Source: a virus. Taken from it: 64,000 nt of DNA. The notes beneath the pieces are model-generated. The model was not told the DNA's origin. It saw only the letters and a list, made by a program, of their open reading frames with translations, and made no database searches. The stretch is from the IMG/VR virus record IMGVR_UViG_3300021431_000125. One strand, written 5' to 3'. The position numbers were made by a program, and so were the translations under genes. Numbering within the stretch: position 1 is the first letter of the stretch; each line of letters begins with the position of its first letter. This document shows positions 1-64,000 of this stretch, one piece after another.

Positions 1-128
1 TCACAATCTGGACATTTGATATAATTGTCTGGGTTAATTTCATTTACAGTGTATTCAAATACACATCCGCATTTGGGACATATGGTTGTAAATGATTTTT
101 GTTTTCCGTGTTTATAGATTATCGCCAT
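1..128 (-). CDS. partial small Cys-rich (zinc-ribbon-like) protein; N-terminal part only, continues past window start
   Basis: ATG at 126-128 (minus) then ...CPKCGC...CPDC pairs; runs off window edge. Confidence 0.35.
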   Translation of the reverse strand, partial: MAIIYKHGKQKSFTTICPKCGCVFEYTVNEINPDNYIKCPDC

Positions 129-384
129 TTTGGTTGTCGTTTAATGTTATATAAACAGTGTCCGCCTTAAGAGGACGATTGATGTAGATAGTATCGGTTT
201 GGTAAACGGTATCAGTTATCGTAACCGTGTCAATTATGACTTGTGGGTCAACGTTAGTTGGTTCAGGGTCATGTTTGACCAGGATGAAAATTATCAACAA
301 CAGAAACGCTATGGCACAAATCTTCCAGGCGGCGCTTTCAGCATCACTCATTATTACCATAAAGCTCACTATTGGTTTGGTCAA
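112..384 (-). CDS. small membrane protein (one predicted TM helix)
   Basis: ORF track 90 aa; hydrophobic stretch AIAFLLLIIFILV. Confidence 0.4.
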   Translation of the reverse strand: MTKPIVSFMVIMSDAESAAWKICAIAFLLLIIFILVKHDPEPTNVDPQVIIDTVTITDTVYQTDTIYINRPLKADTVYITLNDNQNGDNL

Positions 385-498
385 TAACGAAGGTTTCCTT
401 TTGTGTCTGCAAAACAGTGCTTTTAGTCAGGAAAACTATTGAAATAATGGCAAAAATCAAGCCAGCTATTAAACCAGTTGTATTCATAAGCCAGGATT

Positions 499-801
499 TT
501 ATATCATACTGTTTATTTTTCCGACAAGCGTCTCTTCGGATATAGCACCGACACTCTTATCTGCGATTTCTTTGTTTTTGACATACATAAACGTCGGTAC
601 GCTGCGTATTTTGTACTGGGTTGCAAGCTCTGGGCTCTCATCAACGTCAACATCAATGATTTTGACCTTGCCTGCGAATTTTTCTGCTACATTATTGACG
701 ATGGGTTCCATTGCTCGGCATGGCGAGCACCAGGGAGCTCCGAATTTTACAACTACTACTGGGTTGTTGTCCAAAATTTCATTAAATTCCTTTAATTCCA
801 T
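499..801 (-). CDS. thioredoxin
   Basis: 100 aa Trx-fold length, active-site motif APWCSPC (CxxC) at expected position. Confidence 0.9.
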   Translation of the reverse strand: MELKEFNEILDNNPVVVVKFGAPWCSPCRAMEPIVNNVAEKFAGKVKIIDVDVDESPELATQYKIRSVPTFMYVKNKEIADKSVGAISEETLVGKINSMI

Positions 802-823
802 TGTATTTTTGGTTTTGAATTTA

Positions 824-1138
824 TTATTTTTTCTTCCTATTCCCGTGTTTTACGTTAGGGGATTTTTTCTTTTTCCTTATACATTTATGCTTGGTGCGCG
901 GCGCATTGTCATACTGTTCCTTTTCGGAAGCTTTTAAAAGTTCCATGAACTTTTTTTGGTCTTCCTCGGACATGTTATCATAAAGTTCACTGAATCCGCT
1001 TAACTGCATACCAATCCTGGTTTCAATCTCAGTAAGCTTCTGGTTTGCGAAATTCAACAGTTCTTCACTTTTTTTGTACCCCTTTTTAAGCTTGATTGAG
1101 GGTTTTGTCTCGTTACTATTCGTTGTACTGTTTTCCAT
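824..1138 (-). CDS. hypothetical protein, Lys-rich C-terminus
   Basis: ORF track; same-strand packed array. Confidence 0.5.
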   Translation of the reverse strand: MENSTTNSNETKPSIKLKKGYKKSEELLNFANQKLTEIETRIGMQLSGFSELYDNMSEEDQKKFMELLKASEKEQYDNAPRTKHKCIRKKKKSPNVKHGNRKKK

Positions 1139-1169
1139 ACTTCGGTTTATATTGTGTTATATGTATTCT

Positions 1170-1186
1170 TAATATACAGAAATTTT
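1170..1186 (-). promoter_or_regulatory. class-II element, extended -10-like TGTATATTAA (mRNA sense AAATTTCTGTATATTAA)
   Basis: 31 nt upstream of ATG 1138. Confidence 0.4.
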
Positions 1187-1187
1187 T

Positions 1188-1487
1188 TTATTTTATCGAA
1201 ACTTTCTGATTCGCGGAGTCATTGTCGCAACACGGTCTGCTCTTAAGCAGATTTGTCAAATCGTTGATAGCCTCGTTCTTTGTTTTGTATTGGTCGATAT
1301 GGAATGGGTGTGCACCTTCAATGGAAACATTCAGGTAATATATCGGTTCTGTTGGTATTTCACGACCGAATGGATAATGGTCAATACCAATAAAAGAATC
1401 AATTGAAAAAGAGGTTATTTTATTGATATTGAACCAAGTATCACCACCGTCTTTGGCGAAAAAATCTTTATTAATCCAAACTAACAT
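1188..1487 (-). CDS. hypothetical protein
   Basis: ORF track; packed array. Confidence 0.5.
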   Translation of the reverse strand: MLVWINKDFFAKDGGDTWFNINKITSFSIDSFIGIDHYPFGREIPTEPIYYLNVSIEGAHPFHIDQYKTKNEAINDLTNLLKSRPCCDNDSANQKVSIK

Positions 1488-1771
1488 ATTTTAATTGATT
1501 TTACTGTTTTGCCGCCACCAGCTGGTCTACTTGAAATGAATTTTTCAAAAACATCGTGTATTTCCAAACGTTTTGAATAGTCTTCTTCCACAAAAACAAT
1601 TGTATCACCATGGGTTGTTTTTCCACCTATCTTCACAAATGTATCCCCAGTAATATTGTCTATCTCCTTATAGCACCTAATTGATATAAACGCGTTATAA
1701 TTATATATAACTAATTTACCTGATATTGTAAAAGTATCCCTATCAACCCATGTTAGGCTTTGTCTTTCCAT
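1481..1771 (-). CDS. hypothetical protein
   Basis: ORF track; 4-bp overlap with neighbours. Confidence 0.5.
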   Translation of the reverse strand: MERQSLTWVDRDTFTISGKLVIYNYNAFISIRCYKEIDNITGDTFVKIGGKTTHGDTIVFVEEDYSKRLEIHDVFEKFISSRPAGGGKTVKSIKIC

Positions 1772-2826
1772 TACCCACCGATTTTTTCGATTCTGAAGGT
1801 ATCACAGAACATACAGTCAACATCCCCGTTACTGAAATGGTAATCCATTTCATTAGGTACAAGGTTGTTGTATAGTTTATAGACTAAAGCGTAATACGGT
1901 CCCTGCACGCACATCAGCTCACTGTTGGTAACGGTCAGGCTAAACGGCTTCGGGTGTTCATGGCGGGCATAGAAAGTAAAGTGTTTACGGTTTCTGGCAT
2001 TTGAGAAAAAGTTATATCCGTCCAACGTATATGTTTTAACGTGCACATCTATACCGATAGAACTTTTGCACATTTCAGGAAAATGTTCAAGTTTATCGTA
2101 ATCACCGTATGATGTCATATCCGAAAGTTCAATCGTAATCTCATCGGCATTGATTGAATTGATTTCATACGGAAAATTGAAGTAGCGACCCATAAGGTCA
2201 AGTATCTTGTAAACCATATAAGTCTCTACAGTGAAAACCCTGGACGGATTCAGCTGTCCGAAGAAAACCTGTCTGAAATATTTGCTGTTAATCACAAGAG
2301 GGTTGTCCGTGAACTTTTTGATGAATTCGTCATAAGTCGCGCTGTTGAACATGATGTTTTTGTCAACGTAATTCATAGCCTGAAAGTTGGCTTTACACAA
2401 GTCAATCGACACAAGGGTCTTACCGATGTTGCCTTCATGGAAAATATTCTTGGACTTTTGCTTGTATTCATTTTTGTTGACACCGTAACGGTTCATGTCC
2501 ATTTGGTTGAACTTTATATATGCCTCGTTTTCTTTCACTGCGTTGATGACAGTGTTGCGTATGTCCAAAAACCCTTCAACAAATGATTGCGGATTACCGT
2601 CAAATTGTTCTTCAATCAAAAGGCAGAGTTTGTCCCATTTTTCAATCGTATTAAAAACCTTATCATAGTTTTCTATGTGATAGAAAAAAAGTTTTTCGTT
2701 TACAACTGGCATTGGCAACCTGTGCTCGTTCACAAACCTTGTAGCCATTGGGAATGTCCACAAATCTTTATAAACGGTGTTAGAGTCAATACAATTTTTA
2801 ATCTGTTTTATAATATCAGTATTCAT
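1771..2826 (-). CDS. hypothetical protein (351 aa)
   Basis: long ORF, no motif recognised. Confidence 0.6.
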   Translation of the reverse strand: MNTDIIKQIKNCIDSNTVYKDLWTFPMATRFVNEHRLPMPVVNEKLFFYHIENYDKVFNTIEKWDKLCLLIEEQFDGNPQSFVEGFLDIRNTVINAVKENEAYIKFNQMDMNRYGVNKNEYKQKSKNIFHEGNIGKTLVSIDLCKANFQAMNYVDKNIMFNSATYDEFIKKFTDNPLVINSKYFRQVFFGQLNPSRVFTVETYMVYKILDLMGRYFNFPYEINSINADEITIELSDMTSYGDYDKLEHFPEMCKSSIGIDVHVKTYTLDGYNFFSNARNRKHFTFYARHEHPKPFSLTVTNSELMCVQGPYYALVYKLYNNLVPNEMDYHFSNGDVDCMFCDTFRIEKIGG

Positions 2827-3076
2827 TAGATTGTTGAAATGTTTATGTTTTCAAAATTTACAACTACAGTCACTATGTTCCTGTATCCGCTTACTCTGAG
2901 ACTGTCTCTGATATCGTCAGCAGTCTGTTGGTCATTGTATAAGTTGGAATCGAGAACATTTTTAAACCAATCTATACCGTTGCCGCTGATTTTGCAGAAA
3001 CTGTTGTCCTCAGGGTTATGGATTACATACCGAACGCCACTTTGTTCCATAAGATGTATCTGTTTAATTTGTTATT

Positions 3077-3243
3077 TAATATTTAACTATTTCTTCAAGT
3101 GCTTCATCATAAAAAACCTCAAAGCCATCCGACGTGTGCACGATATTGATGAAAAAAACAGCAATATTGTAGCCTCTTGATTCAAATTCGTTCAAAAGTT
3201 TTGTGACTTCAAGTTTATCTGAACAGTGTTTGCTTATTATCAT
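3077..3243 (-). CDS. small hypothetical protein (53 aa) directly downstream of class-I promoter element
   Basis: hand-translated ORF MIISKHCSDKLEVTKLL...; ATG 5 nt after GGTTATA. Confidence 0.3.
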
Positions 3244-3248
3244 ATGTC

Positions 3249-3275
3249 TATAACCGAATTTAACTTGTTTTTTCC
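3249..3275 (-). promoter_or_regulatory. class-I promoter-like element GGAAAAAA-N12-GGTTATA (mRNA sense)
   Basis: plus strand TATAACC-N12-TTTTTTCC; 5 nt upstream of ATG 3243; 28/29 identical to copy at 3544. Confidence 0.55.
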
Positions 3276-3327
3276 TTATTAATTATGTACTACCCAAAAT
3301 TTAAAAATGTATTCAGTAAAACCGTCT

Positions 3328-3543
3328 TCATCGTTCTACTTTTTTAGGAAAGTGCATATGCCCAACGTGCCATTTACCACAATGTGAGCATTTGTATGCT
3401 TTATACTTTGGATTCAAATTATTTTCAATTATAAACTTTTTAGCATCATATTCAGTGTCATATTCAACTTTGGACACCATTTTGTTTTTACCCTTGTGAG
3501 TCCAGTGTTCATTAAGACAACTATTTAATTTCCTTCTGTTCAT
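3328..3543 (-). CDS. small zinc-binding protein
   Basis: CSHCGKWHVGHMH motif; start may be internal Met (3480) because promoter element abuts annotated ATG. Confidence 0.5.
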   Translation of the reverse strand: MNRRKLNSCLNEHWTHKGKNKMVSKVEYDTEYDAKKFIIENNLNPKYKAYKCSHCGKWHVGHMHFPKKVER

Positions 3544-3570
3544 TATAACCGAATTTAACTCGTTTTTTCC
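3544..3570 (-). promoter_or_regulatory. class-I promoter-like element
   Basis: TATAACC-N12-TTTTTTCC; abuts annotated ATG 3543. Confidence 0.55.
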
Positions 3571-3576
3571 TTGTGT

Positions 3577-4395
3577 TTACCTGACAGGAATTGCACCAAT
3601 ACTGTCAAAACGTTCCCTACCATCCTCATTGGTTAGTTGGAAACCATCAAAGGCTTTCCAATAATGACGTGTGTAAGTAGCTGGAATATTTGGATTTGTA
3701 CGTTCTCCAGTGTATTCAAATTCCTCTTCAACACGGTAAATGAACCGACCGAATTTCTTTCCATCCTCATAATCGTTCCAGTCAACACCAGTCATTTCCT
3801 TAAGGAGGTTAATCTGCTCGTCTGCGTTCAGGCTTTCAAGTTGTTTGTGTGAAATTCTAGCCTGAGCTGCCTGTTGTTTTGAGTTACGGATACAGTCAAT
3901 CTGCCTGTAAAGGAACCAGGCAAACACATCATTATATGTAGGTAGATTCCAACACTTACAGTCAAACTGATATAGTGGCATATCAACAATAGTATCAATA
4001 ACTTGATATGTAGGGATATATTTAATCGCGTGTTGAGTCATTAGATTATTGAACTTTGCCGTTGCCAATGAAGCTATGACAGACAACATTTTGGTAAGTC
4101 TGTAACCGAAGAATGACTCTGTATTCTCATTCTCGAAATCAGTGATAACCAATGAAATCTCATCTGACTGAACATAGCCGAATTTGGCACCTTCCACTTT
4201 GGAACATACATATTTGGCTGTCTCATTCATCATATCAATGAAATTATCGTCAAACGGTTTCTTAAACTTGTCCTTAATCATAGTTGAAAAACTTCTACCG
4301 TCGAGCATGACCATTACATATGACTTAGGCATAAGCTTGTAATCGGTCAAGCCACGGAAATACTCCATTCTGTCTTTTAATGTGTTAAATCTCAT
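3577..4395 (-). CDS. Thg1-like protein (tRNA-His guanylyltransferase family 3'-5' nucleotidyltransferase)
   Basis: SYVMVMLDGRSF...KPFDDNFIDMMNETA and catalytic SDE (YVQSDEISL) align with Thg1 palm motifs; FDCKCWNLP...FAWFLYRQID region also conserved. Confidence 0.85.
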   Translation of the reverse strand: MRFNTLKDRMEYFRGLTDYKLMPKSYVMVMLDGRSFSTMIKDKFKKPFDDNFIDMMNETAKYVCSKVEGAKFGYVQSDEISLVITDFENENTESFFGYRLTKMLSVIASLATAKFNNLMTQHAIKYIPTYQVIDTIVDMPLYQFDCKCWNLPTYNDVFAWFLYRQIDCIRNSKQQAAQARISHKQLESLNADEQINLLKEMTGVDWNDYEDGKKFGRFIYRVEEEFEYTGERTNPNIPATYTRHYWKAFDGFQLTNEDGRERFDSIGAIPVR

Positions 4396-4578
4396 ATTCT
4401 GTATCCTTTAATGTCTGTATAATTTTTGTCGGGGTTTATGTCAAAAGCGCAAAACCATTCACTCCAGTTGGTGTCACTGTATTTTTCAAGGAATCTGGCA
4501 TATTCTTCACATTTGAATTTGTCGTGGAAGTATATTATGTGTGCATGTGACGTCAAGGGGTACCATCTTCCTCCGAAC

Positions 4579-5034
4579 TTATACATGATTTTGTACATTC
4601 CAGTATTTGTTAAATATGCTTATTCCGTCAACATTGCCATATTTGCCAGGCTTAATGTACATGTAACAATCTGTGTCACAGATAAGTTCATCTATAATGT
4701 CAGGATGTTCTTTGCATACACGCTGGAACAGTTTGTTTATCTCTCGTTTCTGCCAGTACCGAACTAATGCAACTATTCCAAGTTTATAGTTAAACCATTT
4801 GCCTATCTTATCAAGAGTTAGTTGAAACTTACTACGTTTCACGTTAAATTTACCGTTCCAGAACAGCCACGAGCCTCCCCATAGCATGAAAAAATCAGTA
4901 CGATAACACCCGAATTTCTCCTTACCACAAACAAAAATATGCAGTTCTCTCAAACCTTTGTCAAGTTCACGTATAGTTTTGTTAAACTCATCACCATACT
5001 TCTGGAACCATTCATCACCCCATATGTGCATCAT
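4579..5034 (-). CDS. hypothetical protein
   Basis: ORF track. Confidence 0.5.
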   Translation of the reverse strand: MMHIWGDEWFQKYGDEFNKTIRELDKGLRELHIFVCGKEKFGCYRTDFFMLWGGSWLFWNGKFNVKRSKFQLTLDKIGKWFNYKLGIVALVRYWQKREINKLFQRVCKEHPDIIDELICDTDCYMYIKPGKYGNVDGISIFNKYWNVQNHV

Positions 5035-5043
5035 ATCTGAAAT

Positions 5044-5910
5044 TTAATATATTATTTCATCTGTTTTTAAATCCCTTAGCAACCCTTCGTCGTCAATGTA
5101 GAAGCACTTGTGACAGTCAATGCAAATGTTGCTGTTGTATACGGCAGGTGCGTCTATTACCCAGGTGTTCCAGGTGTGCTCCTCAATATTATGGTCAAAA
5201 ACCTGTTTTAACTGTTGTGTATGTCCGAATATTTGTACATAAGGGGTAGGGGGGGCCATAAAAAATTCATGGCAGTCACTCCAAACAATTGACCCGCATT
5301 CGCAATGCCCTCCACGATAAAATCCTATATCGTTTAGGGCATATCTGAATTTGAAATCCCCTTTGTTGAACATGTCGGTTAACGTTTTGCATATGGTTTC
5401 GGCACTGGTGGATAACACGTTATAATTCTCAATCAGTTTGTTTCTCTCAATCCATTCATTCTGGACGCCAGCGTGTGAAAACAGGAATACCCTGTCACTG
5501 GCTGGTGTTGCTTCTGAATCCGTTAGCTGGTACATTTTACCAGGTATTGTTGCCATGTCGATTATTTTGAACAATTCATGGTTTGATGTGAATATGTCAA
5601 ACAATTTGTTGGTATATTTAACATCAAACCTGTTGGCTGATACGTTCCATCTGTCATTCACACTACGGCGATAATACGACAAATCGTGATTGCCAATGAG
5701 CAATGTTACTATATCCGAATGGGACTTGGCGAATTCCACAATTTCCTCAAAGTTATTGATTGAGTCTAAGTAACTGATGCCTTCATATTCATAAGGGTCA
5801 TGGTAATCCCCTAAAAAGACAATCTTTTCACATTCGTCCACAAATGGGAGGATATCTTTCCAAAACTGCCTGCCATGTACGTCTGGCACCAATATAATTT
5901 TCTTTTTCAT
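5044..5910 (-). CDS. calcineurin-like metallophosphoesterase
   Basis: MPP motifs PDVHGR, LGDYHD, GNHD in order. Confidence 0.8.
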   Translation of the reverse strand: MKKKIILVPDVHGRQFWKDILPFVDECEKIVFLGDYHDPYEYEGISYLDSINNFEEIVEFAKSHSDIVTLLIGNHDLSYYRRSVNDRWNVSANRFDVKYTNKLFDIFTSNHELFKIIDMATIPGKMYQLTDSEATPASDRVFLFSHAGVQNEWIERNKLIENYNVLSTSAETICKTLTDMFNKGDFKFRYALNDIGFYRGGHCECGSIVWSDCHEFFMAPPTPYVQIFGHTQQLKQVFDHNIEEHTWNTWVIDAPAVYNSNICIDCHKCFYIDDEGLLRDLKTDEIIY

Positions 5911-6305
5911 ATTTCAATTAGTGATATATTGGTTAATATATCGTGTTTAATCATAAAATGGTAAGTTGTGATAAGTTCACAATTAACATAACACTCGGAA
6001 ACTCCAATAATTTTATATGGACATTTAGGTGAATTTGTCATAGCTAAGAATAAGTCAACTCTAATTACTTTACTACCTTTAAGTGCGTTTACATCTTTTT
6101 CATCAAAATATGACCCAAAATATTCTTGTATTTTTTCAATGTCAGTTGTTGTTAATTCACCATCATAATCTAAATCAAATGTATAACATAACATTTGTTT
6201 TCTCGGAAGATATTGTCCCTCTGTTTTCCATATATACAAAGCTTCGGTGTTATATTTAATTTCTACATCAAATTTTAATTCCAGGCTTTCTCTAGTGTAT
6301 TTCAT
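5907..6305 (-). CDS. hypothetical protein
   Basis: ORF track. Confidence 0.5.
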   Translation of the reverse strand: MKYTRESLELKFDVEIKYNTEALYIWKTEGQYLPRKQMLCYTFDLDYDGELTTTDIEKIQEYFGSYFDEKDVNALKGSKVIRVDLFLAMTNSPKCPYKIIGVSECYVNCELITTYHFMIKHDILTNISLIEI

Positions 6306-6646
6306 CGCTTAATTATTTCCATAGGGACAAAGACATCATATCCGTCGTCGTCTTCAAAATGATTAATTGTTTCCTCATATTGATGCCCCCATTTATGACG
6401 CACATACACAAACTCTCCATTACCCCATCTTGCTTTGCTGGCGTTTCTGCATTCGCCTTCATAGACCTTTCCAAAGACAAGTTCTGACTTCGGAATTGCC
6501 CTGACTGAGGCTGGCGAAACATTCTTTTCGTTGGCGAATATGTTAATGTTCACCTGTAATTCATTGTTTGTCATAAATACTGTCAATATAATACATACAA
6601 CCTTTTTTTGTACTTGAATGATATAAATCCTTGTCGTTGATATCAT
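6302..6646 (-). CDS. hypothetical protein (start probably internal Met ~6574)
   Basis: ORF track; overlaps upstream gene. Confidence 0.4.
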   Translation of the reverse strand: MISTTRIYIIQVQKKVVCIILTVFMTNNELQVNINIFANEKNVSPASVRAIPKSELVFGKVYEGECRNASKARWGNGEFVYVRHKWGHQYEETINHFEDDDGYDVFVPMEIIKR

Positions 6647-7001
6647 TTACCACCCAATCCCATTTTGTTTTCCTTATCGTATATCCTTTATAAAGGTAGT
6701 ACCCTTTAAAGATTCTCCATGGTTTGTCCGAGATTAGCTTGTTGATGAATTTTTTCCATTGTGGGTCGCTTTGCGGTAATTCCTTGCTTGTGTCGTCCAT
6801 ATCGAACAAATAGTAAAACGGAATGTGCAAGTTCCATACAATCGCTTGTTTAAGATTATATACCCTATTCTTACATTCTTCGGTCAGACCACAACAATGC
6901 ATGGCACAACCATAACAATCATCCGTCATACCCATCAGATTACAATGTCCGCCATCAGGATGCCCCATATATATTCCATTATCTTTAATAACTTCAATCA
7001 T
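6561..7001 (-). CDS. Cys/His-rich putative metal-binding protein
   Basis: HPDGGHCNLMGMTDDCYGCAMHCCGL. Confidence 0.5.
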   Translation of the reverse strand: MIEVIKDNGIYMGHPDGGHCNLMGMTDDCYGCAMHCCGLTEECKNRVYNLKQAIVWNLHIPFYYLFDMDDTSKELPQSDPQWKKFINKLISDKPWRIFKGYYLYKGYTIRKTKWDWVVNDINDKDLYHSSTKKGCMYYIDSIYDKQ

Positions 7002-7461
7002 TATGCACAGTGTTTAAAATGTCAATAGCTTTATAGCATTCACGTGTAGTTAAGCCATGTCTGTTGTCGCAATACACAAAATGTCTTATCTGTTCCTCCA
7101 GCATGTCCCTGTCATCATCGAGTATGGCATATGACTCCAAAGGTTCATGGTCTTTTTCGTAATCGTCAATCCACGCTTTAATTTCCTCGCCCCTTATACG
7201 GCTTGCGCAGTATGGTGTGACACTGGTGATTTTATATTTGAACCCGCATTCTTCAAGTCTTTTTTGTGTTTCGTTAGCATTACCGCGCCATGAAGACGAG
7301 AGTACAACCTCTGCGCCAGTTTCTTCGATAATATAGTTAAGGAACACTACAGCCCGTTCATCAATAAACTGGTCAGAATCAAGTTTTTTGGATTTTATAC
7401 GGTATACAGCATAATCCTCGGAATTCATAATGCCGTCGATATCAAGAAACAATGCCTTCAT
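6994..7461 (-). CDS. HAD-superfamily phosphatase-like protein
   Basis: motif I FLDIDGI, motif II VLSSSW, motif IV ILDDDRD. Confidence 0.6.
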   Translation of the reverse strand: MKALFLDIDGIMNSEDYAVYRIKSKKLDSDQFIDERAVVFLNYIIEETGAEVVLSSSWRGNANETQKRLEECGFKYKITSVTPYCASRIRGEEIKAWIDDYEKDHEPLESYAILDDDRDMLEEQIRHFVYCDNRHGLTTRECYKAIDILNTVHND

Positions 7462-7470
7462 ATGTGTTTG

Positions 7471-7773
7471 TTAATATATAAGGAGTTCATATCCTAAAGA
7501 TTCTATGTAATCCCCGATTTCTGATATACTAAAATCACTCAATTTTTGATGATAGTATTTCCCAATTTCCCTGTTTTTCTCATTCTCTTTAAAAAACGTA
7601 GCTCTTTCATACTCATCCATGGATAACAGGATATCTTCAAGACACACGTTTACGTGTTCAGCGCCATCCTGTTCCAGTTTCTGCTTTTCATATAGCGGAA
7701 GTGTATCGATAATTTTTTTCAGATTGATTAATGTATTCATGACTATATAACCGTTTTTATGATGTTTTTTCAT
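7471..7773 (-). CDS. hypothetical protein (start 7773 or 7740; track extends to 7815 through promoter elements)
   Basis: ORF track; class-I and class-II promoter elements lie in the annotated 5' end. Confidence 0.45.
   Translation of the reverse strand: MKKHHKNGYIVMNTLINLKKIIDTLPLYEKQKLEQDGAEHVNVCLEDILLSMDEYERATFFKENEKNREIGKYYHQKLSDFSISEIGDYIESLGYELLIY
7746..7771 (-). promoter_or_regulatory. class-I promoter-like element
   Basis: TATAACC-N12-TTTTTTC. Confidence 0.5.
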
Positions 7774-7775
7774 TA

Positions 7776-7792
7776 TTAATATACAGAAATTT
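7776..7792 (-). promoter_or_regulatory. class-II extended -10-like element
   Basis: TTAATATACAGAAATTT on plus strand. Confidence 0.35.
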
Positions 7793-7808
7793 CGTGAACT
7801 TGGTAAAA

Positions 7809-8429
7809 TCACCACCAGAGATGGAGAAAATATTTTGCAAACAAATCCAGACCGTTTTGTACTTTGACATTTTCGCGTTCCAAAATTTCACAACGTTTAT
7901 CCAATAGTTCCTGGTCATAGTTTTTGCCGTGCACAATATCATAATTGCCGTCTGGACGTTTCCTTTCCTTGTAATAACCAACCCAGTCAATACCCAATGA
8001 CTCATCAAGTTCATCGTCGTATTTGTCATAGTTGACTATATGGTCAAAAGCATAAATCATCTGGTCGATTGCGTCAAGCCAGTCTTCAAATTTATCAAAC
8101 TCTGGAGGGTAGCCATTAACAACTTTCTTGAATTCGACAAGCCTTGGCAATATGTATTTTGCTATAGTGTGGCCAAGATTCCATAGTTCGGTGTCGTCAA
8201 ACCCGCGCTCGATGCGTTGAGTTTTGTATTTGACGAGCCTTTCAACCTGTTTTGCCTGGTCGTTTGTCTGCCAGTAATAATCGTCAAACGCTTCGATACA
8301 GCTTCCGTTGCAGTTTGGAACGTTTATAGGGTCTACAGCATTAGCGGATTTCAATACCAAGTTCTTCAATTTAGCGTATTTGTTACGCTCTTTGTTTCGT
8401 TCACGGCTTCTTTTGTTCATAAGATTCAA
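7809..8429 (-). CDS. hypothetical protein
   Basis: ORF track. Confidence 0.5.
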   Translation of the reverse strand: MNLMNKRSRERNKERNKYAKLKNLVLKSANAVDPINVPNCNGSCIEAFDDYYWQTNDQAKQVERLVKYKTQRIERGFDDTELWNLGHTIAKYILPRLVEFKKVVNGYPPEFDKFEDWLDAIDQMIYAFDHIVNYDKYDDELDESLGIDWVGYYKERKRPDGNYDIVHGKNYDQELLDKRCEILERENVKVQNGLDLFAKYFLHLWW

Positions 8430-8672
8430 ATCAGTTTTAATTAAAGTGTATTGTAATTAATGTTTAATGGTACGAAATTGTCTTGTATTTCCGCCTCTTC
8501 AATATAAGGACCTTCGAATTTGAAAAGTTCAAGTTGATGATTATACACGTTATCTTTAAGATATTTCAAAAGTTCTTCTAATTCATGCAAGTTTTTTTCG
8601 GCATTAACCTTATCCGAATACCATTTACTGGTCTCCGTGTACCAGTGTTCCCATTCGCAGGTGTCAGCGTTA

Positions 8673-9305
8673 TTATAGCACAAGGTTGCTCTGTATATTT
8701 TCATTATCAAGATTTTTAAGTTGGTTAATAAGGGTTGTTATGTATTCTACAGCCCCTTTGCTTTTATAGTGTATCTCTTTTTCGGTTTCTGTTGAATTCT
8801 GGTCTATCGGAAACATCATTTCTTCATAAAACCGTTTCCAACTTCTTAGATGCATCAATAACTCGTCGACATCAAAATACAGTTTTTCTTTGAGTGGCGG
8901 GTTTTTTTCCTTTTCTAAGACCTTGTTGTAAACTTCCTCAAAATCGTTTAAATTGAAAGGTGTCATCTTATTGATTTTATAGCATTTTAAACCAAGCTTG
9001 TTACCGATTAATATTCTTACAATGTAAAGATATTCGATATCCCAGCTTATGTTATATACGTTTTCATAACCGCTGTCAATTGAACATATTGATTTTGCGA
9101 CATCGTCTATAGTAAAGAGAGACTTGTCGTTCTGTATGTACTTCTCCAGTTGGTTTTCAAGTTTTTTACCGACACCTGCTGGATAACCGTCATAGTGATG
9201 GTATATGTACGTCGGGCAAATCCTACTGCCTTCTTGCTCTATGATAATACTACATCTGGTTGCTATTGCCATATCATTTGTTTTTAATCGGAAGTTTTTT
9301 GACAA
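8673..9305 (-). CDS. hypothetical protein
   Basis: ORF track. Confidence 0.5.
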   Translation of the reverse strand: MSKNFRLKTNDMAIATRCSIIIEQEGSRICPTYIYHHYDGYPAGVGKKLENQLEKYIQNDKSLFTIDDVAKSICSIDSGYENVYNISWDIEYLYIVRILIGNKLGLKCYKINKMTPFNLNDFEEVYNKVLEKEKNPPLKEKLYFDVDELLMHLRSWKRFYEEMMFPIDQNSTETEKEIHYKSKGAVEYITTLINQLKNLDNENIQSNLVL

Positions 9306-10200
9306 ATCTTCTTATATCCTCAATGTCGTTAATTTCGTCAACAACGCCCTGGATTCCTGTAGCCAGTTCAGATAGCATTGTTTTGAGCTCATCGGTTGAC
9401 AATTTCACAATATCATTCAAACAGTCTAGGTCTACATAATCGTCCAAGTTGGTCTTGTCTGTTTGAATACCTTGTTTGAGCTTTTCAGTTCTTTTTGTAA
9501 AATAATCATGAATGTAGTTCAAGTCATATCCCTTCAAATTTTCTTTGTATTCTGGATATATATCGGACAGTGCGGTATTCAACGCCTCATCAAAAAGCTC
9601 CTTTCCGTAGTTTTCTTCAGGTATAAACAAGCAAAATTTGCGAAATGTAGCAATTGTGTCATGTAAGCTTGCAACATTATTCGTGCGAATCATTGGATAA
9701 TATCTGCTGCCGAGTTGAGAATAAATCTGAATTGAAGTTTTTTCAACTCGGAATTCTGAACAAATCCTGTTTATGCGTTCGACATTGCAGAATGCATATT
9801 CATCATTAAGCAAAACTGTATAAACTGGATGGTTTGACAAATCAAGTGTGTTGTTGATAATATCCACGTCAGTAAACTCCAATCCCTCAACTGGTATACA
9901 GTTATGGAGACTGATGAAAGCATAACCGTTTATCCGAAACAGTTTATACTCAACACCGCTTTCGGTATAATATATGATGTTTGTTCCGAAAACATTTTCA
10001 AAACATTCTTTAATTTGTTCCTCACTAGCCTTGGTAATCCCAAGTATATGATATGCACTGTCATATTTCATATGCCCAATGTCGTCTTTCCCGCCTGTAA
10101 AGAACAGCATGTCTTCTGGAAAATGTACCTCGACGCTGTCAGCGTCCTTGGGATTTAAACTATAGTGTCCAAATTTCAATAAAGTTCTTTTCGTTTTCAT
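9274..10200 (-). CDS. hypothetical protein (308 aa)
   Basis: ORF track. Confidence 0.55.
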   Translation of the reverse strand: MKTKRTLLKFGHYSLNPKDADSVEVHFPEDMLFFTGGKDDIGHMKYDSAYHILGITKASEEQIKECFENVFGTNIIYYTESGVEYKLFRINGYAFISLHNCIPVEGLEFTDVDIINNTLDLSNHPVYTVLLNDEYAFCNVERINRICSEFRVEKTSIQIYSQLGSRYYPMIRTNNVASLHDTIATFRKFCLFIPEENYGKELFDEALNTALSDIYPEYKENLKGYDLNYIHDYFTKRTEKLKQGIQTDKTNLDDYVDLDCLNDIVKLSTDELKTMLSELATGIQGVVDEINDIEDIRRFVKKLPIKNK

Positions 10201-10826
10201 TGTCCGTCTTTTTTAATAAGTTCAAAACTATAAGCATACATGTAAGGATTTTCATCCCAAAACTGGTTTCCGTTGATTTTCTTAATAAGGCATTCAAACG
10301 CTTCTTTGGCTGTTGGAAACCATTGCCTACTGGTGTATTTTGGTGTATGTATATCAAACGCATATTTCGGAAGACCGTTTTCCTCCTGCACTTTATCAAT
10401 GAAAATACCTTCTCTCATACAGTCTTCCTCACTAATATCCTGCAGTTTTTCAAGTTTCACATCAGTGACTCTAAGAAAATGCTGCATATACTGACCACTG
10501 ACAAACATCTTGTTATTCCAGCCTGGTAATTCATGAACAGGATAATAACCAGTTATAGTAATACCGTCAAATGTTTTAGAGCCAAATATAAGTGTGTCTG
10601 GTTCACTGTAAAGACTTTCAATTTCTTTGTATGGCTGGGCAACCCCAAGTACATAATCCACATTATACCACGGTTTCTTGAATTGTCCGTTCCATATCAG
10701 TTCCTGATTCTCATTTTCAACCAGTATCTTGTGAGCACGTCTTCTGGTCATTGTCTTAGTACCGTTAAGTACTGCCTGTTGAAGACCGTATTTGGTGCTG
10801 AACATAATTTTATTAATATTAGCCAT
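10197..10826 (-). CDS. ASCH (PUA-like) domain protein
   Basis: N-terminal IMFSTKYGLQQAVLNGTKTMTRR fits ASCH GxKTxExR signature. Confidence 0.55.
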   Translation of the reverse strand: MANINKIMFSTKYGLQQAVLNGTKTMTRRRAHKILVENENQELIWNGQFKKPWYNVDYVLGVAQPYKEIESLYSEPDTLIFGSKTFDGITITGYYPVHELPGWNNKMFVSGQYMQHFLRVTDVKLEKLQDISEEDCMREGIFIDKVQEENGLPKYAFDIHTPKYTSRQWFPTAKEAFECLIKKINGNQFWDENPYMYAYSFELIKKDGQ

Positions 10827-11739
10827 TGTTTTTATGTTTTAATATATCATTTTTAATATTAAACCAAGCATGGTTAAGCATGAATGGTATATTTTTATCC
10901 GTACTGCCATACAATCCACATGAGAAGAAATCATGGCATTCCAATACCCAAGTACCTTTATTGGTTACAGCAACATCAAGGGTATAAGCCTCTGGTGCCT
11001 CAGTGTATTGGTCAATGAATTGATAAATTCTGTCAGCTTTAGGAAACACGAATGGGTCACCAGAATAATTCTTTACGTCAATACCTTTTCCTTTATATAC
11101 AAACACACGCCATTCTGACTCAATATCTTCCAATATTGTTGATACCTGGCAATTGGTAAATGCTTCGAATGACCTATGGTGGAAAATCTTATGCACTTGG
11201 TAACCATTATGCATTCTGGCTTCCAAAGTCATGTATTTATCATATAAATCAGGAATCACATCATAGAAACCGTTGCGTTCATCCTTAATAGTATCAAGTG
11301 ACTTAACAAAGAAACGATTAGAGTTTTTATCATTCAACGGTAAATGCATGTTTACATAACCAAAGTAATTGTAAACATCTTCACCAGACATAAGATTACG
11401 GCATATTCTACCTGAATACAGTTCAGGCATCAATTGCTCAGGCACGTTAATAGGTTTTGGGAAGTAATCAGTACCAAACACCTGCTTAGCAAATTCTTTT
11501 ACAAATTCAACACTACCGACTGGAGTGATGTCTGTAACATCTGATGCATCTTCATTTTCAGATGACTTATGTGTATCGACAAATCTTTTAATGTTTTCCA
11601 ATAAACAAAAGTCAATATCCATTGCTGACTGTTGTGAACCGCCATATAGCCAACTGTAATATTCACTGAGTTCAATCAAAGTTTTTGAAAAATCATGAAT
11701 AACCCGTCCATGATTGTCTATTTGTATCAAAAATTTCAT
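10819..11739 (-). CDS. hypothetical protein, weak ATP-grasp-like C-terminal pattern
   Basis: WRVFVYKGKGIDV ... YTLDVAVTNKGTWVLECHDF resembles ATP-grasp C-domain; weak. Confidence 0.5.
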   Translation of the reverse strand: MKFLIQIDNHGRVIHDFSKTLIELSEYYSWLYGGSQQSAMDIDFCLLENIKRFVDTHKSSENEDASDVTDITPVGSVEFVKEFAKQVFGTDYFPKPINVPEQLMPELYSGRICRNLMSGEDVYNYFGYVNMHLPLNDKNSNRFFVKSLDTIKDERNGFYDVIPDLYDKYMTLEARMHNGYQVHKIFHHRSFEAFTNCQVSTILEDIESEWRVFVYKGKGIDVKNYSGDPFVFPKADRIYQFIDQYTEAPEAYTLDVAVTNKGTWVLECHDFFSCGLYGSTDKNIPFMLNHAWFNIKNDILKHKNNG

Positions 11740-11761
11740 TATATTTTACAATATTGTGTTA

Positions 11762-12010
11762 TTAAAATTCTTCTAATTTAATATAATAAACATATTTTTT
11801 GTCTGGGCGCTGACCTGCTTCACAAGGGAATGCTCCAGCACTGGAAACGCATTTCCTGCAAATATCCCACCATATACATTTGGTACACTCTTCCTCACCA
11901 CCTGTTCCTTCAACACATTTAACTTTCATTTTAGGCACATTGTCTTCGGTCAACAGAAACACCTCGTTAATACTTGGGCATGTCCATTCAGTTTTAATAT
12001 CATATGTCAT
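11762..12010 (-). CDS. small Cys-rich protein
   Basis: CPSINE...CVEG...CTKCIWWDICRKC. Confidence 0.45.
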   Translation of the reverse strand: MTYDIKTEWTCPSINEVFLLTEDNVPKMKVKCVEGTGGEEECTKCIWWDICRKCVSSAGAFPCEAGQRPDKKYVYYIKLEEF

Positions 12011-12183
12011 ATTCAGGATTCCTTTCTAGATATATTTTTAACTTTTTGTCAAGTTCAGCATTAACTCCATAAGTATACCAAAGCGTTTCACTTAATTCAT
12101 TAAAAGTTTTACAATGATATTTCTTCAAATAGTTATTGAGTTCGTCAAAATTACTAATTAACACATTTCCGTCACTGTACATA

Positions 12184-12576
12184 TTAATTTAAATTAATTG
12201 AATAACCAACAATTGTCAATTTTTCACTTTGTCTGTCATAATAACCCTGAGGCTCTATCCTAAAGTGTTTGTTTTCTATTTCTTGGGTATTTATACCTTC
12301 AGCCAAAATTTTACCTTTCGGTATTTCCGTATATATAGTGCAATCAGCGGTGAATGAATCATCTTCTTTACGTTCTATATGGTCAAGTGTACCGACGGCA
12401 TCTTCCAACAGGAATGGATTAATATCAGTGCCTTTGTCCATATGTACCAATTTAGTCTCTGTATTAGACATATATTCCTTTATAGCCTTATCCAACACTT
12501 CTGGGGATATTATGGCACCATTTCCGTTAATACGGGGTTCAGATACCTTACAAGTTAGTTTAATTTTATCTTCCAT
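12184..12576 (-). CDS. hypothetical protein
   Basis: ORF track. Confidence 0.5.
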   Translation of the reverse strand: MEDKIKLTCKVSEPRINGNGAIISPEVLDKAIKEYMSNTETKLVHMDKGTDINPFLLEDAVGTLDHIERKEDDSFTADCTIYTEIPKGKILAEGINTQEIENKHFRIEPQGYYDRQSEKLTIVGYSINLN

Positions 12577-12578
12577 AT

Positions 12579-13526
12579 TTATTGTTCAAAAGTCTTTATA
12601 TATACTTCCTTGATTGCCATCCACCCTTCATCGTTTAGTTTACGGGTTCCGATTCCAGCAAAGTTCTTTGTTAAAACAGGGGTATCGCTTCTCTCCCATT
12701 TTCCGTCGCTGTATCTGCCCCAAACACATTTATCCTGGTCATAGAAATTGACAATTTTTCCTGTGTCAATAGCCATCTGGACAGCCCATCCTGTACCACC
12801 GTCAACCACTTTGTTTTTGAAGTGACCGACTGCAAATATTTCCTCTGCATTTTTCACCTGCATCCAGTTTCTGGCTAAAAGGTTCATGTATTTGTAAGGC
12901 TGCCTGTGAAGCGTCTCATTTGCCTTTAGAACGTGTTTCTTGCCTTCCTCGAACTCTTCCTCACTAATCTCGTGATTTCCGTTCTCCGTGCGTTTTCCGT
13001 GCCAATAATGCTCTGAAACCACACCGTATTGACCACCGATTTCGCCCCACACGGTATCACTGCCGACAGCGCCGCCAGAATGGTTTACATACGTACCCTT
13101 ATAATTGAGCATCTGACAGAAAATATCATGCCACTCCTCGGAGAAACAGATGTTGTTGGGTACAGGATATGCAGTGAACATTTCAACCATTTCACCCCCA
13201 GTGTAACCGTTAAGTGTCGTCTCGTTTATCTTGTTCCGATAGGCGACTTTAAACAGTTTGTCTGGCATTGACCTGGCTACCTTGTACAGGGTCTGTATAT
13301 TGGAGATAATGTCTTTTTCGGATATGGTTCTGTACCCTTTGATTCTGAGGTCTTTTGTTGGCAATGCATATGAATTCCCCTGAAGACCTTCCCCTATTCC
13401 GTAAACAGCCCCGAACTTTTCTTTGGCTACTTTAGCTGAGCCTGCACCATGCCTGCCCTCTGGATTGCTGCCGAAGACAAATATGGTGTTATTGTTTGAT
13501 TCGATTTCACCTTGATAAAATTTCAT
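12579..13526 (-). CDS. tandem SLOG/DprA-like Rossmann-fold protein
   Basis: two halves each with G-S-x-x-x-G-x-(H/V)G-x-x-(S/A) (IFVFGSNPEGRHGAGSAKVA; VNHSGGAVGSDTVWGEIG); second half continues LARNW...GGTGWAVQMAIDTGKIV like DprA/Smf. Confidence 0.55.
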   Translation of the reverse strand: MKFYQGEIESNNNTIFVFGSNPEGRHGAGSAKVAKEKFGAVYGIGEGLQGNSYALPTKDLRIKGYRTISEKDIISNIQTLYKVARSMPDKLFKVAYRNKINETTLNGYTGGEMVEMFTAYPVPNNICFSEEWHDIFCQMLNYKGTYVNHSGGAVGSDTVWGEIGGQYGVVSEHYWHGKRTENGNHEISEEEFEEGKKHVLKANETLHRQPYKYMNLLARNWMQVKNAEEIFAVGHFKNKVVDGGTGWAVQMAIDTGKIVNFYDQDKCVWGRYSDGKWERSDTPVLTKNFAGIGTRKLNDEGWMAIKEVYIKTFEQ

Positions 13527-13538
13527 AATCTATTGTTC

Positions 13539-13754
13539 TTATATTATATAACCAATCAACAAGCCACAGCCGATACAACCCAATCCCATCGAAACCAGCA
13601 ATATGGTTATGTTGGTGTAGAGCGTCGGGGATATGCATTTCTTGGTTGAACGTTCATATTCCGATATAATCGCCGATATTTTAGCCCGAACGATTGTTGC
13701 AATTATGAAGCACACAAGTGACAACAGGGTTATTATAAAATTAACCATAATCAA
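13539..13754 (-). CDS. small membrane protein (2 TM)
   Basis: hydrophobic 71 aa. Confidence 0.4.
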   Translation of the reverse strand: MIMVNFIITLLSLVCFIIATIVRAKISAIISEYERSTKKCISPTLYTNITILLVSMGLGCIGCGLLIGYII

Positions 13755-14192
13755 TCAGTTTTTAGGGTTATTAATTTCGTTTAGAATTTTCTTCACATTA
13801 GTTTTAAGGTCTGCTGTTCTGTCTTTGTATTCATTCACAAGCCGCTCCAGGTCTTCTGTTCCGATTTCATTTTTGACAATCGCGCTTTTATATTGTGTTG
13901 CCAACAGAAAAGCCATAATTCCATTAGGCAATGGGTTGAAAATGTTGTCCCAACAATCCTGTGTGTTGTATTTGCACCCATCAAGAGATTCATTCATGCA
14001 ACCTTTACACTTGTCGTCAAACTTGGATTTCATCCATGGTTCCAGTTTGCTGACATCCACCGACAGCCTGGACGGGTCTTTCGGAAAATCCTCCAGATAT
14101 TCGTTTTTGTCTAGATAATATCCGTTGAACAGTTTACGGATACGCCTTTTACAGTTTCTTAAACTAGTGAAAAAATCCATAATAAATATCAA
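13755..14192 (-). CDS. hypothetical protein
   Basis: ORF track. Confidence 0.5.
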   Translation of the reverse strand: MIFIMDFFTSLRNCKRRIRKLFNGYYLDKNEYLEDFPKDPSRLSVDVSKLEPWMKSKFDDKCKGCMNESLDGCKYNTQDCWDNIFNPLPNGIMAFLLATQYKSAIVKNEIGTEDLERLVNEYKDRTADLKTNVKKILNEINNPKN

Positions 14193-15025
14193 TTGTGTTT
14201 TAAATACAGGCTTTCATATACATTGTCATGTGTTTTGCCCTTTAGCCGTTTGAATGAACTGTTTCCGCTTTTAATGTACAAATGTTCACTATACAGCTCT
14301 TTCGGTATGTCAATCGTCATGTTGTCCTCACCGCTTACACCATCGTAGCTGAAGGCATATGAGCACTTGGCTGCAGACATGTAGCCGAAAAACTCTTTCT
14401 GGGAAAAGCATGAATCGTACATGCCTTTGGTGTTCGCGTATGGTGGGTCAAGATATATGAAATCATTCTCGTTTGTCGGGTTAATCTGTTTATAGTCAAC
14501 ACACATAAAGACAACATTGTTCCGATTAAATGCTTCCGACCAACCTTCAAGTATGTTTTCAAAAGTCTCTGGTATGATACCATCACGATTCATGTGATAA
14601 GGCGAATTGAACTCGCCTTTTGAATTATAGCGTATCAGCCCGTTATAACACATTCTGTTCAAGACTATGAAATCAAAGGGGTTATGGTCTTTGTTGAATT
14701 TATCCCTAAGTTTGCTATAAAACTCACTTTTGTCGGCGACACTATCCAATTGTTTCATAGCAAACCACATCATTGCATAGTATGCTGACAATGATTTATG
14801 ATTATCTTTAATCAAGTTCAAGACAGAAATCAAGTCTTCGTTATGGTCAGTTAACACATATCTTCCTACCTTATGTTCACTATCCATAAGTGCTCTGGCA
14901 ACAGAACAGCCCCCACAGAAAGGCTCGTAGTAGGTAGTGATTTCTGTAGGGAATTTTGATATGATTTCAGATGCCTGGCTCCTTTTGGAACCCGACCATT
15001 TGATTACAGGTGGAATTGTTTTCAT
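14189..15025 (-). CDS. Dam-family (D12 class) N6-adenine DNA methyltransferase
   Basis: IKWSGSKR, FCGGCSV (motif I), IYLDPPY (motif IV). Confidence 0.85.
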   Translation of the reverse strand: MKTIPPVIKWSGSKRSQASEIISKFPTEITTYYEPFCGGCSVARALMDSEHKVGRYVLTDHNEDLISVLNLIKDNHKSLSAYYAMMWFAMKQLDSVADKSEFYSKLRDKFNKDHNPFDFIVLNRMCYNGLIRYNSKGEFNSPYHMNRDGIIPETFENILEGWSEAFNRNNVVFMCVDYKQINPTNENDFIYLDPPYANTKGMYDSCFSQKEFFGYMSAAKCSYAFSYDGVSGEDNMTIDIPKELYSEHLYIKSGNSSFKRLKGKTHDNVYESLYLKHN

Positions 15026-15360
15026 TAAGCTATTTTTATCTGTTTTTTGCTAACATCTGGTTTTGGGTGTGGCACTTCATCAAAATTCAGTTCATCCAAA
15101 GCATCATATATCTTTTTGATATTTGAAATTGATTCTCTATTTGTACACCAAAGGGTTTCAGTTATTGAGTTACTGCCACTAACTTTATATCTGATATTCA
15201 ATTCTCCAATCAAAAGGTTTCCAACCCTTACACTTGGGTCAAAGAACACATTTGTTATTTCTGGTGTTATTTCAACCAATTCCTGGGAATCATAAGCCTT
15301 TAATTCATCGCCATCATATACTTTAATTATCGTGTCTAACAGTATGTACTTTGATTTCAT
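15025..15360 (-). CDS. hypothetical protein
   Basis: ORF track. Confidence 0.5.
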   Translation of the reverse strand: MKSKYILLDTIIKVYDGDELKAYDSQELVEITPEITNVFFDPSVRVGNLLIGELNIRYKVSGSNSITETLWCTNRESISNIKKIYDALDELNFDEVPHPKPDVSKKQIKIA

Positions 15361-15800
15361 AGTTCACGTTTTGATTGTCTGTCAATATCCCTCTCTTTAA
15401 TATCCCTGCGCTTGTCGTATGTTTTTTTGCCACTGGCAATAGCAACCACCACTTTGCACATGTTTCTCTCATTGATGAAAAGTTTATATGGCACAACAGT
15501 CATTCCTTTGATTTTAACCTGTTCGTATATTTTCTTCAATTCACTTTTGTTCAAGAGCAGTTTCCTGTCCCTGTTGTAATCCTTGACTGTATACGTGTCG
15601 TGTTCACGTTTTGGAGTCACCACCGAATTTTTGAGAAACAACTCATTTCCAACAAAATGGCAATAAGATTCAGAAATGTTGACACGCCCATCTCTGATTG
15701 CGCTGATTTCCGCGCCGTTCAACACAATGCCAGCAATATAGGTATCCTTGAACTCATAGTTGAAACTTGCCTTTTTGTTTGTAATTTCAAATCTTTTCAT
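15357..15800 (-). CDS. smpB: SsrA-binding protein SmpB
   Basis: NKKASFNYEFKDTYIAGIVLNGAEISAIRDGRVNI and C-terminal tail GKKTYDKRRDIKERDIDRQ match SmpB throughout; 147 aa. Confidence 0.85.
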   Translation of the reverse strand: MKRFEITNKKASFNYEFKDTYIAGIVLNGAEISAIRDGRVNISESYCHFVGNELFLKNSVVTPKREHDTYTVKDYNRDRKLLLNKSELKKIYEQVKIKGMTVVPYKLFINERNMCKVVVAIASGKKTYDKRRDIKERDIDRQSKREL

Positions 15801-16246
15801 CTTTTATCTGATATGTCTTTAACCACACCGAAACCGTCTTTCACGCAATTAATCACTAACTGTGCTGCGGCATATATTGGATATTCACTGTAGCATACAT
15901 ATGGAGTACTGTCAGGGGCTTCCTGGTATTGGGCAAAATAAAACGGTGCATCTTTCCAGAAAATCAACCCCTTGTATTCAGGGTGCCATTCGATTAGTTT
16001 ATACTGTAGTTCCGATAGTGTATATGTAGGTGTAAACGGATAATTCATTTGCTCAGCCAACGACTTGTCTTCAGAGACATATTCTGTTCCATCGAAATCG
16101 ATTATCCAATATTTGTTGTCACCCATGGGAACACCGCTATCAACGAATTTCTGCATCCATTCCTTATTCAGGAAATCTTGTTCTATTTTATCCGATAATC
16201 TTAGCATAACACAGCTTATTATATTACAATAACCGAAATTGTGCAA
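15797..16246 (-). CDS. hypothetical protein
   Basis: ORF track. Confidence 0.5.
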   Translation of the reverse strand: MHNFGYCNIISCVMLRLSDKIEQDFLNKEWMQKFVDSGVPMGDNKYWIIDFDGTEYVSEDKSLAEQMNYPFTPTYTLSELQYKLIEWHPEYKGLIFWKDAPFYFAQYQEAPDSTPYVCYSEYPIYAAAQLVINCVKDGFGVVKDISDKR

Positions 16247-16264
16247 CTTTTTCCACGATTCCTG

Positions 16265-16714
16265 TTAATTGATAAACACAGGTTCAGGCACAAAACCAGG
16301 AGATTTTGAACCGTCATCGTATTCCAATAGCTCACAGCCAATAATCCTGAATAGAATTCTATTCAAAGTTTCCTCGGTACAATCTCCATCACCAAGGTCT
16401 TTTCCGCGAGTCCAATCTTCCAATGGTTTAAAATATCTATTTGAACATTCCCCGCAAATCCAGTTATTTTTAACTGTAATAAAATATTCGTGCTTTTCGG
16501 TAAATAGTATTAGTTTATACCTTTTATCCTCTCTAGTTGATTTAAGGATAGCAACCCTTGAATTCCTATCACCATTGAACATACAACAAATTTGTTCAAA
16601 AGGTGTTTTGAAAATTGGGAAATCGGTAATGAATTCATCAACCGTTCCTTCTCTCCACCCTTCTTTGTAAGTATCAATTATCCAACCAGAATCAATTCTT
16701 TCTTGTATTGTCAT
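16265..16714 (-). CDS. hypothetical protein
   Basis: ORF track. Confidence 0.5.
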   Translation of the reverse strand: MTIQERIDSGWIIDTYKEGWREGTVDEFITDFPIFKTPFEQICCMFNGDRNSRVAILKSTREDKRYKLILFTEKHEYFITVKNNWICGECSNRYFKPLEDWTRGKDLGDGDCTEETLNRILFRIIGCELLEYDDGSKSPGFVPEPVFIN

Positions 16715-16715
16715 A

Positions 16716-17180
16716 TTATATTACTTTTAATTTATGTCTATATTCACTAATTATTTCATTCAATATAATGGAGTCGGAAGCGTAATAACAGTCATTTTCC
16801 ACATATTCGCTACCTTTAGGTATAGTACATTTTACTGCCACAAGCCTCATATAAGAACGAGAGGCATATTCATATAGTTGCCATAAGGCTGTTTCTTCAT
16901 TTTTATACGAATGAAACGCTTCATGTACCTCATAGAAATAACACCTATGCATATCATCATATCCAACTCTAAAACCAAGACCTAACTCTGGTTTACGTTG
17001 GTATGTTCTACCAATAGCATATTCGAAATTCTGATATAGTGATTTAAGCACTTCGTTATTATCTTCTGTGATTGTATATGTATAACTTTTTAGTATTTTA
17101 TAACAGGTTATATCTTTTTCCGCAATTTTAATAGCCCTTTCTGGCGTTTGGTGTGGTTTTAATATTAAGCACATAATCAA
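16716..17180 (-). CDS. hypothetical protein
   Basis: ORF track. Confidence 0.5.
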   Translation of the reverse strand: MIMCLILKPHQTPERAIKIAEKDITCYKILKSYTYTITEDNNEVLKSLYQNFEYAIGRTYQRKPELGLGFRVGYDDMHRCYFYEVHEAFHSYKNEETALWQLYEYASRSYMRLVAVKCTIPKGSEYVENDCYYASDSIILNEIISEYRHKLKVI

Positions 17181-17698
17181 TTATCAAATTTTATAGTTTT
17201 CAATATGTTTATTAGTTCCTCATATTCATAGTTACGAAAAGCTGTCATCGCATATGTATGTGGATTGGTATGGTTGTATCCATATTTGTCAATGTATTCC
17301 TGGCATGCGCGTTTTGTAAGGAAAGCACCAGTCTCGTCCGACAATTCACATTTTTTATCAACCGATATTAGACGGCATTGCATATCAATATAAGTCTTTA
17401 TGAAATCGACCACATCTTCGGGCCATTCCTTGTCAACCTCATCCCAGACATTCTTGGTTTCGTCATCGCAGTCTTCAATCCATTCGTCTACATAAGCCAC
17501 AGTTTCTTCCAATGTGTTAACAACACCATCACCAAGATAGATACGTGGTTCACCACATCCATCAGGAACACCTATTTCTTTTTCTTCAATGACACCCCAA
17601 AACACAGGATTGGCATTACCGTCAGTCGGCTGGGTCAAAAGTTCATGCTGGAGATTTTTCAAAAACTCGTATTGTCCTTGTGTTACTTCTATTTTCAT
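17177..17698 (-). CDS. hypothetical acidic protein
   Basis: ORF track. Confidence 0.5.
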   Translation of the reverse strand: MKIEVTQGQYEFLKNLQHELLTQPTDGNANPVFWGVIEEKEIGVPDGCGEPRIYLGDGVVNTLEETVAYVDEWIEDCDDETKNVWDEVDKEWPEDVVDFIKTYIDMQCRLISVDKKCELSDETGAFLTKRACQEYIDKYGYNHTNPHTYAMTAFRNYEYEELINILKTIKFDN

Positions 17699-17943
17699 AA
17701 TTCTATCTTAGTTCTATATTCACTTTTTTTAAGCATTATAACACAACAATCGTAGTTCGTGCCATATAAAAGTGTTCTGTCTGTAACTTTATACATCTGT
17801 TTAGCAATGCATATATTTTCATTGACATTTGGAACCACGTCACTTGTGGTTACAAGAACTTGTTCAATGTCATTTGAATCATCGTATTGGCAATAGAATT
17901 GAAGCCTCATATTATGAATATACAAAAAAATAACCAAAATGCA

Positions 17944-18273
17944 TTAATAAAACCAATAACAATTAATATGGTCTTCAATTGCTGGGGAACTGTCAATATG
18001 TGACCGTTCATACCTTGACATGAACTGTTGGATTTCACGAAGGTTTTTCTTGTCCAAGGTTATGAATTTCAGGTAACACGAATGCGGACCACTATCAACT
18101 TTAATGACAGCCCAAGAATCTGACATCAAATGGTGGTCGACACAGACATCGCCATACTTGTGGAATATGACGTCAAGATGCCGTGCAACCGCTTTTTTTA
18201 TCCTTGAATCAATGAAAGCCTTTAATCTTGTATATGGGTTTATTTTGGACAAAAAACATTTAATTTTCTTCAT
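17944..18273 (-). CDS. hypothetical protein
   Basis: ORF track. Confidence 0.45.
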   Translation of the reverse strand: MKKIKCFLSKINPYTRLKAFIDSRIKKAVARHLDVIFHKYGDVCVDHHLMSDSWAVIKVDSGPHSCYLKFITLDKKNLREIQQFMSRYERSHIDSSPAIEDHINCYWFY

Positions 18274-18387
18274 ATGTCATATACATTTAGTTCCATTGGC
18301 TGTCATTTTTTTCTTTGTACTTGAAATAGCCGTACATTAATGCGGCGCCGATAATCATTCCTACAATCATAATCATGTGTTTTTAAA

Positions 18388-18699
18388 TTATTTATCAAAT
18401 TTAATTGAAAGATTCAATTTGTCTTCTGTTTCAACTGCGGTCAAGGATTTGTTCCATATAAGGATGGTGTCACCAACAATTTCAGTGTGAGTGACTATTT
18501 TCCATACATGGTTTAAGGATACCTTGTTTTTTGATGAAGTTTCCTTTTCAACCTTATGAATCGGAACCATCCCGTTTTCCTGGACAATCATACAGTTTGT
18601 ATCAATAGGTATGTCCACTGGGCTTGCTATTGTGACTACATAACCGTTACCAATAACACATTGGCGGTTTGTTACTTGATATTCATTAAACGGACTCAT
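18388..18699 (-). CDS. hypothetical protein
   Basis: ORF track. Confidence 0.45.
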   Translation of the reverse strand: MSPFNEYQVTNRQCVIGNGYVVTIASPVDIPIDTNCMIVQENGMVPIHKVEKETSSKNKVSLNHVWKIVTHTEIVGDTILIWNKSLTAVETEDKLNLSIKFDK

Positions 18700-18707
18700 T
18701 ATCAGTT

Positions 18708-19100
18708 TTATTTACCGTAATAAAACCATTGAGGTGTTACCACCACAGCGACATAGCCATCATCGCATCCCTTAATACAGTCGCCAAAAACATCACTTTG
18801 AAACCTAAATCCTCTGTCATACGTGCCGTCACCGTCGTATGGGCGTTCCCCGATATCAGCCTTTTTAAGCCACCCCCACACAAAATCGGTTATCTCTTTT
18901 TTATCCATTGTGTAGGGAAACCATGATACTTCATCTGAAGTTTGTTTACTGTCATTCCAGTAAATAAACATCCTTAGACCATATTCTTCGTCTTTAATTA
19001 CCCTGTATCCGTAATACTTGGTATGGTTTTCATCAGCCAAATCGAAGCATTTGGCTAAATTGTCCTTTCCGTTGAGATAGATACTCATTTTACCGTTCAT
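18708..19100 (-). CDS. hypothetical protein
   Basis: ORF track. Confidence 0.5.
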   Translation of the reverse strand: MNGKMSIYLNGKDNLAKCFDLADENHTKYYGYRVIKDEEYGLRMFIYWNDSKQTSDEVSWFPYTMDKKEITDFVWGWLKKADIGERPYDGDGTYDRGFRFQSDVFGDCIKGCDDGYVAVVVTPQWFYYGK

Positions 19101-19108
19101 AATCCATA

Positions 19109-19456
19109 TTATATTTTAAGTGATTGGTGCTTGATAAAATTGTCGACGCTTAAATAAACAGCGTTATTGTTGATAACCAAATCATTCCCACACCAAGTGT
19201 ACTGTCCTAAAATGTTCATAAGGTCATGAAGCTGGAATTCAGTAAGAGTGACTGGTTCTTCAATTCCGTTAATCAAATATTTCTCTGTCCTGTTTCGGTA
19301 AAAGGCAACTGAATCGGACACATGTTTTTTAACATCCCACACCTGGTCTACCTTCTCAAATAGATTCCTGTAATGTGTTTCAATACAATTCCACCCATAT
19401 TGGGTTAGTTCAACCCATACTGAGTCGTTCAGATTCATTTTTATTTCAAGAGACAT
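19109..19456 (-). CDS. hypothetical protein
   Basis: ORF track. Confidence 0.5.
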   Translation of the reverse strand: MSLEIKMNLNDSVWVELTQYGWNCIETHYRNLFEKVDQVWDVKKHVSDSVAFYRNRTEKYLINGIEEPVTLTEFQLHDLMNILGQYTWCGNDLVINNNAVYLSVDNFIKHQSLKI

Positions 19457-19461
19457 AGCTT

Positions 19462-20397
19462 TTAAAACAATTCAAATTTAACAAGCGCGTCAGTTAGCTT
19501 ATCCAGGTCGCAACTCCAATGGCTTTTGTTATATGAGGCGTAATAGTCATTTACCTTGTAATCCTCGATTTCGCAACAATCCGCCCGAATTCCCTTGTAT
19601 GTCAGGAAAGGAATTGCTGGATAAAGTATTGTCAGTAATTTGTCAAATTCGTCAAACTCACACGGTTTATCGCCACCGACCGACTGTTCGTGACCGTCAT
19701 ATGACCATTCAGTGCCACCAGTTATCCACGGTTCACCATATAAAAAGTTGCCTTTGACACAAAAACCGACTTGGTTGGCAGCACTATAGACATAAGCTCT
19801 TGTACGTTCAGCACTGTCAGCTTCATATACATTCCAGATTTCACGGTGTTTGCTTTCAACCAAAATATCACACTCAATATCCAGACTATTGGCAATTTTG
19901 GCTGAAGCCACCGCTTTTATTTTCTCCACATCGACAGGTTCAAAAATACAGGTTTCTATTGTGGATTTTGCACTGCGAGTCGGATTGGCGAATGACCTTA
20001 TCATGTCGTTTTTGATACACAGTTCGCGGTTATCGTCAAAATCTATAATGGTGAATTTGTACGAACTATCGTGTAACATGCAATGATAACGGTTGACCAA
20101 AGTGTATATCAGATTAGCCAAATCATTGTTAGTCAAACACAAGCAATCGACAAATACCGTGGCTTTTTCTGGTTTGTACGAAAACCATATGCTGTCGTCA
20201 TATGAACGCTCATAATTTGCTGTAAAAACAGCCTCTCTAAGACGTTCTTCAAGTTTTTTAATTGAACAATCATATGTACTATCCAAATTCAAGTATTCAG
20301 CCTCTTCTTTTTTCTGAAGCTTTTCGCTAACCAAACGCTTGAAAAGCGTGGTTTTACCACTGCCTGGCAATCCATGTGCAATCAAAAACTTTTTCAT
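19462..20397 (-). CDS. P-loop kinase, polynucleotide-kinase (T4 Pnk N-domain)-like, with unassigned C-terminal domain
   Basis: N-terminal FLIAHGLPGSGKTTLFKRL Walker A as in Pnk/zeta-type kinases; class-I promoter 30 nt upstream. Confidence 0.6.
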   Translation of the reverse strand: MKKFLIAHGLPGSGKTTLFKRLVSEKLQKKEEAEYLNLDSTYDCSIKKLEERLREAVFTANYERSYDDSIWFSYKPEKATVFVDCLCLTNNDLANLIYTLVNRYHCMLHDSSYKFTIIDFDDNRELCIKNDMIRSFANPTRSAKSTIETCIFEPVDVEKIKAVASAKIANSLDIECDILVESKHREIWNVYEADSAERTRAYVYSAANQVGFCVKGNFLYGEPWITGGTEWSYDGHEQSVGGDKPCEFDEFDKLLTILYPAIPFLTYKGIRADCCEIEDYKVNDYYASYNKSHWSCDLDKLTDALVKFELF

Positions 20398-20426
20398 GTT
20401 ATATACATTTAATGCTTTAACAAAGA

Positions 20427-20453
20427 TATAACCGTATCTTAGTTATTTTTTCC
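20427..20453 (-). promoter_or_regulatory. class-I promoter-like element upstream of Pnk-like kinase gene
   Basis: TATAACC-N12-TTTTTTCC; 30 nt to ATG 20397. Confidence 0.6.
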
Positions 20454-20470
20454 GCAAAAATATTCAAAAA

Positions 20471-20803
20471 TTACGTAATACGGATTAGTCCATCATCCTT
20501 TACGTTCTCTGTGTCGTTTGTATAGTAACTTACTGGAGTCTTGTGTATGAAACTAACATGATAGTCATTTGCTGACAAAATTTCTTTTCCGTGTTCCTGT
20601 GTGGTAACAAATTGATAACATGTGTATCCTTCAACAGTTCCTGTTTTAACTTCACCATTACTGTCGTTATAAGTAATGATATCACCGTCAACTCCCTCAT
20701 CGTGGTTGGTATTCAGGTTCCAAAGAACCCCGTCTCTAACTTCCCAACGACAAAAATCACTTAATTCATAAACATTGTCTTTGACTTTGATTTTAGTTTT
20801 CAT
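20471..20803 (-). CDS. hypothetical protein
   Basis: ORF track. Confidence 0.5.
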   Translation of the reverse strand: MKTKIKVKDNVYELSDFCRWEVRDGVLWNLNTNHDEGVDGDIITYNDSNGEVKTGTVEGYTCYQFVTTQEHGKEILSANDYHVSFIHKTPVSYYTNDTENVKDDGLIRIT

Positions 20804-21001
20804 CCTTTATAATCTTATTATTAATTATTTTTAAAATAACATACCTATTTGGCTCATTATGTATAGGGTGTTCTTTGATAATATTTTCTTTGATTAATTC
20901 AAGTTCAAGTGTTTCGTTACTTTCAGCAACAACACATGCGTCATATTGGTCGTATAATTGATAATCCTTCATGTATTCTACCTGTTTAGTGTAAATATGT
21001 T

Positions 21002-21244
21002 TTAATTTTCTATTTTAACCTTGTCATATGGACATTTTTTCCCTGGATAATTACAGGTGAAACAAAGCCCATCACCAAAGAATCCCCAATGTTTGCAGTT
21101 ATTGTATATGTAATCACGCTTTTTCTTATTTTGCACTTCAGACGGCTTAAACCCATCTAATGAATAACCACATAGGTACAATCGTTTACCATTCAATGTG
21201 CCAGCTTTTAACTTTGAATTAATTGGTATCTTTATAAAATTCAT
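21002..21244 (-). CDS. small Cys-rich protein (C-terminal part of track ORF 21002-21406)
   Basis: CKHWGFFGDGLCFTCNYPGKKCPYD; upstream part of track ORF overlaps neighbour. Confidence 0.35.
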   Translation of the reverse strand: MNFIKIPINSKLKAGTLNGKRLYLCGYSLDGFKPSEVQNKKKRDYIYNNCKHWGFFGDGLCFTCNYPGKKCPYDKVKIEN

Positions 21245-21566
21245 CAACCATTGCCTGGGCATCTTTGTTAAATTGGCAAACAAGCTTTGTAAGGTCAAAA
21301 TCATCATAAAATATCTCAACTTTAGGCTCCAATAGATACGCTGGTACCACCTGTTCTCCAACGATGAATGATTTGTGCTCTTTAATGAATTGTTCTTTTG
21401 CCTCATTTAACAAATTTAATACTTTGGCTTTTATTGTTTCTCTGGTTGGCGTATCGTTATGTTCATAAAGAAATTCTTCAACTATTGAATTGAGATGTTC
21501 ATTAAATGTCTTCGCCAAACGAATGTTCTGAACAGAATCTAGTGTTTTTTCATTGAAATGTATCAT
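21219..21566 (-). CDS. hypothetical protein
   Basis: ORF track. Confidence 0.45.
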   Translation of the reverse strand: MIHFNEKTLDSVQNIRLAKTFNEHLNSIVEEFLYEHNDTPTRETIKAKVLNLLNEAKEQFIKEHKSFIVGEQVVPAYLLEPKVEIFYDDFDLTKLVCQFNKDAQAMVDEFYKDTN

Positions 21567-22102
21567 TATATAGACCTATATTCTCCATAATGTTCGAGTG
21601 AACCGAATGAAAACAATGCCTGCTTGGTGTTTTTGTCGAACACTGTTATAGCCAACAGCCCTTGGCAACCGCTGTAATAGGAGATAACCCTTACCTCATC
21701 ATCCCAATGATTGTTCGCATAATCACATACAATATCAATAAAGGGTGTGCTAATTGGATATTCAACAGGCTCGCCTTGGGCATTGTAGCCGCGCTTGCAC
21801 TCCAGTCTGCCGTTTTTGCTGCCGAAATATGTAAGTATTCCGCTTCCGTTTATTAGTGCGTGTTCATATCTGATGGACAAGTTCATGTTTTCGTTGGCAT
21901 GATATGAACGATAGTTTTCCTTTGTGATTTTGTTTTCATACTCATCCTCATCAAACGCCGCCATCCAGCACATCACATTTCCTAACGTATCATTGCAAGC
22001 TTGTATCTCGATATGGTTGTCTGATGTATATTCGGTAGCGTTTTGAAGGAATTCATCCTGAACTTTGGTGATTTCTTTCTTTAATTTTTCCATAAAATTC
22101 AA
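21566..22102 (-). CDS. hypothetical protein
   Basis: ORF track. Confidence 0.5.
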   Translation of the reverse strand: MNFMEKLKKEITKVQDEFLQNATEYTSDNHIEIQACNDTLGNVMCWMAAFDEDEYENKITKENYRSYHANENMNLSIRYEHALINGSGILTYFGSKNGRLECKRGYNAQGEPVEYPISTPFIDIVCDYANNHWDDEVRVISYYSGCQGLLAITVFDKNTKQALFSFGSLEHYGEYRSI

Positions 22103-22104
22103 TT

Positions 22105-22569
22105 TTATTTGTCTCTATTTAAAAGTTTGTTAATATATTCAATGTTTTTCTTTTTTTCATCAATTTCGCTTTCAAGTTTTTTTTGGATTTGTGTTAGCAC
22201 AAAATCGTTTGGATGTTTGACACATTCCGCAATCTTGTGTACAAATTTGCTAAATTTACTTTCGATTTGTCCTTCTCGGTGGCTGCCAAACATGACACAG
22301 TCATAGGTTATAATATTTTCCGTTGGCTGGTTGGATGGAAAAACATAAAAAGCATAAAGCCAAGGAATATGGTCTTCATCCACCGAATAATCCGCATAAA
22401 AAATCACAGTGTCCGTATTCTTGAAAGAGTTTGTCTCTGAATATTCGGTTAAAACCTGCTGGTACTTCTCCATGTCAATGACATATGGTATGTCGTATTT
22501 AAGTCCAGTGTCAAGAATGTCCTCCATGTACTCATTCTGGTAACTGTCTGTTCCTTTATCGTATTTCAT
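22105..22569 (-). CDS. hypothetical protein
   Basis: ORF track. Confidence 0.5.
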   Translation of the reverse strand: MKYDKGTDSYQNEYMEDILDTGLKYDIPYVIDMEKYQQVLTEYSETNSFKNTDTVIFYADYSVDEDHIPWLYAFYVFPSNQPTENIITYDCVMFGSHREGQIESKFSKFVHKIAECVKHPNDFVLTQIQKKLESEIDEKKKNIEYINKLLNRDK

Positions 22570-22763
22570 GTTAAATCAATTGGTTTTAGTTGGTTAAAAT
22601 CATATTTCTTTCGGAATTCTTCAATTTCCTCTGGTGTGAGAACCTTTATGTTGTTATCCTCGTCTATAAACATATAGGATTCCCCGTAAACAAGGGTATT
22701 ACGCAGAACCTGTTCACAGATATCCTGTGCTTTCATTTCAATTTCAAGGTCAGTCATAACGTT

Positions 22764-23063
22764 TCAGATTTCTTCACTTATTACGATGGCTCCTTGTATC
22801 CATATGCGTTTACCGTCAAGGTCGAAGAACACCTGGTTGTCCGCACCGTCGTCACGTATGTCGAATTTGCCTTTGTATGTCCTGATGGTATCTCCGTTAT
22901 AACTGTATACCGTCAATGTACGGTTGAGACCGCCACCCCAGTCACTGCCAATGCTTTTTATTTCACGTTTGCAGCTTTGTGGACCAAAAGCAAAAAATAC
23001 AAAAACCAAACCAACGATAATAAGTATAACCACAAAAATACCAAAAAATGTTCTTTTTTTCAT
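22764..23063 (-). CDS. small N-terminally membrane-anchored protein immediately downstream of sigma factor
   Basis: FFGIFVVILIIVGLVFVFFAF TM then ~70-aa soluble domain; start overlaps sigma stop. Confidence 0.5.
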   Translation of the reverse strand: MKKRTFFGIFVVILIIVGLVFVFFAFGPQSCKREIKSIGSDWGGGLNRTLTVYSYNGDTIRTYKGKFDIRDDGADNQVFFDLDGKRIWIQGAIVISEEI

Positions 23064-23599
23064 ATTCTAAAATATTTTCCGTAATTAAAATTCAATTTGT
23101 CTTTAATCCTATAATATCTGGACTTGATTGTACTTTCGGGCATCCCAAACATTTTGGAAATCTCCTTGAATGTATATTCGTCGATAGCGACAAGATTCAC
23201 CAAAGTACGTTCCTCTTCAGTCAGGCAGCGCATGATTTTCAGAATCAAGTCCTGTTTCTCATAATCGGTAGCCAAATCAAAATCGTCGCTTAATTCAGGA
23301 AGGAATTCACTCTCTATTGGAAGATACCGATACTTCATATCCTTCTTGTAGCGGTTAATGATTTGCCTCATAATTATCCTGTGCATCCATCCCTCAAAGG
23401 TTCCGTCACCCCTGTATTTTTTGATATTGGCAAATATTGACACGAAACCTTCAACCAACACATCCTGGGCAATGTCATCGTCAGCCGAATATCGTCGGCA
23501 TAAAGCATAAAACTTAGGACTGTACTTGTCATATAAGGCTCGTTGCATTGAAGGGTTGTTGTTTCGACACCCTTCTATAATGTTGTCTATATTATCCAT
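23060..23599 (-). CDS. ECF-type (sigma-70 family group 4) RNA polymerase sigma factor
   Basis: region 2 ALYDKYSPKFYALCRRYS..DIAQDVLVEGFVSIF...FEGWMHRIIMRQIINRYKK and region 4 LTEEERTLVNLVAIDEYTFKEISKMFGMPESTIKSRYYRIKDKL. Confidence 0.85.
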   Translation of the reverse strand: MDNIDNIIEGCRNNNPSMQRALYDKYSPKFYALCRRYSADDDIAQDVLVEGFVSIFANIKKYRGDGTFEGWMHRIIMRQIINRYKKDMKYRYLPIESEFLPELSDDFDLATDYEKQDLILKIMRCLTEEERTLVNLVAIDEYTFKEISKMFGMPESTIKSRYYRIKDKLNFNYGKYFRI

Positions 23600-23608
23600 A
23601 AATCAAAC

Positions 23609-23878
23609 TTAAAGCGATTTCCAAACCACAACGCTATCAAAACTACAAGAGTCATAATACACAACGCGCAATTCCGTGTTGCCGCGATACACATCGATTG
23701 CCTGGGGTTCTTTATTGTAAGCTGAAATAACCCACAAAATGATAGCCAAGCCGACCAGATTGAACAGGAAACTCCATATCATGATTATGATTGGAATGTT
23801 TTGACTTTTGAATGACAACAAATATCCCAAGCACCCAATGCATATGAAACTTATCGCTATAAATAAAAGTATTGTCAT
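23609..23878 (-). CDS. small membrane protein (2 TM)
   Basis: hydrophobic segments. Confidence 0.45.
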   Translation of the reverse strand: MTILLFIAISFICIGCLGYLLSFKSQNIPIIIMIWSFLFNLVGLAIILWVISAYNKEPQAIDVYRGNTELRVVYYDSCSFDSVVVWKSL

Positions 23879-24189
23879 TTGGCGTCGTAATATATCATGT
23901 TTTCCACAGAGTATTCACCATAGTTTTGATGGTAATCGCTGTTCAATTTCTTGCACCTTTTCTCGGCTTCCTTTTTTGTATGCCCACGGCTCCATATGCA
24001 GTCAAAGTACCCGTTCCTGTATCTGACAATCCCCCACACAGGGGCTTTATCCATGTCAATGTCCAGTAATGTGGTAGGATTGCCGTTGGCTGTTTTGGGT
24101 TTCTGAGTATCAGTTTCCGTCTCCTTGTTGGATGACCCGAACAAGAAACCGACTATAAAACTAATGACTATTAATAATAAAATATGCAT
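23875..24189 (-). CDS. small membrane-anchored protein
   Basis: N-terminal TM LLLIVISFIVGFLF. Confidence 0.45.
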   Translation of the reverse strand: MHILLLIVISFIVGFLFGSSNKETETDTQKPKTANGNPTTLLDIDMDKAPVWGIVRYRNGYFDCIWSRGHTKKEAEKRCKKLNSDYHQNYGEYSVENMIYYDAK

Positions 24190-24204
24190 GGTTTTGTTTT
24201 TTTA

Positions 24205-25518
24205 TCAATTGGTAGAGCTTTTCATGGGGTTGGCGCAAAAACCTATTCTTTTTTTAACCTTGTTGAGTGTACTAGTACCGCCTACGGGATTACTGGAATA
24301 TGAATATGGCTTAACATCTTCAGTATCAGGGTCATCATAACAATAATTAATCCCAAACTCATCTTCATTAACGTCACGTAATGGGTTGGTTTTTTCAGTA
24401 ACACTAAAATTGACTGTCATGTAATCTGGAGTCAGGTTTCTGTAATATATGATAAGGTCTTTGACTGCCTGGTCTGTGACTGAAGATACATTCATCCATT
24501 CAATGTCAATGTCTTTAGAATCAACATACAATCCATATTCTTTACTGTATTTCAAATCATCAACTTTGAAATTACAAGTACCCAAACGATTCCATGCCTT
24601 AGGCTGGTTCAATTCACAACGAACACATTTGTTCGAAAACGGTGTATAAAAAAACTGACTTACAAGCCTGTCACCATTGGCGAACATTAAATTAAGGGAA
24701 CCTCGCCTTTCTTCATTGTAACCGATATTCAAATCGTCAAAGGTGTCAATAAGACTGTATCCATTGTTAAGTTCAAACACAAGACTGCGTAGGCAATCAT
24801 AGTTCAAAGCGTTTACATAGGCAAACAAAGTTATCCTATCAACGCTCTCAATACATTTCTCAGTATTGATATTGTCGTGCATGTAGTCGGCAATGTCATC
24901 ATATTTCGGTTCAGAGAACGAAAAACTGTAGTGAAAACGACCAGGTCTGTTGTATATGTATTGTGACAGGTTCGAAACGTTGTTGCAGGTTATGATAAAC
25001 ATCTTTTTGGTCATGTTGATGCCGTCAAAAGTGGACAACATTTCATTTTGTGCACTCCCGCGTTGCTCATCATGTACAAACATTTTCTCAAATTCATCAA
25101 ACAGGAAAACACATTCCTGGCTAATCTGTGTCATAAATGTTGGTAAAGACGGGTGATAGAAATTCACGTTGATTACAGGATAGCCAGCGTTTATCATGTT
25201 GATACACATTTGCTTGGCGAATAAAGTTTTACCATTGCCCTTGTTACCCACAAGCATGATACCTAAGCTGCGGTTGAACTCCTTGTAGGTCTTCATACAC
25301 TTGGCGATTTTGTTCTGGTCGCTCCCATAGACTTTTCCGTTGATTTCAGGTCTGGTTGTCTTTACTACGAAAGGACCGTTGTCATCCACCATAAACTGGT
25401 AAAAGTCAGGTTCAAACTGGTCGTAAACCTCAATGTTTTCACCATATACTCTGTATTTGCCTTCTGTCTTTATTATTTGCATAGTTCTATTTTTTTTTCT
25501 ATTAACATTAATATACAA
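24205..25518 (-). CDS. classical AAA-family ATPase (start more likely internal Met at 25482)
   Basis: Walker A LVGNKGNGKT, Walker B VFLFDEFEK, sensor-2-like NRPGRF. Confidence 0.8.
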   Translation of the reverse strand: MYINVNRKKNRTMQIIKTEGKYRVYGENIEVYDQFEPDFYQFMVDDNGPFVVKTTRPEINGKVYGSDQNKIAKCMKTYKEFNRSLGIMLVGNKGNGKTLFAKQMCINMINAGYPVINVNFYHPSLPTFMTQISQECVFLFDEFEKMFVHDEQRGSAQNEMLSTFDGINMTKKMFIITCNNVSNLSQYIYNRPGRFHYSFSFSEPKYDDIADYMHDNINTEKCIESVDRITLFAYVNALNYDCLRSLVFELNNGYSLIDTFDDLNIGYNEERRGSLNLMFANGDRLVSQFFYTPFSNKCVRCELNQPKAWNRLGTCNFKVDDLKYSKEYGLYVDSKDIDIEWMNVSSVTDQAVKDLIIYYRNLTPDYMTVNFSVTEKTNPLRDVNEDEFGINYCYDDPDTEDVKPYSYSSNPVGGTSTLNKVKKRIGFCANPMKSSTN

Positions 25519-25523
25519 ATTTT
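25508..25523 (-). promoter_or_regulatory. class-II extended -10-like element upstream of AAA ATPase
   Basis: mRNA sense AAAATTTGTATATTAA, 26 nt before Met 25482. Confidence 0.4.
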
Positions 25524-25541
25524 ATACGTAACGCATAAATT

Positions 25542-25942
25542 TTATTTACCTGGTTTCAGTTTCATGTCATATTTGATTGCATCATAGAGTTTGGACGGTG
25601 TTGTAACGTTCATTATTTTTCCGTCAGAAAACGTTATTTCACATGGTTTTATGGAATTATCTTTGATACTGAAGTGCTTTGATTTGCCAAAATTACATTC
25701 CCACATCCACCAATTGATTAAATCAACCGCATATTCTGACGAATAGTCAGGTGTGGCAAAATCTTCGGCTATCGCGTTTACAAGGCTGTCGAATAAATTG
25801 CCATACGGTGGTTCATACGAAGTCGAATATATGTAATCCCTTTCACAGCCAGCATTGGTATATGCATTGGAGATTTCTTCACCAAACCGCTTGACGGTCT
25901 CATAATATGACTTCATTGAATTAATCAGTCCAACAAATGTTT
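25542..25942 (-). CDS. hypothetical protein
   Basis: ORF track (start MKKKTF). Confidence 0.5.
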
Positions 25943-26115
25943 TCTTTTTCATGTTATTCGTTGTTACGGTTAGCGTGTTTGACATTCAAAGTCCACCACT
26001 TGTCTTGGAATTTGTGCATTGTACGGCGGAGAGCCAGTTTTGCAAGTTTCTCTTCTCTTTTGATTTGCTTGGGAGTTTTCTCTTTTACTATATTTTCCAT
26101 AATCTGTGTTGTTTA

Positions 26116-26349
26116 TTAATTTTTGAGTTTTGATAAATTTCCGAATTTTGACAGCAGCATATTCTCCATCTCGTCGTCTGAAATTGTCGGCTGTTGTTTG
26201 TATTCATTAAAATACGATTCGCGCGATGCTTGACCTACAAGCACTTTGGCTGGTTTTGACACTTTGAATGAGGAAATGCGTTCCTTTTCACACAAGGGAC
26301 AGCAGTTTTCGGTATAAACCAAATGGTGTTTTTCACATGTTTTTTTCAT
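26116..26349 (-). CDS. small zinc-finger protein
   Basis: CEKHH...CCPLCEKE. Confidence 0.45.
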   Translation of the reverse strand: MKKTCEKHHLVYTENCCPLCEKERISSFKVSKPAKVLVGQASRESYFNEYKQQPTISDDEMENMLLSKFGNLSKLKN

Positions 26350-26359
26350 AATTCAAGTG

Positions 26360-26737
26360 TTATAAACATTTCAATGACTTTAAATATGAATTCAAATATG
26401 AAAGTATGTTTTCCCTTCCGTCTGGATTGGATGAATGGCATTCGAATTTCGGTAACGGCATGTTGTATTTCATACAAGTCTCAACCAAGACTTTCGCACA
26501 GTCAAGTCCAGTCTTTTCTTCACCCAAATCGTGGTCGAAGCAAACCAGCGCGGGAAACAGTTCCGCAGGGTCGTCCATAACCTTTGACATCCAGTCACAG
26601 AATTTTTCATATGTTTTAATCCACACGACCGCAGGTTCACCTTTAAAATCGTGTGAGTTTTTCTGTATCACTGGATACCAGTCGTAACTGAAAGGATTCC
26701 TCCTGTCATCTAACCATATAACCAAATTGTTGAACAT
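26360..26737 (-). CDS. hypothetical protein
   Basis: ORF track. Confidence 0.5.
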   Translation of the reverse strand: MFNNLVIWLDDRRNPFSYDWYPVIQKNSHDFKGEPAVVWIKTYEKFCDWMSKVMDDPAELFPALVCFDHDLGEEKTGLDCAKVLVETCMKYNMPLPKFECHSSNPDGRENILSYLNSYLKSLKCL

Positions 26738-26780
26738 ATGCCTTTATAACCGAAATATGTCTGTTTTTTCTGTGATTTTG

Positions 26781-27809
26781 TCATTTAATTGGTATCAGTG
26801 TTTCGGAATCAACATCCAATTGTCTGCAATTGTATTTAACAGCCTCCCTTGATGCGTTGGCATAACAATATATACAGAAATGCGGACAAGTGTTGTATGC
26901 CCCTATATCTTTGCTTAACATGCACCCACATTCCTTCCGTTGTCCTCTGTCTTTCCACCAATTGGTTGATACTTTATCGATAGACAATAACCCGCCATAA
27001 TTCAGAAAATTCAAAAAGGAAATATCATTAGCTGCAATTTTCTTGAATTGCTCACTGTCAATACACCTGTTATGCTGGATACCATATTGTTCAAGGTTGA
27101 ACTTTTCGCCACAGGTAGCCAGTTCAATCTCCCAGCCATCCTCTTTCCATTTGTCGCGTAGAGCGGCTATTCTGGACGCTACGGCATTCATCAGGTCTGG
27201 GGTGTATTCACTGTCCAGTATCGTTTCGTTGGTGAAACCGTTGCCGTATTTTAATAGGTTGGTTTGGACTTTTTTGTAGCAGTTGATGTCAACAAAACTG
27301 AAAACAAGTTTGTTTGTATACCCCTTTATTTTGTTTCCAATGTTTTCAATCCTGCCGATGAGTTCATCCTGGTTCATCGGCATAAGCGGGTCAAACCGCC
27401 AGATTACCCTGTCGGCCCCTACAGTATTCGACAAGTTGATAAATGTCTCAATACGCTTGTCAAGCGGCGGCAAATTCGGTTCAAACCCCTCTTTTTCATA
27501 GTCGTTCAAAGTGTATTGGAAATATGTGTGTATACCCTGCTCGTCAAGTTCCTTTTGGAAATCTATGATTTCCTTGTGGGGATTCTTTGTCCAGAACACA
27601 ATACCTTTCACTTTCTCATATGATATATATTGAGGTATGTTAGTATAAGGGTTGTTCCATACAGAATAGCCTGCTTTCCAACGGTTCATGAACCAGTTGA
27701 AATGAAAAGCGGGAATATCGGTGGAACGGCTGACGGACAATATGACAGGTGCTATAGCATCAACTGTATTGCCGTTCGGTAGTGTGAGTTTAACTTTTTC
27801 GTGCGTCAT
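26781..27809 (-). CDS. hypothetical protein with C-terminal Cys cluster (DUF1848-like, low confidence)
   Basis: CGCMLSKDIGAYNTCPHFCIYCYAN. Confidence 0.55.
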   Translation of the reverse strand: MTHEKVKLTLPNGNTVDAIAPVILSVSRSTDIPAFHFNWFMNRWKAGYSVWNNPYTNIPQYISYEKVKGIVFWTKNPHKEIIDFQKELDEQGIHTYFQYTLNDYEKEGFEPNLPPLDKRIETFINLSNTVGADRVIWRFDPLMPMNQDELIGRIENIGNKIKGYTNKLVFSFVDINCYKKVQTNLLKYGNGFTNETILDSEYTPDLMNAVASRIAALRDKWKEDGWEIELATCGEKFNLEQYGIQHNRCIDSEQFKKIAANDISFLNFLNYGGLLSIDKVSTNWWKDRGQRKECGCMLSKDIGAYNTCPHFCIYCYANASREAVKYNCRQLDVDSETLIPIK

Positions 27810-28452
27810 ATAATAACAATAATTTTATTCAATTTCTTTGAAGACCTGTGCATCTCCTGCTGGCACATCGCCATAGTCAGTAACATAATAACGCTTATGG
27901 GTTTCGTTATCTTTCATTTCAATACGTATTTTTCTGACAACTCCTGAAACAATGTTGCCAGTTTCGGAATCTTTGAAACAAATCATATCGCCAGGTGAGA
28001 AATTGAGAAAACCCTTTACATTATATTCAAATACCATAGTTATTGTGCATTTTAGTTATCATAGTCATCAAAATCTTCAGGATGGTAAGTATATTGCATT
28101 GAAAAGCATAACCACCCTGCCAGTATTCGCCATTCACTTATATCAAAAAACGGTAATACATGAAAATCCCATATAGGCGGCTGTATGGTAAAATGAATAC
28201 TTAAATGTTTTGTTAAGTAAAAATCTTTTTTCATGTTGTTTTAATAATAAAAATGGAATAGCGATTTAAGGTTATCGAATTTCTCGTCTTTGTCAATCGG
28301 TTCAATGGTTCCGTCTTCGTTGACTTTGACTACCATCCAACCAACGATTTCATTTGTGTTGTCATCAACCAGGGCTGACACTTTGCATTTTTCGGCGAAT
28401 CCAAAGCATTCGGTTAACTGGTCAATAATGGGTTTTAATTCTACTTTCATAA

Positions 28453-28887
28453 TTAAATCTTAATTTTTCTTGTTTTGTTTGGAATTAGAAATTTATTAAA
28501 TTTGGTCTTAACATAAAATTCCAGTTCTTTATCTGTTGCAAAGTAAAATTTTTGCGTACTGCCGTCAAGAAAATGTATCGTCAAGCAAGGCGCATTGTAC
28601 CATTTGTTGTCTTTGAACAATATGTGTTTGTTGGTACAATCCTCAATGTACTCAGGAGTACCAAAAAATGTATGTGTATATGTCCAAATATCGTTTTTAG
28701 CTTTATATATCGGAAACAAGCCACCGCCGAAAAACGAAAAATATCTGTCCCTTTCAGCAATCTCTGGCTGCACTTCACCGAATACTGGCTGGTATTTCTC
28801 ACCTTTAGGTATCAATGAAACTTTTTCACACAATGAAAGTTTTGAAACAGTAAGATGTGAAATATTATTATAAAGTGTTTCAGTCAT
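28453..28887 (-). CDS. hypothetical protein
   Basis: ORF track. Confidence 0.45.
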   Translation of the reverse strand: MTETLYNNISHLTVSKLSLCEKVSLIPKGEKYQPVFGEVQPEIAERDRYFSFFGGGLFPIYKAKNDIWTYTHTFFGTPEYIEDCTNKHILFKDNKWYNAPCLTIHFLDGSTQKFYFATDKELEFYVKTKFNKFLIPNKTRKIKI

Positions 28888-28895
28888 TTGTTTGT

Positions 28896-29339
28896 TTATT
28901 TGGCTTTCAGCTTGGCTAGTTCAGCTTCAAGCTCTTTGATTCTTTTCTCTTTAGCCAACTCCTTTTCCCTCAATTCAACCTTGTTGTCAACATATTTGAT
29001 GACAATCTTGTATATCCTGTTCTCTATGGAATCATCGTCTTCAAACCCTTTATGTTCATAAACAAAATAATTGTTTTCATAACCAGACCATTTTTGTTCA
29101 AAGGTACCGACACCAAACTGCTTTTCAAGTTGTTGGAAATACACACAGAGTTCTTCAGGTGTCTTACCAAACAACTCGTGCCCATCCAAACCTTCCTCTA
29201 CCTTGATTTCTTTTGGTATAAAGTCCTCATCTTTGACACATTGGTCGAACATCACAGCAAGCTGTTGTTTGTTGTAAAAGTGCCCATATACATAGTAAGC
29301 ACTCTCAATTACAGCATTTTTTATCCTATTCCTGTTCAT
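28896..29339 (-). CDS. hypothetical protein with C-terminal coiled coil
   Basis: ELREKELAKEKRIKELEAELAKLKAK. Confidence 0.5.
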   Translation of the reverse strand: MNRNRIKNAVIESAYYVYGHFYNKQQLAVMFDQCVKDEDFIPKEIKVEEGLDGHELFGKTPEELCVYFQQLEKQFGVGTFEQKWSGYENNYFVYEHKGFEDDDSIENRIYKIVIKYVDNKVELREKELAKEKRIKELEAELAKLKAK

Positions 29340-29619
29340 TGGTCTGATTGTTTAGTCGGTCAATTTCAGCAGCAATAAGTGCTCCAGCTTTTACCAATTC
29401 CCTTATACGGTTGTCTGGAGTTGGCTTGTACCAGTCAAGTGACCAGTCCTCTGGCCATCCAACATAGTCAAGTCGTTTTCCCCTGTATGGGTAAGCGTAG
29501 CAAGCAGCAGCGTGAGCTAATTCGCCGTTAATGTGTTCATTGTCATGTTCAGCATTCCAACCTTCAACTTCAATCTGACGTTTTCTTTCGTCAGCAATCA
29601 ATTCTACACCTGTTTTCAT
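29326..29619 (-). CDS. hypothetical protein
   Basis: ORF track. Confidence 0.45.
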   Translation of the reverse strand: MKTGVELIADERKRQIEVEGWNAEHDNEHINGELAHAAACYAYPYRGKRLDYVGWPEDWSLDWYKPTPDNRIRELVKAGALIAAEIDRLNNQTNEQE

Positions 29620-30434
29620 ATTTAAAAATTTAATTCAATTTCACTTCCGCTGTATGTGTCATAGGCTTCATACACTTCCTTCCCTCGCCAGTCATATGTG
29701 TCCCAGTCTTCCATTTCCATGTTTTTCACAATCTTACTGATTTCCTTTGACAGTTCAGCATCGGTAACGTCATCGGAACACGGGATTTCCACAGTAGTGA
29801 ACAGTTTTTTTACAATATTGATTTCCATATTATTAACTTAAAAATTTTTCTCTAAATGGACTGTTGTCCAAAGTATGGTTACTCTATCAATCCTGCATTG
29901 TCCGTTAACAATAAACTTGTCGTTAAAATATACACTCAGCCTTTCCACCACCTCATCACGCGTATATTCATGTTTGTCAAAATAAAAGGTGCATTCCTCA
30001 TTGTTGTCTTTATTGCTATAGAACGACAAGCCGTCTTCATGGTCAGAATACGGGAAAACCTTGAACAACCCTTTTACACCTTCAATTGCGTCATGTAAAC
30101 TAATTTCGTGCATTATGCTAAATTTTCAGTATTCTCAAACAAATTGCTTCTTATCCTGCCTTTGACTCGACCGTTCACTTCTGTCAGCCAGTCCGAATAT
30201 GTTTTGGCAGTTGTGTACCAGTAGTCAATCACATTGCAGAATTCATATCGCGGATTGATTTCCGAAGTCTTGTCTGAATAGGCATACTGGTCACCGACAA
30301 TGTCAAGTATTGTGATTTTGTGCCCTTCACAATTAACCAGGATATCTCCCTTTTCATATAATGGGTTATAAAAGCCGTCCATGTTATTCTCTATAATAAC
30401 CTTTTTGGTTTAATTTTTCATTTAAGCCGTTAGT

Positions 30435-30452
30435 TATAATATACAAAAATTT
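30435..30452 (-). promoter_or_regulatory. class-II extended -10-like element
   Basis: mRNA sense AAAATTTTTGTATATTAT, ~50 nt before ATG 30382. Confidence 0.35.
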
Positions 30453-30455
30453 TCG

Positions 30456-31250
30456 TTATTCAACGGGTTTTGGACAAAGTTTCACCAACTCGCTTCTCAA
30501 ATTGTTGAATTTTTCCTGGTACTTCTCCTTATAATAGTCCCATGTGGGGGTTTCAGCATTTTTTATTTCCCACCACAAATCGTTGGCGCATGAATAATCG
30601 TATATCTTGCCAGTCTGTGCAATCTGTATTGCAAACATGTAGATGCGCATTGAGTGCCACAGCGATTTTTGTCCAATCCTTAAATCATAGTCTTTTTCAA
30701 CAGTCAGCTTTTTCTTGGCTTTTACCCACGAATTACTGCAGACAGCCGATACCGATTCACGCAGTTTCCATTTGTCAAGTTTGAAATACTCCTGGTACAT
30801 GCCTTTCGAATCACCTTTCAGGGTCGGTGAAAAAATACACTCCAAGGCGGCTATATCGTGTTTTTCAATTTGTGCAATGAAGTCTTTTTCACACACAAAC
30901 TGATAGTCTACGTTGGCAAATTTATCTTTATATTCGAAAATATGTCTTGGATATTGCGACAGCAAATTATAAAAACTGTCGGGTACCACCACTAAAAAGT
31001 CAGTATCTGAAACGCCTTTTTCATAAGTACCATATACACGAGACCCACGGGCAACAGCGAACAAATATGTGGCGCTTTCAAGCTCATTGACCAATTCTGT
31101 TTCATATTTGTCAACATATTCATCCAGAATACTTTTCAATACTGGAGTGACGTAACTGTTTTCATGTATATAAGGGCTTGCTGCATTTTTGTTATACAAT
31201 TCCCTTAGGACATCTACCTGTTCCTTCAAGATTTCATATTTGTTTTTCAT
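30456..31250 (-). CDS. predicted nucleotidyltransferase (Pol-beta superfamily; COG3541/pfam10127-like)
   Basis: LFAVARGSRVYGTYEKGVSDTDFLVVV = hG[GS]x9-13DhD NTase signature plus helical C-domain. Confidence 0.6.
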   Translation of the reverse strand: MKNKYEILKEQVDVLRELYNKNAASPYIHENSYVTPVLKSILDEYVDKYETELVNELESATYLFAVARGSRVYGTYEKGVSDTDFLVVVPDSFYNLLSQYPRHIFEYKDKFANVDYQFVCEKDFIAQIEKHDIAALECIFSPTLKGDSKGMYQEYFKLDKWKLRESVSAVCSNSWVKAKKKLTVEKDYDLRIGQKSLWHSMRIYMFAIQIAQTGKIYDYSCANDLWWEIKNAETPTWDYYKEKYQEKFNNLRSELVKLCPKPVE

Positions 31251-31289
31251 GATAATATAACCAATTTCCGCCTGTTTTTTCCTGAAAAT

Positions 31290-31592
31290 TCAAAGATTGT
31301 TAACCATCCAGTCGTGAAGTTTCTCGTTCAGCCGTTTTTCCTCGTCAGTTAAGTTTCCGTTTTTGTCTGGATAATGGTAATGGGTGTAATAGTAAAGCTT
31401 GTTAAACAGCTTTTCACACTGTTTTTTGTCTTCTTTGGTTATGATATGGTATATAATACTGGAAACCAAAGCGTGACATTTAACCTTTTTGGCAAGTGTC
31501 TTCTGACTAACAGCCGTAAAATCATAAGCGCCACCCAATCGGTTGGTCAAGTCATAAAGCTTCCATAGCATTTCAGTCTGCCATTTTGTCAT
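31290..31592 (-). CDS. hypothetical protein
   Basis: ORF track. Confidence 0.45.
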   Translation of the reverse strand: MTKWQTEMLWKLYDLTNRLGGAYDFTAVSQKTLAKKVKCHALVSSIIYHIITKEDKKQCEKLFNKLYYYTHYHYPDKNGNLTDEEKRLNEKLHDWMVNNL

Positions 31593-31616
31593 ATGTTCGC
31601 GTTGTATGATTTGATT

Positions 31617-32336
31617 TCATAGTTCAATATCTTCTCGGCAAGGTTTTTCAAGCTTCCCCAATTCGTTAGTAACCACATCCTTGAACGTTAATACATTTTC
31701 ACCTTTGTCTTTCATTTCCTTGTATTTAACTCCAAGGTCAAAAGATGAACAAGCGTAGTGTTCAAGCATATCAGCTAACTTACCCTTGAATACCATCAAT
31801 CTATGATAATCATTTCTGCCTCTGTATTTATCCTCATTAATGAGTGTGTCAACATCAAGATTCTTCCACATTTTCATTTTAGAAAATATTTCATCAATAG
31901 ACCAGTTATATTCAATAGGCTGCATTATCAATGTATACTCTTTGTGAATCCTATCCTTGATTTCATTAAACACATCACCCTCATAGTCAAGATTTCTGAC
32001 CTGCATCATCTTCTCGCCATTCCAAGTACCATCTAAAGCTGCATTTAATTCAATATTACGAGCAGCGGCTTTTTTATTTTTGGCTGTATTACCCAATGCC
32101 GTGATAAGTTCCTTGGCAAATTGGTCGAACAAATCAAACGCAAACTTCACAGCTTCAGCCTTTGGAAGCACGGTTTTGTCGTTATAGATTTCCTCATTCT
32201 TATCTTTTTCAGCCTGCTCATAGGCTTTAATATAGATATAACGATAGAATTTTTCCTGGTCTTCTAAATTAATAAAACTAGGATTTATTTTATCCTCAGG
32301 AAACTCTTCCAATGCTCTTTGTTCTGATTTTTTCAT
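31617..32336 (-). CDS. hypothetical protein
   Basis: ORF track. Confidence 0.5.
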   Translation of the reverse strand: MKKSEQRALEEFPEDKINPSFINLEDQEKFYRYIYIKAYEQAEKDKNEEIYNDKTVLPKAEAVKFAFDLFDQFAKELITALGNTAKNKKAAARNIELNAALDGTWNGEKMMQVRNLDYEGDVFNEIKDRIHKEYTLIMQPIEYNWSIDEIFSKMKMWKNLDVDTLINEDKYRGRNDYHRLMVFKGKLADMLEHYACSSFDLGVKYKEMKDKGENVLTFKDVVTNELGKLEKPCREDIEL

Positions 32337-32354
32337 TATATTTCAAATTATATG

Positions 32355-32756
32355 TTAAAACAAATTTTCAAGACAATACTTTATGGCTGCTTCGCAGGCT
32401 TGTTCTTTTTTATCTTTATTATCATTCAATCTTATTTCCGTACAAGGAATTGATAACTTAAAAATAATAGCGGAATAAGTCCATTTACTATTATCAAATT
32501 GCGGAGGAGCAATTATATCAAGATTATGAACTTCCCTCAACCACTTCATTGCCATTTGGAGAGTTGGGGCAGAATAATTTCTAACGCCCATATTTTTATA
32601 CCAATCCTCCCAATGAGAGTTTGTATAACCTGGGTCTAATCCCAAGTCGAATCCAAAGTGTGTTTCGTAATATCTATTGTTACACGGCTCATCAAACCCT
32701 TTCTCTTTCAACAGTTTTGCTGTATTATATGATACATAATCCTCAAATAAATCCAT
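32355..32756 (-). CDS. paralog family A member (LKEKGF / KWLREVH / EAAIKYCL family)
   Basis: YVSYNTAKLLKEKGF...LQMAMKWLREVHNL...EQACEAAIKYCLENLF. Confidence 0.55.
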   Translation of the reverse strand: MDLFEDYVSYNTAKLLKEKGFDEPCNNRYYETHFGFDLGLDPGYTNSHWEDWYKNMGVRNYSAPTLQMAMKWLREVHNLDIIAPPQFDNSKWTYSAIIFKLSIPCTEIRLNDNKDKKEQACEAAIKYCLENLF

Positions 32757-32962
32757 ATCAAATCATGTTAAGTGATTTTATATATTCATCCCATTCCTTA
32801 TTCCTTTTTTCTCGAATAACTCTAGTGTCCTTATGCCATTGGAGAAGCTTTGGACAGTTCATGTGGTAGTGTTTCTCGCAATGGTCGACACAAGCCATAT
32901 CAGTCCAAACCCGTTCGGTACAAGTACCGTTGCGGCAAGGCATTGAGTCCTGGATTTGCTTA

Positions 32963-33385
32963 TCAACGTCTTTGAAAAACTCTTGATACTCTCTGTTCTC
33001 TCGTTTTATTTTTTTTGTCTCTTGCGATTTCTGCTTTCCTAAAATTGTCGTCTAAAACATCTTTCATGTTGTATTTCAGCCAAAAAGGGTCAAGACTCGG
33101 TGGAACATCTTCAAAAGTTTCATCTGAACTGTCACCCTCGTCTTCCGCTTCAACAAGTTCCATTTTGCCCCAATCAGTATTTGCATGTTCAATATAACGG
33201 AGAAAATCTTCAACCGCATCCATAAATCCAAACGAAACTGTACTGTATCCATCTCCGTTTACACTGTTTGTGGCTTTGATGTCCCAAATCTGTCCTTCAA
33301 AACCGTTGTTTCCAATTTCAATTTCAACGTTCATGTCATAACGGTACAGACACAAAATAAGCTTAAAGTAATCTTTACTGGTCAT
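32963..33385 (-). CDS. hypothetical acidic protein
   Basis: ORF track. Confidence 0.5.
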   Translation of the reverse strand: MTSKDYFKLILCLYRYDMNVEIEIGNNGFEGQIWDIKATNSVNGDGYSTVSFGFMDAVEDFLRYIEHANTDWGKMELVEAEDEGDSSDETFEDVPPSLDPFWLKYNMKDVLDDNFRKAEIARDKKNKTREQRVSRVFQRR

Positions 33386-33695
33386 CTTCTTTTTTCTTTT
33401 TCAAATAATCAAAATCCAAAGTCTCGCCAATTCAAAATTAGCGTATACTTCTTTGCACATACTTAAATTTTATATATTTTAAAAAACAATCCAGTCAGTG
33501 ATTTTTATGTCTTGTACATATAAACCGTTTACACCGTCATGGCTTTTAATGAACTCCGCTAGTTCTTTGGCTTTATCCTCCGAACTGCATATACTGTTAA
33601 GTTCATGTGAACCGTTAGTGTAAATGGTTTCCACCGTCCATACAATGCCGATTTTGTTCCCTACTTCATTTTCCATCCCGAAGTTTTTATTCTTT

Positions 33696-34055
33696 TCAAA
33701 CATTTTTGGTCAAGGGTGTATTGTAATTAAGGCGCCTGATATTCTCCAAATCTTCTGGAGGTATTTCGTTTCTCAGTTTTACATAAAAATCTTCCATAGC
33801 CTGTTCCGACTGGAAACAAACCAGAGCATCCATAACTTCATCAAAACAATGCACAATGCCAGCCTCAGTCAATTCTCTGTCAGCAATGCCGATTTCGTTA
33901 TTAGACCATTCAAATGTCCACAAATTGCAACTGTGATTAGTCTTCAGTTTATCTTTAATCAAGGAAATTCTTTCGTCCTTTTTCAGATTAAAATGGTCTT
34001 CCCTTCCATCGGACTTACCGATATACTCTTTTAACCTATCAGTATATGATGACAT
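33696..34055 (-). CDS. hypothetical protein
   Basis: ORF track. Confidence 0.45.
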   Translation of the reverse strand: MSSYTDRLKEYIGKSDGREDHFNLKKDERISLIKDKLKTNHSCNLWTFEWSNNEIGIADRELTEAGIVHCFDEVMDALVCFQSEQAMEDFYVKLRNEIPPEDLENIRRLNYNTPLTKNV

Positions 34056-34060
34056 ACAGC

Positions 34061-34999
34061 TTACTTTATGTTCTCAATCATTTCGATATTATCCATGTAC
34101 CACTTGTGGAAATTGTGGTATTCAACATCACCGACTTCATTAACCACATTACGAAGGTCATCGTAGTCACAATGCTTGATTTTGACAATGATGCGGTTAC
34201 CGTGCGGGTCTTTGATTGGGATGACTGGTCTTGCAACAATGCCTTCTTCGATAAAATCAGGATTGTCAACATTAGGAACCTTGGTTTTGAAGCCTTCAAT
34301 CACCATTTTCTCAGCCTCCTCGATAGTCATTTGACCAAGATAAGGGACAACATCCAAACCGAGATTGCCACAGTATTCGTCCAACATATTGATTGGAATC
34401 CACCAACCCTGCTGGTAGATATCAAATACACTGAAACGGTTATTCTCCTTGTCATAGTTGCCGCCGCATTTCTGGATTTTCTTTCCGAAAAACTCGCCAT
34501 AGATGTATACAGGAACCTCTTCCAGCTGTACACCATAGAAATTGCCGTTCACTTTGAAGTCAACCTCATTGATGTTTGCGATAGGTTCACCACACTCAGC
34601 CCAATAATACTGAATCTGGTTTTTGCCATTCAGAACTGGGGTGAAACGGGCACTCTCTGGCGGAAACATTTCAGTCAGGATTGGTTTGATTCGTTCAATA
34701 ACCTGGTCAAGCATGGCTTTCTGACCCGTTCCGACAATATCGGCGTTATCAGTCTTGCCGCCACAGAAACATTCGCCTGTTGATGGAAGATAGATAATTT
34801 TCGAATTCGTACCGTCAATCTTTGAGAAACAGTCGAATTTCAAATCCTTGATATACTCCATGTAATCGTCGGAGAAACAACCCATTATAATTTTGTTTTG
34901 GAATTTAGCCCAAATCTTGTTCGGAAGTTCCACCTTGTTAAGGTTTTTGTAACGACGGTACAAGGTGTTGATTTTAGTATAAGTTAATGTCTTTTGCAT
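34061..34999 (-). CDS. Rnl2-family ATP-dependent RNA ligase (covalent nucleotidyltransferase superfamily)
   Basis: motif I FSKIDGTN (KxDG), III IYGEFFG, IV EGIVARP, V IIVKIKH in correct order and spacing. Confidence 0.75.
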   Translation of the reverse strand: MQKTLTYTKINTLYRRYKNLNKVELPNKIWAKFQNKIIMGCFSDDYMEYIKDLKFDCFSKIDGTNSKIIYLPSTGECFCGGKTDNADIVGTGQKAMLDQVIERIKPILTEMFPPESARFTPVLNGKNQIQYYWAECGEPIANINEVDFKVNGNFYGVQLEEVPVYIYGEFFGKKIQKCGGNYDKENNRFSVFDIYQQGWWIPINMLDEYCGNLGLDVVPYLGQMTIEEAEKMVIEGFKTKVPNVDNPDFIEEGIVARPVIPIKDPHGNRIIVKIKHCDYDDLRNVVNEVGDVEYHNFHKWYMDNIEMIENIK

Positions 35000-35052
35000 A
35001 ATTAAATTGTTTTGGTGTATAAATGAAATTGTATGATTTTTTCTTTGAACAA

Positions 35053-35826
35053 CTATGCTTTTACTTTGAAAAGCTTTTCAACCGCTTTCTTGGTGTTGGT
35101 GGGGTTCATCGCATTGGTAACCTCCTTGCTCCATATGCACTCGAACCTGTCTTCTGGCATTTCATATTCCGAAACCAGTACAGTGTGCCCCTTTCTTGTC
35201 ATGTCCACACACCAATCATAAAAACGGTCATAGTCAAATCCCCTGGAGAACTGGTATTCCTTGGTGTTCCGATAAGGCGGGTCGCAATATATCAGTGAAT
35301 TGGGCGGAATCTCGATATCGTAATAATCCCCGCTTTGCCATTGCACATCCTGAAGATATGGAACCTGTTTCATTGTGTTGGCGATATTCTCCCTGATGTA
35401 GTCACGTTCCTTGCCGTTTGAGCCCATCACTTTGTGTCCAGAATACCCTCCATCGAAGAAACGACCGTTGAAGGAAGCCATATACCCAACCCAGCCGATA
35501 AGGTCGTCACTGTATTTTCCGTCCTCTACAAAAGTCTTTACCATATCCAGAAACTTCAGGTCGGTTTTTCCGTTGAAACAGTTACGCACATCGGAATAGA
35601 AATCCTTCACTATCTCAGTAGGCATTTTTTTGCCCGCTGTAAGCGATTTCCACATGGCTATAAGGTATTTGTTCTTGTCCGATGCAATACGCGGTTCTGG
35701 GACGTGCTGAAGCACCGAACAGCTGCCACAAAACGGCTCAACATACCGCTGCCCTGGCTTGCGATAGCTCATGATTATAGGCAGAATATCCTTAACAATT
35801 CGGTTTTTGTTACCTTGATATTTCAT
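35053..35826 (-). CDS. second Dam-family (D12 class) N6-adenine DNA methyltransferase
   Basis: YQGNKNR, EPFCGSCSV (motif I), IYCDPPY (motif IV). Confidence 0.8.
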   Translation of the reverse strand: MKYQGNKNRIVKDILPIIMSYRKPGQRYVEPFCGSCSVLQHVPEPRIASDKNKYLIAMWKSLTAGKKMPTEIVKDFYSDVRNCFNGKTDLKFLDMVKTFVEDGKYSDDLIGWVGYMASFNGRFFDGGYSGHKVMGSNGKERDYIRENIANTMKQVPYLQDVQWQSGDYYDIEIPPNSLIYCDPPYRNTKEYQFSRGFDYDRFYDWCVDMTRKGHTVLVSEYEMPEDRFECIWSKEVTNAMNPTNTKKAVEKLFKVKA

Positions 35827-36017
35827 TATTCTCTTTTTTTGTTTTATACACTTCTTTGCATAAATCGTCTATTTTCCCGCAAAGTGCCGATAAAGGCTCA
35901 TATGACGTGCAATAAAGTTTCCCGCTCAAAATTATGTGCCCAAGCAAGACGGTTTCCTGACGTGTCAGTTCAAGCACATAGTTTTCGCTGTCTTTTGTAT
36001 TGGAACACATGGTTTTT

Positions 36018-36308
36018 TTAAATTTCAGTGCTGTCATCTTCATACTGTTCATGAAGCCAGATGAGGAAATCATATCTTCCACCGAAAGTGTCCGTCTCTG
36101 GCCACCAGTGGTCATGTTCCTCAAGGGCGCCGAATTCAAGCGCGTTGTCGAGAGTAAACTTTGGGAACACGTCGCGCGGGTCTTTGCCGATATACTCCTT
36201 AACATAAGGGGTCAAAGTGAATTTGTTGCTGTGCCTCTGGGCATACTTCTTGTAATTGTCAACCAGAATGTTGATGGCTTCTCGTCTTGTCATTTTCTTG
36301 TTTTCCAT
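36018..36308 (-). CDS. hypothetical protein
   Basis: ORF track; overlapping 35810-36205 long form judged spurious except short C-terminal ORF. Confidence 0.45.
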   Translation of the reverse strand: MENKKMTRREAINILVDNYKKYAQRHSNKFTLTPYVKEYIGKDPRDVFPKFTLDNALEFGALEEHDHWWPETDTFGGRYDFLIWLHEQYEDDSTEI

Positions 36309-36438
36309 TTTTATTTGTTGTTTTTACTGTTTACATTAAGACTGGAGTCACGGATGAAGTCAAAATCTTCAAGCATCTCTTGAGAACAAGTGTACTTTTC
36401 CATTTCGTTTCAGTTTAAATTATGGTTTATGTTTACTG

Positions 36439-36450
36439 TTAATATACAAC
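36439..36450 (-). promoter_or_regulatory. class-II extended -10-like element
   Basis: mRNA sense GTTGTATATTAA, ~35 nt before small ORF ATG 36393. Confidence 0.35.
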
Positions 36451-36462
36451 TTTTTTTGAAGA

Positions 36463-36488
36463 TATAACCGAAAACATTCGGTTTTTTC
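36463..36488 (-). promoter_or_regulatory. class-I promoter-like element just downstream of terminator hairpin
   Basis: TATAACC-N12-TTTTTTC. Confidence 0.55.
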
Positions 36489-36494
36489 AACAAA

Positions 36495-36521
36495 AATGGA
36501 GGGAATTTTTTCAACCCTCCA
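36495..36521 (-). terminator. factor-independent terminator of gene 36511-37452
   Basis: GGAGGG (36498-36503) / CCCTCC (36515-36520) stem, 11-nt loop, followed on minus strand by ATTTTTGTTG; overlaps stop codon. Confidence 0.55.
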
Positions 36522-37452
36522 GTTTTATGTATTTTGAAAATATACCTTCAGACACTTGTTTATATTGCTGTTCTTTCCTTTTTGCGACATTCCTTTCAAA
36601 TTTCTTATATTGGCTGTTTCTTCCAACCAAATGATTATGATATTGCGGGAAATTGGATATACACCATTGTACAAGAAACCCCAGGGTTTCAAATTCAACT
36701 AATCTTCTACCTGTTATTTCACTATCAACATACCACATTTTCGTTTCATCATCCTGAAATAAGAATATCAAATTTCTGGCACTGGGACCATAAAAAATAA
36801 CTTGATATTGTTGGTCTCCCCAATGGTATATTTGTATACCGCTGGCTTGGAATAATACCGCACAATCGCCATATCCACTCTTTTCAGCAACACTGGCATC
36901 GTCGGCATCAAAAGCAAAATCATACCCCGCACCATACTTGTAGTTTGTTGTACCAATACCTGGGGTATAAGCTAAATTGTCTATATCGACACCATAACTA
37001 AATCCCTCTTTATACAGTCCAGGTATATTGCTGCTACTAGTCATATGAACAAGCCATTCGTTATGTACTTCTCTTCTAAAATCAGCTGCACAGAATAAAG
37101 GTACTTCAGTGTCACCATGATAGCTTACATATTGAATGAAATCCTCACAAAATGGCTTTAAATCAGTCTTGAAATATTCAGATAACGCTTCTGCCATTTC
37201 ATAATCATCCCATTGGAGTATATCTTCAGGAACTTTATCTTGTTCAACCATCTGTTCAATCGTTTCATAAGCATTTTTGTTGTTTTCCAGATAATCACGG
37301 AACAGCCATGGTAGTTTGCAAGCGCATTCCCACGCTTTTTCAGCATCGTCCATGGCAAGAAATTTCTTCAATGGAACCATGTAGTCTTTGTCTAGATATT
37401 CGTTCAACGCCTTTTTTACAATACTGGCTATGTGTTTTTCGTTGATATTCAT
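36511..37452 (-). CDS. hypothetical protein (313 aa), first gene of leftward unit from the divergent control region
   Basis: ORF track; followed by terminator hairpin. Confidence 0.55.
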   Translation of the reverse strand: MNINEKHIASIVKKALNEYLDKDYMVPLKKFLAMDDAEKAWECACKLPWLFRDYLENNKNAYETIEQMVEQDKVPEDILQWDDYEMAEALSEYFKTDLKPFCEDFIQYVSYHGDTEVPLFCAADFRREVHNEWLVHMTSSSNIPGLYKEGFSYGVDIDNLAYTPGIGTTNYKYGAGYDFAFDADDASVAEKSGYGDCAVLFQASGIQIYHWGDQQYQVIFYGPSARNLIFLFQDDETKMWYVDSEITGRRLVEFETLGFLVQWCISNFPQYHNHLVGRNSQYKKFERNVAKRKEQQYKQVSEGIFSKYIKLEG

Positions 37453-37470
37453 AATAAAGAGTCACTAAAG

Positions 37471-37489
37471 TCAAATATACAATAAATAG
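37471..37489 (-). promoter_or_regulatory. putative leftward promoter of divergent region (TGTATATTTGA)
   Basis: ~25 nt upstream of ATG 37452. Confidence 0.3.
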
Positions 37490-37510
37490 TCGAGTCTGTG
37501 CAAAAAATTT

Positions 37511-37622
37511 CGCTTTAGAAGGTCCTTAAACTTAAGGATGAAAAAGAAAATATAAAAATTAAATTTATATTTTCTTTTTTACTTACACCTAAAGTATATT
37601 ATAATATAAGGGACCTTTAGCG
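37511..37622. promoter_or_regulatory. nested inverted repeats in divergent intergenic region (possible operator/bidirectional control region)
   Basis: outer arms CGCTTTAGAAGGTCC (37511-37525) / GGACCTTTAGCG (37611-37622); CCTTAAACTTAAGG palindrome (37524-37537); inner 16/17-bp arms AAAAAGAAAATATAAA (37541-37556) / TTTATATTTTCTTTTTT (37564-37580). Confidence 0.45.
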
Positions 37623-37650
37623 TACACACGCACGTTTTATATTTAGCCAC

Positions 37651-37664
37651 TATTTATATTAAAA
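37651..37664 (+). promoter_or_regulatory. putative rightward promoter of plus-strand island (TATTTATATTAAAA)
   Basis: -10-like TATATTAA 22 nt upstream of ATG 37678. Confidence 0.35.
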
Positions 37665-37677
37665 TACTTGCATACAA

Positions 37678-38457
37678 ATGGACAACGAAAAAAACACGAT
37701 ACTTAGCGAGGTTTACAAATACTACACAAACACCAGGAACTACCTTAACGAAAGCCTCAATGAAGACGGATATTGTGTCACTGTCGACGACCAAATGTTC
37801 AATGACATACTTGACATGATAAACACAGGCACGTATAGTGAAACAGAGCCAGGGCATATTCTCATTCCAACCGAAGGCGGTTATACGCTCCATATCACAC
37901 CGAACGGTGGCATATACCTTGACGATGAAAGAGGCAATGAAATGGAAGTCAGCATTGACCAGCAGAAACTTAACCAAATAATGAACACCATTGGTTCAAG
38001 GGAATACAAACAAGTTTCTGAAAACAGGAACAACCCGTTCACCAACGTGGAACAAGACCCTGAATCTGGGTTCATCAAATTTACCAAAAAGGACAACGTT
38101 TCTGACGACGATGCCAAAAAAGCGATGAGAACGGCAGTCAACAAATCCAAAGAAAGACACGATGCCAAGCGTCAGGAAACAACCCCGTCTTCAATAAAAG
38201 ACAAGAGAAACGACCCAGAATACATGGGAAAAGTCCACGGCTATTGGAACAAAAGGCGCGACAACATGGCAGAGCCCCACGGATATGGCACAAGCGGCAC
38301 TCTGTCAATGTTCAAGGAAAGTACAGACGAAGCCGACATGTATGACCCAGCAGCGGACAAGCCAGACACGACAGTCTACCCACCAAAAGGTCTCGGCATC
38401 AACGAAGCCAGACTAAACAAAATCATATCAAGAATAATCAAAAACAAATTCAGATAA
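37678..38457 (+). CDS. plus-strand island protein 1 (259 aa, charged/low-complexity, C-terminal GINEARLNKII motif)
   Basis: only plus-strand coding run in window; TATATTAA -10-like element 22 nt upstream. Confidence 0.6.
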   Translation: MDNEKNTILSEVYKYYTNTRNYLNESLNEDGYCVTVDDQMFNDILDMINTGTYSETEPGHILIPTEGGYTLHITPNGGIYLDDERGNEMEVSIDQQKLNQIMNTIGSREYKQVSENRNNPFTNVEQDPESGFIKFTKKDNVSDDDAKKAMRTAVNKSKERHDAKRQETTPSSIKDKRNDPEYMGKVHGYWNKRRDNMAEPHGYGTSGTLSMFKESTDEADMYDPAADKPDTTVYPPKGLGINEARLNKIISRIIKNKFR

Positions 38458-38459
38458 AA

Positions 38460-38855
38460 ATGAACAAAAATATCAGGACTTTAAACGAAGCGCAACTGTG
38501 CGACTTGGTAACCAATATCACCAAACAATGCCTTATGGAATCAATGGGTCTCGACCCAGAAAGCGGCGAAGACGAATATGGAATGGAGCAGGATTATTTT
38601 AATTCACCTGGCAATGTTGCTGACAGTTACGGTTCAGATGTACCAGACGAGGAATTCTATGACGATTTCTTTGACAACCCAGCTGAAGAGGCTTTCGGTG
38701 ATGACACCGACAGTGAACTTGATTCATATGACGACGGTGGATACGACACATTGCTTGAAAACAAGGAAAAGGAAGACTTTGCTGAAAAACAGGAAAAACT
38801 TTTCACTTTTATCACTGAAAATTGGGATAACCACGCCAATAACCTTATTAAATAA
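38460..38855 (+). CDS. plus-strand island protein 2: highly acidic Asp/Glu/aromatic-rich protein (possible DNA mimic)
   Basis: 131 aa, DEEFYDDFFDNPAEEAFGDDTDSELDSYDDGGYD; N-terminal IRTLNEAQL motif shared with neighbours. Confidence 0.6.
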   Translation: MNKNIRTLNEAQLCDLVTNITKQCLMESMGLDPESGEDEYGMEQDYFNSPGNVADSYGSDVPDEEFYDDFFDNPAEEAFGDDTDSELDSYDDGGYDTLLENKEKEDFAEKQEKLFTFITENWDNHANNLIK

Positions 38856-38870
38856 AAAACGTTATCGAAA

Positions 38871-39137
38871 ATGAAAAAAGTAATAAAACTGACTGAGGCA
38901 AACCTCAAGAACATGATTAGAGAGGCTGTCGTTGAAGCGGTCAACGGCGGTTGGGAAGTCGACGACAACGAAGCTAGGAAGGCTTATGAATTTGCAGCCG
39001 ACACCCTGGGTAAAGAAACAATTGACAGTGCTATAATAAGAGCAATGTCAGACAATACGCTTGCCGAGATACTGGCATATGTTTTCCGTATGTATGATTT
39101 CAGAGAATGGGATGAATACAAACAAAACAGTTATTAA
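38871..39137 (+). CDS. plus-strand island protein 3 (88 aa)
   Basis: N-terminal IKLTEANLKNMI motif shared with proteins 1 and 2; followed by terminator. Confidence 0.55.
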   Translation: MKKVIKLTEANLKNMIREAVVEAVNGGWEVDDNEARKAYEFAADTLGKETIDSAIIRAMSDNTLAEILAYVFRMYDFREWDEYKQNSY

Positions 39138-39167
39138 AACAATAAACTTAAAACAACATAAACAGGT

Positions 39168-39201
39168 TAAGCGGACAATATGAAAATATGCCCGCTTTTT
39201 T
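39168..39201 (+). terminator. factor-independent terminator of plus-strand island (between convergent genes)
   Basis: AAGCGG...CCGCTT stem with internal ATAT/ATAT pairing then TTTTTT (39196-39201). Confidence 0.55.
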
Positions 39202-39673
39202 AAAATGTGTATGTAGTTAAAGTATCACATTATCACCACACGTTTTTGTTTGGTTTCATTTTTTGTCTTTTCTGGAATTTTGACAAGTGCTCCGATTCTG
39301 AAATGAATGTCATCAATTAAGAAAATCTCGTGTTTAATGAGGTTTTCATATCCGTAATCACTGATTATCTCATTGAGGAACATGGATACCTCATTATCCG
39401 CATCAAGAGTTCCGAAATTTCGCAGTAAAGCACTTGTTTTGTATTTCACTATTACTTTTTCCATGATGGCAGTTAACAGTTTATCTTGATTGCACAGTTT
39501 TGTTCTACCAGTTCAATGAGTTCATCCATGGTCACATCCATTTCTTCGAATACTGGGGAGTAGTCGCCCCTGGTTGTTATGTCATCAAACCTTTGGCTGG
39601 CTTTTCTGTCGTTTTCGAACATCAGCTTGTCAAACCAGTAGTTTTTTGAAACCTTTACTTTCATGCTGGCAGA

Positions 39674-40465
39674 TTACTTGATATTGATAAACGGTATTGA
39701 ATTTCCCATCATGTAGGTAGGTAAAGTACCGTTCCATTTCTGCACAGCCTCATATTCCACAAGTTTCGGGTTGTTGGCAAGGGAGTTGGCTTTGATTCGC
39801 ATGGCTTCAGCTTCAGCTTCGGCTGCAATCTTTGTCTGTTTTGCCTTTTCCTCAACCTGGATAGTGACATTCTTGGCTTTCAATGCAGCCTGTTCAGCGA
39901 CCTGTTTTTCCTTAATGGCTGTTTCAAAAGCATCGTCAAAATCGATATCAACAAGCTGGAACTGAATGTTGGTGAAATATCTATTGTCCAGTGTCTGTCT
40001 CAACACCTCTTCAATATTCCTGCGTACAGCGTCGCGGTTTTCCACAATCTGGGTTGCGGCGAAATTGCCAAAAGCCTCTTTCATTGCCGAGCGGATATAA
40101 GGCACAACGATACGGTTATGGTAATCATCGCCGACGTTTTTCATGAGCTGGCTGACATTTTCCCGAACCAGGTCGTAGTTGATGGTATAGTCAACGACAG
40201 AGGTCTGCACGTCACGGGTGTATGAGTTTTCCTGACCGTCGAATTTTTTCTGCTGGATGTTGACTTTCTTCACCTTCTGCACAAAAGGCAGTTTCATGTG
40301 GAGACCGTCGTTGATTACACTGTCGCTCATTTTGCCGAATGTGCTGAGCACACCTCTTTCAGTGGATTTGACTGTGTAGAAAGTTGAGGACAACACCACA
40401 AGTGCAAACAGTCCAAGCACACACCATAGAATAAGTTTCGTTCTGTTCATTTCGTTCTGTTTCAT
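39674..40465 (-). CDS. SPFH / band-7 (prohibitin/stomatin-like) membrane protein
   Basis: N-terminal TM, then STERGVLSTFGK...SPFH core and C-terminal Ala/Glu-rich coiled coil (AEQAALKAK...AAEAEAEAMRIKA). Confidence 0.8.
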   Translation of the reverse strand: MKQNEMNRTKLILWCVLGLFALVVLSSTFYTVKSTERGVLSTFGKMSDSVINDGLHMKLPFVQKVKKVNIQQKKFDGQENSYTRDVQTSVVDYTINYDLVRENVSQLMKNVGDDYHNRIVVPYIRSAMKEAFGNFAATQIVENRDAVRRNIEEVLRQTLDNRYFTNIQFQLVDIDFDDAFETAIKEKQVAEQAALKAKNVTIQVEEKAKQTKIAAEAEAEAMRIKANSLANNPKLVEYEAVQKWNGTLPTYMMGNSIPFINIK

Positions 40466-40492
40466 TTTTATTTTAATTTATTTAATTATTAA

Positions 40493-40957
40493 TTAGTTAA
40501 TTTCATATTTCTGATTGACATTTTCGCTAAGTGTCTCGAATATCTGGTTTATTGTACTAATCTCCTTTGCTGAATATTGTATTGTGCGTTCGAGTTCGGT
40601 TTTTCGCGTCCTGAGCAATCTTGATATTTTTTCAATACGCTCGTTTTTGTATTGCTGCTCGTTCAACCAAGGAGTCACCCAAAAATAGATTGTTCCGTAT
40701 GATTTATATGAGTACACCTGCATTTCAAGTTTACCGTCGTCATATTTGTATATTGCAGCGTTTTCCAACTCATAGTTGTCTTTGGTTATTTTTTCCGTAC
40801 TGAGATAGTGCTCAAGTTCATTGGCAATGTACTGTGCGGAATTAATCACATCTAGATTCATGGTTTTAAGCAAGTCACAATTCCAATCAATGGATTTGTT
40901 GTATGCTTCAACAAATTGTTCTATATCCTCTTGTTTATTGGGATTTTTGTCTTCCAT
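40493..40957 (-). CDS. hypothetical protein
   Basis: ORF track. Confidence 0.5.
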   Translation of the reverse strand: MEDKNPNKQEDIEQFVEAYNKSIDWNCDLLKTMNLDVINSAQYIANELEHYLSTEKITKDNYELENAAIYKYDDGKLEMQVYSYKSYGTIYFWVTPWLNEQQYKNERIEKISRLLRTRKTELERTIQYSAKEISTINQIFETLSENVNQKYEIN

Positions 40958-41212
40958 ATCTTATAAAATTGTTTGGGTTATGTTTTTGGATTCTTCTTCT
41001 GTCAGGAACACGAGGTCGTCACAAAGTATCGTTTCGTGGTTTCTCAAATAGACACAAACAACATCGTCGAAATAACAAGGGTTGCCAACGTGGTCTATGT
41101 CATTACAGTCAATAACTGCTATCACTTCACCAAAGTTATATAGTTTTACTTTCATTTCAATTTAGTTTTAATAACTGAATGAATGTTAGGGATTTCATCT
41201 ATGTATTTTAGA

Positions 41213-41407
41213 TTAATATAATCTACTGATGCCTTCCCATCCCTCAACATCAAACGACTTTCCGCATGCCGCACAGGTGACGTAAGGAGATTTGGTACCG
41301 CTGATATCTGTGTATCATCTAATGTCACCCTTTTCCAATTCAAGTCTTGATTTGCAGCATGGGCAAATTCCAGTTACAGTTATTTCATGGCGTTCAAGAA
41401 TCTTCAT
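41213..41407 (-). pseudogene. zinc-ribbon protein ORF interrupted by in-frame TGA (41315-41317); pseudogene or stop-codon readthrough
   Basis: MKILERHEITVTGICPCCKSRLELEKGDIR-TGA-YTDISGTKSPYVTCAACGKSFDVEGWEGISRLY in one frame gives paired CxxC...CxxC; track ORF 41152-41343 is an overlapping frame. Confidence 0.35.
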
Positions 41408-41434
41408 ATATAACATTTTTGGATTTAACAAACA

Positions 41435-41461
41435 TATAACCGAAAACAGCGAATTTTTTCC
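41435..41461 (-). promoter_or_regulatory. class-I promoter-like element
   Basis: TATAACC-N12-TTTTTTCC; 28 nt to ATG 41407. Confidence 0.6.
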
Positions 41462-41479
41462 GTAAAATTTCACAATTAT

Positions 41480-41668
41480 TCAGTCAACCCATAGCCAATC
41501 CAGGAATTTCAGCCACATGGACAGTAAAAAAGGCATTGTATATCCAAACAGGATATATTCAAACCCCCAGAGGAAAGGTATTTCAACTATTGTTATAAGC
41601 GGTAACAATATTACTCCAACAATGAATCCCGTTAGCAGTTTAATGACATTAATCAGTCTGTTTTTCAT
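41480..41668 (-). CDS. small multi-TM membrane protein
   Basis: FIVGVILLPLITIVEIPFLWGFEYILFGYTMPFLLSMW. Confidence 0.4.
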   Translation of the reverse strand: MKNRLINVIKLLTGFIVGVILLPLITIVEIPFLWGFEYILFGYTMPFLLSMWLKFLDWLWVD

Positions 41669-41872
41669 TTTAAATTTCAAACAAGTTTTCAATTGCAACA
41701 CAGCCAACGACCTTGTCAACAAAACAGCATTCAGTGCCGCACATAGTGTAAGGCTCGCTTGTGATAGTAACTTCAATCGGTTCGCATCCAGGTTTCCCCT
41801 TTCCGTCTAGATATGATGCATACAAGACTATCTTACCTACCTTGATATTTTCTTTTCTAATCATTTGTTGTA

Positions 41873-42439
41873 TTATTTAAATTCCTCGATTTTGATTCTA
41901 TGTGAACACCAGTAGGTCTCATCACCACCCTCATATCCTTCCTTGATAATTTCCTCGGTGGCGAGGTTACGAACCAGGACATTTATAACGGCAATACCTT
42001 CTTTTTTGTATAAGGTCAAGTCAATACCCTTGGCAAAATTAACACAGTCGCCGTTTTTGATATCACGTGAAATTACGGAATTCTTCAGCCAGGAACTATG
42101 ATGCTGTTTGACCCACTCATACACACATTCAGCCCTTTCTGACATTACGGTGCCGACCGTATGCAATATCGCGTGGTAAGTTTCAACAAAGCCGCTTATA
42201 ATGTTAGTGAACGTGTTGTACTGGCCAAGGGCACTTGCATCTTTTTTATCGTAATCATAATGCACATATCCGTGACCGTTGTTCAGACTATACGGTATGT
42301 CAGCGCAACTGTGTGTCGGGTCACACACAAGCTTGCCTACCAACTCAAGGTTTTCGTTGGCATATACTATGACTTCGTATCCGTCCTTGCACACAAGTCT
42401 GTCGCCAATATTTATTTCAATTCCGTTGTCGTCTTTCAT
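41873..42439 (-). CDS. hypothetical protein
   Basis: ORF track; class-I promoter 29 nt upstream. Confidence 0.5.
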   Translation of the reverse strand: MKDDNGIEINIGDRLVCKDGYEVIVYANENLELVGKLVCDPTHSCADIPYSLNNGHGYVHYDYDKKDASALGQYNTFTNIISGFVETYHAILHTVGTVMSERAECVYEWVKQHHSSWLKNSVISRDIKNGDCVNFAKGIDLTLYKKEGIAVINVLVRNLATEEIIKEGYEGGDETYWCSHRIKIEEFK

Positions 42440-42467
42440 TGTTCTTTATTTTTTTAGTTTTACATCA

Positions 42468-42494
42468 ATATAACCGTTTTCACTCCGTTTTTTC
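42468..42494 (-). promoter_or_regulatory. class-I promoter-like element
   Basis: TATAACC-N12-TTTTTTCC; 29 nt to ATG 42439; flanking 24 bp identical to copy at 63477. Confidence 0.6.
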
Positions 42495-42712
42495 CGTAAA
42501 ACATTCTAATTTGTTTTGTTTGACGTATTCCCAGGAAATTTCTTCCTCAGTGTCTTTATTTACACTGAAAGCTGTCACATCCTGGTAAGATTGACCAGCC
42601 ATTTCACGGGCAATTCTCTTACATTCACCCAAGTCATCAAAAAGTCCAACTAACCAAGGTTTACCTTGGAAGTCAGTACCGTCTTTGTGCCTGTATGCAA
42701 TACTGTACATTG

Positions 42713-43135
42713 TCATTTCGTTTTTTTGGTGCGATGCTTTACTGCAGTTTCAGACCATGTTTCAGCAATGTTTTCAGCTAGTGATATCCAGTCGAATTTG
42801 CCGTCATACATGGATGTAGCCATACCAGCCCCTCTATCACAACTGTACCCGTTATAGGAGAGATAGTCTACCAGTAAGGTATTCTCGTATTTGTTTTTCA
42901 CTATAAGAGCTAACATAACGTATTCCTTTCCATCTTTTTTGTACGAAGGGCGCAAAATACGTTTTACCTTAGACGGTATTTTGGTGTACATGAATTTCTC
43001 TTTGTCACATTCCAATTTTTCGTATAGTTCTTTGTCAGATATCATACCGCGGCATATAAGGGTAATCAATTGTTTTGCTTCCTTCAGTTTCGGATTGCAA
43101 GTAAATGGCATTGGGTTCTTCAAAAGGTATTTCAC
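42713..43135 (-). CDS. hypothetical protein
   Basis: ORF track. Confidence 0.5.
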   Translation of the reverse strand: MKYLLKNPMPFTCNPKLKEAKQLITLICRGMISDKELYEKLECDKEKFMYTKIPSKVKRILRPSYKKDGKEYVMLALIVKNKYENTLLVDYLSYNGYSCDRGAGMATSMYDGKFDWISLAENIAETWSETAVKHRTKKTK

Positions 43136-43547
43136 AAATAACCTTGCCGCCTAATGTAAGGGCTATTGTGCGTTTTTCAGTCTGTCTGTTATAATGCCAG
43201 GCAATTCTCAGGTTGTTCTCAATGTATTGTTTAATCAAATCTTCATTCATAACATATTAATTCGTTTTACATCTAAACATGGGGTCGACCTCAACATATT
43301 CCAGGTAGTTGTTCATTACGTCACTATAAGTCGGCAAATCAATAACCATATTCTTCCCGATACTTGCTATAACATGTTTTGCAAACCAATCCCAGGTGTC
43401 AGCTACAGCCTGATGGTACCCTTCCTCATAACCTTTCGTGTAACCAGTCCTCGCTGATACAGCCTCGTCGGAAGTCCCCTTGTAGGCTTTTCTTGCGCCA
43501 TCTGTAATTAAAATTTTTCTGTGTGTCATATCTCATTAATTTCCTCT

Positions 43548-43964
43548 CTATTTTATATTGTACATACCTTCTGGCGCTTCAAGGGCAAGACCCTTTCCAA
43601 CCAGTCCACGGTAGTCGAAATGGTGTGCGTTAAGCCAATCGTTTCCATGATATCTTCCATCAAGTGCAGATACATCCGTATCTTTATCACACTCTGAAAG
43701 ATATTCAACTCTTTCTTCCTCAGTCATACTCGACATCGGACGGAGATATGGTTTGACATTCTCCAGTGTGAAACCATCATTGATATCGTCTTCAACCATG
43801 TTCATGATTGGCACAGGGCCATAATCACCAAGCATCGCTTCGATGTTTGCGGATGTTAATAGCATATCTTCCTCATGACCCATGAACGAAGTGTGTACCA
43901 TGACACCATAAGGTAGTCTGGCACAGAGGTCAGTCAATAACAGTTGTTCATCATTTGTTTCCAT
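43548..43964 (-). CDS. paralog family B member (C-terminal DWLNAHHFDYRGL..GLALEAPEGMY domain)
   Basis: shares N- and C-terminal blocks with 50333-50728; C-terminal block also in 63775-63990. Confidence 0.55.
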   Translation of the reverse strand: METNDEQLLLTDLCARLPYGVMVHTSFMGHEEDMLLTSANIEAMLGDYGPVPIMNMVEDDINDGFTLENVKPYLRPMSSMTEEERVEYLSECDKDTDVSALDGRYHGNDWLNAHHFDYRGLVGKGLALEAPEGMYNIK

Positions 43965-44188
43965 TTAGTTATTCCTTTATGTTCATTATTACAGTTTTAT
44001 TTTCTTAGGCTTGCTGTTATCAGGCTTGCTGTTATCAGGCTTTTCCATGTATACCCAAATTTCATCTCTTTTATCCACGTTAACCATTGATACGATTCTC
44101 CAACCTTTATCAATTAATTTAGTGATTTCCACTTTTGTAATTGCGTACTGAAAAGTATCGGTAGTGCTTGATATTTTAATACATTTGT

Positions 44189-44494
44189 TCACTTCCATAG
44201 TTTAAGCCTATTATCAATCCAATTTTGTAATGACCCGTTTTCCTTGTCACCTTGTTTCCTGTTCCAATAGTCTGGACAATAACAATCACCAGCAACGGTT
44301 TGGTATGGATGTTCATCTCCATTATGAGCCCAGCAGTTTCCTTCGCCAAGTTTTTCAACGACACCTTTCGGTGTTACAATCCAGCTTCTGTTTTTAGTTG
44401 CCTGATACCACCAACAGTTTATGCAATATCCATGGTTCATAATGCGATTTTTTTTCATTGGAGAGATTGTTACACAAATATTCCAGACTCTCAA
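44189..44494 (-). CDS. Cys/Trp-rich hypothetical protein
   Basis: ORF track. Confidence 0.4.
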   Translation of the reverse strand: MRVWNICVTISPMKKNRIMNHGYCINCWWYQATKNRSWIVTPKGVVEKLGEGNCWAHNGDEHPYQTVAGDCYCPDYWNRKQGDKENGSLQNWIDNRLKLWK

Positions 44495-44808
44495 TCAAAA
44501 TTTACCGACCAATCACTGACATCGAAATTCGGTTTCCAGTTGTCATTATTCCCACAATCTTTTTTTATGCCACAAGGAATTTGTTCCACTATGTTTTTAA
44601 GCCAGGCGATAATATCTTCCTTGTTGTCATATGGCACAAACGCCTCAAGATAATCAATCGCAATATTCAACATTTTCGTGTTGTTAACCTCGTTCAATTC
44701 TGGATGTTTATAATTGATAAAATTCACCAGTTGTTTGTTGTCTGGGTTTTGCTCTTTTATTGTTTTGAGTGTTACAAGAGCGTCTTCATATTTTGTTTTA
44801 TAGTCCAT
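44491..44808 (-). CDS. hypothetical protein, N-terminus related to family C (MDYKTKYEDAL)
   Basis: ORF track. Confidence 0.45.
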   Translation of the reverse strand: MDYKTKYEDALVTLKTIKEQNPDNKQLVNFINYKHPELNEVNNTKMLNIAIDYLEAFVPYDNKEDIIAWLKNIVEQIPCGIKKDCGNNDNWKPNFDVSDWSVNFD

Positions 44809-44829
44809 GTTATTTAATTCTGAATTAAA

Positions 44830-45177
44830 TTACCAACAGATACTGTATTGGTAAGGGTGCACACTTAGGCAGTTTATACTATCGCCGTAAATCGGGTAAT
44901 ATCCACCGCAAGCCGTTCTTGATGTTTTCGAATCCTTGTAGTCAATTAGATAGATTATCATACCCATCATCAGTTCCTCCGTTCTTTCGTCAATGAAAAC
45001 CCTTATCCTGTCTGGACGTAAGGTTTCTTTGTCATACAGTTCGGTATAGCCTGGGTGTGATTTTTCAGCCTCTTTCAGAATAAGCTCGGTGTCAAATATT
45101 GTGGCAGCTTCACAACTATATGTCTTGCCCATATATTCAAAGCAACCATTCTCGATTTTTATTTCCTCTTGTTTCAT
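44830..45177 (-). CDS. hypothetical protein
   Basis: ORF track; class-I promoter 30 nt upstream. Confidence 0.5.
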   Translation of the reverse strand: MKQEEIKIENGCFEYMGKTYSCEAATIFDTELILKEAEKSHPGYTELYDKETLRPDRIRVFIDERTEELMMGMIIYLIDYKDSKTSRTACGGYYPIYGDSINCLSVHPYQYSICW

Positions 45178-45206
45178 AATTTAATTTTTTTTCATTAATT
45201 CATACA

Positions 45207-45233
45207 TATAACCGAAAACAACGGTTTTTTTCC
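45207..45233 (-). promoter_or_regulatory. class-I promoter-like element
   Basis: TATAACC-N12-TTTTTTCC; 30 nt to ATG 45177. Confidence 0.6.
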
Positions 45234-45703
45234 GTAAAACCGTTTATATTATATGCTCCAAATACTGCCACCAGGGTATTTTTTCCTGAAATCTTCAGTT
45301 GTTTTGCATTCGTCGACCACTTCACCGATGCAATTCACCACTTCGTGAGTGTCAGGTACATATGTATATTCAGGGGGTATTGAATCAAAACCGAATAGGT
45401 ATTCCTCGAATTCGTCTGAGAAAAGTTCATTTAATGTCTCTGGTATCAAAATCATGTTTAAATCAAGTTTTTAAGACAATATAGTATTGTTGATTCACAA
45501 GCTTGTCCAAATGGTGTCATATCTATCAATCATCTAATAAAAAATGAATCATAACCGTGATAGGCCAGAAAGCTATACATACCCCATCAACAAATGAATC
45601 TAAAAAATCATCATTGTCATACAATATCCCCAACTTATCACAAATCATTATTCCTAACAATGCATATACAATGAATGACAAACCAATCAATACTATCATA
45701 GTC

Positions 45704-46045
45704 TTATTTTTCTTTGGAGAACAATTTACTGTAATGCCAGGGTACATACACAGGTTTCTTGCCTTCAATATGGCAATACCACAAAGTATCAAAGCGATGT
45801 TTGTTTCCACACCAGACAACATACTTGTTTTTCATCCAGTTGCTTAGCACTTTTATCACTTTAAGCTCATGAATCTCCCCGCATTTACTGCAGCCTATTG
45901 TTATGGTGTCTGGACAAAATTCCAGATTGTCTTTAATTCGCATAACAAGTGTGAATACGCCGACAACAATCAAACCAATAGCAACGCCAATAATTTCAAC
46001 CAGGGCAAGAATACCAATCATTTTAAATACAAAATTTATTGTCAT
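45704..46045 (-). CDS. membrane protein with C-terminal Cys cluster
   Basis: 2 TM then CPDTITIGCSKCGE...WCGNKH. Confidence 0.4.
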   Translation of the reverse strand: MTINFVFKMIGILALVEIIGVAIGLIVVGVFTLVMRIKDNLEFCPDTITIGCSKCGEIHELKVIKVLSNWMKNKYVVWCGNKHRFDTLWYCHIEGKKPVYVPWHYSKLFSKEK

Positions 46046-46109
46046 GCCAATTTTGTTTTATTTTAAACACCCGTTTTCCAAACCCAGTTCGCACAGACGA
46101 CGGCTTTGT

Positions 46110-46415
46110 TTAATTGTTGTGTAATAGTTTTTCATATTCACTAATTAAATACTTATACCTATGTGAATCCATACATTTTCTGTGCTCTTCATATGTCGGA
46201 GCCACTTTAAACATGTAGTCTGGATAGAGAAAAGAAAACCCAAAGTCCATGCGGAAACCGAATTCCCTTTCTGCTTCATCTTCGATAATGTGCTTTTGGT
46301 TTATTAACCAATCCATTGCTTCTGGCTGTGCCACCCCATCGTATTGTATTTTACGGTTATACTCATAGACAGCCTTACTTATTTGTTCTTTTATAAAACG
46401 TTTATCTTTTTCCAT
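46110..46415 (-). CDS. hypothetical protein
   Basis: ORF track. Confidence 0.45.
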   Translation of the reverse strand: MEKDKRFIKEQISKAVYEYNRKIQYDGVAQPEAMDWLINQKHIIEDEAEREFGFRMDFGFSFLYPDYMFKVAPTYEEHRKCMDSHRYKYLISEYEKLLHNN

Positions 46416-46416
46416 A

Positions 46417-46728
46417 TCAGTAACATCCGTTTGATATTACAAATTCTTTATTACACTCAGGACAGCAATGTATTTCTTCCCAGTCGTGATATGTTCCGTC
46501 CATTGTCCCGCCAAGCGTTTCGTTACAGTATATTGGGTAGTGTTTGTCGTTAACATCATATCCGTCATCACAAGCAATCAACCCAATCGGGACTTTATGG
46601 TTGCAGTATGGGCAGACATAATCAAAGTTGTTGTCATGGCGGGCATATTTCAGTCTTTTCGTATCAACATTCGGAAAATGGAACTTTTCGTCTGGGCTAT
46701 AGTATTTGATACCGTTTTTTTCGTACAT
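46417..46728 (-). CDS. Cys-rich zinc-binding hypothetical protein
   Basis: CPYCNHK...CCPECNKE. Confidence 0.45.
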   Translation of the reverse strand: MYEKNGIKYYSPDEKFHFPNVDTKRLKYARHDNNFDYVCPYCNHKVPIGLIACDDGYDVNDKHYPIYCNETLGGTMDGTYHDWEEIHCCPECNKEFVISNGCY

Positions 46729-46757
46729 AATATTTGTGTTATATAGATTTGCTCAGT

Positions 46758-47165
46758 TCAAGATTTGTCGGACAATAAAGTGTGCACCACACAAGGTTTG
46801 CCGTTTTCCGAAACACGTCTCACTTCAGCAACCCTGGTGTATATTGGCTTGCTTTCGTTTTCAAATACATCGTAAACTATAACCGACATGATGATAATCG
46901 CATTCTGGTTCTTATTCGACAACTCGCAAATCCCATATAAATCAGTAGGGGCTTGTATTGTGCCGTCGGGCATGACAACATCCTTGGCAGTCATTATACG
47001 GTCAACACAATATATCGCCGACTGCACATGATTGAAAAACAAAGCGTCTTTCAAACGTCCTGAAGTGTAATATGAACCAGAATCGACACACAAAACATCC
47101 TGTTTGTCAAATTCCTGACCATTTAAACTTACAACAGCGACACTGATAAAAATCTGTTTTTCCAT
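46758..47165 (-). CDS. hypothetical protein
   Basis: ORF track; class-I promoter 28 nt upstream. Confidence 0.5.
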   Translation of the reverse strand: MEKQIFISVAVVSLNGQEFDKQDVLCVDSGSYYTSGRLKDALFFNHVQSAIYCVDRIMTAKDVVMPDGTIQAPTDLYGICELSNKNQNAIIIMSVIVYDVFENESKPIYTRVAEVRRVSENGKPCVVHTLLSDKS

Positions 47166-47192
47166 TTCAATGTTTTTTAAATTTTACATATC

Positions 47193-47219
47193 GATAACCG
47201 AAAACAGCCTGTTTTTTCC
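47193..47219 (-). promoter_or_regulatory. class-I promoter-like element (GATAACC variant)
   Basis: GATAACC-N12-TTTTTTCC; 28 nt to ATG 47165. Confidence 0.55.
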
Positions 47220-47384
47220 GTAAATAAACAATTATTGCCGTTTAAAGTATTTTTTTGCCAACTCCAAAACATCATCAGCGATGGCATCCGCAATATCAAA
47301 AATACGGTTAAGCGGCAGTTCTTCTGTCGTTGTTGTTTTAAACAACAGTGTGGCTAAATGCCTTTTGAAGTCTTCCTTTTCCAT

Positions 47385-47885
47385 CTATACAAGGTCGTCA
47401 AAATGTTTCAAACAATATTTCAATGCCTTTTCAGTCGCTTCCTCGTATTTCTTGAATACAAGAAGCACATCGAACGGTGTGTTGCCGTCCATCCCAGTGC
47501 CGTCAATTTCGACAATCCACCCGTCTTCACCACTGTCTTCGAAATAATACGGGACAATGCCGATACGTATGTGATGTACGTCCCTAAGCCATTTGAGAGC
47601 CATTTGGTGGGTAGGCTTAGGGTATGACACTTGATAGTTGGCATTGCTATACGGGTTATCATTTGCCACATCATAACAATGTTCACAGTGCCAATTAAAA
47701 CCTTTCTCTTTCAATAGTACCGCTACTTCAAAGCTTACATAGTCTTCTGGTATGTATATTTCTTCCATTATGTCAAATATTTTAACCTTCCTTTGCGTGA
47801 ACCGCGATATTGATAAGTTGTTTGTTGTAAAATTTCTCTCCGCGATGTGCCAATATTTCCAGTAATTCTTTTGGAAAATACTCAT
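47385..47885 (-). CDS. paralog family A member (true start probably Met at 47765)
   Basis: YVSFEVAVLLKEKGFN...QMALKWLRDVHHI...EEATEKALKYCLKHF. Confidence 0.55.
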   Translation of the reverse strand: MSIFQKNYWKYWHIAERNFTTNNLSISRFTQRKVKIFDIMEEIYIPEDYVSFEVAVLLKEKGFNWHCEHCYDVANDNPYSNANYQVSYPKPTHQMALKWLRDVHHIRIGIVPYYFEDSGEDGWIVEIDGTGMDGNTPFDVLLVFKKYEEATEKALKYCLKHFDDLV

Positions 47886-48033
47886 CAGGAACCTCTACCC
47901 AATAATCTTCAAAGGAGCATTGGGCACCCATGTAGTATTCTTCAGCACACGGTATATCTTGGATATGGAAACTTAATTTCATGTTATTTTCTGTTAATAT
48001 ATGCTAAAATGCCATCCATAAGAATTGTTTCAC

Positions 48034-48639
48034 TTATGTTAACTGCGGTTTCTGGCATTGACGTGCGACCTCCAGCAGCCTGGCTGAATGCTCCTTAGCC
48101 CATTCAGCAACATTAAGTCCATCACCATGCAAATATTCTTGCCATCCGTCACTGAACGCACTGAACAGCTCGTGTTCAAATTCTGTAAGTTGAACGTCAC
48201 CGTCTTCGTCAATCACACCCGTCTTGTTTTCCATATCGTTGACAGCGTTCATATACCCTTTTCTGTATTGCACTTCATCCGCATTTTTATATGCTTCATC
48301 CAATTGTTCCGCAAAATTCTTCGCATTTTCAAGCCAGGCAAGGGTGGCATTTATGTCACGAACACCAAAATAGATAGGTGATTCTTTCACCAAATTGACA
48401 AGTTCCTTTCTTATCCTTTCGTCTTCGGTTTCCTGGAGGTCGGGAAACATTTTGGCAAACATGCCCCGTATGTCGTCTTTTGTCACATGGGTGCATACAT
48501 AGTCATCACTTAAATTGTCAAGCGCCGATTTTGCGTATTCGAACGCTGCATCATAGCCTTTGGCTTTTTCTTCTGTTGTCATATTGTTGCTGTTTTTTTT
48601 AATTAGATTTAATTTGGTATCAGTTCGGACAGAAAACAC
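48034..48639 (-). CDS. hypothetical protein with family-C-like EDERIRKELVNLVKE repeat
   Basis: ORF track. Confidence 0.5.
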   Translation of the reverse strand: MFSVRTDTKLNLIKKNSNNMTTEEKAKGYDAAFEYAKSALDNLSDDYVCTHVTKDDIRGMFAKMFPDLQETEDERIRKELVNLVKESPIYFGVRDINATLAWLENAKNFAEQLDEAYKNADEVQYRKGYMNAVNDMENKTGVIDEDGDVQLTEFEHELFSAFSDGWQEYLHGDGLNVAEWAKEHSARLLEVARQCQKPQLT

Positions 48640-48811
48640 CAGTATTTGATGCTGTATTTGTCACACAGCCACTTCCAGTCCCTTTCCACCTGTCGAGCTT
48701 TTAATGTCAATATTTTGCCATTGTTTGTCAGGCATACAATGTCTTTGTCGAAAAGGCAAAGGCCATCTGGTGCATTCCAATGGATAATGGATATTTTTTC
48801 GTTCATTAAAA

Positions 48812-49231
48812 TTATTTTTTACAAATTTCAAGGTTATCTAATTTGTTTTCATATTTCTTTTTAAGACGTTCATATTCTGCTCTATCATGTTTCTCCTTAG
48901 TCTCAGCAATCCGACGAGCCGTCTCTTTTTCCCGTTTTTCTTTTTCTTTGCGTTCTTTCTCCTGTCTGTCCTTTATCTGCTTGGTAATTTCCTCATCAGA
49001 CGTGTAGAGGTATTCGATACCACAACGCCAGTGTTCCTCTTCGTATTCGTTTCTGCAACGACCACTGCACTCAAACCAAATAATGCCGTCTTCATAAGTA
49101 ATACCGCTGAGGTTCATAAACCAACTGACGTTAAACTCTTTCAATTCACAAAGTAAATTGAAAACCTCTTCAGCTCGTTTGTCTACCTTTTCCTTTAATT
49201 TAAGGAAATTCATTACTTCATTATATTCCAT
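48812..49231 (-). CDS. hypothetical protein with Lys/Glu-rich coiled coil
   Basis: ORF track. Confidence 0.45.
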   Translation of the reverse strand: MEYNEVMNFLKLKEKVDKRAEEVFNLLCELKEFNVSWFMNLSGITYEDGIIWFECSGRCRNEYEEEHWRCGIEYLYTSDEEITKQIKDRQEKERKEKEKREKETARRIAETKEKHDRAEYERLKKKYENKLDNLEICKK

Positions 49232-49650
49232 AGTCTTAATTTTCTTGGTTCGTTAAACGGTCGTATAATCCCTTTGAAATTTGAGACAAATAAGTTGCTC
49301 GTCTTTTACTGTAAGCATTGCGTTGCGGTATTCCTCTATTTCTTCGTGGCTTAAATCAGTACACAAAGCCAGCCAGTCACACCCTTCCGCTATTAACGTA
49401 TGGAGCATTAACCCCAAATCTTTTTTGTTTAAGTAAATTTCGTTATCTTCCATATATTATCCAATTTTAAAAAGTTCTTTCCATCCAAGCAGGGTAAGTT
49501 CCAAACCTTCAGCATGGGCTATATTGGGTGAAAACTGGCAAAAGGCTGCGTTATATTCCAAATCATCATAGGTTTCGTAATAATGTTTGGTAACCTGTCC
49601 AGATTTTCTTGTTATTCTCAGGCAATATGTTTTCATTGTTGTTAACCGTT

Positions 49651-50127
49651 TTACGCCTTTTTTTTCTTGTCCTTAATGTAATTTTCAGCCGCCTTAACAC
49701 ATTCGTCTGGCACATATGCCCACTCGTCTGGTTCGACAGGAAAAAACAGGTCGGTTATCCATGTGTAATTGGAATATTCCATCAGTAGACAGTATCCCAC
49801 ACTGTATCTGCATATAACAAGGCTGCCATCCTTAGGTCTAACTTTGATTGTGGAAGGATGTTTCTTTCGGAATATCCTTTCGAGAAAACTCGGTTTGTAA
49901 GGTTGTTCGAATTTGACCCATTTAGGTGTGAAAAACCCATCTATAGACCATTCCATCTCAACCTCATCACGGTGTACATAAAAATCACCGTACTTGTACA
50001 ATACGGTTGTCTTGTCATCACCTTCAAATGTCTCAGCCAGTTTTTCACAAACCCTCAGCCCCTTGGCATGACTTTTGTCAGTGACATTTTTTTGCAGAAT
50101 AATCACCCAATCCAAATGTGTTCTCAT
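49651..50127 (-). CDS. hypothetical protein
   Basis: ORF track. Confidence 0.5.
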   Translation of the reverse strand: MRTHLDWVIILQKNVTDKSHAKGLRVCEKLAETFEGDDKTTVLYKYGDFYVHRDEVEMEWSIDGFFTPKWVKFEQPYKPSFLERIFRKKHPSTIKVRPKDGSLVICRYSVGYCLLMEYSNYTWITDLFFPVEPDEWAYVPDECVKAAENYIKDKKKKA

Positions 50128-50332
50128 GGTTCTTTGATTTTAAACCTAAATATACAAATACCTTTCCTCGCCAATTTCCATTCCTGCAACTTTTTTCTCT
50201 ATTTCGTCGTAATCCCAGTATACAAGCGGCTGCAACCAATATGGTTGAGTTTCATCGGGCTTAATTTCATATGCCAGTTTTCCATTTTTCTCATCTGGCA
50301 ATCGTTTCAGAATATATTTCATTTCAAATTGT

Positions 50333-50728
50333 TTACTTTTGATACATGTCTTCGGGTGCTTCAAGCGCAAGCCCCTTTTCAATCAACCCATGGTAGTCGA
50401 AATGATGCGCATTAAGCCAATCAAACATTTTACTTTCGTTGTCCAAAGTAAGCTTATCTGTAAACATCATTGGACAAAGGTTCACACAAGCAAAATTAGC
50501 AAATTCGCTCTTTTCCTCCTCGGTCATGGTTGACATTGGGCGAAGATATGGTTTAATGTAATCCAACCCTCTGAAATTAACAACTGGTGATTCTATCTCA
50601 ACACCCCACAGTTCTTCGTTAAACGTGCCGCTGCCACTCATTTCCTCATAATATACCTGGATAATTGTATGGGAAGTTAGTCTGCCACACAAATCTTTTA
50701 AGAGGAGTTTCTTTTCGTCTTCAGTCAT
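50333..50728 (-). CDS. paralog family B member
   Basis: LLLKDLCGRL...IKPYLRPMSTMTEEEKSEF...FDWLNAHHFDYHGLIEKGLALEAPEDMY. Confidence 0.55.
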   Translation of the reverse strand: MTEDEKKLLLKDLCGRLTSHTIIQVYYEEMSGSGTFNEELWGVEIESPVVNFRGLDYIKPYLRPMSTMTEEEKSEFANFACVNLCPMMFTDKLTLDNESKMFDWLNAHHFDYHGLIEKGLALEAPEDMYQK

Positions 50729-50939
50729 TGTCTTTTTGTTTTGGTGAATATGAATTAAATGGACATTCCAGGCAAGGATACGGTACTACATCGTCTAATT
50801 CCTTAAAGCCTTTCTCTTTGTCTACTATGTCACAATGCGCGATAAAACGGTCTAACGGGATTGGAAAGTCTTCCCAAAAATGGCTGCAGGTTTTACACAG
50901 GTCTTTTTCTTTCATCTTTAATCTGTAATATATTAAATC

Positions 50940-51395
50940 CTATATGAATTTGTTAAGTGTATATTTTATAGCATCTTCGCAAGCTTCCTCGTATGTCTGG
51001 TATTCAACACAGTCGAATTGGTCAGGTGCATCATACAGATACCTTCCGTCAAGTGTGTGTATTATGCTGTATGACCAGAAATGCCATTCTTCAATAACCT
51101 TTCCGTCGGCATCCTCACTTTCATCATTAATCAGACTGATATCAATGAACAAATTATGTTTTTCCCTTAGCCATCTCATGACTAAAGCCTGTGTCGGTAC
51201 CGTGTCATAATAATGCCTACAGGCTTCGTCAAAACCCTTTTTCTTCAAAAGCAAAGCTGTTTCTGGAGAAACAAACTGTTCCCTTATTTCCGTATCATTC
51301 AATTTTGTTAACATAACTGACATAAAACATGTGGTTGTCCCCGTTGACAATGTAGAAGTTCTCATCGTCGTCACCGACCACAACATAATCATCAC
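50940..51395 (-). CDS. paralog family A member (start probably ~51314)
   Basis: FVSPETALLLKKKGFD...LVMRWLREKHNL...YEEACEDAIKYTLNKF. Confidence 0.5.
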   Translation of the reverse strand: MMIMLWSVTTMRTSTLSTGTTTCFMSVMLTKLNDTEIREQFVSPETALLLKKKGFDEACRHYYDTVPTQALVMRWLREKHNLFIDISLINDESEDADGKVIEEWHFWSYSIIHTLDGRYLYDAPDQFDCVEYQTYEEACEDAIKYTLNKFI

Positions 51396-51705
51396 CGTCG
51401 ATACTAATCTTTCCGTACATCAGCAGCCTGCTGTCACCCTTTTCGATGTTGTGGTGGCTGTCGTTTTCGAATACAGCATCAGCTGGCTGTGTAAGGATTT
51501 TTCCCAGACCGTCAAGTCTGGATTCGGTATAGTCCCTGTAACCAAGCGGTGTTGCTGGAATCCAATTTCCATCTTCAGTTTCACACATTTCCCTTATCTC
51601 GCGTTCATCAATGGAAGGCTTCCATCCGTCAGGTGCAGCTTTGTACTCACCGTTTGGCACAAAAGCCGACTCGTAAAGTTCTTTGTTTTTAATGCTGATT
51701 TCCAT
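51295..51705 (-). CDS. hypothetical protein
   Basis: ORF track. Confidence 0.45.
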   Translation of the reverse strand: MEISIKNKELYESAFVPNGEYKAAPDGWKPSIDEREIREMCETEDGNWIPATPLGYRDYTESRLDGLGKILTQPADAVFENDSHHNIEKGDSRLLMYGKISIDGDDYVVVGDDDENFYIVNGDNHMFYVSYVNKIE

Positions 51706-51729
51706 ATTAATCTAAATTTTTTAAATTCA

Positions 51730-52182
51730 TTAAAAGTCATAATTGAAAATGTCGTCAGTCGGGTCATAATCCCTTATCATCTTGTTGGCGACATGGCTCA
51801 ACTCTGGGAGAAAACTGTAAGGAGCTTTTTTCACTGGTTTTATGTCAAACAAGTGTACAATACTGTCAACAACAGGACTCTTTTCCCTCATGTCAATCTG
51901 TATCATGCCGTCCCCGCGTACAACAAAAGGTGTTTCACCCCTGTCGAACGCATCCTTGTTCTTGACATGCGCCAGCATCCTTTCATCAGGAAAAGCCATC
52001 TTGACAAAATATTTGACATTGGCAATAGCCAAAGCGTCATATACCGCCTGTTCCTCGTCAGTCAGTTTAAACCCATCGACGTTGTCCAGACACCATATCA
52101 CATAGCCTATGTGTTCAAGTATCACTTTCTTTATCGGCTGTCCCTTGTATTTGCCGAACTGAAAAACCCTGTCTTCTTTCAT
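51730..52182 (-). CDS. hypothetical protein with N-terminal FGKYKG motif (DUF3820-like)
   Basis: FQFGKYKGQPIKKV. Confidence 0.5.
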   Translation of the reverse strand: MKEDRVFQFGKYKGQPIKKVILEHIGYVIWCLDNVDGFKLTDEEQAVYDALAIANVKYFVKMAFPDERMLAHVKNKDAFDRGETPFVVRGDGMIQIDMREKSPVVDSIVHLFDIKPVKKAPYSFLPELSHVANKMIRDYDPTDDIFNYDF

Positions 52183-52200
52183 AGATTCTCCAAACTGAAA

Positions 52201-52800
52201 TTAAACACTAATCAGCGACTGCAGTTTCTCCTTGTGGCTTTCAGTCTGCGGTGTTCCAGCGAAGTTGTAGTAATTGAACAGGATTATCAGCATTTCGTCA
52301 GTAACCTTACAGTCTGTGTATGAATAATACACTGTCGCAGTAAGCGAATTTGCCCTTGATTTGAAGAACATCTTACTTTCATAGTCGAAATCCTTGTAGT
52401 ATACATCGCGACCGTTGACAACAATCGGAAACTCATTATGCACGAATTTCTGTATTGTCATAAGTCTCTGTTTTCCGTCAATGACGAGGTTGACCTGACC
52501 GTTTCGGCTGGTGTGGTCTTTCATGTCCTGCACAATAACCAAACTATCAATGGGTTTCTCAAGCAGGATGGACATGATGAACTCACGCTGCTGGAAAAGT
52601 TCCCACACGTAGGGACGCTGAAGGTTGATGCCGTATGTAGGTAAATAGACATCGAAATCATATACCAAATCACGCTCTGGGTCAGGATTTTCCAAAGCCT
52701 CAACTAGTCTGAAATCAAGCAATACCCCCTTGTTTATATGTATTTTCTTTGGAATCTTGTGTAAATTGTTACACTGTTTTATTTCGTCAAGTAAACTCAT
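52201..52800 (-). CDS. DUF262 / ParB-like nuclease-fold protein (GmrSD N-terminal-domain family)
   Basis: ...QRPYVWE...SILL...LVIDGKQRLMTI = DGQQR signature of DUF262. Confidence 0.6.
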   Translation of the reverse strand: MSLLDEIKQCNNLHKIPKKIHINKGVLLDFRLVEALENPDPERDLVYDFDVYLPTYGINLQRPYVWELFQQREFIMSILLEKPIDSLVIVQDMKDHTSRNGQVNLVIDGKQRLMTIQKFVHNEFPIVVNGRDVYYKDFDYESKMFFKSRANSLTATVYYSYTDCKVTDEMLIILFNYYNFAGTPQTESHKEKLQSLISV

Positions 52801-53279
52801 ATCTTTATTTTGTTTTCAATGTACCACTTCATACCAGCCTCTATAGCGCTACAATAAGAATCGTAAGTGTTATCCTTGGATGGGAAACCAGGCTGATATA
52901 TAGGTTTGGCTCCCGTAATGTCAAGGTTACTTGTGTCACTTATTTCAAAACACCAACCCAGTGAAGTCAGGAACGGGTGGATTTCAACTTCATGCTCACA
53001 CAAAAACCACTTCCACGCTAACTGTATAGTCGGACGGGAATATACATTTTCAGTGTTATCACTGTTGCGGTTCCAGGTATCCCAGATTTGACCTCCGTCA
53101 ACGACTTCAATTTCATCCCCCCTACCTTCGTCCTTAAGGTCAAGTTCCTCGTCGAAACTGATTCTCTTACCGTTATGCTGAATGTCTGGTACGTACTCAC
53201 TGCTACATATGGCATTGAAACCGTTTTCTTTAAGGAGCTTGGCGGTCTCAAAGGTTACATAGTCTTCATTTATTCTCAT
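52797..53279 (-). CDS. paralog family A member
   Basis: YVTFETAKLLKENGFN...IQLAWKWFLCEHEV...; class-I promoter 28 nt upstream. Confidence 0.55.
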   Translation of the reverse strand: MRINEDYVTFETAKLLKENGFNAICSSEYVPDIQHNGKRISFDEELDLKDEGRGDEIEVVDGGQIWDTWNRNSDNTENVYSRPTIQLAWKWFLCEHEVEIHPFLTSLGWCFEISDTSNLDITGAKPIYQPGFPSKDNTYDSYCSAIEAGMKWYIENKIKI

Positions 53280-53306
53280 ATATTTAATTTTTTTTGATTA
53301 TATCAC

Positions 53307-53333
53307 TATAACCAAAATTAAGTAATTTTTTCC
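53307..53333 (-). promoter_or_regulatory. class-I promoter-like element
   Basis: TATAACC-N12-TTTTTTCC; 28 nt to ATG 53279. Confidence 0.6.
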
Positions 53334-53561
53334 GCAAAATACCAAAAATAATAATCCATAGACACATTAGTTGTGTTACGAATTTTTTTCATTATTAAAC
53401 GATTTTGTGGTTTTGGATAAAGATAAATGCCCTTTTCGAGAACAGGTAAATCTTTTCGTACACGTTTCCTGTTTTCCTTGAAATAATTCTCAGTTAATTT
53501 GTTATAACACTTAATAGCATCACAAGCATCTCTGAAGTGTCTAACAATTTTACCATCAATT

Positions 53562-53792
53562 TCAATAACTACCACCTACTGTAATTTTAAATGGTTTAGC
53601 ATCAGGAAATTTAATCCGATATAATTTGTTACCACATGACGTATATAGTTTACCACAAACCTTACATCTGTAGTTTTTCCACACCTTACCTTTTCCTGTT
53701 GTACCAGTTTCAGGGAACCTGCTACCCTCGATATATTCAAGGTTTTCGCCACAATGATGAAACAATCTTAATAACCAACTCATATTAGCCAA
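53562..53792 (-). CDS. small zinc-ribbon protein
   Basis: CKVCGKLYTSCGNK. Confidence 0.4.
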   Translation of the reverse strand: MANMSWLLRLFHHCGENLEYIEGSRFPETGTTGKGKVWKNYRCKVCGKLYTSCGNKLYRIKFPDAKPFKITVGGSY

Positions 53793-54014
53793 TAATTTTC
53801 ATATAAATCTACATTCCTTGTTTGGCTATTCGTCAAGACGGCTGTCATAAAAAATCACATACTTGTCGCCCTTGTAGACAACCTGTATGAAAAAATTCGA
53901 GAGTTTAAATCCTTTGTCAGCCCATTTCAGGATTGTTTTTTCGACTTCACATTCGTCTTTGAGAAATTTTGATTTGATTTCCATGTTAATTAATTTTTTT
54001 TGTATTGTTTATTC

Positions 54015-54040
54015 TATAACCAAAACTTACAAATTTTTTC
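54015..54040 (-). promoter_or_regulatory. class-I promoter-like element
   Basis: TATAACC-N12-TTTTTTC; upstream of small ORF starting 53985. Confidence 0.55.
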
Positions 54041-54123
54041 TGTAAAACGGAAAACTATTTACATTTGGGTTATGGATTCAACCAATTCCTGTGTCTCTTT
54101 CCTTATATCCATAGTCACGTTTA

Positions 54124-54492
54124 TTATTTGTGATAATCATAATTACAGGACTTTCCTTTATATTCCCAGGAAACAATCTCATGCTCGTCTGGATTTATTC
54201 TCTTGTCCGCCTTAAATCCAGACAGCCCGCTTTTCACGTACACACCGTCTGTTTCGTTCACAAAGGGGACAATAGTGTCACGCAGATGGTCGATAACCTC
54301 ACCCAAAGTCCAGGTTGTGCCAAAACTTTCATATTTGCGATACAACGTTTTCATGATATTGAAAATTTTCTTCATGTCCCACTTTTCACTATCAAAGTAA
54401 AAATGCCCTTCAATAGCATTCCATTCCTCACGGTTGGACGGGCGAAAACCCATGTCACCGCTGTAACTGTACATATAACTAACAAGTTTCAT
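54124..54492 (-). CDS. hypothetical protein
   Basis: ORF track. Confidence 0.5.
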   Translation of the reverse strand: MKLVSYMYSYSGDMGFRPSNREEWNAIEGHFYFDSEKWDMKKIFNIMKTLYRKYESFGTTWTLGEVIDHLRDTIVPFVNETDGVYVKSGLSGFKADKRINPDEHEIVSWEYKGKSCNYDYHK

Positions 54493-54673
54493 ATTTCAAT
54501 TTGTTTTAAAATTAGTTTCACTTTTTTGGTCAGCTTTCCAATCGTTAAAACATTGTTTACTGCAAAAAACTAACCCCTTGTAGACGATAAACCCGTCATT
54601 TTCAAGCTCTTTTTTGCTTGGTTTGTTGCCAGCATATTGGTTTATTGCAAATCCGCAATAATCACACGTGACT

Positions 54674-55102
54674 TCATACCATTTTTCTATCATAGTTTTT
54701 AGTGATTTGTTCCATAAAAAAATTAACACCAGCCTCAGCAGCTTCTTCGTAGGTTTTAAAAACCATATCCTTTGAAGGAATACCAACACTATAAATAGTT
54801 TTGGCTCCTGTAATATCGGTATCATCGGCATTCTGAATTTCAAAATACCAACCAATACTGCAGAGATATGGGACAATTATGACGTGATGTTCCTCGCGAA
54901 CCCATGCCATAGCCATAGCAATGGTAGGTAGCGTAGCCAAATATTGGTTTTCGGTACAAATCTCAGAATTACATACGGGCCATGTGCAAGGCATAAGACC
55001 ATAACTTTCGTATTTAGTGTTAAACACGAAATGGCATTCACCATCAAAGCCTTTCTCTTTCATTTTAATAGCCGTTGCCTGGCTTACATATTTTTCTTTC
55101 AT
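54674..55102 (-). CDS. paralog family A member
   Basis: YVSQATAIKMKEKGFD...AMAMAWVREEHHV...YEEAAEAGVNFFMEQI; class-I promoter 27 nt upstream. Confidence 0.55.
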   Translation of the reverse strand: MKEKYVSQATAIKMKEKGFDGECHFVFNTKYESYGLMPCTWPVCNSEICTENQYLATLPTIAMAMAWVREEHHVIIVPYLCSIGWYFEIQNADDTDITGAKTIYSVGIPSKDMVFKTYEEAAEAGVNFFMEQITKNYDRKMV

Positions 55103-55128
55103 GATGTTAAATTTTATTATTACAATAG

Positions 55129-55155
55129 TATAACCAAATTCAGGCTATTTTTTCC
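55129..55155 (-). promoter_or_regulatory. class-I promoter-like element
   Basis: TATAACC-N12-TTTTTTCC; 27 nt to ATG 55102. Confidence 0.6.
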
Positions 55156-55165
55156 ACATATATCG

Positions 55166-55660
55166 TTATTTTTTCAGTCCCATTCTTAGTGCCGTTGCAA
55201 CAAAAGCGCAATAGTCACCATAGTTCATTGAACCGTTATTTAACTTATATTCAGCTTCCTGTAAAGCTGTTCTTGGCTCAGCTTGTTTGCTATAGCGAGA
55301 ACATTCCCAATCTAAGGCCATAGCCTCATAATCCTTTTCGCCTTTAAACTCCAGATGGTGTGAATTGTGCGTTCTGTGCCATTTCTGCACTTTAGCATAA
55401 TCGCGCAATATTAGTTTAAGCCAAGGCTTTTCAAAGTCGTGGAAAAGATATTTGAATTTCCAGCAATGAAGTTCCTTGGCAACTAGATTGAAAGCCAATA
55501 CATGATAAAACCAGTACTTGAAAGTGCTTCTCTGTTCTTTGGTGAACTTTTTAAATTTTTGTTCGTTAATCATTTCAATATTTATTAAAATGGCGTTTTC
55601 TTTCATATTCAACACCAGCTTTAAACTGGTTTCTGAGTGAATTTTTGGAATATGCCCCAA
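55166..55660 (-). CDS. hypothetical His/Trp-rich protein (start probably ~55573)
   Basis: ORF track. Confidence 0.45.
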   Translation of the reverse strand: MGHIPKIHSETSLKLVLNMKENAILINIEMINEQKFKKFTKEQRSTFKYWFYHVLAFNLVAKELHCWKFKYLFHDFEKPWLKLILRDYAKVQKWHRTHNSHHLEFKGEKDYEAMALDWECSRYSKQAEPRTALQEAEYKLNNGSMNYGDYCAFVATALRMGLKK

Positions 55661-56186
55661 TAGGCAGCTGTCCAGGACAGTAATACGTTATTACAGGTTC
55701 ACTGTCGACTGACTCTTCCATAGCCTCAGTCATTTTATCAGCATCGATTTCTTCAATGTGTGCCCACTGGTCACCATCAGTACAGTTTATACATCCTTTT
55801 ACGTTGTTACAGTCATTACATCTTTGTTTTTCAATTATAGCTTCAACATAACGACGGATGCATTTAGCCTCCTCAATACGTCCAATGTCTGATGGTTTGG
55901 GGTCTTTTCTTTTCCAATCCTCATCCCATTTAATGCGTTCATTAATGAAATCAAGAATTAAATCAAGACTTGTTTTTTCAACTGTTTTAGGCTTTTCAAC
56001 ATATTTATACCACACATAGTTGGCAAATTTACGTGACTCATCACTGTTGTGTGCTTCATTGTCAATACCATGTATGTAATCATACCAATCCATCATTTCA
56101 TAATAAGTGGAATCGGTAAGGTTTTCTTTCCAGTCAGGATTTTTCTGTCTGTATAGTTTAAACAGTTGTTCGTAATTTTCTTCCAT
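55575..56186 (-). CDS. hypothetical Cys-containing protein
   Basis: ORF track; class-I promoter 35 nt upstream. Confidence 0.5.
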   Translation of the reverse strand: MEENYEQLFKLYRQKNPDWKENLTDSTYYEMMDWYDYIHGIDNEAHNSDESRKFANYVWYKYVEKPKTVEKTSLDLILDFINERIKWDEDWKRKDPKPSDIGRIEEAKCIRRYVEAIIEKQRCNDCNNVKGCINCTDGDQWAHIEEIDADKMTEAMEESVDSEPVITYYCPGQLPIGAYSKNSLRNQFKAGVEYERKRHFNKY

Positions 56187-56220
56187 TTATTTGTTATATT
56201 CAATTTGTTTGATTCACTTA

Positions 56221-56247
56221 TATAACCAAATTCAAACTGTTTTTTCC
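56221..56247 (-). promoter_or_regulatory. class-I promoter-like element
   Basis: TATAACC-N12-TTTTTTCC; 35 nt to ATG 56186. Confidence 0.6.
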
Positions 56248-56254
56248 TTAAGTT

Positions 56255-56611
56255 TTATTTGTTTTTGCAATTAACCAAATGGGGAATATATTCAATTTCG
56301 TTAAACTCAGGAGTGCCAATATCACCTTTATGCACAAACTCCACGTTTTCACCATCATCAAATTCCACCCAAGACCCTCGTCCATAATCGTCAGATTTTG
56401 AATCTATCCATTCGATTCTCTCGATATCCTTTCTCCAACGTTTGTATTCTCTGGTTTTATTGTCGAAACCTTCCACAAACACATCAGGAAGCTGTGATAT
56501 GTCCTGTACAATGCCTTCTTGGTAAATTCCGTCTTGTTCGAAACGCACAGCGTCACCAAGATGAATATTATATTCTTTTATGAATTTCGCCATATTACCG
56601 TCATTTAGCAT
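56255..56611 (-). CDS. hypothetical protein
   Basis: ORF track. Confidence 0.5.
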   Translation of the reverse strand: MLNDGNMAKFIKEYNIHLGDAVRFEQDGIYQEGIVQDISQLPDVFVEGFDNKTREYKRWRKDIERIEWIDSKSDDYGRGSWVEFDDGENVEFVHKGDIGTPEFNEIEYIPHLVNCKNK

Positions 56612-56614
56612 TTC

Positions 56615-57661
56615 TCATTTGACTCTGTAGCTATCAATCTTTTTAATGATGCTAACATTGTTAATTAAAGGCTGTCCATCAGTATCTTTACCGACATAAT
56701 CACCCTTTACAAGATAACACGGTCTATCATCATATTCAATCAAATGTTGTTGAGTATATAAAGTAGTTTTTGTTATAGGTAAACTTAACCCTAAAACAAT
56801 ATCTCCTTTATCTGTTTTAAAAGCAGGATAAACAGACACTCCATTTTCGGTACCAACTTCTATTTCTCCCTGGTAAATCTTAGATTTTTCATCAGTCGGA
56901 ATTTCACCAAAACGAATATATAGTTGTTCTTGTTTACCTTGTTTTTCAAGCCAGGCAATGCATTCGTCAATCTCAAAAGTAGCAGCATGGTGAGTCTTTT
57001 GTAATTTGAGAAAGTGAATACAATTTTTCCTTATCCTCTCATCTTCTTCACTCCACTCATACTTAGGCTGAGGTCTAAGGGATTTGAGCCAGTCTTTATC
57101 CTCGGATACAGCGAATCTTGTCCGCGTGAATGTTGCCCCTTTCTTGCACATTCCTTCAAGACGTTCCAAAATACTATTTAGATGTTCTTCATCCTCTTCG
57201 CTCCACTCAGCAGTTTTCTGCTCACCTTGCTTTTCTTCCAGCATCAGTTTATCCAAATCTGACAGTAATATGTAATCACACTCACGCCCAAGGACTGAAT
57301 TAAGACTATAATCATTACCATCCTTTATCAGATAAATTAGTTTGCCTTCACCGTTTCCAGCAATACCGTCTTTCCAATGGTTCCAAATGGATGTTTTCTT
57401 TGTTTCTTTCATGCCTTGCTTTTCAAGCCAAGCAATAGCATTTGTTATTTCTTTATATCTATCGGAATCTATTGAATCGAGTGCTCTAAGAAAAGTGAGT
57501 TCATTATTTATGAAGTTCCTTATCTCCTCATCCTCACTCTCTTTGAGTGCAGGATATTCATACTCTATGAAGTCCACAAGTGCTTTGTTGTCTTTATTTG
57601 CTGCCTTGATTTTCTTTATGTCCTTAAGAGCCTTCTCGTATTTTTCTTTGTAATTTTCCAT
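56615..57661 (-). CDS. family C repeat protein (348 aa; WLEKQGK / WLKSLRPQPK / EEDE.IRK modules)
   Basis: internal repeats IAWLEKQGMKE..., DWLKSLRPQPKYEWSEEDERIRK, CIAWLEKQGKQE; paralog of 59721-61241. Confidence 0.6.
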   Translation of the reverse strand: MENYKEKYEKALKDIKKIKAANKDNKALVDFIEYEYPALKESEDEEIRNFINNELTFLRALDSIDSDRYKEITNAIAWLEKQGMKETKKTSIWNHWKDGIAGNGEGKLIYLIKDGNDYSLNSVLGRECDYILLSDLDKLMLEEKQGEQKTAEWSEEDEEHLNSILERLEGMCKKGATFTRTRFAVSEDKDWLKSLRPQPKYEWSEEDERIRKNCIHFLKLQKTHHAATFEIDECIAWLEKQGKQEQLYIRFGEIPTDEKSKIYQGEIEVGTENGVSVYPAFKTDKGDIVLGLSLPITKTTLYTQQHLIEYDDRPCYLVKGDYVGKDTDGQPLINNVSIIKKIDSYRVK

Positions 57662-57662
57662 T

Positions 57663-58118
57663 TTACTCTCCTTCCTTTATATACCCGTTTTCAAGTAGCC
57701 AGCAAACCATTTCGAATGCAGTTTCGATAAACGATTTACCTTTTATATCATGGTCACTATAAATGTCAATTAAACATTTATCTCTATTGGTAGCAATGTA
57801 TCTCAAAGAATTATCATTAGCAAACTGCCATTCTAAATCATAGAAATAGGCACTTCTTTCATCAACTGGAACTGATATAACTTTAGGCATCAATTTTATT
57901 AATGCTCCAAGAGACCAGCAAGGAATATCATAACCATATCTATAAGAAAAAAGATTATACCTAATGGCAGATGCAAGTCCCACTGATACAGAAAAATCTT
58001 CATCTTTTGCATCTTCTATGTGTTCTCCCGTAAATGAGTAATACATGTCAGAAGTTAAAGGGTCAAGACCCAATTCTATTAGTTTCTTACTCTGTTCTAT
58101 TGTTGTATAATGTATCAT
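57663..58118 (-). CDS. family D protein (MIHYTTIEQSKKLIELGL...WLLENGYIKEGE)
   Basis: paralog of 61234-61914 N-terminal 150 aa. Confidence 0.5.
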   Translation of the reverse strand: MIHYTTIEQSKKLIELGLDPLTSDMYYSFTGEHIEDAKDEDFSVSVGLASAIRYNLFSYRYGYDIPCWSLGALIKLMPKVISVPVDERSAYFYDLEWQFANDNSLRYIATNRDKCLIDIYSDHDIKGKSFIETAFEMVCWLLENGYIKEGE

Positions 58119-58372
58119 TTTTAGTCTACTTTCATTCTTTATAGATTTTTAACAAGTTTCCATTTATCCTGGTCTTTAAAATAAATAACCCAATTTGCTA
58201 TATGGGCATCATTTTCTATTTCTTCACTTGTGACAATATAAGAATCCTCCTGGACACTCTCAACAGTAGCTTGAGAAAATCCGTCGGAGATGACATCACC
58301 TACTTTAAATTTAATATCTTCGCAAATGATATTCATAATCGTTTAGCTGCAATACGAATTTTTATACACATT

Positions 58373-58476
58373 TATCAGTACCTAACAAATGTTCATTGCC
58401 TTCATAAGGAATACAATAAGCATATATCAGTACCTAACAAATGTTCATTGCCTTCATAAGGAATACAATAAGCATA
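58373..58476. repeat. perfect 52-bp tandem duplication (2 copies)
   Basis: TATCAGTACCTAACAAATGTTCATTGCCTTCATAAGGAATACAATAAGCATA x2, 58373-58424 and 58425-58476. Confidence 0.9.
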
Positions 58477-58857
58477 ACTAGAACCCATACATTGATACTT
58501 ATAAATTCCTTCTTCCATGCGTTCAAATAGTTCTATTCTCCATGGGGAGTCATCGTCTCTTACAAGTACCCTATCAAAAGGCTTAAAGTTATATTCTATT
58601 ACGGGTGCTTCTTTTACGAGTGTTTTAAATGTAGTCCAATCCCTGTTTTCTTTAGAAGGAAATAACATACATTCACCATTATGTTCCTTATACAATTTTC
58701 CCTCTGAAGTAAACGTTGAGTAATATCCGTTAGTGCTTTTTACTAATATAGGATATTCTTCACTGTCATTAGCCCCATGAAAGAAAACATCTCCAAATAT
58801 AGGTGAATAAAGTTTAGTTCCTTTTGGACAATCTTTTAAAATTTCTGCTATATTCAT
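58402..58857 (-). CDS. hypothetical protein whose 3' end carries a perfect 52-bp tandem duplication
   Basis: ORF track; duplication 58373-58476 changes C-terminus (GTDICLLYSL vs GTDKCV). Confidence 0.5.
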   Translation of the reverse strand: MNIAEILKDCPKGTKLYSPIFGDVFFHGANDSEEYPILVKSTNGYYSTFTSEGKLYKEHNGECMLFPSKENRDWTTFKTLVKEAPVIEYNFKPFDRVLVRDDDSPWRIELFERMEEGIYKYQCMGSSYAYCIPYEGNEHLLGTDICLLYSL

Positions 58858-58943
58858 TTTATTTAAAATAATTATAATGTTTACTACAAGTTATTATGCC
58901 AATAGTTATATTCCATTGATTAACATTAAATTGATTTTTCATT

Positions 58944-59336
58944 TCATAATTCTTTTAAATTAGTTTTATCATCTTTATACTGTTCAATAAGCCATTTAAG
59001 AAAATCCAACCTACCTGTATTCCATTCACCTTCTGGCCACCAATACTTACTATATGGAGTTTCATAAGGTCTAGATGGAGTTTCATAAGGTATAGCATTA
59101 AATAGGCTATTAGCATTATTATTAGTAAATAATGGAAATATATTTTTAATCATACAAGGAACAGTTATGCCATAATGTTCTAGAGCATAACGAATGGTTA
59201 TACACAAACCTCCATAGTTTTCCTTAATAGAAAAATATCTGTGATGTTTTAAAGCATACTCAAGAATATCTTTCTTATAAACACATTTAAGTGTTTTAGG
59301 AAACCAACACTTTTGTATTTCTTTAATTATGTTCAT
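58944..59336 (-). CDS. hypothetical protein
   Basis: ORF track. Confidence 0.45.
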   Translation of the reverse strand: MNIIKEIQKCWFPKTLKCVYKKDILEYALKHHRYFSIKENYGGLCITIRYALEHYGITVPCMIKNIFPLFTNNNANSLFNAIPYETPSRPYETPYSKYWWPEGEWNTGRLDFLKWLIEQYKDDKTNLKEL

Positions 59337-59339
59337 AAT

Positions 59340-59708
59340 TTAAATTAGATTGATTAAACAATATTTTATCGCTGCTTCACAGGCTTGTTCATAAAATATT
59401 GAACAATTTTGATAAACGGTAGTTTTATTTTTGTAGATAGTATAATTATAATCCTCATGAACAATCATATCTGTTTCGATTGTCGGAAATATTGAAATAT
59501 CAATATCATAAGATTCTCTTAGCCATTTAAGAACCATTTGATGAGTTGGCGCTGATATAAATGGAATATCTTTCTCATTCCAGCATATATCTGGATTATT
59601 AGTTGAAAATCCTCCTTTGGAATCATATACCCCATAAGTTCGCTCATTGAACCCTTTTTCTTTCAGAAGTCTTGCAACTTCAAATGATATGTAATCTTCG
59701 GTAATCAT
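59340..59708 (-). CDS. paralog family A member
   Basis: YISFEVARLLKEKGFN...QMVLKWLRESYDI...YEQACEAAIKYCLINL. Confidence 0.55.
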   Translation of the reverse strand: MITEDYISFEVARLLKEKGFNERTYGVYDSKGGFSTNNPDICWNEKDIPFISAPTHQMVLKWLRESYDIDISIFPTIETDMIVHEDYNYTIYKNKTTVYQNCSIFYEQACEAAIKYCLINLI

Positions 59709-59720
59709 AATAAATTATTT

Positions 59721-61241
59721 TTAATAATCAGTACAAAGTGCAAGTCGGATTGTGTCTTCTCCAAGAATTTCTATTGCTTTTTTAGCAAGTTCTTCCGATT
59801 TAAAGTAAACATCGAGACAAGGTGTACTAGTTAAATATCCAACTGTTATTTCACCATCGAGCATCGATATATAATATTTATGCTTTACTACATCACACCA
59901 ATCAGGTTGCCACCCATCGTTAAGATATTTAGCAACATTCATGAGCATATTAATAGCACGGAGTTTTTCAAATTGCCGTTTACTGGTTGCATTACATCGA
60001 TAATGGCAACCTTCATCCCCATCATTATAAAATTCAGCATAACCACCAAGGTCATCTATGGTATGAATAAAATTATCTTTAAATAACTCTCTCGCTACAT
60101 CTTTATAAGTAAGTTTCTTCTCAATCCTCTTCAATTCCTTCTTCCCAGCGTCCCATTCATAACCCGCTTCTTGCATCTTTTGGAACAGGCGGTCACGCTG
60201 TTCTTTGGTGGCTGGTTTAGACGATTCTTTATATCCACAATGAATTGCATCATCAGCAGTACAGAAATTATTAGTAATGCTTACACAACAATAAAAATGT
60301 GCCTCTATACCATCAGTATTTTTATATATAAATGGACAACCATTCTCACTGGCAAGTATATCACCGTCCTTTGCGTCTTGAATTGTCCAAAGATGAAATT
60401 GAGACTCGCAAAATTTCTTTGATATTTCACGTGTCTTTTCATCATCACAATATTGCACTATATAATTTCCTTCTATACTTATAATTTGACATGGATTATC
60501 TATAGTAATCCAATCTCCTTCACTGAACTCTTGTTTTGGTTGAGGTCTAAGGGATTTTTTTTGGAAGAAATCAATTGCAGCACTCCAGCCATCATCAAAG
60601 GTCGGCTCATCGCTATGATATTCAATTTTATCAAGAACATCATTATAGGCATTTTTCTTTGCTTGAGCAAGTTCTTCATCAGTAACAGTAAAATTCTGTG
60701 GCTGGACACGTTCTTTAAGGGATTTGAGCCAATCTATTTTGTCTTGTGCAATATTCTTTTCAAATACAGTTGAAGAGTTTGATTTAATTGCCTCTATTTC
60801 ATTAATTACCTGCGCCCACATCTTTTCATCATCTTCACCCCAAAGAATTTTTACACAATTCTGATTATCAGCTTTTTCTTCATTCATAACATCAAGCATA
60901 GTTTTACCTTGGTCAAAAGCTTTCTTTTGTATGCAAGGAAAGTTGCAACAATTAAGCATAGGATGATTGCATTTTTCGCAAGGGTCTTGAGTTTCTTTAC
61001 CCTGCTTTTCAAGCCAATCAATCCATGGTGTTACCTTTTCATCTGTTATATTTTCACTTACAAAAGGAGATTTAAGGAAATTAATTAGACCTTTCCTTAT
61101 CTTCTCATCCTCGCTCATTTCGAGTTCAAGAATCATTCTTTCTGCCTTTTCTCTGCAGTCGGCTAACATATAAGGATATAAGTCTTTGATAGACTTTGCT
61201 AAATGTTCATACTTCTGTTTGTAATTTTCCATTTTATTCAC
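59721..61241 (-). CDS. family C repeat protein (506 aa, Cys-rich central part)
   Basis: MENYKQKYEHL..., PWIDWLEKQGKETQD, KIDWLKSLKERVQPQ, KKSLRPQPKQEFSEGD repeats; paralog of 56615-57661. Confidence 0.6.
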   Translation of the reverse strand: MNKMENYKQKYEHLAKSIKDLYPYMLADCREKAERMILELEMSEDEKIRKGLINFLKSPFVSENITDEKVTPWIDWLEKQGKETQDPCEKCNHPMLNCCNFPCIQKKAFDQGKTMLDVMNEEKADNQNCVKILWGEDDEKMWAQVINEIEAIKSNSSTVFEKNIAQDKIDWLKSLKERVQPQNFTVTDEELAQAKKNAYNDVLDKIEYHSDEPTFDDGWSAAIDFFQKKSLRPQPKQEFSEGDWITIDNPCQIISIEGNYIVQYCDDEKTREISKKFCESQFHLWTIQDAKDGDILASENGCPFIYKNTDGIEAHFYCCVSITNNFCTADDAIHCGYKESSKPATKEQRDRLFQKMQEAGYEWDAGKKELKRIEKKLTYKDVARELFKDNFIHTIDDLGGYAEFYNDGDEGCHYRCNATSKRQFEKLRAINMLMNVAKYLNDGWQPDWCDVVKHKYYISMLDGEITVGYLTSTPCLDVYFKSEELAKKAIEILGEDTIRLALCTDY

Positions 61242-61914
61242 CTTTCATATAGTTTCTGAAAACTTCGATAAATCCATCAATCATACCGCTTTCACCTTCC
61301 ATTTCATCATACCATGTATAATCGTCGGCATTTTTTCTTAACCATTCAGCCGCTTTCTCAATAAAGGTATCAGTGCGGGTGTATTCAATGTTTTCTTCTC
61401 CTGGCTCAGGCTCTTCTGTCCAAACATCATCAAAGAAAAGTTTACTTTTATCGAATTTTGCATCTTCTTCGCTGACATCGAAAGATTGAATGTATATTTT
61501 CTCTGGTGCTTCGTTTGCTTTCATAATTTTTTCTCCTTTCTGTATATACCCGTTTTCAAGAAGCCAAACTACCATGTTATAGGCGGCTTCAATATAAGTA
61601 TTGTTTTTTACACGATGGTTGTCTGTTACTACTCCATTATGGACAAACGTTATATCAACACTAACACCTGTTCGGTTGGAATTAGTTTGTACACCGTCAG
61701 GCATCACCTCCAACAAGGCACCAAGAGACCAACAAGGGATGTAGTTAGTCTTGTCCTTAATTTCATGATAATTCTGGCAAAGCGTTACGCCATTGAACGC
61801 CGCTAGTCCATTACAGTAGGTATTGTCTTTAACAATAGACATGTCAGCTGTATCAGGATTCAATCCTAATTCTACCAATTTCTTACTCTGTTCTGTTGTT
61901 GTATAGTATATCAT
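61234..61914 (-). CDS. family D protein with C-terminal acidic extension
   Basis: MIYYTTTEQSKKLVELGLNP...WLLENGYIQKGEK then KANEAPEK... extension shared with N-terminus of 62704-63165. Confidence 0.5.
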   Translation of the reverse strand: MIYYTTTEQSKKLVELGLNPDTADMSIVKDNTYCNGLAAFNGVTLCQNYHEIKDKTNYIPCWSLGALLEVMPDGVQTNSNRTGVSVDITFVHNGVVTDNHRVKNNTYIEAAYNMVVWLLENGYIQKGEKIMKANEAPEKIYIQSFDVSEEDAKFDKSKLFFDDVWTEEPEPGEENIEYTRTDTFIEKAAEWLRKNADDYTWYDEMEGESGMIDGFIEVFRNYMKGE

Positions 61915-61916
61915 CG

Positions 61917-62234
61917 TTATTCTTGTTTTAGTTTCTCTAATGCCATTTGTAACGCTATAGGAACTTTCTCATTGTACCAGTCTCTAACAATCCGTCTGCA
62001 ATCGTCTTTAGATTTCCCGTAGAGAATGTCACTTTCTATAAGAGTGTAATCTTTACCGTCAGAATAATGCTTACCATCTTCGTCTTCTGGTATATGAAAA
62101 CAACTTAAGAATATGATTGAACATATTACTGAATTGTCAGGATAATATCTTGTGTCACAATTTATAACCTGAAAGTCAAGGTCTTCTTTCCCTTGGCAGT
62201 CTTTTGTCCATACTGCATTTTTTGTAACATCCAT
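61917..62234 (-). CDS. hypothetical protein
   Basis: ORF track. Confidence 0.45.
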   Translation of the reverse strand: MDVTKNAVWTKDCQGKEDLDFQVINCDTRYYPDNSVICSIIFLSCFHIPEDEDGKHYSDGKDYTLIESDILYGKSKDDCRRIVRDWYNEKVPIALQMALEKLKQE

Positions 62235-62249
62235 CCTATTCTCCTTTTT

Positions 62250-62714
62250 TTACTGTTTCTTTCGAATAATTAAATCTACCTCGTCGTTCCAAGATAGTCC
62301 TCCATATCCTTTATCGAAGCAATCTGATTCAACATAAGAATTGCCGTGTGTACCAGGTAACACCCTACCGTGAATGTTCGCTCCCTGTCTTGCCATCCAT
62401 TCTGCCCCTGCTTTAAAGGCATCTTCAATTGCCTGTGAAGGAAACCATACATCGTGCTCTCCATTGACTACTCGTGCTTCACCATCATAAGGGCAATCAT
62501 TTTCATAATAATTCTCTGCCGCCTCATCAAGGTTGGGGAAAATGGAAGTCTGCTCCTGCTGGAGAGATTCAATAATAGAAATGCCTTGAATAAATCCCGC
62601 ATCTCTCCCGTGTTCCCATTCATCATAATGCCTATCGTGAACAGTCGGTATTAGATGTTTTCTAATCTTGGCTTTCAGCTTTTCCGCGTCAATGTATTTC
62701 ATACTATTCCCCAT
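62250..62714 (-). CDS. hypothetical protein
   Basis: ORF track. Confidence 0.5.
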   Translation of the reverse strand: MGNSMKYIDAEKLKAKIRKHLIPTVHDRHYDEWEHGRDAGFIQGISIIESLQQEQTSIFPNLDEAAENYYENDCPYDGEARVVNGEHDVWFPSQAIEDAFKAGAEWMARQGANIHGRVLPGTHGNSYVESDCFDKGYGGLSWNDEVDLIIRKKQ

Positions 62715-63165
62715 TCATATAGATGTTAAAATCCTGTTCAGGTTTATCAATATACTTCCAATAAAGAACATCTTCCCAATTTGTTCTACCTTCCCATCCT
62801 GTGTCTGAGAAGTAGTAGCATAAATCATATAGCCATATACCGTCTTCCATATTTTTGTTTCTGCAAGCAGTAAGAACTTTTTCACCACTTTTAGGAAACT
62901 TTATTTTTGTACTAATCCATTCTATATTAATTTTCTCAATATTGGGTATATCTTCAAGCAGTTTGTCTTTTATCTCTTTAAGATACTTGGCGTCTGTGTG
63001 CTCATTAAGAGACTCAAGAACATTGATTGCATTATTCAATCTCTTGATATGCTCTTTTGTCAAGCCGATAGACCCATAGTTCCACAGCCAATCACAAGTC
63101 TTATATTTCTCTGGCACTTCGTTTGCTTTCATCATCTTCACTGCATTCTGTTGGTTTCTGTTCAC
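62704..63165 (-). CDS. hypothetical protein
   Basis: ORF track. Confidence 0.5.
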   Translation of the reverse strand: MNRNQQNAVKMMKANEVPEKYKTCDWLWNYGSIGLTKEHIKRLNNAINVLESLNEHTDAKYLKEIKDKLLEDIPNIEKINIEWISTKIKFPKSGEKVLTACRNKNMEDGIWLYDLCYYFSDTGWEGRTNWEDVLYWKYIDKPEQDFNIYMNGE

Positions 63166-63168
63166 CAG

Positions 63169-63459
63169 TTATTTTTTAATCAATTTATCTCCAAGTCTAT
63201 AATATTCATGCCGTTCTAGAAACATATCAAATATTGTTTCATGAAAGCAAGTAATCCAGTTGAATGGCTCCTGTGGATTTAGTCCTTCACCGACGCAAAC
63301 TCCTTTGAGAAATGAAAGTATAATGCGAATGTTGCTTACATCATCAATACCGATTGACTTGTTGGATTCCCACATTTCGTCAAGAATATCTACAGCATCG
63401 CAACAAATCTTGACTTTTTTAAACTTTTCGGTCAGTTCGTTTATTCTCTTGTATTCCAT
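63169..63459 (-). CDS. hypothetical protein
   Basis: ORF track; class-I promoter 30 nt upstream. Confidence 0.45.
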   Translation of the reverse strand: MEYKRINELTEKFKKVKICCDAVDILDEMWESNKSIGIDDVSNIRIILSFLKGVCVGEGLNPQEPFNWITCFHETIFDMFLERHEYYRLGDKLIKK

Positions 63460-63488
63460 ATTTCCTGGATTTTTAAATTTTACATCAA

Positions 63489-63515
63489 TATAACCGTTTT
63501 CTGTCAGTTTTTTCC
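63489..63515 (-). promoter_or_regulatory. class-I promoter-like element
   Basis: TATAACC-N12-TTTTTTCC; 30 nt to ATG 63459. Confidence 0.6.
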
Positions 63516-63774
63516 GTGAGAAGGAATATTATCTTCAAGATTAAATTCTCTCAGATAAAGGTCTCTACAACATGACTCACTTAAACCGCCTTTATAGTAG
63601 GCATATCTTTTATCAATACCATTCATTATCCTGTTGGCTTCATTCTTGTCTGTGTATATTGTAGTTGAATAGGGTACATACTCAATATGCCCTGAAGATG
63701 AATACCAGTCATCATCATCCACTTCCCAGACCTCCATCCATATTTGATAGGTTTTCATATTTGTATTTTACTAA

Positions 63775-63990
63775 TTAAAATTTGTACATACCTTCAGGCG
63801 CCTCAAGAGCAAGACCTTTCTCTATAAGTCCTCTGTAATCGAAGTGATGAGAATTAAGCCAATCGATGGCATCCATTGAGAATGTTGAAGGATATTTGAT
63901 TCTTCCTGCTTCATCAGGATAACCATTGTAGATTTCAATGCAGTAAGAAGTGCTATGATGACCCTTCCAATCCTCCTCACAATATCTCAC
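63775..63990 (-). CDS. family B C-terminal-domain protein
   Basis: DWLNSHHFDYRGLIEKGLALEAPEGMYKF. Confidence 0.45.
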   Translation of the reverse strand: MRYCEEDWKGHHSTSYCIEIYNGYPDEAGRIKYPSTFSMDAIDWLNSHHFDYRGLIEKGLALEAPEGMYKF

Positions 63991-64000
63991 ATTTAATAGT

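Follow-up and report, generated by a model that had tools for sequence, protein, structure and literature searches.

A putative RNA 5'-end repair polymerase of the Thg1 family in an uncultured huge phage

What might an enzyme of the Thg1 family do for a phage? The question is raised by a gene at positions 3577..4395 (minus strand) of a 64,000-nucleotide stretch of viral DNA, which we refer to as the window throughout. The physiological substrates of the bacterial-type Thg1-like proteins (TLPs) are themselves an open question (PMC3061083, PMC6471195). A sequence-only reading of the locus had placed the gene in an RNA-repair toolkit, probably directed against host anticodon nucleases or other defences that target tRNA, and had described its activity as rarely reported in viruses. 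The latter statement does not hold: homologues occur in 157 phage GenBank records, most of the 40 listed are annotated as 'tRNA-His guanylyltransferase', and the family has a dedicated PHROG. Phage Thg1, including the 'tRNA-His guanylyltransferase' gene of Pseudomonas phage 201phi2-1, was given a proposed role in RNA repair or anti-defence in 2010 (PMC2904730), and Thg1 was listed in the RNA-repair repertoire of jumbo phages in 2021 (PMC7824862). Phage TLP genes and their proposed RNA-repair role are thus already annotated and published.

The gene is a 272-codon open reading frame running from ATG to stop on the minus strand, which the sequence-only reading had left unstated; it fills 3577..4395 exactly, stop codon included, and the plus-strand frame of the same interval is full of stops. 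All peptides quoted in the sequence-only reading, SYVMVMLDGRSF, KKPFDDNFIDMMNETA, QSDEISL and FDCKCWNLPTYNDVFAWFLYRQIDC, are present in the translation, and the Pfam search that it had suggested matched PF04446 (Thg1) with E=1.3e-27; the score of 96.7 bits clears the curated cut-off of 29.2, and the match spans positions 4-130 of the 130-position profile. PHROG 4717 ('tRNA-His guanylyltransferase') was matched at 4.7e-60, and a sequence search of the PDB returned the Bacillus thuringiensis TLP (BtTLP; 4kgk) at 1.7e-32, followed by eukaryotic Thg1 at ~1e-7 and the archaeal 5axk at 1.4e-4. An AlphaFold2 model of the 272-aa protein (pLDDT 90.3, pTM 0.88) was searched with Foldseek, where the top 32 matches were all Thg1/TLP chains (best 4kgm_A, E=4e-21, TM 0.84 relative to the target) and Cas10 and GGDEF proteins appeared only after rank 32, with E ~2e-3 or weaker. 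Family, fold and an intact active site identify the protein as a member of the Thg1/TLP superfamily, as the sequence-only reading had proposed. Across its clade, 42 columns are invariant down to 52% identity, every catalytic residue among them, and the start codon is supported by the invariance of M1 and F3 in 42 homologues. Scans around the gene gave no excess of promoters (38 vs 32.8±5.1 in shuffled sequence) or terminators (3 vs 4.3).

The N-terminal palm (catalytic) domain (aa 10-152; 3940..4368, minus strand) corresponds to the extent of the PF04446 match, and its strand-helix-strand elements are visible in the model (E26-33, H50-66, E70-76, E79-84 and E144-151). Alignment to 3otb places D32 (codon 4300..4302, minus strand, counted from the ORF start at 4395) at D29 of human Thg1, the first metal-binding carboxylate. 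Alignment to 3otb and 4kgk places S77-D78-E79 (codons 4159..4167, minus strand) at human S75-D76-E77, that is, the activation serine and two catalytic carboxylates. The D32/D78/E79 triad, of which the sequence-only reading had named the SDE part, is invariant in 120/120 close homologues. So are S77 and K102, the latter being the equivalent of yeast K96 that contacts the triphosphate of the incoming NTP, and all five residues are also invariant wherever the 150 best family representatives (clustered at 50% identity) are full-length. K46, which corresponds to yeast K44 as S77 does to yeast S75, both of them 5'-end activation residues, occurs in 110 of the 120 close homologues, whereas this position is K, L or R in the wider clade. 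The remaining half of the protein (aa 153-272; 3580..3939, minus strand), delimited by alignment to C. albicans Thg1 and BtTLP, forms the helical and beta-hairpin 'fingers' and bears YRQIDCIRNSKQQ where eukaryotic Thg1 has HINNLYN.

This motif bears on the type of enzyme. Eukaryotic Thg1 proteins (human 3OTB, C. albicans 3WBZ and yeast 5XOX) resemble the phage protein in fold and in the two-metal active site of the palm, at ~20% identity, and their D29/D76/E77, K44, S75 and K96 align with D32/D78/E79, K46, S77 and K102 of the phage protein. However, the phage sequence reads DCIRNSKQQ where C. albicans Thg1 has DCHINNLYN, and the position of HINNLYN is occupied by an RQxD(A/C)x(K/R)NS motif, as in bacterial-type TLPs. 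Given that HINNLYN is absent and that the protein is closer to BtTLP than to eukaryotic Thg1 or the archaeal TLP in the PDB search, it classes by sequence as a bacterial-type TLP, distinct from eukaryotic Thg1. BtTLP (4KGK/4KGM) is its best solved relative by both sequence (query residues 5-228) and fold, and the model aligns to it across 268 columns. The two proteins have in common the carboxylate triad, the activating lysine (K43/K46), the serine, K96/K102, the RQxD...N motif and the lack of HINNLYN, whereas they differ in overall sequence (~30% identity), in a 10-residue insertion in the 120s of the phage protein, and in that BtTLP resides in a bacterium. In true Thg1, H154 of HINNLYN stacks on the anticodon base G36 and gives specificity for tRNA-His (PMC6471195). 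Without this anticodon-recognition motif, there is no reason to expect tRNA-His specificity of the phage enzyme. True Thg1 also adds a non-templated G-1 opposite A73, a reaction that bacterial TLPs perform poorly.

While the catalytic core is strictly kept, the nucleotide-binding residues are remodelled in the clade to which the protein belongs. R27 and H34, which in Thg1 touch the incoming or activating nucleotide, are replaced by M30 and S37, R133 is replaced conservatively by K147, and a new invariant arginine appears at position 99; the corresponding residues of BtTLP are R28, H35, the R133 equivalent and an asparagine. The R27-equivalent position is M in 102 of the 120 close homologues and M or H clade-wide. 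Arginine is found at position 99 in 66/66 representatives without R30, compared to 7/72 of those that retain R30; this perfect coupling of R30 loss to an arginine at 99 suggests a compensating swap. The query and the Lak phages belong to this clade, as do 60 of the 150 best representatives of the family. Since both R27 and H34 are replaced, nucleotide or substrate preference may differ from that of BtTLP.

The closest homologues among GenBank phages are the TLPs of Prevotella Lak megaphages (53-54% identity over the full length; 439028-439837 in Lak-A1, MK250016), which carry the same M30/S37/R99/K147 signature; the Lak records are unannotated, so that the gene has no name there. More distant members of the same PHROG/Pfam family (33-38% identity) are annotated as 'tRNA-His guanylyltransferase' in phages that have been cultured (Bacillus phage G gp378, Bastille-like Bacillus phages, Vibrio 1.170.O, Yersinia fHe-Yen9-04 and Pectobacterium CBB), whose genomes are, like that of the query, large and rich in accessory RNA and nucleotide genes. 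In contrast to the query, the cultured-phage TLPs that we checked carry the canonical arginines at positions 30 and 147 but none at 99, and H37 is present in three of four (Yersinia fHe-Yen9-04 has S37). Our search of the literature found no biochemical characterisation of any phage TLP.

The phage setting of the gene is well supported. A 123-kb IMG/VR viral contig is 93-99% nucleotide-identical to the window, relatives reside on contigs of 216-386 kb, and the window is collinear with the 326-kb contig of one close relative; megablast of the window against GenBank phages gave no match. The identical TLP protein was found in other samples, and the same phage, independently recovered, carries an orthologue that is 97% identical. 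Beyond close relatives, conservation of the TLP neighbourhood was not detected: the neighbours differ in L003/L004, L021, L023 and Lak-A1, and those of distant clade members are completely different, which rules out a conserved operon around the gene. Among six distinct contexts, NAD+ salvage genes (NAPRTase, NadD-like, NadR-type kinase, isochorismatase) lie 1-5 kb from the TLP gene in three, and an RNA ligase gene adjoins it in one, the divergent relative L021, where it begins 200 nt after the TLP gene. A CCA-adding-type nucleotidyltransferase is located 1.3-3 kb from the TLP gene in two unrelated phages. We found no tRNA genes in the window and none within 5-10 kb of the TLP gene at ten other loci, while an eleventh has a single tRNA-Leu ~5 kb off; a scan of the window at Rfam gathering thresholds also returned no RNA families.

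Besides the TLP, the window encodes several proteins that could act on RNA ends. Nearest to the gene, 650 bp upstream and in the same tightly packed gene string, is a calcineurin-like metallophosphoesterase (5044..5910, minus strand; Pfam Metallophos 9.2e-7), which matches the phosphoesterase part of PHROG 8238 'RNA ligase' and is a candidate RNA 3'-end healing enzyme whose functional link to the TLP we infer. Further along follow a stand-alone HAD phosphatase of the 'Swiss Army Knife' (SAK) RNA-repair family (6994..7461, minus strand; HAD_SAK_2 2.7e-24, PHROG 1818) and the tmRNA-binding ribosome-rescue factor SmpB (15357..15800, minus strand; Pfam SmpB 1.6e-46, NCBIfam 160.7 bits against an equivalog cut-off of 130), although no tmRNA was found within the window. 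A cREC (cyclic-phosphate processing receiver) domain protein (26360..26737, minus strand; cREC_REC 2.2e-19) adjoins a DUF1848 protein (26781-27809; 2.5e-82); linkage of cRec to RNA ligase has been described (PMC7824862). A Pol-beta superfamily nucleotidyltransferase (30456..31250, minus strand; NTP_transf_2 2.8e-5, 24.8 bits against a cut-off of 21) shows a GS...D.D motif in its translation and is possibly RlaP-like; for both the SAK-HAD and RlaP families we used the definitions of PMC7824862. Finally, an ATP-dependent RNA ligase (34061..34999, minus strand; PF09414 RNA_ligase 1.2e-13, PHROG 548 3.5e-20) appears to be a distant relative of the Rnl2 type, given that T4 Rnl2 is its best but distant match (0.002) and that its NCBIfam Rnl2 score is far below the cut-off.

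Of the six accessory genes named in the sequence-only reading, these searches recover five (RNA ligase, SAK-type HAD, metallophosphatase, Pol-beta nucleotidyltransferase and SmpB). The sixth, its 'Pnk-like kinase' (19462..20397, minus strand), is recognizable only as a generic P-loop kinase with an unassigned C-terminal domain. Its Pfam P-loop matches are sub-threshold, searches of Pfam, PHROG, NCBIfam, PDB sequences and Foldseek, along with a search for homologues, gave no specific match to Pnk (PHROG returned no match of any kind), and its AlphaFold2 model (pLDDT 82) finds PSTK, PFK-2 and dTMP kinases as best folds, all weakly (E ~1e-4, TM ~0.3). Components of a heal-and-seal system of the T4 Pnkp and Rnl type are present as an RNA ligase and as 3'-phosphatase/cyclic phosphodiesterase families (HAD_SAK_2, Metallophos and cREC), for which we infer action on RNA ends from the family descriptions. 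The proposed toolkit is sustained as gene content but not as an operon or pathway: the genes are spread from 3.6 to 35 kb of the window, that is, over ~31 kb, interspersed with dozens of small uncharacterised ORFs, and the surroundings of the TLP gene are not conserved in its more distant relatives.

Comparison with Lak-A1 is informative in this respect. This 541-kb genome has homologues of only 10 of the 130 window ORFs, and six of these are the TLP, the metallophosphatase, the SAK-HAD, SmpB, the Pol-beta nucleotidyltransferase (43% identical) and the RNA ligase. The metallophosphatase homologue lies 6 kb from the Lak-A1 TLP, and the set as a whole is spread from 214 to 507 kb. The two phages otherwise differ in GC content (37% in the window vs 26%) and in gene order, and the stop-codon recoding used by Lak phages has left no sign in the window: only 7 of 117 minus-strand ORFs end in TAG, but no convincing longer genes emerge across intergenic gaps when either TAG or TGA is translated. 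This overlap fits a set of RNA-end-processing genes that huge phages have kept together despite great divergence, although the argument is weakened by the fact that distant homologues of enzymes are more readily detected than those of small ORFan proteins.

We examined all 32 tRNAs of the complete Lak-A1 genome, as folded by ARAGORN, to ask whether the tRNAs of a clade member call for 5'-editing or for G-1 addition. Only four of the 32 have any mismatch in the first three acceptor pairs, and the stems are otherwise essentially perfect. The mismatch cases include an atypical 93-nt Tyr call, an irregular tRNA-His and a tRNA-Met that may be initiator-like; initiator tRNAs carry a 1:72 mismatch. 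Mitochondrial-type 5' mismatches are thus missing from the Lak-A1 tRNAs, which rules out a general need for 5'-editing. The tRNA-His(GUG) gene has C73 and an irregular acceptor stem, and it encodes G-1, so that a missing G-1 is ruled out as a need as well and the canonical bacterial route to tRNA-His requires no TLP.

Taken together, we favour, at a probability of roughly 60%, the reading that the gene encodes a catalytically competent bacterial-type TLP of a huge uncultured phage, a template-dependent 3'-5' RNA polymerase that repairs tRNA 5' ends. By analogy to the characterised B. thuringiensis and M. acetivorans TLPs, a 5'-monophosphate RNA end would first be activated with ATP or GTP via K46 and S77. 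An incoming NTP, base-paired with the opposite strand, would next attack this end through its 3'-OH in a step of two-metal catalysis by D32, D78 and E79, while K102, K147 and probably the clade-specific R99 would hold the triphosphate. Such a reaction would restore missing 5' nucleotides of the tRNA acceptor stem, including G-1 of tRNA-His opposite C73, and its most likely job would be to keep the pool of host and phage-encoded tRNAs usable during infection. The TLP would act alongside the RNA ligase, the SAK-HAD and calcineurin-type phosphatases, the Pol-beta nucleotidyltransferase, cREC and SmpB, without being part of an operon. Published comparative genomics arrived at the same functional reading (PMC2904730, PMC7824862). 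A physiological role in repair has been proven for just one TLP, DdiTLP3, which edits mitochondrial tRNA 5' ends in Dictyostelium (PMC6471195); the templated rebuilding of acceptor-stem 5' nucleotides would be the same, whereas the DdiTLP3 system requires tRNA genes with encoded 5' mismatches and the window has no tRNAs.

Substrate, timing and source of damage in this proposal, be it host defence nucleases or faulty processing, follow by analogy. The anticodon nucleases invoked by the sequence-only reading are linked to the enzyme indirectly at best. From the published TLP mechanism, a break in the anticodon loop should not be mendable by a templated 5'-end polymerase, because the loop offers no template. 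Nor is any host nuclease known to us whose defensive action is to shorten tRNAs at the 5' end.

The annotations would favour a narrower function, namely a tRNA-His guanylyltransferase dedicated to supplying host or phage tRNA-His with G-1 for charging by HisRS. Family name, PHROG label and GenBank entries all agree with this function, and BtTLP equals yeast Thg1 in its efficiency of G-1 addition opposite C73 (Table 1 in PMC3061083). In addition, RNase P might miscleave the irregular acceptor stem of the C73-containing Lak-A1 tRNA-His(GUG) and thereby remove G-1. However, the anticodon-reading HINNLYN motif of true Thg1 is absent (PMC6471195), G-1 is genome-encoded in Lak-A1 as in bacteria generally, the window has no tRNA-His, and bacterial TLPs kinetically prefer to repair truncated tRNAs of any identity (PMC3061083), which makes a dedicated guanylyltransferase unlikely. 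Just as unlikely, in our view, is heal-and-seal repair of RNAs other than tRNA, in which a kinase or phosphatase would first clean the ends, a recessed 5' end within a duplex would next be filled in or activated (App-RNA) by the TLP, and the phage ligase would seal it. In bacteria, operons do group Thg1 together with RNA ligase, Pnk and Macro, and a supply of 5'-App ends to a ligase has been proposed (PMC2904730); TLPs whose RNA recognition is broader have been noted (PMC6471195), the ligase directly follows the TLP gene in L021, and ligase, phosphatases and nucleotidyltransferase are co-retained with the TLP in Lak-A1. Yet the ligase lies 30 kb from the TLP gene in the window, adjacency is seen in just one of six contexts, and the searches verified no Pnk.

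The residue swap invites two further readings. One, which we regard as unlikely, is that the clade constitutes a functionally distinct 3'-5' polymerase with altered NTP or substrate specificity, for example for non-tRNA RNAs or for an undescribed 5'-end lesion inflicted by a defence system, within a counter-defence module travelling with NAD+ salvage and RNA-ligase genes. If true, these phages would point to a host immune mechanism that attacks RNA 5' ends, and the missing physiological context for bacterial-type TLPs would be supplied. The other has the clade repurposed away from RNA polymerisation, e.g. for making or consuming a nucleotide signal in the manner of GGDEF or Cas10 proteins, in a counter-defence island with NAD+ salvage genes. 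The clade-wide change of nucleotide-contacting residues (R27 to M or H, H34 to S, R133 to K, invariant R99), the NAD+ salvage genes near the TLP in half of the contexts and the weak Foldseek matches to Cas10 and GGDEF are compatible with this idea, the latter reflecting the known kinship of palm domains. We nevertheless consider it very improbable: S77, K102 and the carboxylates show no substitution, most close relatives still have K46, and the fingers domain, which in TLP structures grips the tRNA acceptor stem, is present in its entirety, given that the model aligns over its full length to BtTLP and MaTLP. Moreover, accessory islands of huge phages mix unrelated functions, so that adjacency is weak evidence. 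That the gene is a decaying or non-functional relic is effectively refuted by the intact frame, the identical protein in other samples, the near-identical orthologue of the independently recovered phage and the 42 invariant columns.

These results leave the view from the literature unchanged: Thg1/TLP genes occur sporadically in jumbo phages as part of an RNA-repair repertoire. What is new is the covarying active-site swap (R27 to M, H34 to S and R133 to K, with invariant R99) and the presence of RNA-end enzymes among the few window genes in common with Lak megaphages. The gene adds a well-supported member to the TLPs and shows that a whole clade from contigs of huge-phage size displays a coordinated change of nucleotide-binding residues. 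Given that the phage is uncultured, the finding is not directly testable in vivo. The alignments show strong purifying conservation of the TLP, and such investment by a phage implies that infection gives rise to RNA 5' ends that are damaged or incomplete. If so, infection would offer a tractable setting for finding the natural substrate of a TLP.

The open reading frame at window 3577..4395 comprises 272 codons, begins with ATG and lies on the minus strand, in whose translation all peptides quoted by the sequence-only reading were found; the plus-strand frame of this interval is riddled with stops. That reading had staked its identification on a Thg1 HMM match, which was obtained (PF04446, E=1.3e-27) with a score of 96.7 bits against the curated Pfam cut-off of 29.2 and coverage of the whole profile. 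The protein also matches PHROG 4717 'tRNA-His guanylyltransferase' (4.7e-60), and its best solved-structure match by sequence is the Bacillus thuringiensis Thg1-like protein (BtTLP; 4KGK, 1.7e-32), followed by eukaryotic Thg1 structures at ~1e-7 and an archaeal TLP at 1.4e-4. An AlphaFold2 model built from 42 homologues is confident (pLDDT 90.3, pTM 0.88), and its Foldseek hits 1-32 in the PDB are Thg1/TLP chains only, led by 4kgm_A (E=4e-21, TM 0.84 relative to the target, 268 columns, nearly full length). Behind them come Cas10 and GGDEF, palm-domain cousins of Thg1/TLP, at E ~2e-3 or weaker. The Thg1-like identification was correct and is robust.

Counting along the HMMER alignment with human Thg1 (3otb), D32, D78, E79, S77, and K46 of the query correspond to D29, D76, E77, S75, and K44, and K102 is the conserved lysine, K96 in yeast numbering. 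The catalytic triad sought by the sequence-only reading is therefore present (D32, D78, E79). Together with S77 and K102 it is invariant in 120 close homologues, as well as in every full-length member of the best 150 family representatives after clustering at 50% identity. Eukaryotic enzymes carry a specific HINNLYN motif, whose histidine stacks on anticodon base G36 (PMC6471195); the query reads IRNSKQQ at this position, similar to ASKNSIS of BtTLP. Judged by its intact catalytic core and replaced HINNLYN, the query is a bacterial-type TLP and not a tRNA-His-specific Thg1, and we predict, with a probability of about 0.95, that it is active.

Around this core, the nucleotide-binding residues have changed. 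R27, H34, and R133 (yeast numbering) contact the nucleotide in characterised enzymes (PMC6471195), and all three are altered clade-wide around the query, which has M30, S37, and K147 instead. The clade also has an invariant arginine, R99 of the query, at a position with no named yeast equivalent (Asn in BtTLP; human R92 aligned). In a comparison taking in window 3577-4395, contig segments L005:20001-20813 and L004:10001-10795, and proteins P0121-P0270, 60 of the 150 representatives combine a non-arginine residue at position 30 with S37, R99, and K147, and 52 of the 150 show the canonical R30, H37, non-R99, and R147. R99 occurs in all 66 representatives without R30, which have M or H there, and in 7 of the 72 that keep it. 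The query's pattern recurs in the TLPs of the Prevotella Lak megaphage Lak-A1 (MK250016, 541 kb) and of a 349-kb metagenomic contig, whereas the four TLPs checked from Bacillus, Vibrio, and Yersinia phages have R30 and R147 but no R99; H37 is kept in three of these four, Yersinia phage fHe-Yen9-04 having S37. We infer from this covariation a compensated relocation of an arginine within the nucleotidyl-transfer site, although the swap could also mean an altered nucleotide or substrate preference.

The query would act as a template-dependent 3'-5' RNA polymerase that mends the 5' ends of RNA, tRNA acceptor stems being the most probable target. This proposal draws on biochemical work with BtTLP, for which 5'-truncated tRNAs, whatever their identity, are better substrates than those for G-1 addition (PMC3061083). 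A 5'-monophosphate would be activated by ATP or GTP via K46 and S77 and then attacked by the 3'-OH of the incoming base-paired NTP, in a two-metal reaction involving D32, D78, and E79, with the triphosphate held by K102, K147, and probably R99. By analogy, tRNA 5' ends are somewhat favoured as the in vivo substrates. That the damage comes from a host defence nuclease, rather than from processing errors or ordinary turnover, seems doubtful. The suspected link to anticodon nucleases is indirect, because a templated 5'-end polymerase alone cannot mend cuts in the anticodon loop.

The tRNA-based tests were run on complete Lak-A1, the nearest available full genome. Its tRNA-His(GUG) (L008:8671-8744, in one of 11 pieces in which the genome was read) has an irregular acceptor stem: pairs 4:69 to 7:66 are all mismatched in the standard register, an alternative fold has a shifted register and a one-nucleotide bulge (U69), and Infernal covers model positions 8-63 only, at 31.7 bits, just over the gathering score. 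Miscleavage of this tRNA, followed by repair, is conceivable. Post-transcriptional G-1 addition would not be required in principle, since G at -1 and C at 73 are gene-encoded, as is the case in bacterial tRNA-His genes. The 32 Lak-A1 tRNAs bear no signature of mitochondrial-type 5' editing: their acceptor stems are almost all perfectly paired, with a mismatch in pairs 1-3 in only four. Three suppressor-type tRNAs of Lak-A1, two with a CUA and one with a UUA anticodon (L010:26129-26201 and 27034-27108; L011:41204-41276), fit its known stop-codon recoding. No tRNA genes were found in the window, nor near the TLP in 10 of 11 other loci.

The window has no nucleotide match in GenBank phages. A 123-kb IMG/VR viral contig is 93-99% identical to window 1-13647 (TLP 97% identical), a 326-kb contig (L001) runs collinear to window 112-14118 with proteins that are 50-84% identical, and relatives of the query protein are encoded by contigs 216-386 kb long. 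Among GenBank phages, the nearest homologues are those of Prevotella Lak megaphages (53-54% identity, full length). The window has a GC content of 37%, nearly all its genes are on the minus strand, and we found no evidence of stop-codon recoding in it, TAG being a rare stop (7 of 117 minus-strand ORFs). Taken together, these relatives, the GC content and the lack of recoding indicate that the source is a huge uncultured phage, separate from the Lak lineage with the TLP gene in common. The sole match among bacterial and archaeal species-representative genomes is an 83.5-kb contig (CATEWF010000001.1, L021) filed under an uncultured Mycoplasmatota MAG. Its TLP has GmrSD, a NadD-like NTase, an RNA ligase, a protein kinase, and an SSB-like gene in its neighbourhood, and the contig seems to be a piece of a huge phage that was binned with bacterial sequence.

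The RNA-end genes proposed to accompany the TLP were largely borne out. The metallophosphatase is a calcineurin-like phosphoesterase (5044-5910), with a further match to the phosphoesterase portion of a PHROG that bears the label RNA ligase; the HAD phosphatase is a stand-alone HAD_SAK_2 protein (6994-7461, 2.7e-24), the nucleotidyltransferase is of the Pol-beta type (30456-31250), and SmpB (15357-15800) scores above the NCBIfam equivalog cut-off. The supposed Rnl2 ligase is an RNA ligase (34061-34999) whose best relatives, Rnl2, are distant, and the 'Pnk-like kinase' (19462-20397) has a P-loop and a kinase-type fold and gave no specific Pnk signal by any method tried. A cREC domain protein (26360-26737) adjoins a DUF1848 protein (26781-27809; strong match, 2.5e-82); the cRec family is linked to RNA ligases and to the processing of NAD/ADP-ribose-derived cyclic phosphates. 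These genes lie scattered, with dozens of small ORFs between them, and only the run from the metallophosphatase through ORFs of 151 and 68 aa to the TLP is tight, with gene ends overlapping or 9 bp apart; consensus promoter and terminator scans performed no better than chance. Lak-A1 has an SmpB homologue (46% identical, record ~507065-507484, L016). No tmRNA was detected in the window (ARAGORN, Rfam) or in the whole Lak-A1 genome (ARAGORN), and phage SmpB would accordingly depend on the tmRNA of the host.

Lak-A1 has homologues of only 10 of 130 window ORFs, and six of these are the TLP (54% identity), SmpB (46%), the NTase (43%), the metallophosphatase (31%), the SAK-HAD protein (31%), and the RNA ligase (29%), with the caveat that, over long evolutionary distances, enzymes are by nature more readily detected than small ORFans. 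A functional link within the set is also favoured by L021, where an RNA ligase follows the TLP 200 nt on, and by a CCA-adding-type NTase 1.3-3 kb from the TLP in Vibrio phage 1.170.O and Yersinia phage fHe-Yen9-04. Against it, the Lak-A1 copies are scattered from 214 to 507 kb, and each distant relative has other genes immediately next to the TLP. In three of the clade's six distinct genomic contexts (L003/L004:7938-9134; L021:2081-2698 and 11942-12724; L023:10779-11303 and 12111-13343), genes for NAD+ salvage (NAPRTase, NadD-like cytidylyltransferase-fold NTase, AAA_28 NadR-type kinase, isochorismatase/PncA-like protein) are found at distances of 1-5 kb from the TLP; none of these kinds was seen in the window.

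Elsewhere, the window encodes an ECF-type sigma factor (Sigma70 regions 2 and 4; 23060-23599), two D12-class N6-adenine DNA methyltransferases (14189-15025 and 35053-35826), a protein restricted to the N-terminal (DUF262) domain of GmrSD (52201-52800), and an SPFH/Band-7 protein (39674-40465). An R2K-clade ATP-grasp protein lies close to a 315-aa protein with an A1S_2505-family N-terminal domain and a DprA-like (PHROG 768) C-terminal half (10819-11739 and 12579-13526), both 76-79% conserved in L001. A plus-strand island of three genes (37678-39137) coincides with the sole 4-kb bin of positive AT skew (36001-40000). Several paralogous families without Pfam match recur in the right half (32355-32756, 52797-53279, 54674-55102, 59340-59708; 57663-58118 and 61234-61914; 56615-57661 and 59721-61232), with alike N-termini ('..EDYV(S/T)(F/Y)..AKLLKEKGF', 'MI(H/Y)YTT(I/T)EQSKKL(I/V)ELGL', 'MENYK(E/Q)KYE..') and a cassette of three genes that seems to be duplicated (~56.6-58.1 kb and 59.3-61.9 kb).

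The activity had been called rarely reported in viruses, which homologue counts and published reports contradict. At 50% clustering, the family has 4887 representatives at E≤1e-3 and 3137 at E≤1e-10, and 157 GenBank phage records carry a homologue (host genera include Bacillus, Prevotella, Caulobacter, Mycobacterium, Erwinia, Brevundimonas, Vibrio, Aeromonas, and Burkholderia); among the matches listed, most are already labelled tRNA-His guanylyltransferase. Anantharaman, Iyer and Aravind (2010; PMC2904730) described Thg1 in phage 201phi2-1 and mimivirus, noted bacterial operons in which it is joined to polynucleotide kinase, Macro, and RNA ligase, and suggested that it repairs RNA as a counter to host defences. 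Iyer et al. 2021, whose data set contains Lak-B8, count Thg1 among the sporadic members of a jumbo-phage RNA-repair repertoire that otherwise holds RNA ligases, Pnk, SAK-type and Pnk-fused HAD phosphatases, calcineurin-like phosphatases, cRec, RlaP NTases, and CCA-adding enzymes (PMC7824862). In the literature, we found no biochemical characterisation of any phage TLP. The RNA-repair role suggested for the query is plausible by analogy but essentially the one already published (PMC2904730, PMC7824862). To this, our analysis makes two modest additions: the co-retention of RNA-end enzymes with Lak phages and a covarying active-site swap that defines a large TLP clade on huge-phage-sized contigs.

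What the first reader, a model, noticed from the sequence alone, without database searches (positions are those of the whole stretch)
15357..15800. Phage-encoded SmpB (trans-translation cofactor) with no tmRNA detectable in the window
The protein matches SmpB along its length, including the characteristic C-terminal basic tail GKKTYDKRRDIKERD. A viral SmpB implies manipulation of ribosome rescue. No tmRNA-like locus was found: there is no intergenic gap long enough and no GGTTCGA-type T-loop. The gene is directly followed by a Dam-family methyltransferase. The phage may use host tmRNA with its own SmpB, or carry a tmRNA elsewhere.
Basis: partly seen in the sequence, partly recalled or inferred. 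Interest (0 to 1): 0.65.

Follow-up and report, generated by a model that had tools for sequence, protein, structure and literature searches.

The report
Jumbo-phage SmpB whose tmRNA lies elsewhere
A roughly 245-kb phage-like genome from sheep rumen encodes its own ribosome-rescue protein SmpB and, 52 kb away and outside the window, its own two-piece tmRNA, so this is a complete virus-borne rescue kit of a kind already noted in huge phages, not an orphan cofactor.

Summary
The ORF at 15357-15800 (minus strand, 147 aa) is a full-length SmpB. It scores above NCBIfam equivalog cut-offs, keeps the C-terminal tail motifs, and is under purifying selection (dN/dS about 0.05). The window holds no tRNA or tmRNA by ARAGORN or by Rfam at strict and lax thresholds.

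The apparent orphan status comes from where the window ends. The window is byte-identical to part of a 245,598-bp metagenome scaffold. On that scaffold, 52,226 bp from smpB and about 37 kb before window base 1, lies a circularly permuted (two-piece) tmRNA. ARAGORN reads its tag as GNTNYSYRMAA, and Rfam RF04321 scores it 64.4 bits (cut-off 47). It sits in an array of at least 28 tRNAs.

Both SmpB and the tmRNA look Bacteroidota-derived. The scaffold also carries a CCA-adding enzyme, two RNA ligases and Thg1-like, RlaP and YqeY genes; a Ro-like gene was seen only in a 97%-identical relative.

SmpB and tmRNA in huge phages, and two-piece tmRNAs in phages, are already published. I also found a tmRNA in the SmpB-bearing Lak-A1 megaphage.

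Verdict: a real, functional-looking new member of a known kind. The permuted tmRNA and its unusual ...RMAA tag end are the only mildly novel parts. No capsid, portal or terminase gene was seen in the roughly 121 kb of the scaffold I inspected.

The parts
15357..15800 (-). smpB: 147-aa SsrA-binding protein, ATG start, TGA stop. Its partner tmRNA is outside the window, at window-equivalent -37,210..-36,869 (scaffold 132,971-133,312, + strand).
   Evidence: Pfam PF01668 E 1.6e-46. NCBIfam equivalogs above cut-off. PDB SmpB chains to E 7e-36. dN/dS 0.05 against the 97% relative. tmRNA on the same scaffold.
15360..15431 (-). Codons for the SmpB C-terminal tail (residues 124-147: GKKTYDKRRDIKERDIDRQSKREL). 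In solved ribosome complexes of bacterial SmpB, this segment occupies the empty mRNA channel.
   Evidence: It aligns to E. coli G132-K133-K134, H136 (Y here, as in T. thermophilus) and D137-K138-R139. These positions are invariant or nearly so in 45 clade members and 80 cellular Bacteroidota SmpBs.
15573..15623 (-). Codons for the SmpB central loop (about residues 60-76). The loop is present but diverged and variable in length within the phage clade.
   Evidence: Alignments. The Y, G and H residues that are invariant in cellular Bacteroidota are replaced here (K64, H67, K73). The role of the loop is taken from PMC4131195.
15797..16246 (-). Upstream ORF (136-149 aa depending on the start), with no family hit. 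Its stop overlaps the smpB start by 4 nt.
15025..15360 (-). 111-aa ORF between smpB and the methyltransferase, with no family hit. Its start overlaps the smpB stop by 4 nt.
14189..15025 (-). D12-class N6-adenine DNA methyltransferase. It varies between strains and is not functionally tied to smpB.
   Evidence: PF02086 E 1.7e-38. About 805 bp covering this gene are absent from the 97%-identical UViG. It is also absent next to smpB in the relatives L009 and L010.
3577..4395 (-). Thg1-like tRNA 5'-end nucleotidyltransferase. This is context: part of the RNA-repair and translation toolkit.
   Evidence: Precomputed Pfam PF04446 on L012 8432-9250, which maps to window 3577-4395.
34061..34999 (-). 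RNA ligase (context: RNA repair).
   Evidence: PF09414 E 1.2e-13 and phrog_548 E 3.5e-20.

Best explanation
The ORF encodes a working SmpB that belongs to a jumbo phage-like genome of about 245 kb from sheep rumen, whose host is probably a member of the Bacteroidota. It is one half of an element-encoded trans-translation pair. The other half is a two-piece (circularly permuted) tmRNA, 52 kb away in the element's tRNA array.

Proposed mechanism, inferred from bacterial SmpB-tmRNA:
- The tmRNA precursor is cut by tRNA-processing enzymes. A tRNA-like gene lies 8 nt upstream of it.
- CCA is added, because it is not encoded. The element has its own CCA-adding enzyme.
- The RNA is charged with alanine (G3.U70 is present).
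- SmpB binds the tRNA-like domain. EF-Tu delivers the complex to ribosomes stalled on truncated mRNAs.
- The SmpB tail (GKK, Y128, D129-K130-R131) probes the empty mRNA channel.
- Translation resumes on the tag frame, adding (A)GNTNYSYRMAA, and stops at UAA. This frees the ribosome and marks the product.

During infection this would keep ribosomes available when mRNAs or tRNAs are being cut, whether by host shut-off or by anti-phage RNases. It would work alongside the element's tRNAs, RNA ligases and Thg1-like, RlaP, Ro-like and YqeY genes.

Shown: the identity of both genes, their presence on one scaffold, their conservation, purifying selection on smpB, and covariation in the tmRNA. Inferred: activity, partner specificity, processing into two pieces, and the role in infection.
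For: - SmpB identity and intact motifs.
- Purifying selection: 13 synonymous against 3 non-synonymous differences, dN/dS 0.05.
- Conservation at a syntenic position in relatives of 65-72% identity, on a 386-kb contig (L009) and a 32-kb contig (L010); P0041 is recorded on contigs up to 402 kb.
- tmRNA on the window's own scaffold: ARAGORN permuted tmRNA with tag GNTNYSYRMAA; Rfam RF04321 at 64.4 bits against cut-off 47, E 2.4e-11. The window is identical to that scaffold.
- The same tmRNA occurs in a 97% relative and in a relative of about 77%.
- Three compensatory base-pair changes are seen. The intervening segment between the two pieces is the only fast-evolving part.
- The acceptor stem with G3.U70 was read directly from the sequence.
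- CCA-adding enzyme and YqeY; second RNA ligase and phosphoesterase on the scaffold, and a Ro-like protein in the 97%-identical relative; Thg1-like and RlaP; RNA ligase in the window.
- Published precedent: huge phages carry tmRNAs and SmpB (PMC7162821). Jumbo-phage RNA-repair and ribosome-rescue toolkits are described in PMC7824862.
Against: - There are no expression or biochemical data.
- Several positions that are invariant in 80 cellular Bacteroidota SmpBs are changed in this clade: E. coli K42 to S or V, S43 to A, and the central-loop Y, G and H residues. Normal tmRNA or ribosome contacts are therefore assumed, not shown.
- The tag ends in ...YRMAA, not the host-type ...YALAA, so its fate after tagging is uncertain.
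- smpB and the tmRNA are 52 kb apart on opposite strands, so genomic linkage gives no support for partnership.
- No virion hallmark gene was found in the roughly 121 kb of the scaffold that I read, or in the relative's copy of the 19-kb gap.
Confidence: 0.72

Rival explanations
1. The phage SmpB mainly serves the host's own one-piece tmRNA. It would top up a limiting cofactor after host gene expression is shut off, and the phage tmRNA would be a separate or redundant function.
For: The generic RNA-binding residues L91 and K124 (E. coli numbering) are kept. The phage tmRNA has exactly the same acceptor stem and T loop as standard tmRNAs that carry Bacteroidota-type tags (GENNYALAA and similar), so cross-recognition is plausible. 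smpB and the tmRNA are unlinked: 52 kb apart on opposite strands.
Against: The scaffold carries its own tmRNA, conserved with the same tag in a relative of about 77%. This reading is not exclusive of the best explanation.
Confidence: 0.15
2. The pair is a hijacking or decoy device rather than a rescue aid. It would compete with host SmpB-tmRNA and attach a different tag (...YRMAA), so that rescued products escape the normal fate of ssrA-tagged proteins or take a different one. Alternatively, SmpB would sequester host tmRNA.
For: The tag end differs from the native Bacteroides GETNYALAA. A similar ...FRMAA end is read, with relaxed ARAGORN settings, in the tmRNA of Lak-A1 megaphage. The SmpB clade has specific substitutions at otherwise invariant positions. 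A tRNA-like-domain-only phage tmRNA that inhibits host tmRNA is documented for DS6A (PMC4131195).
Against: The tail motifs needed for productive entry into the ribosome are intact. The tag still ends in Ala-Ala followed by UAA, as working tags do. No experiment bears on this.
Confidence: 0.08
3. The scaffold is not a virus but a megaplasmid, another large element, or a mis-assembled cellular fragment, so this is not a viral SmpB.
For: No capsid, portal or terminase hit was found in the roughly 121 kb inspected. Al-Shayeb et al. note that large putative plasmids carry similar translation gene sets.
Against: - A 97%-identical 123-kb contig and several relatives of 168-380 kb are listed in IMG/VR.
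- Gene content is phage-like: many PHROG hits, HNH endonucleases inside a tRNA array, T5orf172, ThyX, RNA ligases, and long one-directional blocks of small orphan ORFs.
- No cellular housekeeping genes were seen.
- The nearest cellular SmpBs are only about 50-54% identical and sit in ordinary chromosomal contexts.
Confidence: 0.05

Closest known systems
Bacterial SmpB (E. coli, Thermus thermophilus, Aquifex aeolicus; PDB 7ljp, 1j1h, 4v8q, 7acj)
   Same: Alignment runs end to end, with 15 solved SmpB chains matched (best E 7e-36). Same length class. The N8-K9-K10 motif, L82 and K116 (E. coli L91, K124) and the tail motifs GKK, Y128 and DKR are present.
   Different: It is encoded on a phage-like element. 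It is only about 50-54% identical to the nearest cellular (Bacteroidota) proteins. E. coli K42 and S43 and the central-loop residues differ from all 80 cellular Bacteroidota sequences compared. E. coli E31 is I here, but that is also the norm in cellular Bacteroidota.
SmpB and tmRNA genes of huge phages (Al-Shayeb et al. 2020, PMC7162821), including Lak megaphages of Prevotella
   Same: SmpB on phage genomes above 200 kb together with large tRNA sets. Lak SmpB is the best GenBank-phage match at 45-46% identity. Lak-A1 also has a tmRNA (Rfam RF00023, 54 bits, E 4.7e-18) far from its smpB, and it lies near amber-suppressor tRNAs, as here.
   Different: The Lak tmRNA is the standard one-piece form and this one is permuted. 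Lak SmpB keeps the K of the EIKSIR motif. There is no DNA similarity between this window and GenBank phages, nor between this tmRNA and them. GC content is about 36-39%.
Two-piece (permuted) tmRNAs: Alphaproteobacteria, some Betaproteobacteria and Cyanobacteria, and phages such as Melnitz (PMC9004378)
   Same: Gene order is acceptor piece, then intervening segment, then coding piece. It matches the general permuted model RF04321 above threshold. Phage-borne two-piece tmRNAs are documented: 53 of 133 unique phage tmRNAs, mostly marine.
   Different: It does not reach the lineage-specific models (beta_tmRNA 29 bits against cut-off 84). Its acceptor stem, 5' end and tag start resemble one-piece Bacteroidota tmRNAs. 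Bacteroidota genomes almost always have the standard form: 24,380 standard against 48 permuted. It comes from a rumen element that also encodes SmpB; the Melnitz paper mentions smpB only as the bacterial partner of tmRNA.
Mycobacteriophage tmRNAs (Bxz1 group) and the tRNA-like-domain-only tmRNA of DS6A (PMC4131195)
   Same: Phage-encoded components of trans-translation.
   Different: That paper lists those phages under 'phages with ssrA' and I did not check them for smpB. Here both partners are present.

Membership tests
SmpB (Pfam PF01668; NCBIfam TIGR00086 / NF003843) | Profile match above the curated whole-protein cut-off, covering the whole domain | tested here: met
   PF01668 158.2 bits (cut-off 27), residues 6-146 against model 2-140/143. 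NF003843 160.7 bits against 130; TIGR00086 158.9 bits against 119.1.
SmpB (Pfam PF01668; NCBIfam TIGR00086 / NF003843) | C-terminal basic tail with the GKK hinge, an aromatic residue at E. coli position 136 and the D137-K138-R139 motif | tested here: met
   G124-K125-K126, Y128 and D129-K130-R131 are present, and the tail runs to residue 147. These positions are conserved in 45 clade members and 80 cellular sequences. That the motifs matter for function is from my knowledge of the SmpB mutagenesis literature.
SmpB (Pfam PF01668; NCBIfam TIGR00086 / NF003843) | Residues reported as needed for tmRNA binding (E. coli E31, L91, K124; recalled from the literature, and I could not find the paper in the library) | tested here: inconclusive
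   L82 and K116 (= L91, K124) are invariant. The E31 position is I22, but it is T, V or I in 71 of 80 cellular Bacteroidota SmpBs, so this is a lineage trait and not a phage-specific loss.
SmpB (Pfam PF01668; NCBIfam TIGR00086 / NF003843) | Central loop present (it is lost only in a few reduced genomes) | tested here: met
   The loop is present at about residues 60-76, but it is diverged and variable in length within the clade.
SmpB (Pfam PF01668; NCBIfam TIGR00086 / NF003843) | A tmRNA gene in the same genome | tested here: met
   Permuted tmRNA on the same 245,598-bp scaffold, 52,226 bp away.
SmpB (Pfam PF01668; NCBIfam TIGR00086 / NF003843) | [quoted passage not shown] | not testable with these tools
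   This needs binding assays and complementation.
Permuted (two-piece) tmRNA (Rfam RF04321) | Covariance-model score above the gathering threshold over the full model | tested here: met
   L155 10671-10889: 64.4 bits against 47, model positions 1-213/213, E 2.4e-11 and 3.3e-12. Relatives score 63.7 and 69.3 bits.
Permuted (two-piece) tmRNA (Rfam RF04321) | Permuted gene order (T arm and 3' acceptor strand upstream of the 5' acceptor strand), alanine identity pair G3.U70, and a tag frame ending in Ala-Ala plus a stop codon | tested here: met
   ARAGORN calls it permuted, with tag GNTNYSYRMAA*. Reading the sequence gives ...TTCGG-TTCGAAT-CCGAA-CAGGTCC-A, then about 55 nt, then GGGCTTG..., with G3.U70. 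No second T arm or acceptor lies downstream.
Permuted (two-piece) tmRNA (Rfam RF04321) | Helices supported by compensatory changes | tested here: met
   Two T-stem pairs change U-A to G-C, and one pair in a post-tag hairpin changes A-U to G-C, between the scaffold and UViG_3300031760_000001. Only two independent lineages were available, so support is modest.
Permuted (two-piece) tmRNA (Rfam RF04321) | The transcript is processed into two base-paired RNAs | not testable with these tools
   The intervening segment is hypervariable, with a 36-nt insertion in the relative. That fits excision of the segment but does not prove it.
Jumbo / huge tailed phage | Genome above 200 kb | tested here: met
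   The scaffold is 245,598 bp. IMG/VR lists relatives of 244,784, 235,679, 232,397 and 227,189 bp.
Jumbo / huge tailed phage | Virion hallmark genes (major capsid, portal, large terminase) | tested here: inconclusive
   None were found in scaffold positions 102,708-142,725 and 161,952-242,895 by precomputed Pfam or in three PHROG scans of 28 selected proteins. Positions 1-102,707 could not be read.

The most novel reading that the evidence does not exclude
The element runs a private trans-translation system rather than a copy of the host's. Four observations lead to this reading:
- Its two-piece tmRNA arose by an independent permutation of a Bacteroidota-type one-piece tmRNA. The acceptor stem is identical, and the tag starts G-x-T-N-Y as in Bacteroides GETNYALAA.
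- Its SmpB has diverged at positions that are invariant in cellular Bacteroidota.
- The tag ends in an aromatic-R-M-A-A degron that is also read in the Lak megaphage tmRNA.
- In both phages the tmRNA gene lies near amber-suppressor tRNAs.

The system might therefore clear ribosomes that run off host or early mRNAs once TAG is being read through, and mark those products with a phage-specific tag.
Probability: 0.12. Interest if true: 0.7.

Novelty: new member of a known kind. Interest (0 to 1): 0.35.

Why it matters
The result shows that a large phage-like element of a gut or rumen Bacteroidota host can bring both partners of the main bacterial ribosome-rescue pathway, embedded in a broad tRNA and RNA-repair toolkit. 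That supports the published view that huge phages take over and protect translation. It also gives a concrete, clonable pair (147-aa protein plus a tmRNA gene of about 340 nt) for testing whether phage trans-translation helps infection or counters RNA-cutting defences.

There is a practical lesson as well. 'Cofactor without partner' calls made on a genome window, or on ARAGORN alone, are unsafe. Here the partner was 52 kb away, and in Lak-A1 ARAGORN at default settings missed a tmRNA that Rfam found.

Tried and rejected
1. 'Loss of a tmRNA-binding residue': E. coli E31 is I22 here. I rejected this as phage-specific because 71 of 80 cellular Bacteroidota SmpBs have T, V or I there.
2. A functional link between smpB and the Dam-type methyltransferase. 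Rejected: a 111-aa ORF lies between them, the methyltransferase is absent from the 97% relative, and it is absent next to smpB in more distant relatives.
3. Walking along the IMG/VR contig with the DNA search gave a 5-kb chunk with no new sequence. The search for related loci with the end-most protein worked instead.
Protein ids obtained through the listing of cluster members were accepted.
A local ARAGORN run recovered only six further tmRNAs from it (three standard, three permuted), besides the two viral-contig copies already known.
6. blastn of the tmRNA and megablast of 12 kb of the window against GenBank phages found nothing.
7. The hunt for virion hallmark genes by Pfam and PHROGs found none. 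Hits to the 626-aa ORF of the relative align mainly to its central part (query residues about 190-606), under differently annotated proteins (exonucleases, HNH endonucleases, terminases). With its LAGLIDADG domain, that looks like an intein.
8. TAG recoding inside the window: there is no gain in coding density when TAG is read as sense (0.893 to 0.905), so no evidence for it here. TAG is simply a rare stop, 8 of 126.
9. tmRNA next to smpB in relatives: none within 10 kb in L009, L010 or L018. Only 2 of 42 other SmpB-bearing IMG/VR contigs have one within 3 kb.
10. A literature search for the E31/L91/K124 mutagenesis paper found nothing in the library, so that point rests on memory.

Full report
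**Observation.** The minus strand of window 15357-15800 carries an ATG-to-TGA ORF of 147 aa.
- It matches Pfam SmpB end to end (E 1.6e-46).
- It exceeds the curated cut-offs of both NCBIfam SmpB equivalogs (160.7 bits against 130, and 158.9 against 119.1).
- It aligns over its full length to solved SmpB structures, best 7ljp at E 7e-36.
- PHROGs holds a matching phage protein family, phrog_6791 (E 1.2e-41).

The window contains no tRNA or tmRNA by ARAGORN, Rfam gathering thresholds or Rfam at E<=5. The T-loop motif GGTTCGANTCC occurs only at chance level and with a mismatch. Two details do not. A 111-aa ORF separates smpB from the D12 methyltransferase. Non-coding gaps of 300-470 nt do exist in my ORF map.

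**Is the protein intact?** I aligned it with E. coli SmpB, 120 database homologues and 80 cellular Bacteroidota SmpBs.
- It keeps N8-K9-K10, L82 and K116 (E. coli L91, K124).
- It keeps the tail elements G124-K125-K126, Y128 (E. coli H136; Y in T. thermophilus) and D129-K130-R131.
- The one reported RNA-binding position that differs is E. coli E31, which is I22 here. That position is T, V or I in 71 of 80 cellular Bacteroidota proteins, so it is a lineage trait.
- Against a 97%-identical relative the gene shows 13 synonymous and 3 non-synonymous differences, giving dN/dS of about 0.05.
- Real clade-specific departures from cellular invariants exist and are unexplained: E. coli K42 becomes S or V, S43 becomes A, K48 becomes R, and the central-loop Y, G and H residues are replaced.

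**Where it comes from.** The exact protein is encoded on a 245,598-bp ENA metagenome scaffold (SHIW14-1_SAMN02144230 scaffold_31) and on short contigs of GCA_001684375 (AUXO01) and JGI sample 3300002641. The window is byte-identical to scaffold positions 170,182-234,181.
- A 123-kb IMG/VR contig is about 97% identical in DNA.
- Relatives at 65-73% protein identity occur on contigs up to 386-402 kb. Where I could read the context (L009 on the 386-kb contig; L010 and L011 on 20-32-kb contigs), smpB sits at a syntenic position: smpB, a 315-aa phrog_2072/DprA-like gene, HAD_SAK_2, then Metallophos.
- The nearest cellular SmpBs are all Bacteroidota, at about 50-54% identity, in ordinary chromosomal settings.
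- Gene content of the scaffold is phage-like. It has long one-directional blocks of small orphan ORFs, a phage-type ATPase (phrog_2376), RNA ligases, ThyX, T5orf172, a sigma factor, and HNH endonucleases inside a tRNA array.
- No capsid, portal or terminase gene was seen in the roughly 121 kb I could read, so 'phage' is well supported but not proven.

**The missing partner.** I walked leftwards along the near-identical IMG/VR contig with the search for related loci and reached a large tRNA array that contains a tmRNA. I then obtained the corresponding part of the window's own scaffold through a neighbouring 130-aa protein.
- On that scaffold ARAGORN calls a permuted tmRNA at L155 10639-10980 with tag peptide GNTNYSYRMAA.
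- The Rfam model tmRNA_permuted (RF04321) matches L155 10671-10889 at 64.4 bits (cut-off 47, E 2.4e-11) over the whole model.
- In scaffold coordinates this is 132,971-133,312 on the plus strand. That is 52,226 bp from smpB and about 37 kb before window base 1.

Reading the sequence gives a T arm TTCGG-TTCGAAT-CCGAA, then the 3' acceptor strand CAGGTCC with discriminator A and no encoded CCA. About 55 nt of intervening sequence follow, then the 5' acceptor strand GGGCTTG, which pairs with a G3.U70 wobble. The frame GGC AAC ACA AAC TAT TCT TAT CGC ATG GCT GCC TAA comes next.

The same tmRNA, with the same tag, is in the 97% relative, in a Logan contig, and in a relative of about 77% that is 244,784 bp long. 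Between the two lineages the mature parts are nearly invariant. Two T-stem pairs and one hairpin pair change in a compensatory way, and the intervening segment is rewritten with a 36-nt insertion. That is what excision of this segment would predict.

A tRNA-like gene ends 8 nt before the acceptor piece, which would give tRNA-processing enzymes a cutting site. This last point is inference.

**Origin of the tmRNA.** Standard one-piece tmRNAs recovered from metagenomes with tags GENNYALAA, GNNNNYALAA and GENKYALAA have exactly the same acceptor stem and T loop, and a nearly identical 5' end. The native Bacteroides tag is GETNYALAA (bioRxiv 10.1101/2025.03.18.644028), against GNTNY... here. Bacteroidota genomes almost always carry the standard form: 24,380 standard against 48 permuted (PMC11915505 Table S2). 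The lineage-specific permuted models do not fit; beta_tmRNA scores 29 bits against a cut-off of 84. An independent permutation of a Bacteroidota-type tmRNA in this phage lineage is therefore plausible, though unproven.

**Context and likely role.** The scaffold also encodes:
- at least 28 tRNAs, including one with anticodon CUA;
- a CCA-adding enzyme and a YqeY-like protein;
- a second RNA ligase, a phosphoesterase and an exonuclease;
- RlaP and a Thg1-like enzyme;
- an RNA ligase inside the window.

The 97%-identical relative additionally carries a Ro-like RNA-binding protein, in the part of the scaffold I could not read directly.

This is the RNA-repair and ribosome-rescue repertoire described for jumbo phages (PMC7824862). 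I therefore favour an element-encoded trans-translation pair that keeps ribosomes free during infection. The mechanism is taken from bacterial SmpB-tmRNA biology and is inferred, not shown.

**What is already known.**
- IMG/VR holds 43 contigs with SmpB relatives, many above 200 kb. Two of them have a standard tmRNA within 3 kb.
- Two-piece tmRNAs in phages are documented for Melnitz; 53 of 133 unique phage tmRNAs are two-piece.
- As a comparison I read the complete Lak-A1 megaphage (541,643 bp). It has a full-length SmpB. ARAGORN at default settings finds no tmRNA, but Rfam finds a standard tmRNA at 223,026-223,421 (54 bits, E 4.7e-18), close to two amber-suppressor tRNAs. With relaxed ARAGORN settings its tag reads DDEIDFRMAA, ending in RMAA like the tag here.

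**Verdict.** The finding is real and correctly identified, but it is a new member of a known kind. The 'no tmRNA' aspect comes from where the window ends. The permuted form of the tmRNA in a Bacteroidota-type setting, the shared ...RMAA tag end, and the SmpB substitutions are modestly novel and untested.

Noticed in passing
L155 16800-16873 (scaffold about 139,132-139,205); window-wide stop-codon count: The tRNA array includes a tRNA with anticodon CUA, an amber suppressor that ARAGORN labels 'Pyl'. In the window TAG is a rare stop (8 of 126 ORFs). Reading TAG as sense does not raise coding density, so recoding, if any, would be elsewhere in the genome, for example in late genes.
   Followed up: partly
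L286 25026-25421 (Lak-A1 MK250016.1 223,026-223,421, minus strand): Prevotella megaphage Lak-A1 has a standard tmRNA by Rfam (54 bits, E 4.7e-18) that ARAGORN at default settings misses. With relaxed settings its tag reads DDEIDFRMAA, sharing the ...RMAA end with this element's tag. It lies 2-3 kb from two amber-suppressor tRNAs.
   Followed up: partly
window 14189-15025 and 35053-35826: The window holds two D12-class adenine methyltransferase genes. The one near smpB is an insertion/deletion difference: about 805 bp are absent from the 97%-identical IMG/VR contig.
   Followed up: partly
L018 (ENA ERZ28612984 STEW19-1 scaffold_2, 408,053 bp), smpB at 10001-10456: A 408-kb contig carries an SmpB (58% identical) that NCBI attributes to 'uncultured Methanobrevibacter sp.'. 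There smpB is followed by grpE- and dnaJ-like genes in a one-directional, mostly orphan gene block. It looks like a huge phage or plasmid binned into an archaeal MAG. This may bear on the 'archaeal tmRNA' reports.
   Followed up: no
L155 11937-12073, 12211-12334, 12747-12852; L110 6642-6778, 6916-7038, 7451-7556, 9593-9720: Rfam gives full-length tRNA matches of 104-137 nt that ARAGORN does not call. They are possibly tRNA genes with insertions or introns inside the array.
   Followed up: no
L102 19147-21027 (IMG/VR relative; equivalent to scaffold about 154-156 kb): A 626-aa ORF on the opposite strand carries a LAGLIDADG domain. Its phage-database matches align mainly to the central part of the query, under differently annotated proteins (exonucleases, HNH endonucleases, terminases), so the host protein of this likely intein is unidentified.
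   Followed up: partly
L010 1-319 (relative carrying P0041): A ClpP-family protease gene lies about 10 kb upstream of smpB in a relative of 65% identity. ClpP is the protease that degrades ssrA-tagged proteins in bacteria. No ClpP was seen in the window.
   Followed up: no
window 59721-61241, 56615-57661, 1771-2826: The largest ORFs of the window (506, 348 and 351 aa) have no Pfam or PHROG match at all.
   Followed up: partly
window 52201-52800, 39674-40465, 23060-23599, 26781-27809: Other annotated genes in the window are a GmrSD_N-like domain (type IV restriction-like), a Band_7 protein, a sigma-70-family factor and a DUF1848 protein.
   Followed up: no
L280 464-858, L186 243-546, L264 1322-1706 (JGI metagenome contigs): Three further permuted tmRNAs share this element's T loop and 3' acceptor strand. 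Their tags are GNINIADYTGLKEAA, GAKTRTFAIAA and ANDSQFALAA, and one lies beside tRNA genes. Permuted tmRNAs with this acceptor type may be more widespread.
   Followed up: no

Follow-up and report, generated by a model that had tools for sequence, protein, structure and literature searches.

Two questions are raised by a phage sigma factor gene whose stop codon overlaps the start of a small membrane protein gene, namely whether the two encode a sigma factor with its anti-sigma factor, and whether the sigma factor reads a set of promoters belonging to the phage. The genes lie on the minus strand of a stretch of viral DNA of 64,000 nucleotides, referred to here as the window. The phage is uncultivated, comes from the gut or rumen, infects Bacteroidales and has a genome of at least 123 kb, of which 64 kb is seen; homologues of the small membrane protein occur in Paludibacteraceae and Bacteroidales MAG contigs, and SD-like 4-mers, counted under host evidence, precede only 9 of 142 genes. 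A close variant exists as IMGVR_UViG_3300028048_000083, to which the start of the window maps while its end has no exact match, the offset being about 112 nt.

A sequence-only reading of the window had placed a sigma factor of the ECF group at 23060-23599, seen the overlapping gene as standing in the anti-sigma position and suggested a self-contained transcription programme. All open reading frames that it described are present where it placed them, apart from the start of one ATPase gene. The explanation that we favour, with a probability of about 0.6, is that a functional two-domain ECF sigma factor of this Bacteroidales phage drives a recurrent promoter-like element, motif 1, and is an orphan, the overlapping gene being an unrelated passenger.

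The sigma factor

The sigma factor gene and its predicted domains are as follows.

23060..23599, minus strand: gene of the 179-aa ECF-type (group 4) sigma factor (Pfam, TIGR02937, phrog_1740 and phmmer)
23339..23536, minus strand: sigma domain 2, residues 22-87, the predicted binding module for core RNA polymerase and the -10 element (PF04542, 1.5e-13)
23093..23248, minus strand: sigma domain 4, residues 118-169, HTH, predicted to bind the -35 element (PF08281, 9.5e-12; PF04545, 8.4e-9)

Profile searches bore out the earlier assignment of regions 2 and 4. In Pfam, Sigma70_r2 (1.5e-13, residues 22-87) and Sigma70_r4_2 (9.5e-12, residues 118-169) match the 179-aa product on either side of a linker of ~30 aa, the sigma70-ECF model TIGR02937 lies above its cutoff (1.1e-23; 83.6 bits against a cutoff of 42.9), and phrog_1740 of PHROGs matches at 1.2e-27. 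Neither region 1 nor region 3 was found among Pfam matches at E<=0.1, and a two-domain-only protein of 179 aa is inside the ECF size range of ~170-220 aa. Using phmmer, residues 13-169 align to E. coli sigmaE (1or7) and residues 21-169 to both M. tuberculosis SigE and B. subtilis SigW, a nearly full-length alignment that the protein shares, together with the two-domain layout, with the sigma factors of the sigmaE-RseA, SigW-RsiW and SigE-RseA pairs of these bacteria. Judged by its sequence, ORF 23060-23599 is a genuine ECF (group 4) sigma factor. Its subgroup was sought with the SigM, SigW, SigE, Sig70_bacteroi1 and other subfamily or equivalog models, all of which scored far below their cutoffs.

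A word-indexed search for homologues of the sigma factor yielded 2 clusters only, and orthologues were found through neighbouring genes and an alignment scan. Among orthologues 46-51% identical overall, the FEGWMHRI segment of domain 2 is invariant and the domain 4 helix PE(S/N)T(I/V)K(S/T)RYYRI is kept. Outside this group, an 8-kb megablast query matched none of the GenBank phages, and tblastn with the sigma factor returned relatives at 23-32% identity only (crAss-like 'sigma-W' and Atu_ph04).

The overlapping gene

The second member of the supposed pair is a single short gene.

22764..23063, minus strand: 99-aa small beta-domain protein, probably signal-anchored, derived from a family of small phage lipoproteins (phrog_2316)

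The two genes are co-directional, and the 99-aa reading frame begins inside the sigma stop, TGA and ATG overlapping as ATGA, just as had been reported. The overlap is nothing special here: ATGA junctions occur in 11 of the 141 adjacent gene pairs of the window, and 33 pairs overlap in some way. The single N-terminal hydrophobic helix described earlier agrees with an AlphaFold2 (AF2) model (mean pLDDT 79.8), which places a helix at residues 2-26, followed by five beta strands within residues 46-98. The TM helix starts at residue 2-6, so that only ~5 residues (MKKRT) precede it and there is no cytoplasmic anti-sigma domain; what follows it is a short helix and the five strands. The globular domain would lie outside the cytoplasm, the reverse of the topology of class I anti-sigma factors. 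The arrangement does resemble bacterial ECF sigma/anti-sigma pairs in having a membrane protein gene after the sigma gene and a candidate promoter of the GGAA/GTT type, yet it differs from them in that the 99-aa protein lacks the 50-90 aa cytoplasmic anti-sigma domain, any anti-sigma HMM match and co-inheritance with the sigma factor. No anti-sigma family and no Pfam family above threshold was matched at E<=0.1, Pfam and NCBIfam together returning sub-threshold DUF5052, DUF3139 and SecDF only.

Instead, the protein belongs to phrog_2316, annotated in PHROGs as of unknown function, within a family of stand-alone proteins, 52-150 aa long, that comprises 666 clusters and whose members mostly lie in phage loci lacking a neighbouring sigma factor gene. 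A lipobox cysteine, in the context (S/G)C, is present in 74 of 81 aligned family members, and the family carries the SPase II lipobox that the window protein itself lacks, since the latter and six relatives have Pro28 in the cysteine column. Members of this Pro28 type also have a longer uncharged stretch before that column (median run of 19 residues versus 16). Foldseek of the model against PDB gave nothing below E=0.02 and a profile search of PDB sequences nothing meaningful; the best fold matches are small lipoproteins, and the protein may be likened to small phage-encoded lipoproteins or to lipoproteins of the DUF903/YgdI-like or DUF5052-like kind. It is thus derived from a lipoprotein family and is itself probably signal-anchored, and its maturation is uncertain, the lipobox cysteine being a proline in the sigma-bearing clade.

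Gene order across lineages tells of a loose association. A sigma factor gene lies within 5 kb of the small-protein gene in four related lineages only (the window with L023; L006; L022; L030), and 13 other lineages that carry the small protein have no sigma factor within 5 kb. Among the sigma-bearing lineages, the two genes lie 21 or 46 nt apart or, in L022, have three further genes (1.1 kb) between them, and in P0007, a member of the same Pro28 clade, the small-protein gene follows a cytidylyltransferase gene instead. Neither co-occurrence nor adjacency is conserved, and more distant phage ECF sigma factors (28-33% identical) are likewise found without a membrane-protein neighbour.

A sigma/anti-sigma pair gating the phage programme could still be argued from the co-directional ATGA overlap, from adjacency in three lineages (the window with L023 and L024; L006-L009; L030), and from the lost lipobox cysteine and longer hydrophobic segment of the clade, which would keep it anchored in the inner membrane. 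Against it stand the five or so residues before the helix, the unmatched anti-sigma families, the lipoprotein signal in most aligned members of a large stand-alone family, the 13 lineages without a nearby sigma factor, the intervening genes of L022, the different neighbour in P0007, the commonplace nature of ATGA overlaps and the lipoprotein-like fold, making such a pair scarcely credible. The anti-sigma position assigned to the gene earlier did not withstand these comparisons, and a more general, negative lesson is that a TM helix and a gene overlap beside an ECF sigma factor are insufficient for an anti-sigma call. In the favoured explanation, the 99-aa protein would be a passenger with a role in the cell envelope, coming from a family of small, exported beta-barrel lipoproteins that is widespread in phages; one could guess at receptor masking or the exclusion of superinfecting phages.

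The upstream genes

Three genes precede the sigma factor gene on the same strand, with a promoter-like element before the first of them.

23609..23878, minus strand: 89-aa protein with two hydrophobic segments (ORF and phmmer; no Pfam family above threshold)
23875..24189, minus strand: 104-aa protein with an N-terminal hydrophobic segment (closest relatives only; no Pfam match)
24205..25482, minus strand: AAA ATPase (phrog_2376), first gene after a motif 2 element, probable start ATG 25482
25509..25519, minus strand: motif 2 (A-tract and TTTGTATATTA), ~26 nt before the AAA start codon

Two small membrane proteins (23609-24189) and an AAA ATPase had been described here, and both the hydrophobic segments and a Pfam AAA match were seen. 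The ATPase identity stands (Pfam AAA 1.1e-11, nSTAND3 4.9e-8, phrog_2376 4e-80), but the gene limits of 24205-25518 do not: a start at TTG 25518 is less likely than one at ATG 25482 (MQIIKT...), which is the most likely start because orthologues measure 411-426 aa and the L006 gene starts ATG CAA ATT ATA AAA ACC (MQIIKT). The 104-aa protein gene is found in L001, L023 and L024 and is missing from L006.

The 89-aa protein sits upstream of the sigma factor in three of the four sigma-bearing lineages, with phmmer values of 7e-30 for the L006-L009 orthologue and 7e-54 for L023/L024. This two-TM protein, possibly together with the ATPase, could be a regulator that tethers the sigma factor to the membrane, in effect a minimal new anti-sigma module. 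Such a role would suit the order of ATPase, two-TM protein and sigma factor, which the window clade shares with L006-L009, where the sigma factor is 46-48% identical, as well as the conserved C-terminal tail of ~35 aa on the two-TM protein. It is nevertheless improbable, as the protein has no homology to any anti-sigma family, the L030 block runs from the ATPase through genes of 106 aa and 113 aa not identified as homologues to the sigma factor, and in L006 a gene for an unrelated soluble protein intervenes between those of the two-TM protein and the sigma factor. The ATPase adds little to it, for the family comprises 840 homologue clusters at E<=1e-10 and an ECF sigma factor is absent nearby in two of three further homologue contexts (59-62% identical). 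A dedicated sigma partner was rejected for the ATPase on the same grounds; it is a widespread phage ATPase without consistent linkage to a sigma factor.

A broader variant would join the AAA+ ATPase, the two-TM protein, the ECF sigma factor and the former lipoprotein into a new membrane-coupled sigma control module, in which the two-TM or the anchored beta-domain protein would tether the sigma factor or sense at the envelope and the ATPase would free it. Both the module and this mode of action are very improbable, and the support for them is synteny within one phage clade. If true, the condition of the host envelope would bear on the activation of at least 17 promoters of the phage.

A recurrent promoter-like element

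Motif 1 reads gGAAAAAAc-N10-ttCGGTTATA and can be parsed as GGAAA-N16-GTT or GGAAAA-N15-GTTA. It is found in 17 copies, all on the minus strand, which is the gene strand, with identical spacing and with GAAAAA and GGTTAT invariant.

3250..3274, minus strand: motif 1
3545..3569, minus strand: motif 1
7747..7771, minus strand: motif 1, with motif 2 immediately upstream at 7777-7787
16229..16253, minus strand: motif 1, candidate promoter of 15797-16207 and then the SmpB gene
20428..20452, minus strand: motif 1 downstream of the sigma block, before gene 19462-20397
26746..26770, minus strand: motif 1 nearest upstream of the sigma factor (~3.2 kb), directly before the cREC_REC gene 26360-26737
31257..31281, minus strand: motif 1, GTT to ATG 9 nt, compatible with a leaderless transcript
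36464..36488, minus strand: motif 1, then motif 2
41436..41460, minus strand: motif 1
42470..42494, minus strand: motif 1
45208..45232, minus strand: motif 1
47194..47218, minus strand: motif 1
53308..53332, minus strand: motif 1
54016..54040, minus strand: motif 1
55130..55154, minus strand: motif 1
56222..56246, minus strand: motif 1
63490..63514, minus strand: motif 1

A looser pattern gives 19 matches where 0.45 are expected by chance, again all on the minus strand; the recurrence of promoter elements noticed earlier is thus real, and the count of 14 given for them was too low. An ORF start lies 4-38 nt downstream of 15 of the 17 copies. The distances from GTT to ATG form two clusters, one of 4 sites at 9-11 nt, as leaderless transcripts would allow, and one of 10 sites at 24-38 nt. 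Assuming that transcription starts ~10 nt after GTT, the longer class would have 5' UTRs of ~14-28 nt; the modal 5' UTR of B. thetaiotaomicron is 23 nt (PMC7366714). Published actinobacterial ECF promoters, such as GGAAC-N17-18-cGTT of SigE/SigH (PMC10012870), resemble motif 1 read as GGAAA-N16-GTT, the spacing of the latter being 2-3 nt shorter than in those cited, whereas the Bacteroides sigmaA consensus TTTG/TAnnTTTG is unlike it. ECF promoters pair a GGAAC/AAC-type -35 element with a CGT/GTT-type -10 element about 16-18 bp away. A further resemblance in layout is to the promoters of the phage 7-11 sigma factor, GTAAtg-N16-aCTA (PMC8948821).

The distribution of motif 1 follows that of the sigma factor. 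Each of the four sigma-bearing lineages has it on the gene strand, and the copy syntenic to 26746..26770, which is a possible positive-feedback promoter for the sigma factor, is retained in L006, L023 and L030. No intergenic copy was found in the 13 sigma-less small-protein loci or in L031, which carries a different sigma factor, the only match there being one to the loose pattern inside coding sequence in L003/L011. L032 has motif 1 twice and no sigma factor within its 9 kb.

These observations bear on a further possibility, that the sigma factor is real but motif 1 is read by an alternative sigma factor of the host, or by a phage sigma factor or RNA polymerase encoded beyond the window, and that the sigma factor serves other targets, either host or late genes. 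The early-looking accessory arm, the motif upstream of the sigma factor itself, the spacing shorter than in classic ECF promoters and the L032 locus would all fit such a division of labour; at least 59 kb of genome lies outside the window and could encode another sigma factor or RNA polymerase, and some phage sigma factors do target host regulons (PMC9429907). The possibility is nonetheless the less likely one, given that sigma factor and motif occur together in four of four sigma-bearing lineages and intergenic copies are missing from sigma-less loci, that the elements are ECF-like (GGAA/GTT) and unlike the host sigmaA consensus, that both the motif and the helices predicted to read DNA are conserved, and that no second sigma factor was found within the 64-kb window of a genome of at least 123 kb.

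Motif 2 and other promoter scans

Motif 2 at 25509..25519 is a candidate second-class promoter of the block from the ATPase to the sigma factor, and it is also conserved upstream of that block in L006. The pattern TNTGTATATTA has four matches, all on the minus strand, against 0.40 expected, and TGTATATTA has five sites in the window. The sigmaA-type pattern TTTG-N17-22-TAnnTTTG remains at chance level in the window (4 matches versus 4.4 expected), and the sole instance judged convincing is intergenic, at 37472-37504. A sigma70-type TTGACA/TATAAT scan was set aside as marginal and uninformative, with 37 sites versus 28.4 +/- 5.9 expected. Terminator-like sites in the window are below chance, and neither a tRNA/tmRNA scan nor an Rfam scan of the window gave a hit.

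A proposed transcription programme

The phage encodes a sigma factor, and a conserved promoter-like motif of its own precedes blocks of its genes. A self-contained transcription programme, as put forward earlier, is plausible in so far as it combines a sigma factor with a non-random, strand-specific, ECF-like motif; the link between the two we infer from co-occurrence and architecture. In the favoured explanation, the sigma factor would be expressed from a block of ATPase, 104-aa, 89-aa, sigma and 99-aa genes, would bind host core RNA polymerase, as expected of its family, and would direct transcription from motif 1 ahead of at least 17 small accessory-gene operons in the window. Motif 1 looks like a driver of an early or accessory gene arm, and a phage SmpB and several RNA-repair-like genes seem to belong to the regulon.

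Since motif 1 also lies upstream of the sigma factor's own block, another form of polymerase must start the cascade, and it could be guessed that motif 2 provides this start. With a motif 1 copy 3.2 kb upstream of the sigma factor and an A-tract with TGTATATTA before the ATPase gene, the block may be transcribed from the other promoter class first and then amplify itself. As an orphan, the sigma factor would be controlled by the timing of transcription and not by an anti-sigma factor.

Relation to known phage sigma factors

Phage sigma factors with promoter sets of their own are well known, and ~13% of RefSeq phages encode a sigma factor. SPO1 gp28 with gp33/34 and T4 gp55 show how a phage replaces or supplements the host sigma factor and thereby times classes of genes; the SPO1 and T4 sigma factors diverge strongly, are not of the ECF kind and use different promoters. 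The systems of phages 7-11 and phiEco32 have been worked out biochemically.

In phage 7-11, the sigma factor reads eight late promoters of the form GTAAtg-N16-aCTA (PMC8948821), and phiEco32 has six tAATGTAtA promoters (PMC8948821, PMC12276001). Transcription starts 6-9 bp from the promoter element, and a promoter read by the sigma factor itself has been proposed to raise expression of the sigma gene (PMC8948821, PMC12276001). Like 7-11 gp47 and phiEco32 gp36, the protein of the window is a small phage sigma factor without an anti-sigma factor, accompanied by a set of conserved phage-only promoters, and the 17 copies of motif 1 include one upstream of the sigma factor. By analogy with these two phages, the sigma factor most likely redirects host RNA polymerase to motif 1 promoters.

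The likeness does not extend to close homology, as neither phage appeared in tblastn at E<=1e-5. The hosts also differ, Bacteroidales here and an enterobacterium there; the protein is a canonical two-domain ECF sigma factor, unlike phiEco32 gp36 with no recognisable region 4; and no gp79-like cofactor was identified. Finally, the promoters described here, known from sequence alone, precede an accessory-gene arm and not demonstrably late genes.

Meaning for phages of Bacteroidales

The transcription programme is of an ordinary, already known kind, and it adds an uncharacterised example of a phage sigma factor with its promoters from phages of Bacteroidales. Few promoter motifs of alternative sigma factors are known in Bacteroidales, with one from B. 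fragilis (EcfO) and none for B. thetaiotaomicron as of 2020. The locus offers a compact sigma factor together with a sharply defined motif of ~27 bp in 17 natural variants. If validated, the sigma factor and its promoters would be an orthogonal tool for Bacteroides or Prevotella, and motif 1 would give a handle for annotating transcription units throughout this phage clade.

The sigma factor and its gene block

In the 64-kb window, which is 92% coding, almost every gene is on the minus strand, and the sigma factor gene shares this direction with its neighbours:

22764-23063 (-), 99-aa protein, start inside the sigma stop codon (ATGA)
23060-23599 (-), sigma factor, 179 aa
23609-23878 (-), 89-aa protein with two hydrophobic segments, upstream of sigma
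23875-24189 (-), 104-aa protein with an N-terminal hydrophobic segment, upstream of sigma
start ATG 25482, preferred over TTG 25518 (-), AAA ATPase, upstream of sigma

These ORFs, their coordinates and the start of the 99-aa gene within the sigma stop codon agree with the sequence-only reading, as does the co-directional AAA ATPase upstream. Its start is more likely ATG 25482 than the proposed TTG 25518, because orthologues measure 411-426 aa and the one in the related locus L006 begins with MQIIKT.

The earlier assignment of ORF 23060-23599 to the ECF group was borne out by HMM searches. Pfam matched Sigma70_r2 (1.5e-13, residues 22-87) and Sigma70_r4_2 (9.5e-12, residues 118-169) and detected neither region 1 nor region 3, and TIGR02937 sigma70-ECF reached 83.6 bits (cutoff 42.9); scores against all ECF subgroup models fell far under their cutoffs. 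PHROGs placed the protein in phrog_1740, 'RNA polymerase sigma factor' (1.2e-27), and phmmer against PDB sequences gave alignments with E. coli sigmaE (1or7) over residues 13-169 and with both M. tuberculosis SigE and B. subtilis SigW over residues 21-169. Orthologues show 46-51% overall identity, but FEGWMHRI in sigma2 is conserved among them, as is PE(S/N)T(I/V)K(S/T)RYYRI, the recognition helix of sigma4. Judged by its sequence, the protein is a canonical minimal ECF-type sigma factor, and we put the probability that it is of functional type at roughly 95%. No second sigma gene was found within the window.

The phage host is most likely a member of the Bacteroidales, since Shine-Dalgarno-like 4-mers precede just 9 of 142 window genes and contigs from Paludibacteraceae and Bacteroidales MAGs carry homologues of the 99-aa protein.

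Promoter-like elements

The window contains 19 matches to GAAAAA-N9-16-GGTTAT, always on the minus strand, against 0.45 expected. Exactly 13 nt separate the blocks in 17 copies, with the consensus tTTTacgGAAAAAAc-N10-ttCGGTTATA (motif 1; alternatively read as GGAAA-N16-GTT or GGAAAA-N15-GTTA). For the promoter elements noted earlier, the count of 14 is replaced by 17 at fixed spacing or 19 with the loose pattern. Directly downstream of 15 of the 17 copies is an ORF of 40 aa or more. From the last T of GTT to the ATG the distance is 9-11 nt in four cases and 24-38 nt in ten; with GTT at roughly -12 to -10, the shorter class would yield leaderless mRNAs and the longer one 5' UTRs of ~14-28 nt, a length that in B. 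thetaiotaomicron has its mode at 23 nt (PMC7366714). Motif 1 resembles the corynebacterial and mycobacterial SigE/SigH ECF promoters GGAAC-N17-18-cGTT (PMC10012870), although its spacer is 2-3 nt shorter, as well as the phage 7-11 sigma promoters GTAAtg-N16-aCTA (PMC8948821). It is unlike the Bacteroides sigmaA consensus TTTG/TAnnTTTG, matches to which stay at chance level in the window, with one judged convincing (37472-37504).

That minus-strand site, a canonical Bacteroidetes sigmaA-type promoter (TTTG-N21-TATATTTG) upstream of gene 36511-37452, adjoins the only clear plus-strand genes of the window (37678-38855 (+)), beside a local GC rise and AT-skew reversal, and may mark a divergent early or regulatory region.

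Among relatives, all lineages with an orthologous sigma keep gene-strand copies of motif 1 (three copies in L006, two in L022, four in L023 and one in L030), including a syntenic site upstream of the block running from the cREC_REC gene through the AAA ATPase to sigma. Intergenic copies were found neither in the sigma-less loci nor in L031, with its different, larger sigma; the sole match in this set is a loose-pattern hit in coding sequence (L003/L011). A caveat is L032, which has two copies and no sigma in the visible 9 kb. We moderately favour the reading that the sigma factor drives motif 1. The L032 copies (ENA ERZ27256972 k141_4462884, a 150 kb contig) are both good, at 2581 and 6008, and are accompanied by one motif-2 copy.

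Motif 2, an A-tract followed by T(n)TGTATATTA, has five conserved, intergenic minus-strand occurrences in the window (its 11-mer pattern matching four times against 0.40 expected):

1170-1180 (-), motif 2
7777-7787 (-), motif 2
25509-25519 (-), motif 2, ~26 nt before the AAA start codon
30437-30447 (-), motif 2
about 36440-36448 (-), motif 2

It often stands in tandem with motif 1, 12-20 nt downstream or directly upstream, recurs in L006, L022, L026, L030 and L032, and precedes the AAA-to-sigma block in L006 too. It may represent a promoter of a second class, or else an element of the 5' UTR. The motif-1 site nearest sigma (26746-26770) lies 3.2 kb upstream; terminator-like sites in between are fewer than expected by chance, with one on the gene strand, a weak hairpin inside the AAA gene. 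In a plausible two-step scheme, sigma would first be expressed from another promoter class and its expression then amplified from motif 1; for phage 7-11, positive feedback of a comparable kind has been proposed (PMC8948821).

IMG/VR contig 3300028048_000083 (123 kb) is a close variant of the window, and no near relative was found among GenBank phages. A register offset of ~112 nt (window about 3300-4400 versus L026, contig positions 76095-86196), an additional motif-1 and motif-2 site in the contig that is missing from the window (L026 minus strand, position 4858) and a window end (63.9 kb) with no exact match there indicate that the window derives from a mosaic close relative.

Neighbouring proteins

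The 99-aa protein was earlier noted to occupy the usual position of an anti-sigma factor, although its signal-anchor topology was called atypical for one. Its single N-terminal TM helix was upheld; topology, homology, family and context all speak against an anti-sigma role. Only five residues (MKKRT) precede the hydrophobic helix, and the AF2 model (81 input sequences, mean pLDDT 79.8) places helices at 2-26 and, with low confidence, at 29-43, and then five beta strands (46-98), leaving no room for a cytoplasmic anti-sigma domain; the globular domain is predicted to be extracytoplasmic. Nothing in Pfam or NCBIfam rose above threshold (E<=0.1), and hence there was no match to an anti-sigma family. 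In PHROGs the protein falls into phrog_2316; a word-indexed search returned 83 clusters at 45-94% identity, and a profile search of 1.84 billion representatives returned 666 clusters at E<=1e-3, the matches listed being stand-alone proteins of 52-150 aa. A lipoprotein lipobox, ...(S/G)C closing the hydrophobic segment, is present in 74 of 81 aligned members, while Pro occupies the Cys column, behind a longer uncharged stretch, in the window protein and six close relatives.

Only four related lineages have a sigma gene within 5 kb of the gene for a family member, at varying distances:

Window, L023 and L024: ATGA overlap
L006-L009: 46-nt gap
L030: 21-nt gap
L022: three genes (1.1 kb) in between

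No ECF sigma was found within +/-5 kb of the small-protein gene in 13 other lineages (L003, L004, L012, L013, L016-L019, L025, L027-L029 and the P0050 contig); one of these is the Pro-bearing relative P0007, which sits after a cytidylyltransferase gene. ATGA overlaps join 11 of 141 gene pairs in the window, and distant phage ECF sigmas (28-33% identical) have no membrane-protein neighbour. We conclude that the adjacency reflects clade-level synteny, not functional coupling. The 99-aa protein is very likely an exported passenger and no anti-sigma factor; the anti-sigma idea, which had made the finding more unusual, is unsupported. An envelope role, e.g., superinfection exclusion, would be a guess.

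The AAA ATPase was likewise rejected as a dedicated sigma partner: it belongs to phrog_2376, a large phage family (840 clusters at E<=1e-10), and homologues with 59-62% identity occur in unrelated contexts, in L032 with no sigma nearby and in L031 with DnaJ, IF3 and a large group-1/3-like sigma. In L031, a different phage (ENA ERZ27297828 k141_714284, 4001-9266), the genes after the 59% identical ATPase are, in order, a DnaJ homologue, NUDIX, a homologue of translation initiation factor IF3 and the large sigma, which has regions 1.2, 2 and 4; motif 1 is absent. The 89-aa 2-TM protein beside sigma is conserved in two lineages and gave no informative Pfam homology.

Accessory genes

Several RNA-repair-like genes are preceded by motif-1 promoters, and the set suggests an arm countering tRNA or RNA damage:

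3577-4395, 6994-7461, 26360-26737, 26781-27809, 30456-31250, 34061-34999 (all -), scattered RNA-repair/RNA-modification-like genes: Thg1-like guanylyltransferase, HAD domain of 'Swiss Army Knife' RNA repair proteins, cREC_REC cyclic-phosphate receiver domain, DUF1848, nucleotidyltransferase, RNA ligase
14189-15025, 35053-35826, 39674-40465, 10819-11739, 12579-13526 (-), further genes of the same accessory arm: two Dam-like N6-adenine methyltransferases, SPFH/Band 7 membrane protein, R2K-clade ATP-grasp protein, DprA-like protein
15357-15800 (-), SmpB homologue (Pfam SmpB 1.6e-46), second gene behind motif-1 promoter 16229-16253

L023 has the same SmpB gene (17884-18327), and neither ARAGORN nor Rfam found a tmRNA gene in the window.

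Relation to known phage sigma systems

Sigma genes are present in ~13% of RefSeq phage genomes (PMC9429907), and phage sigmas with phage-specific promoter sets have been shown biochemically for 7-11 (PMC8948821) and phiEco32 (PMC12276001). By analogy, the window locus would work like these systems, although it shares no detectable homology with them and its clade consists of uncultivated Bacteroidales phages. A phage sigma with its own promoter set is thus known; what is new here is an example from a Bacteroidales phage clade.
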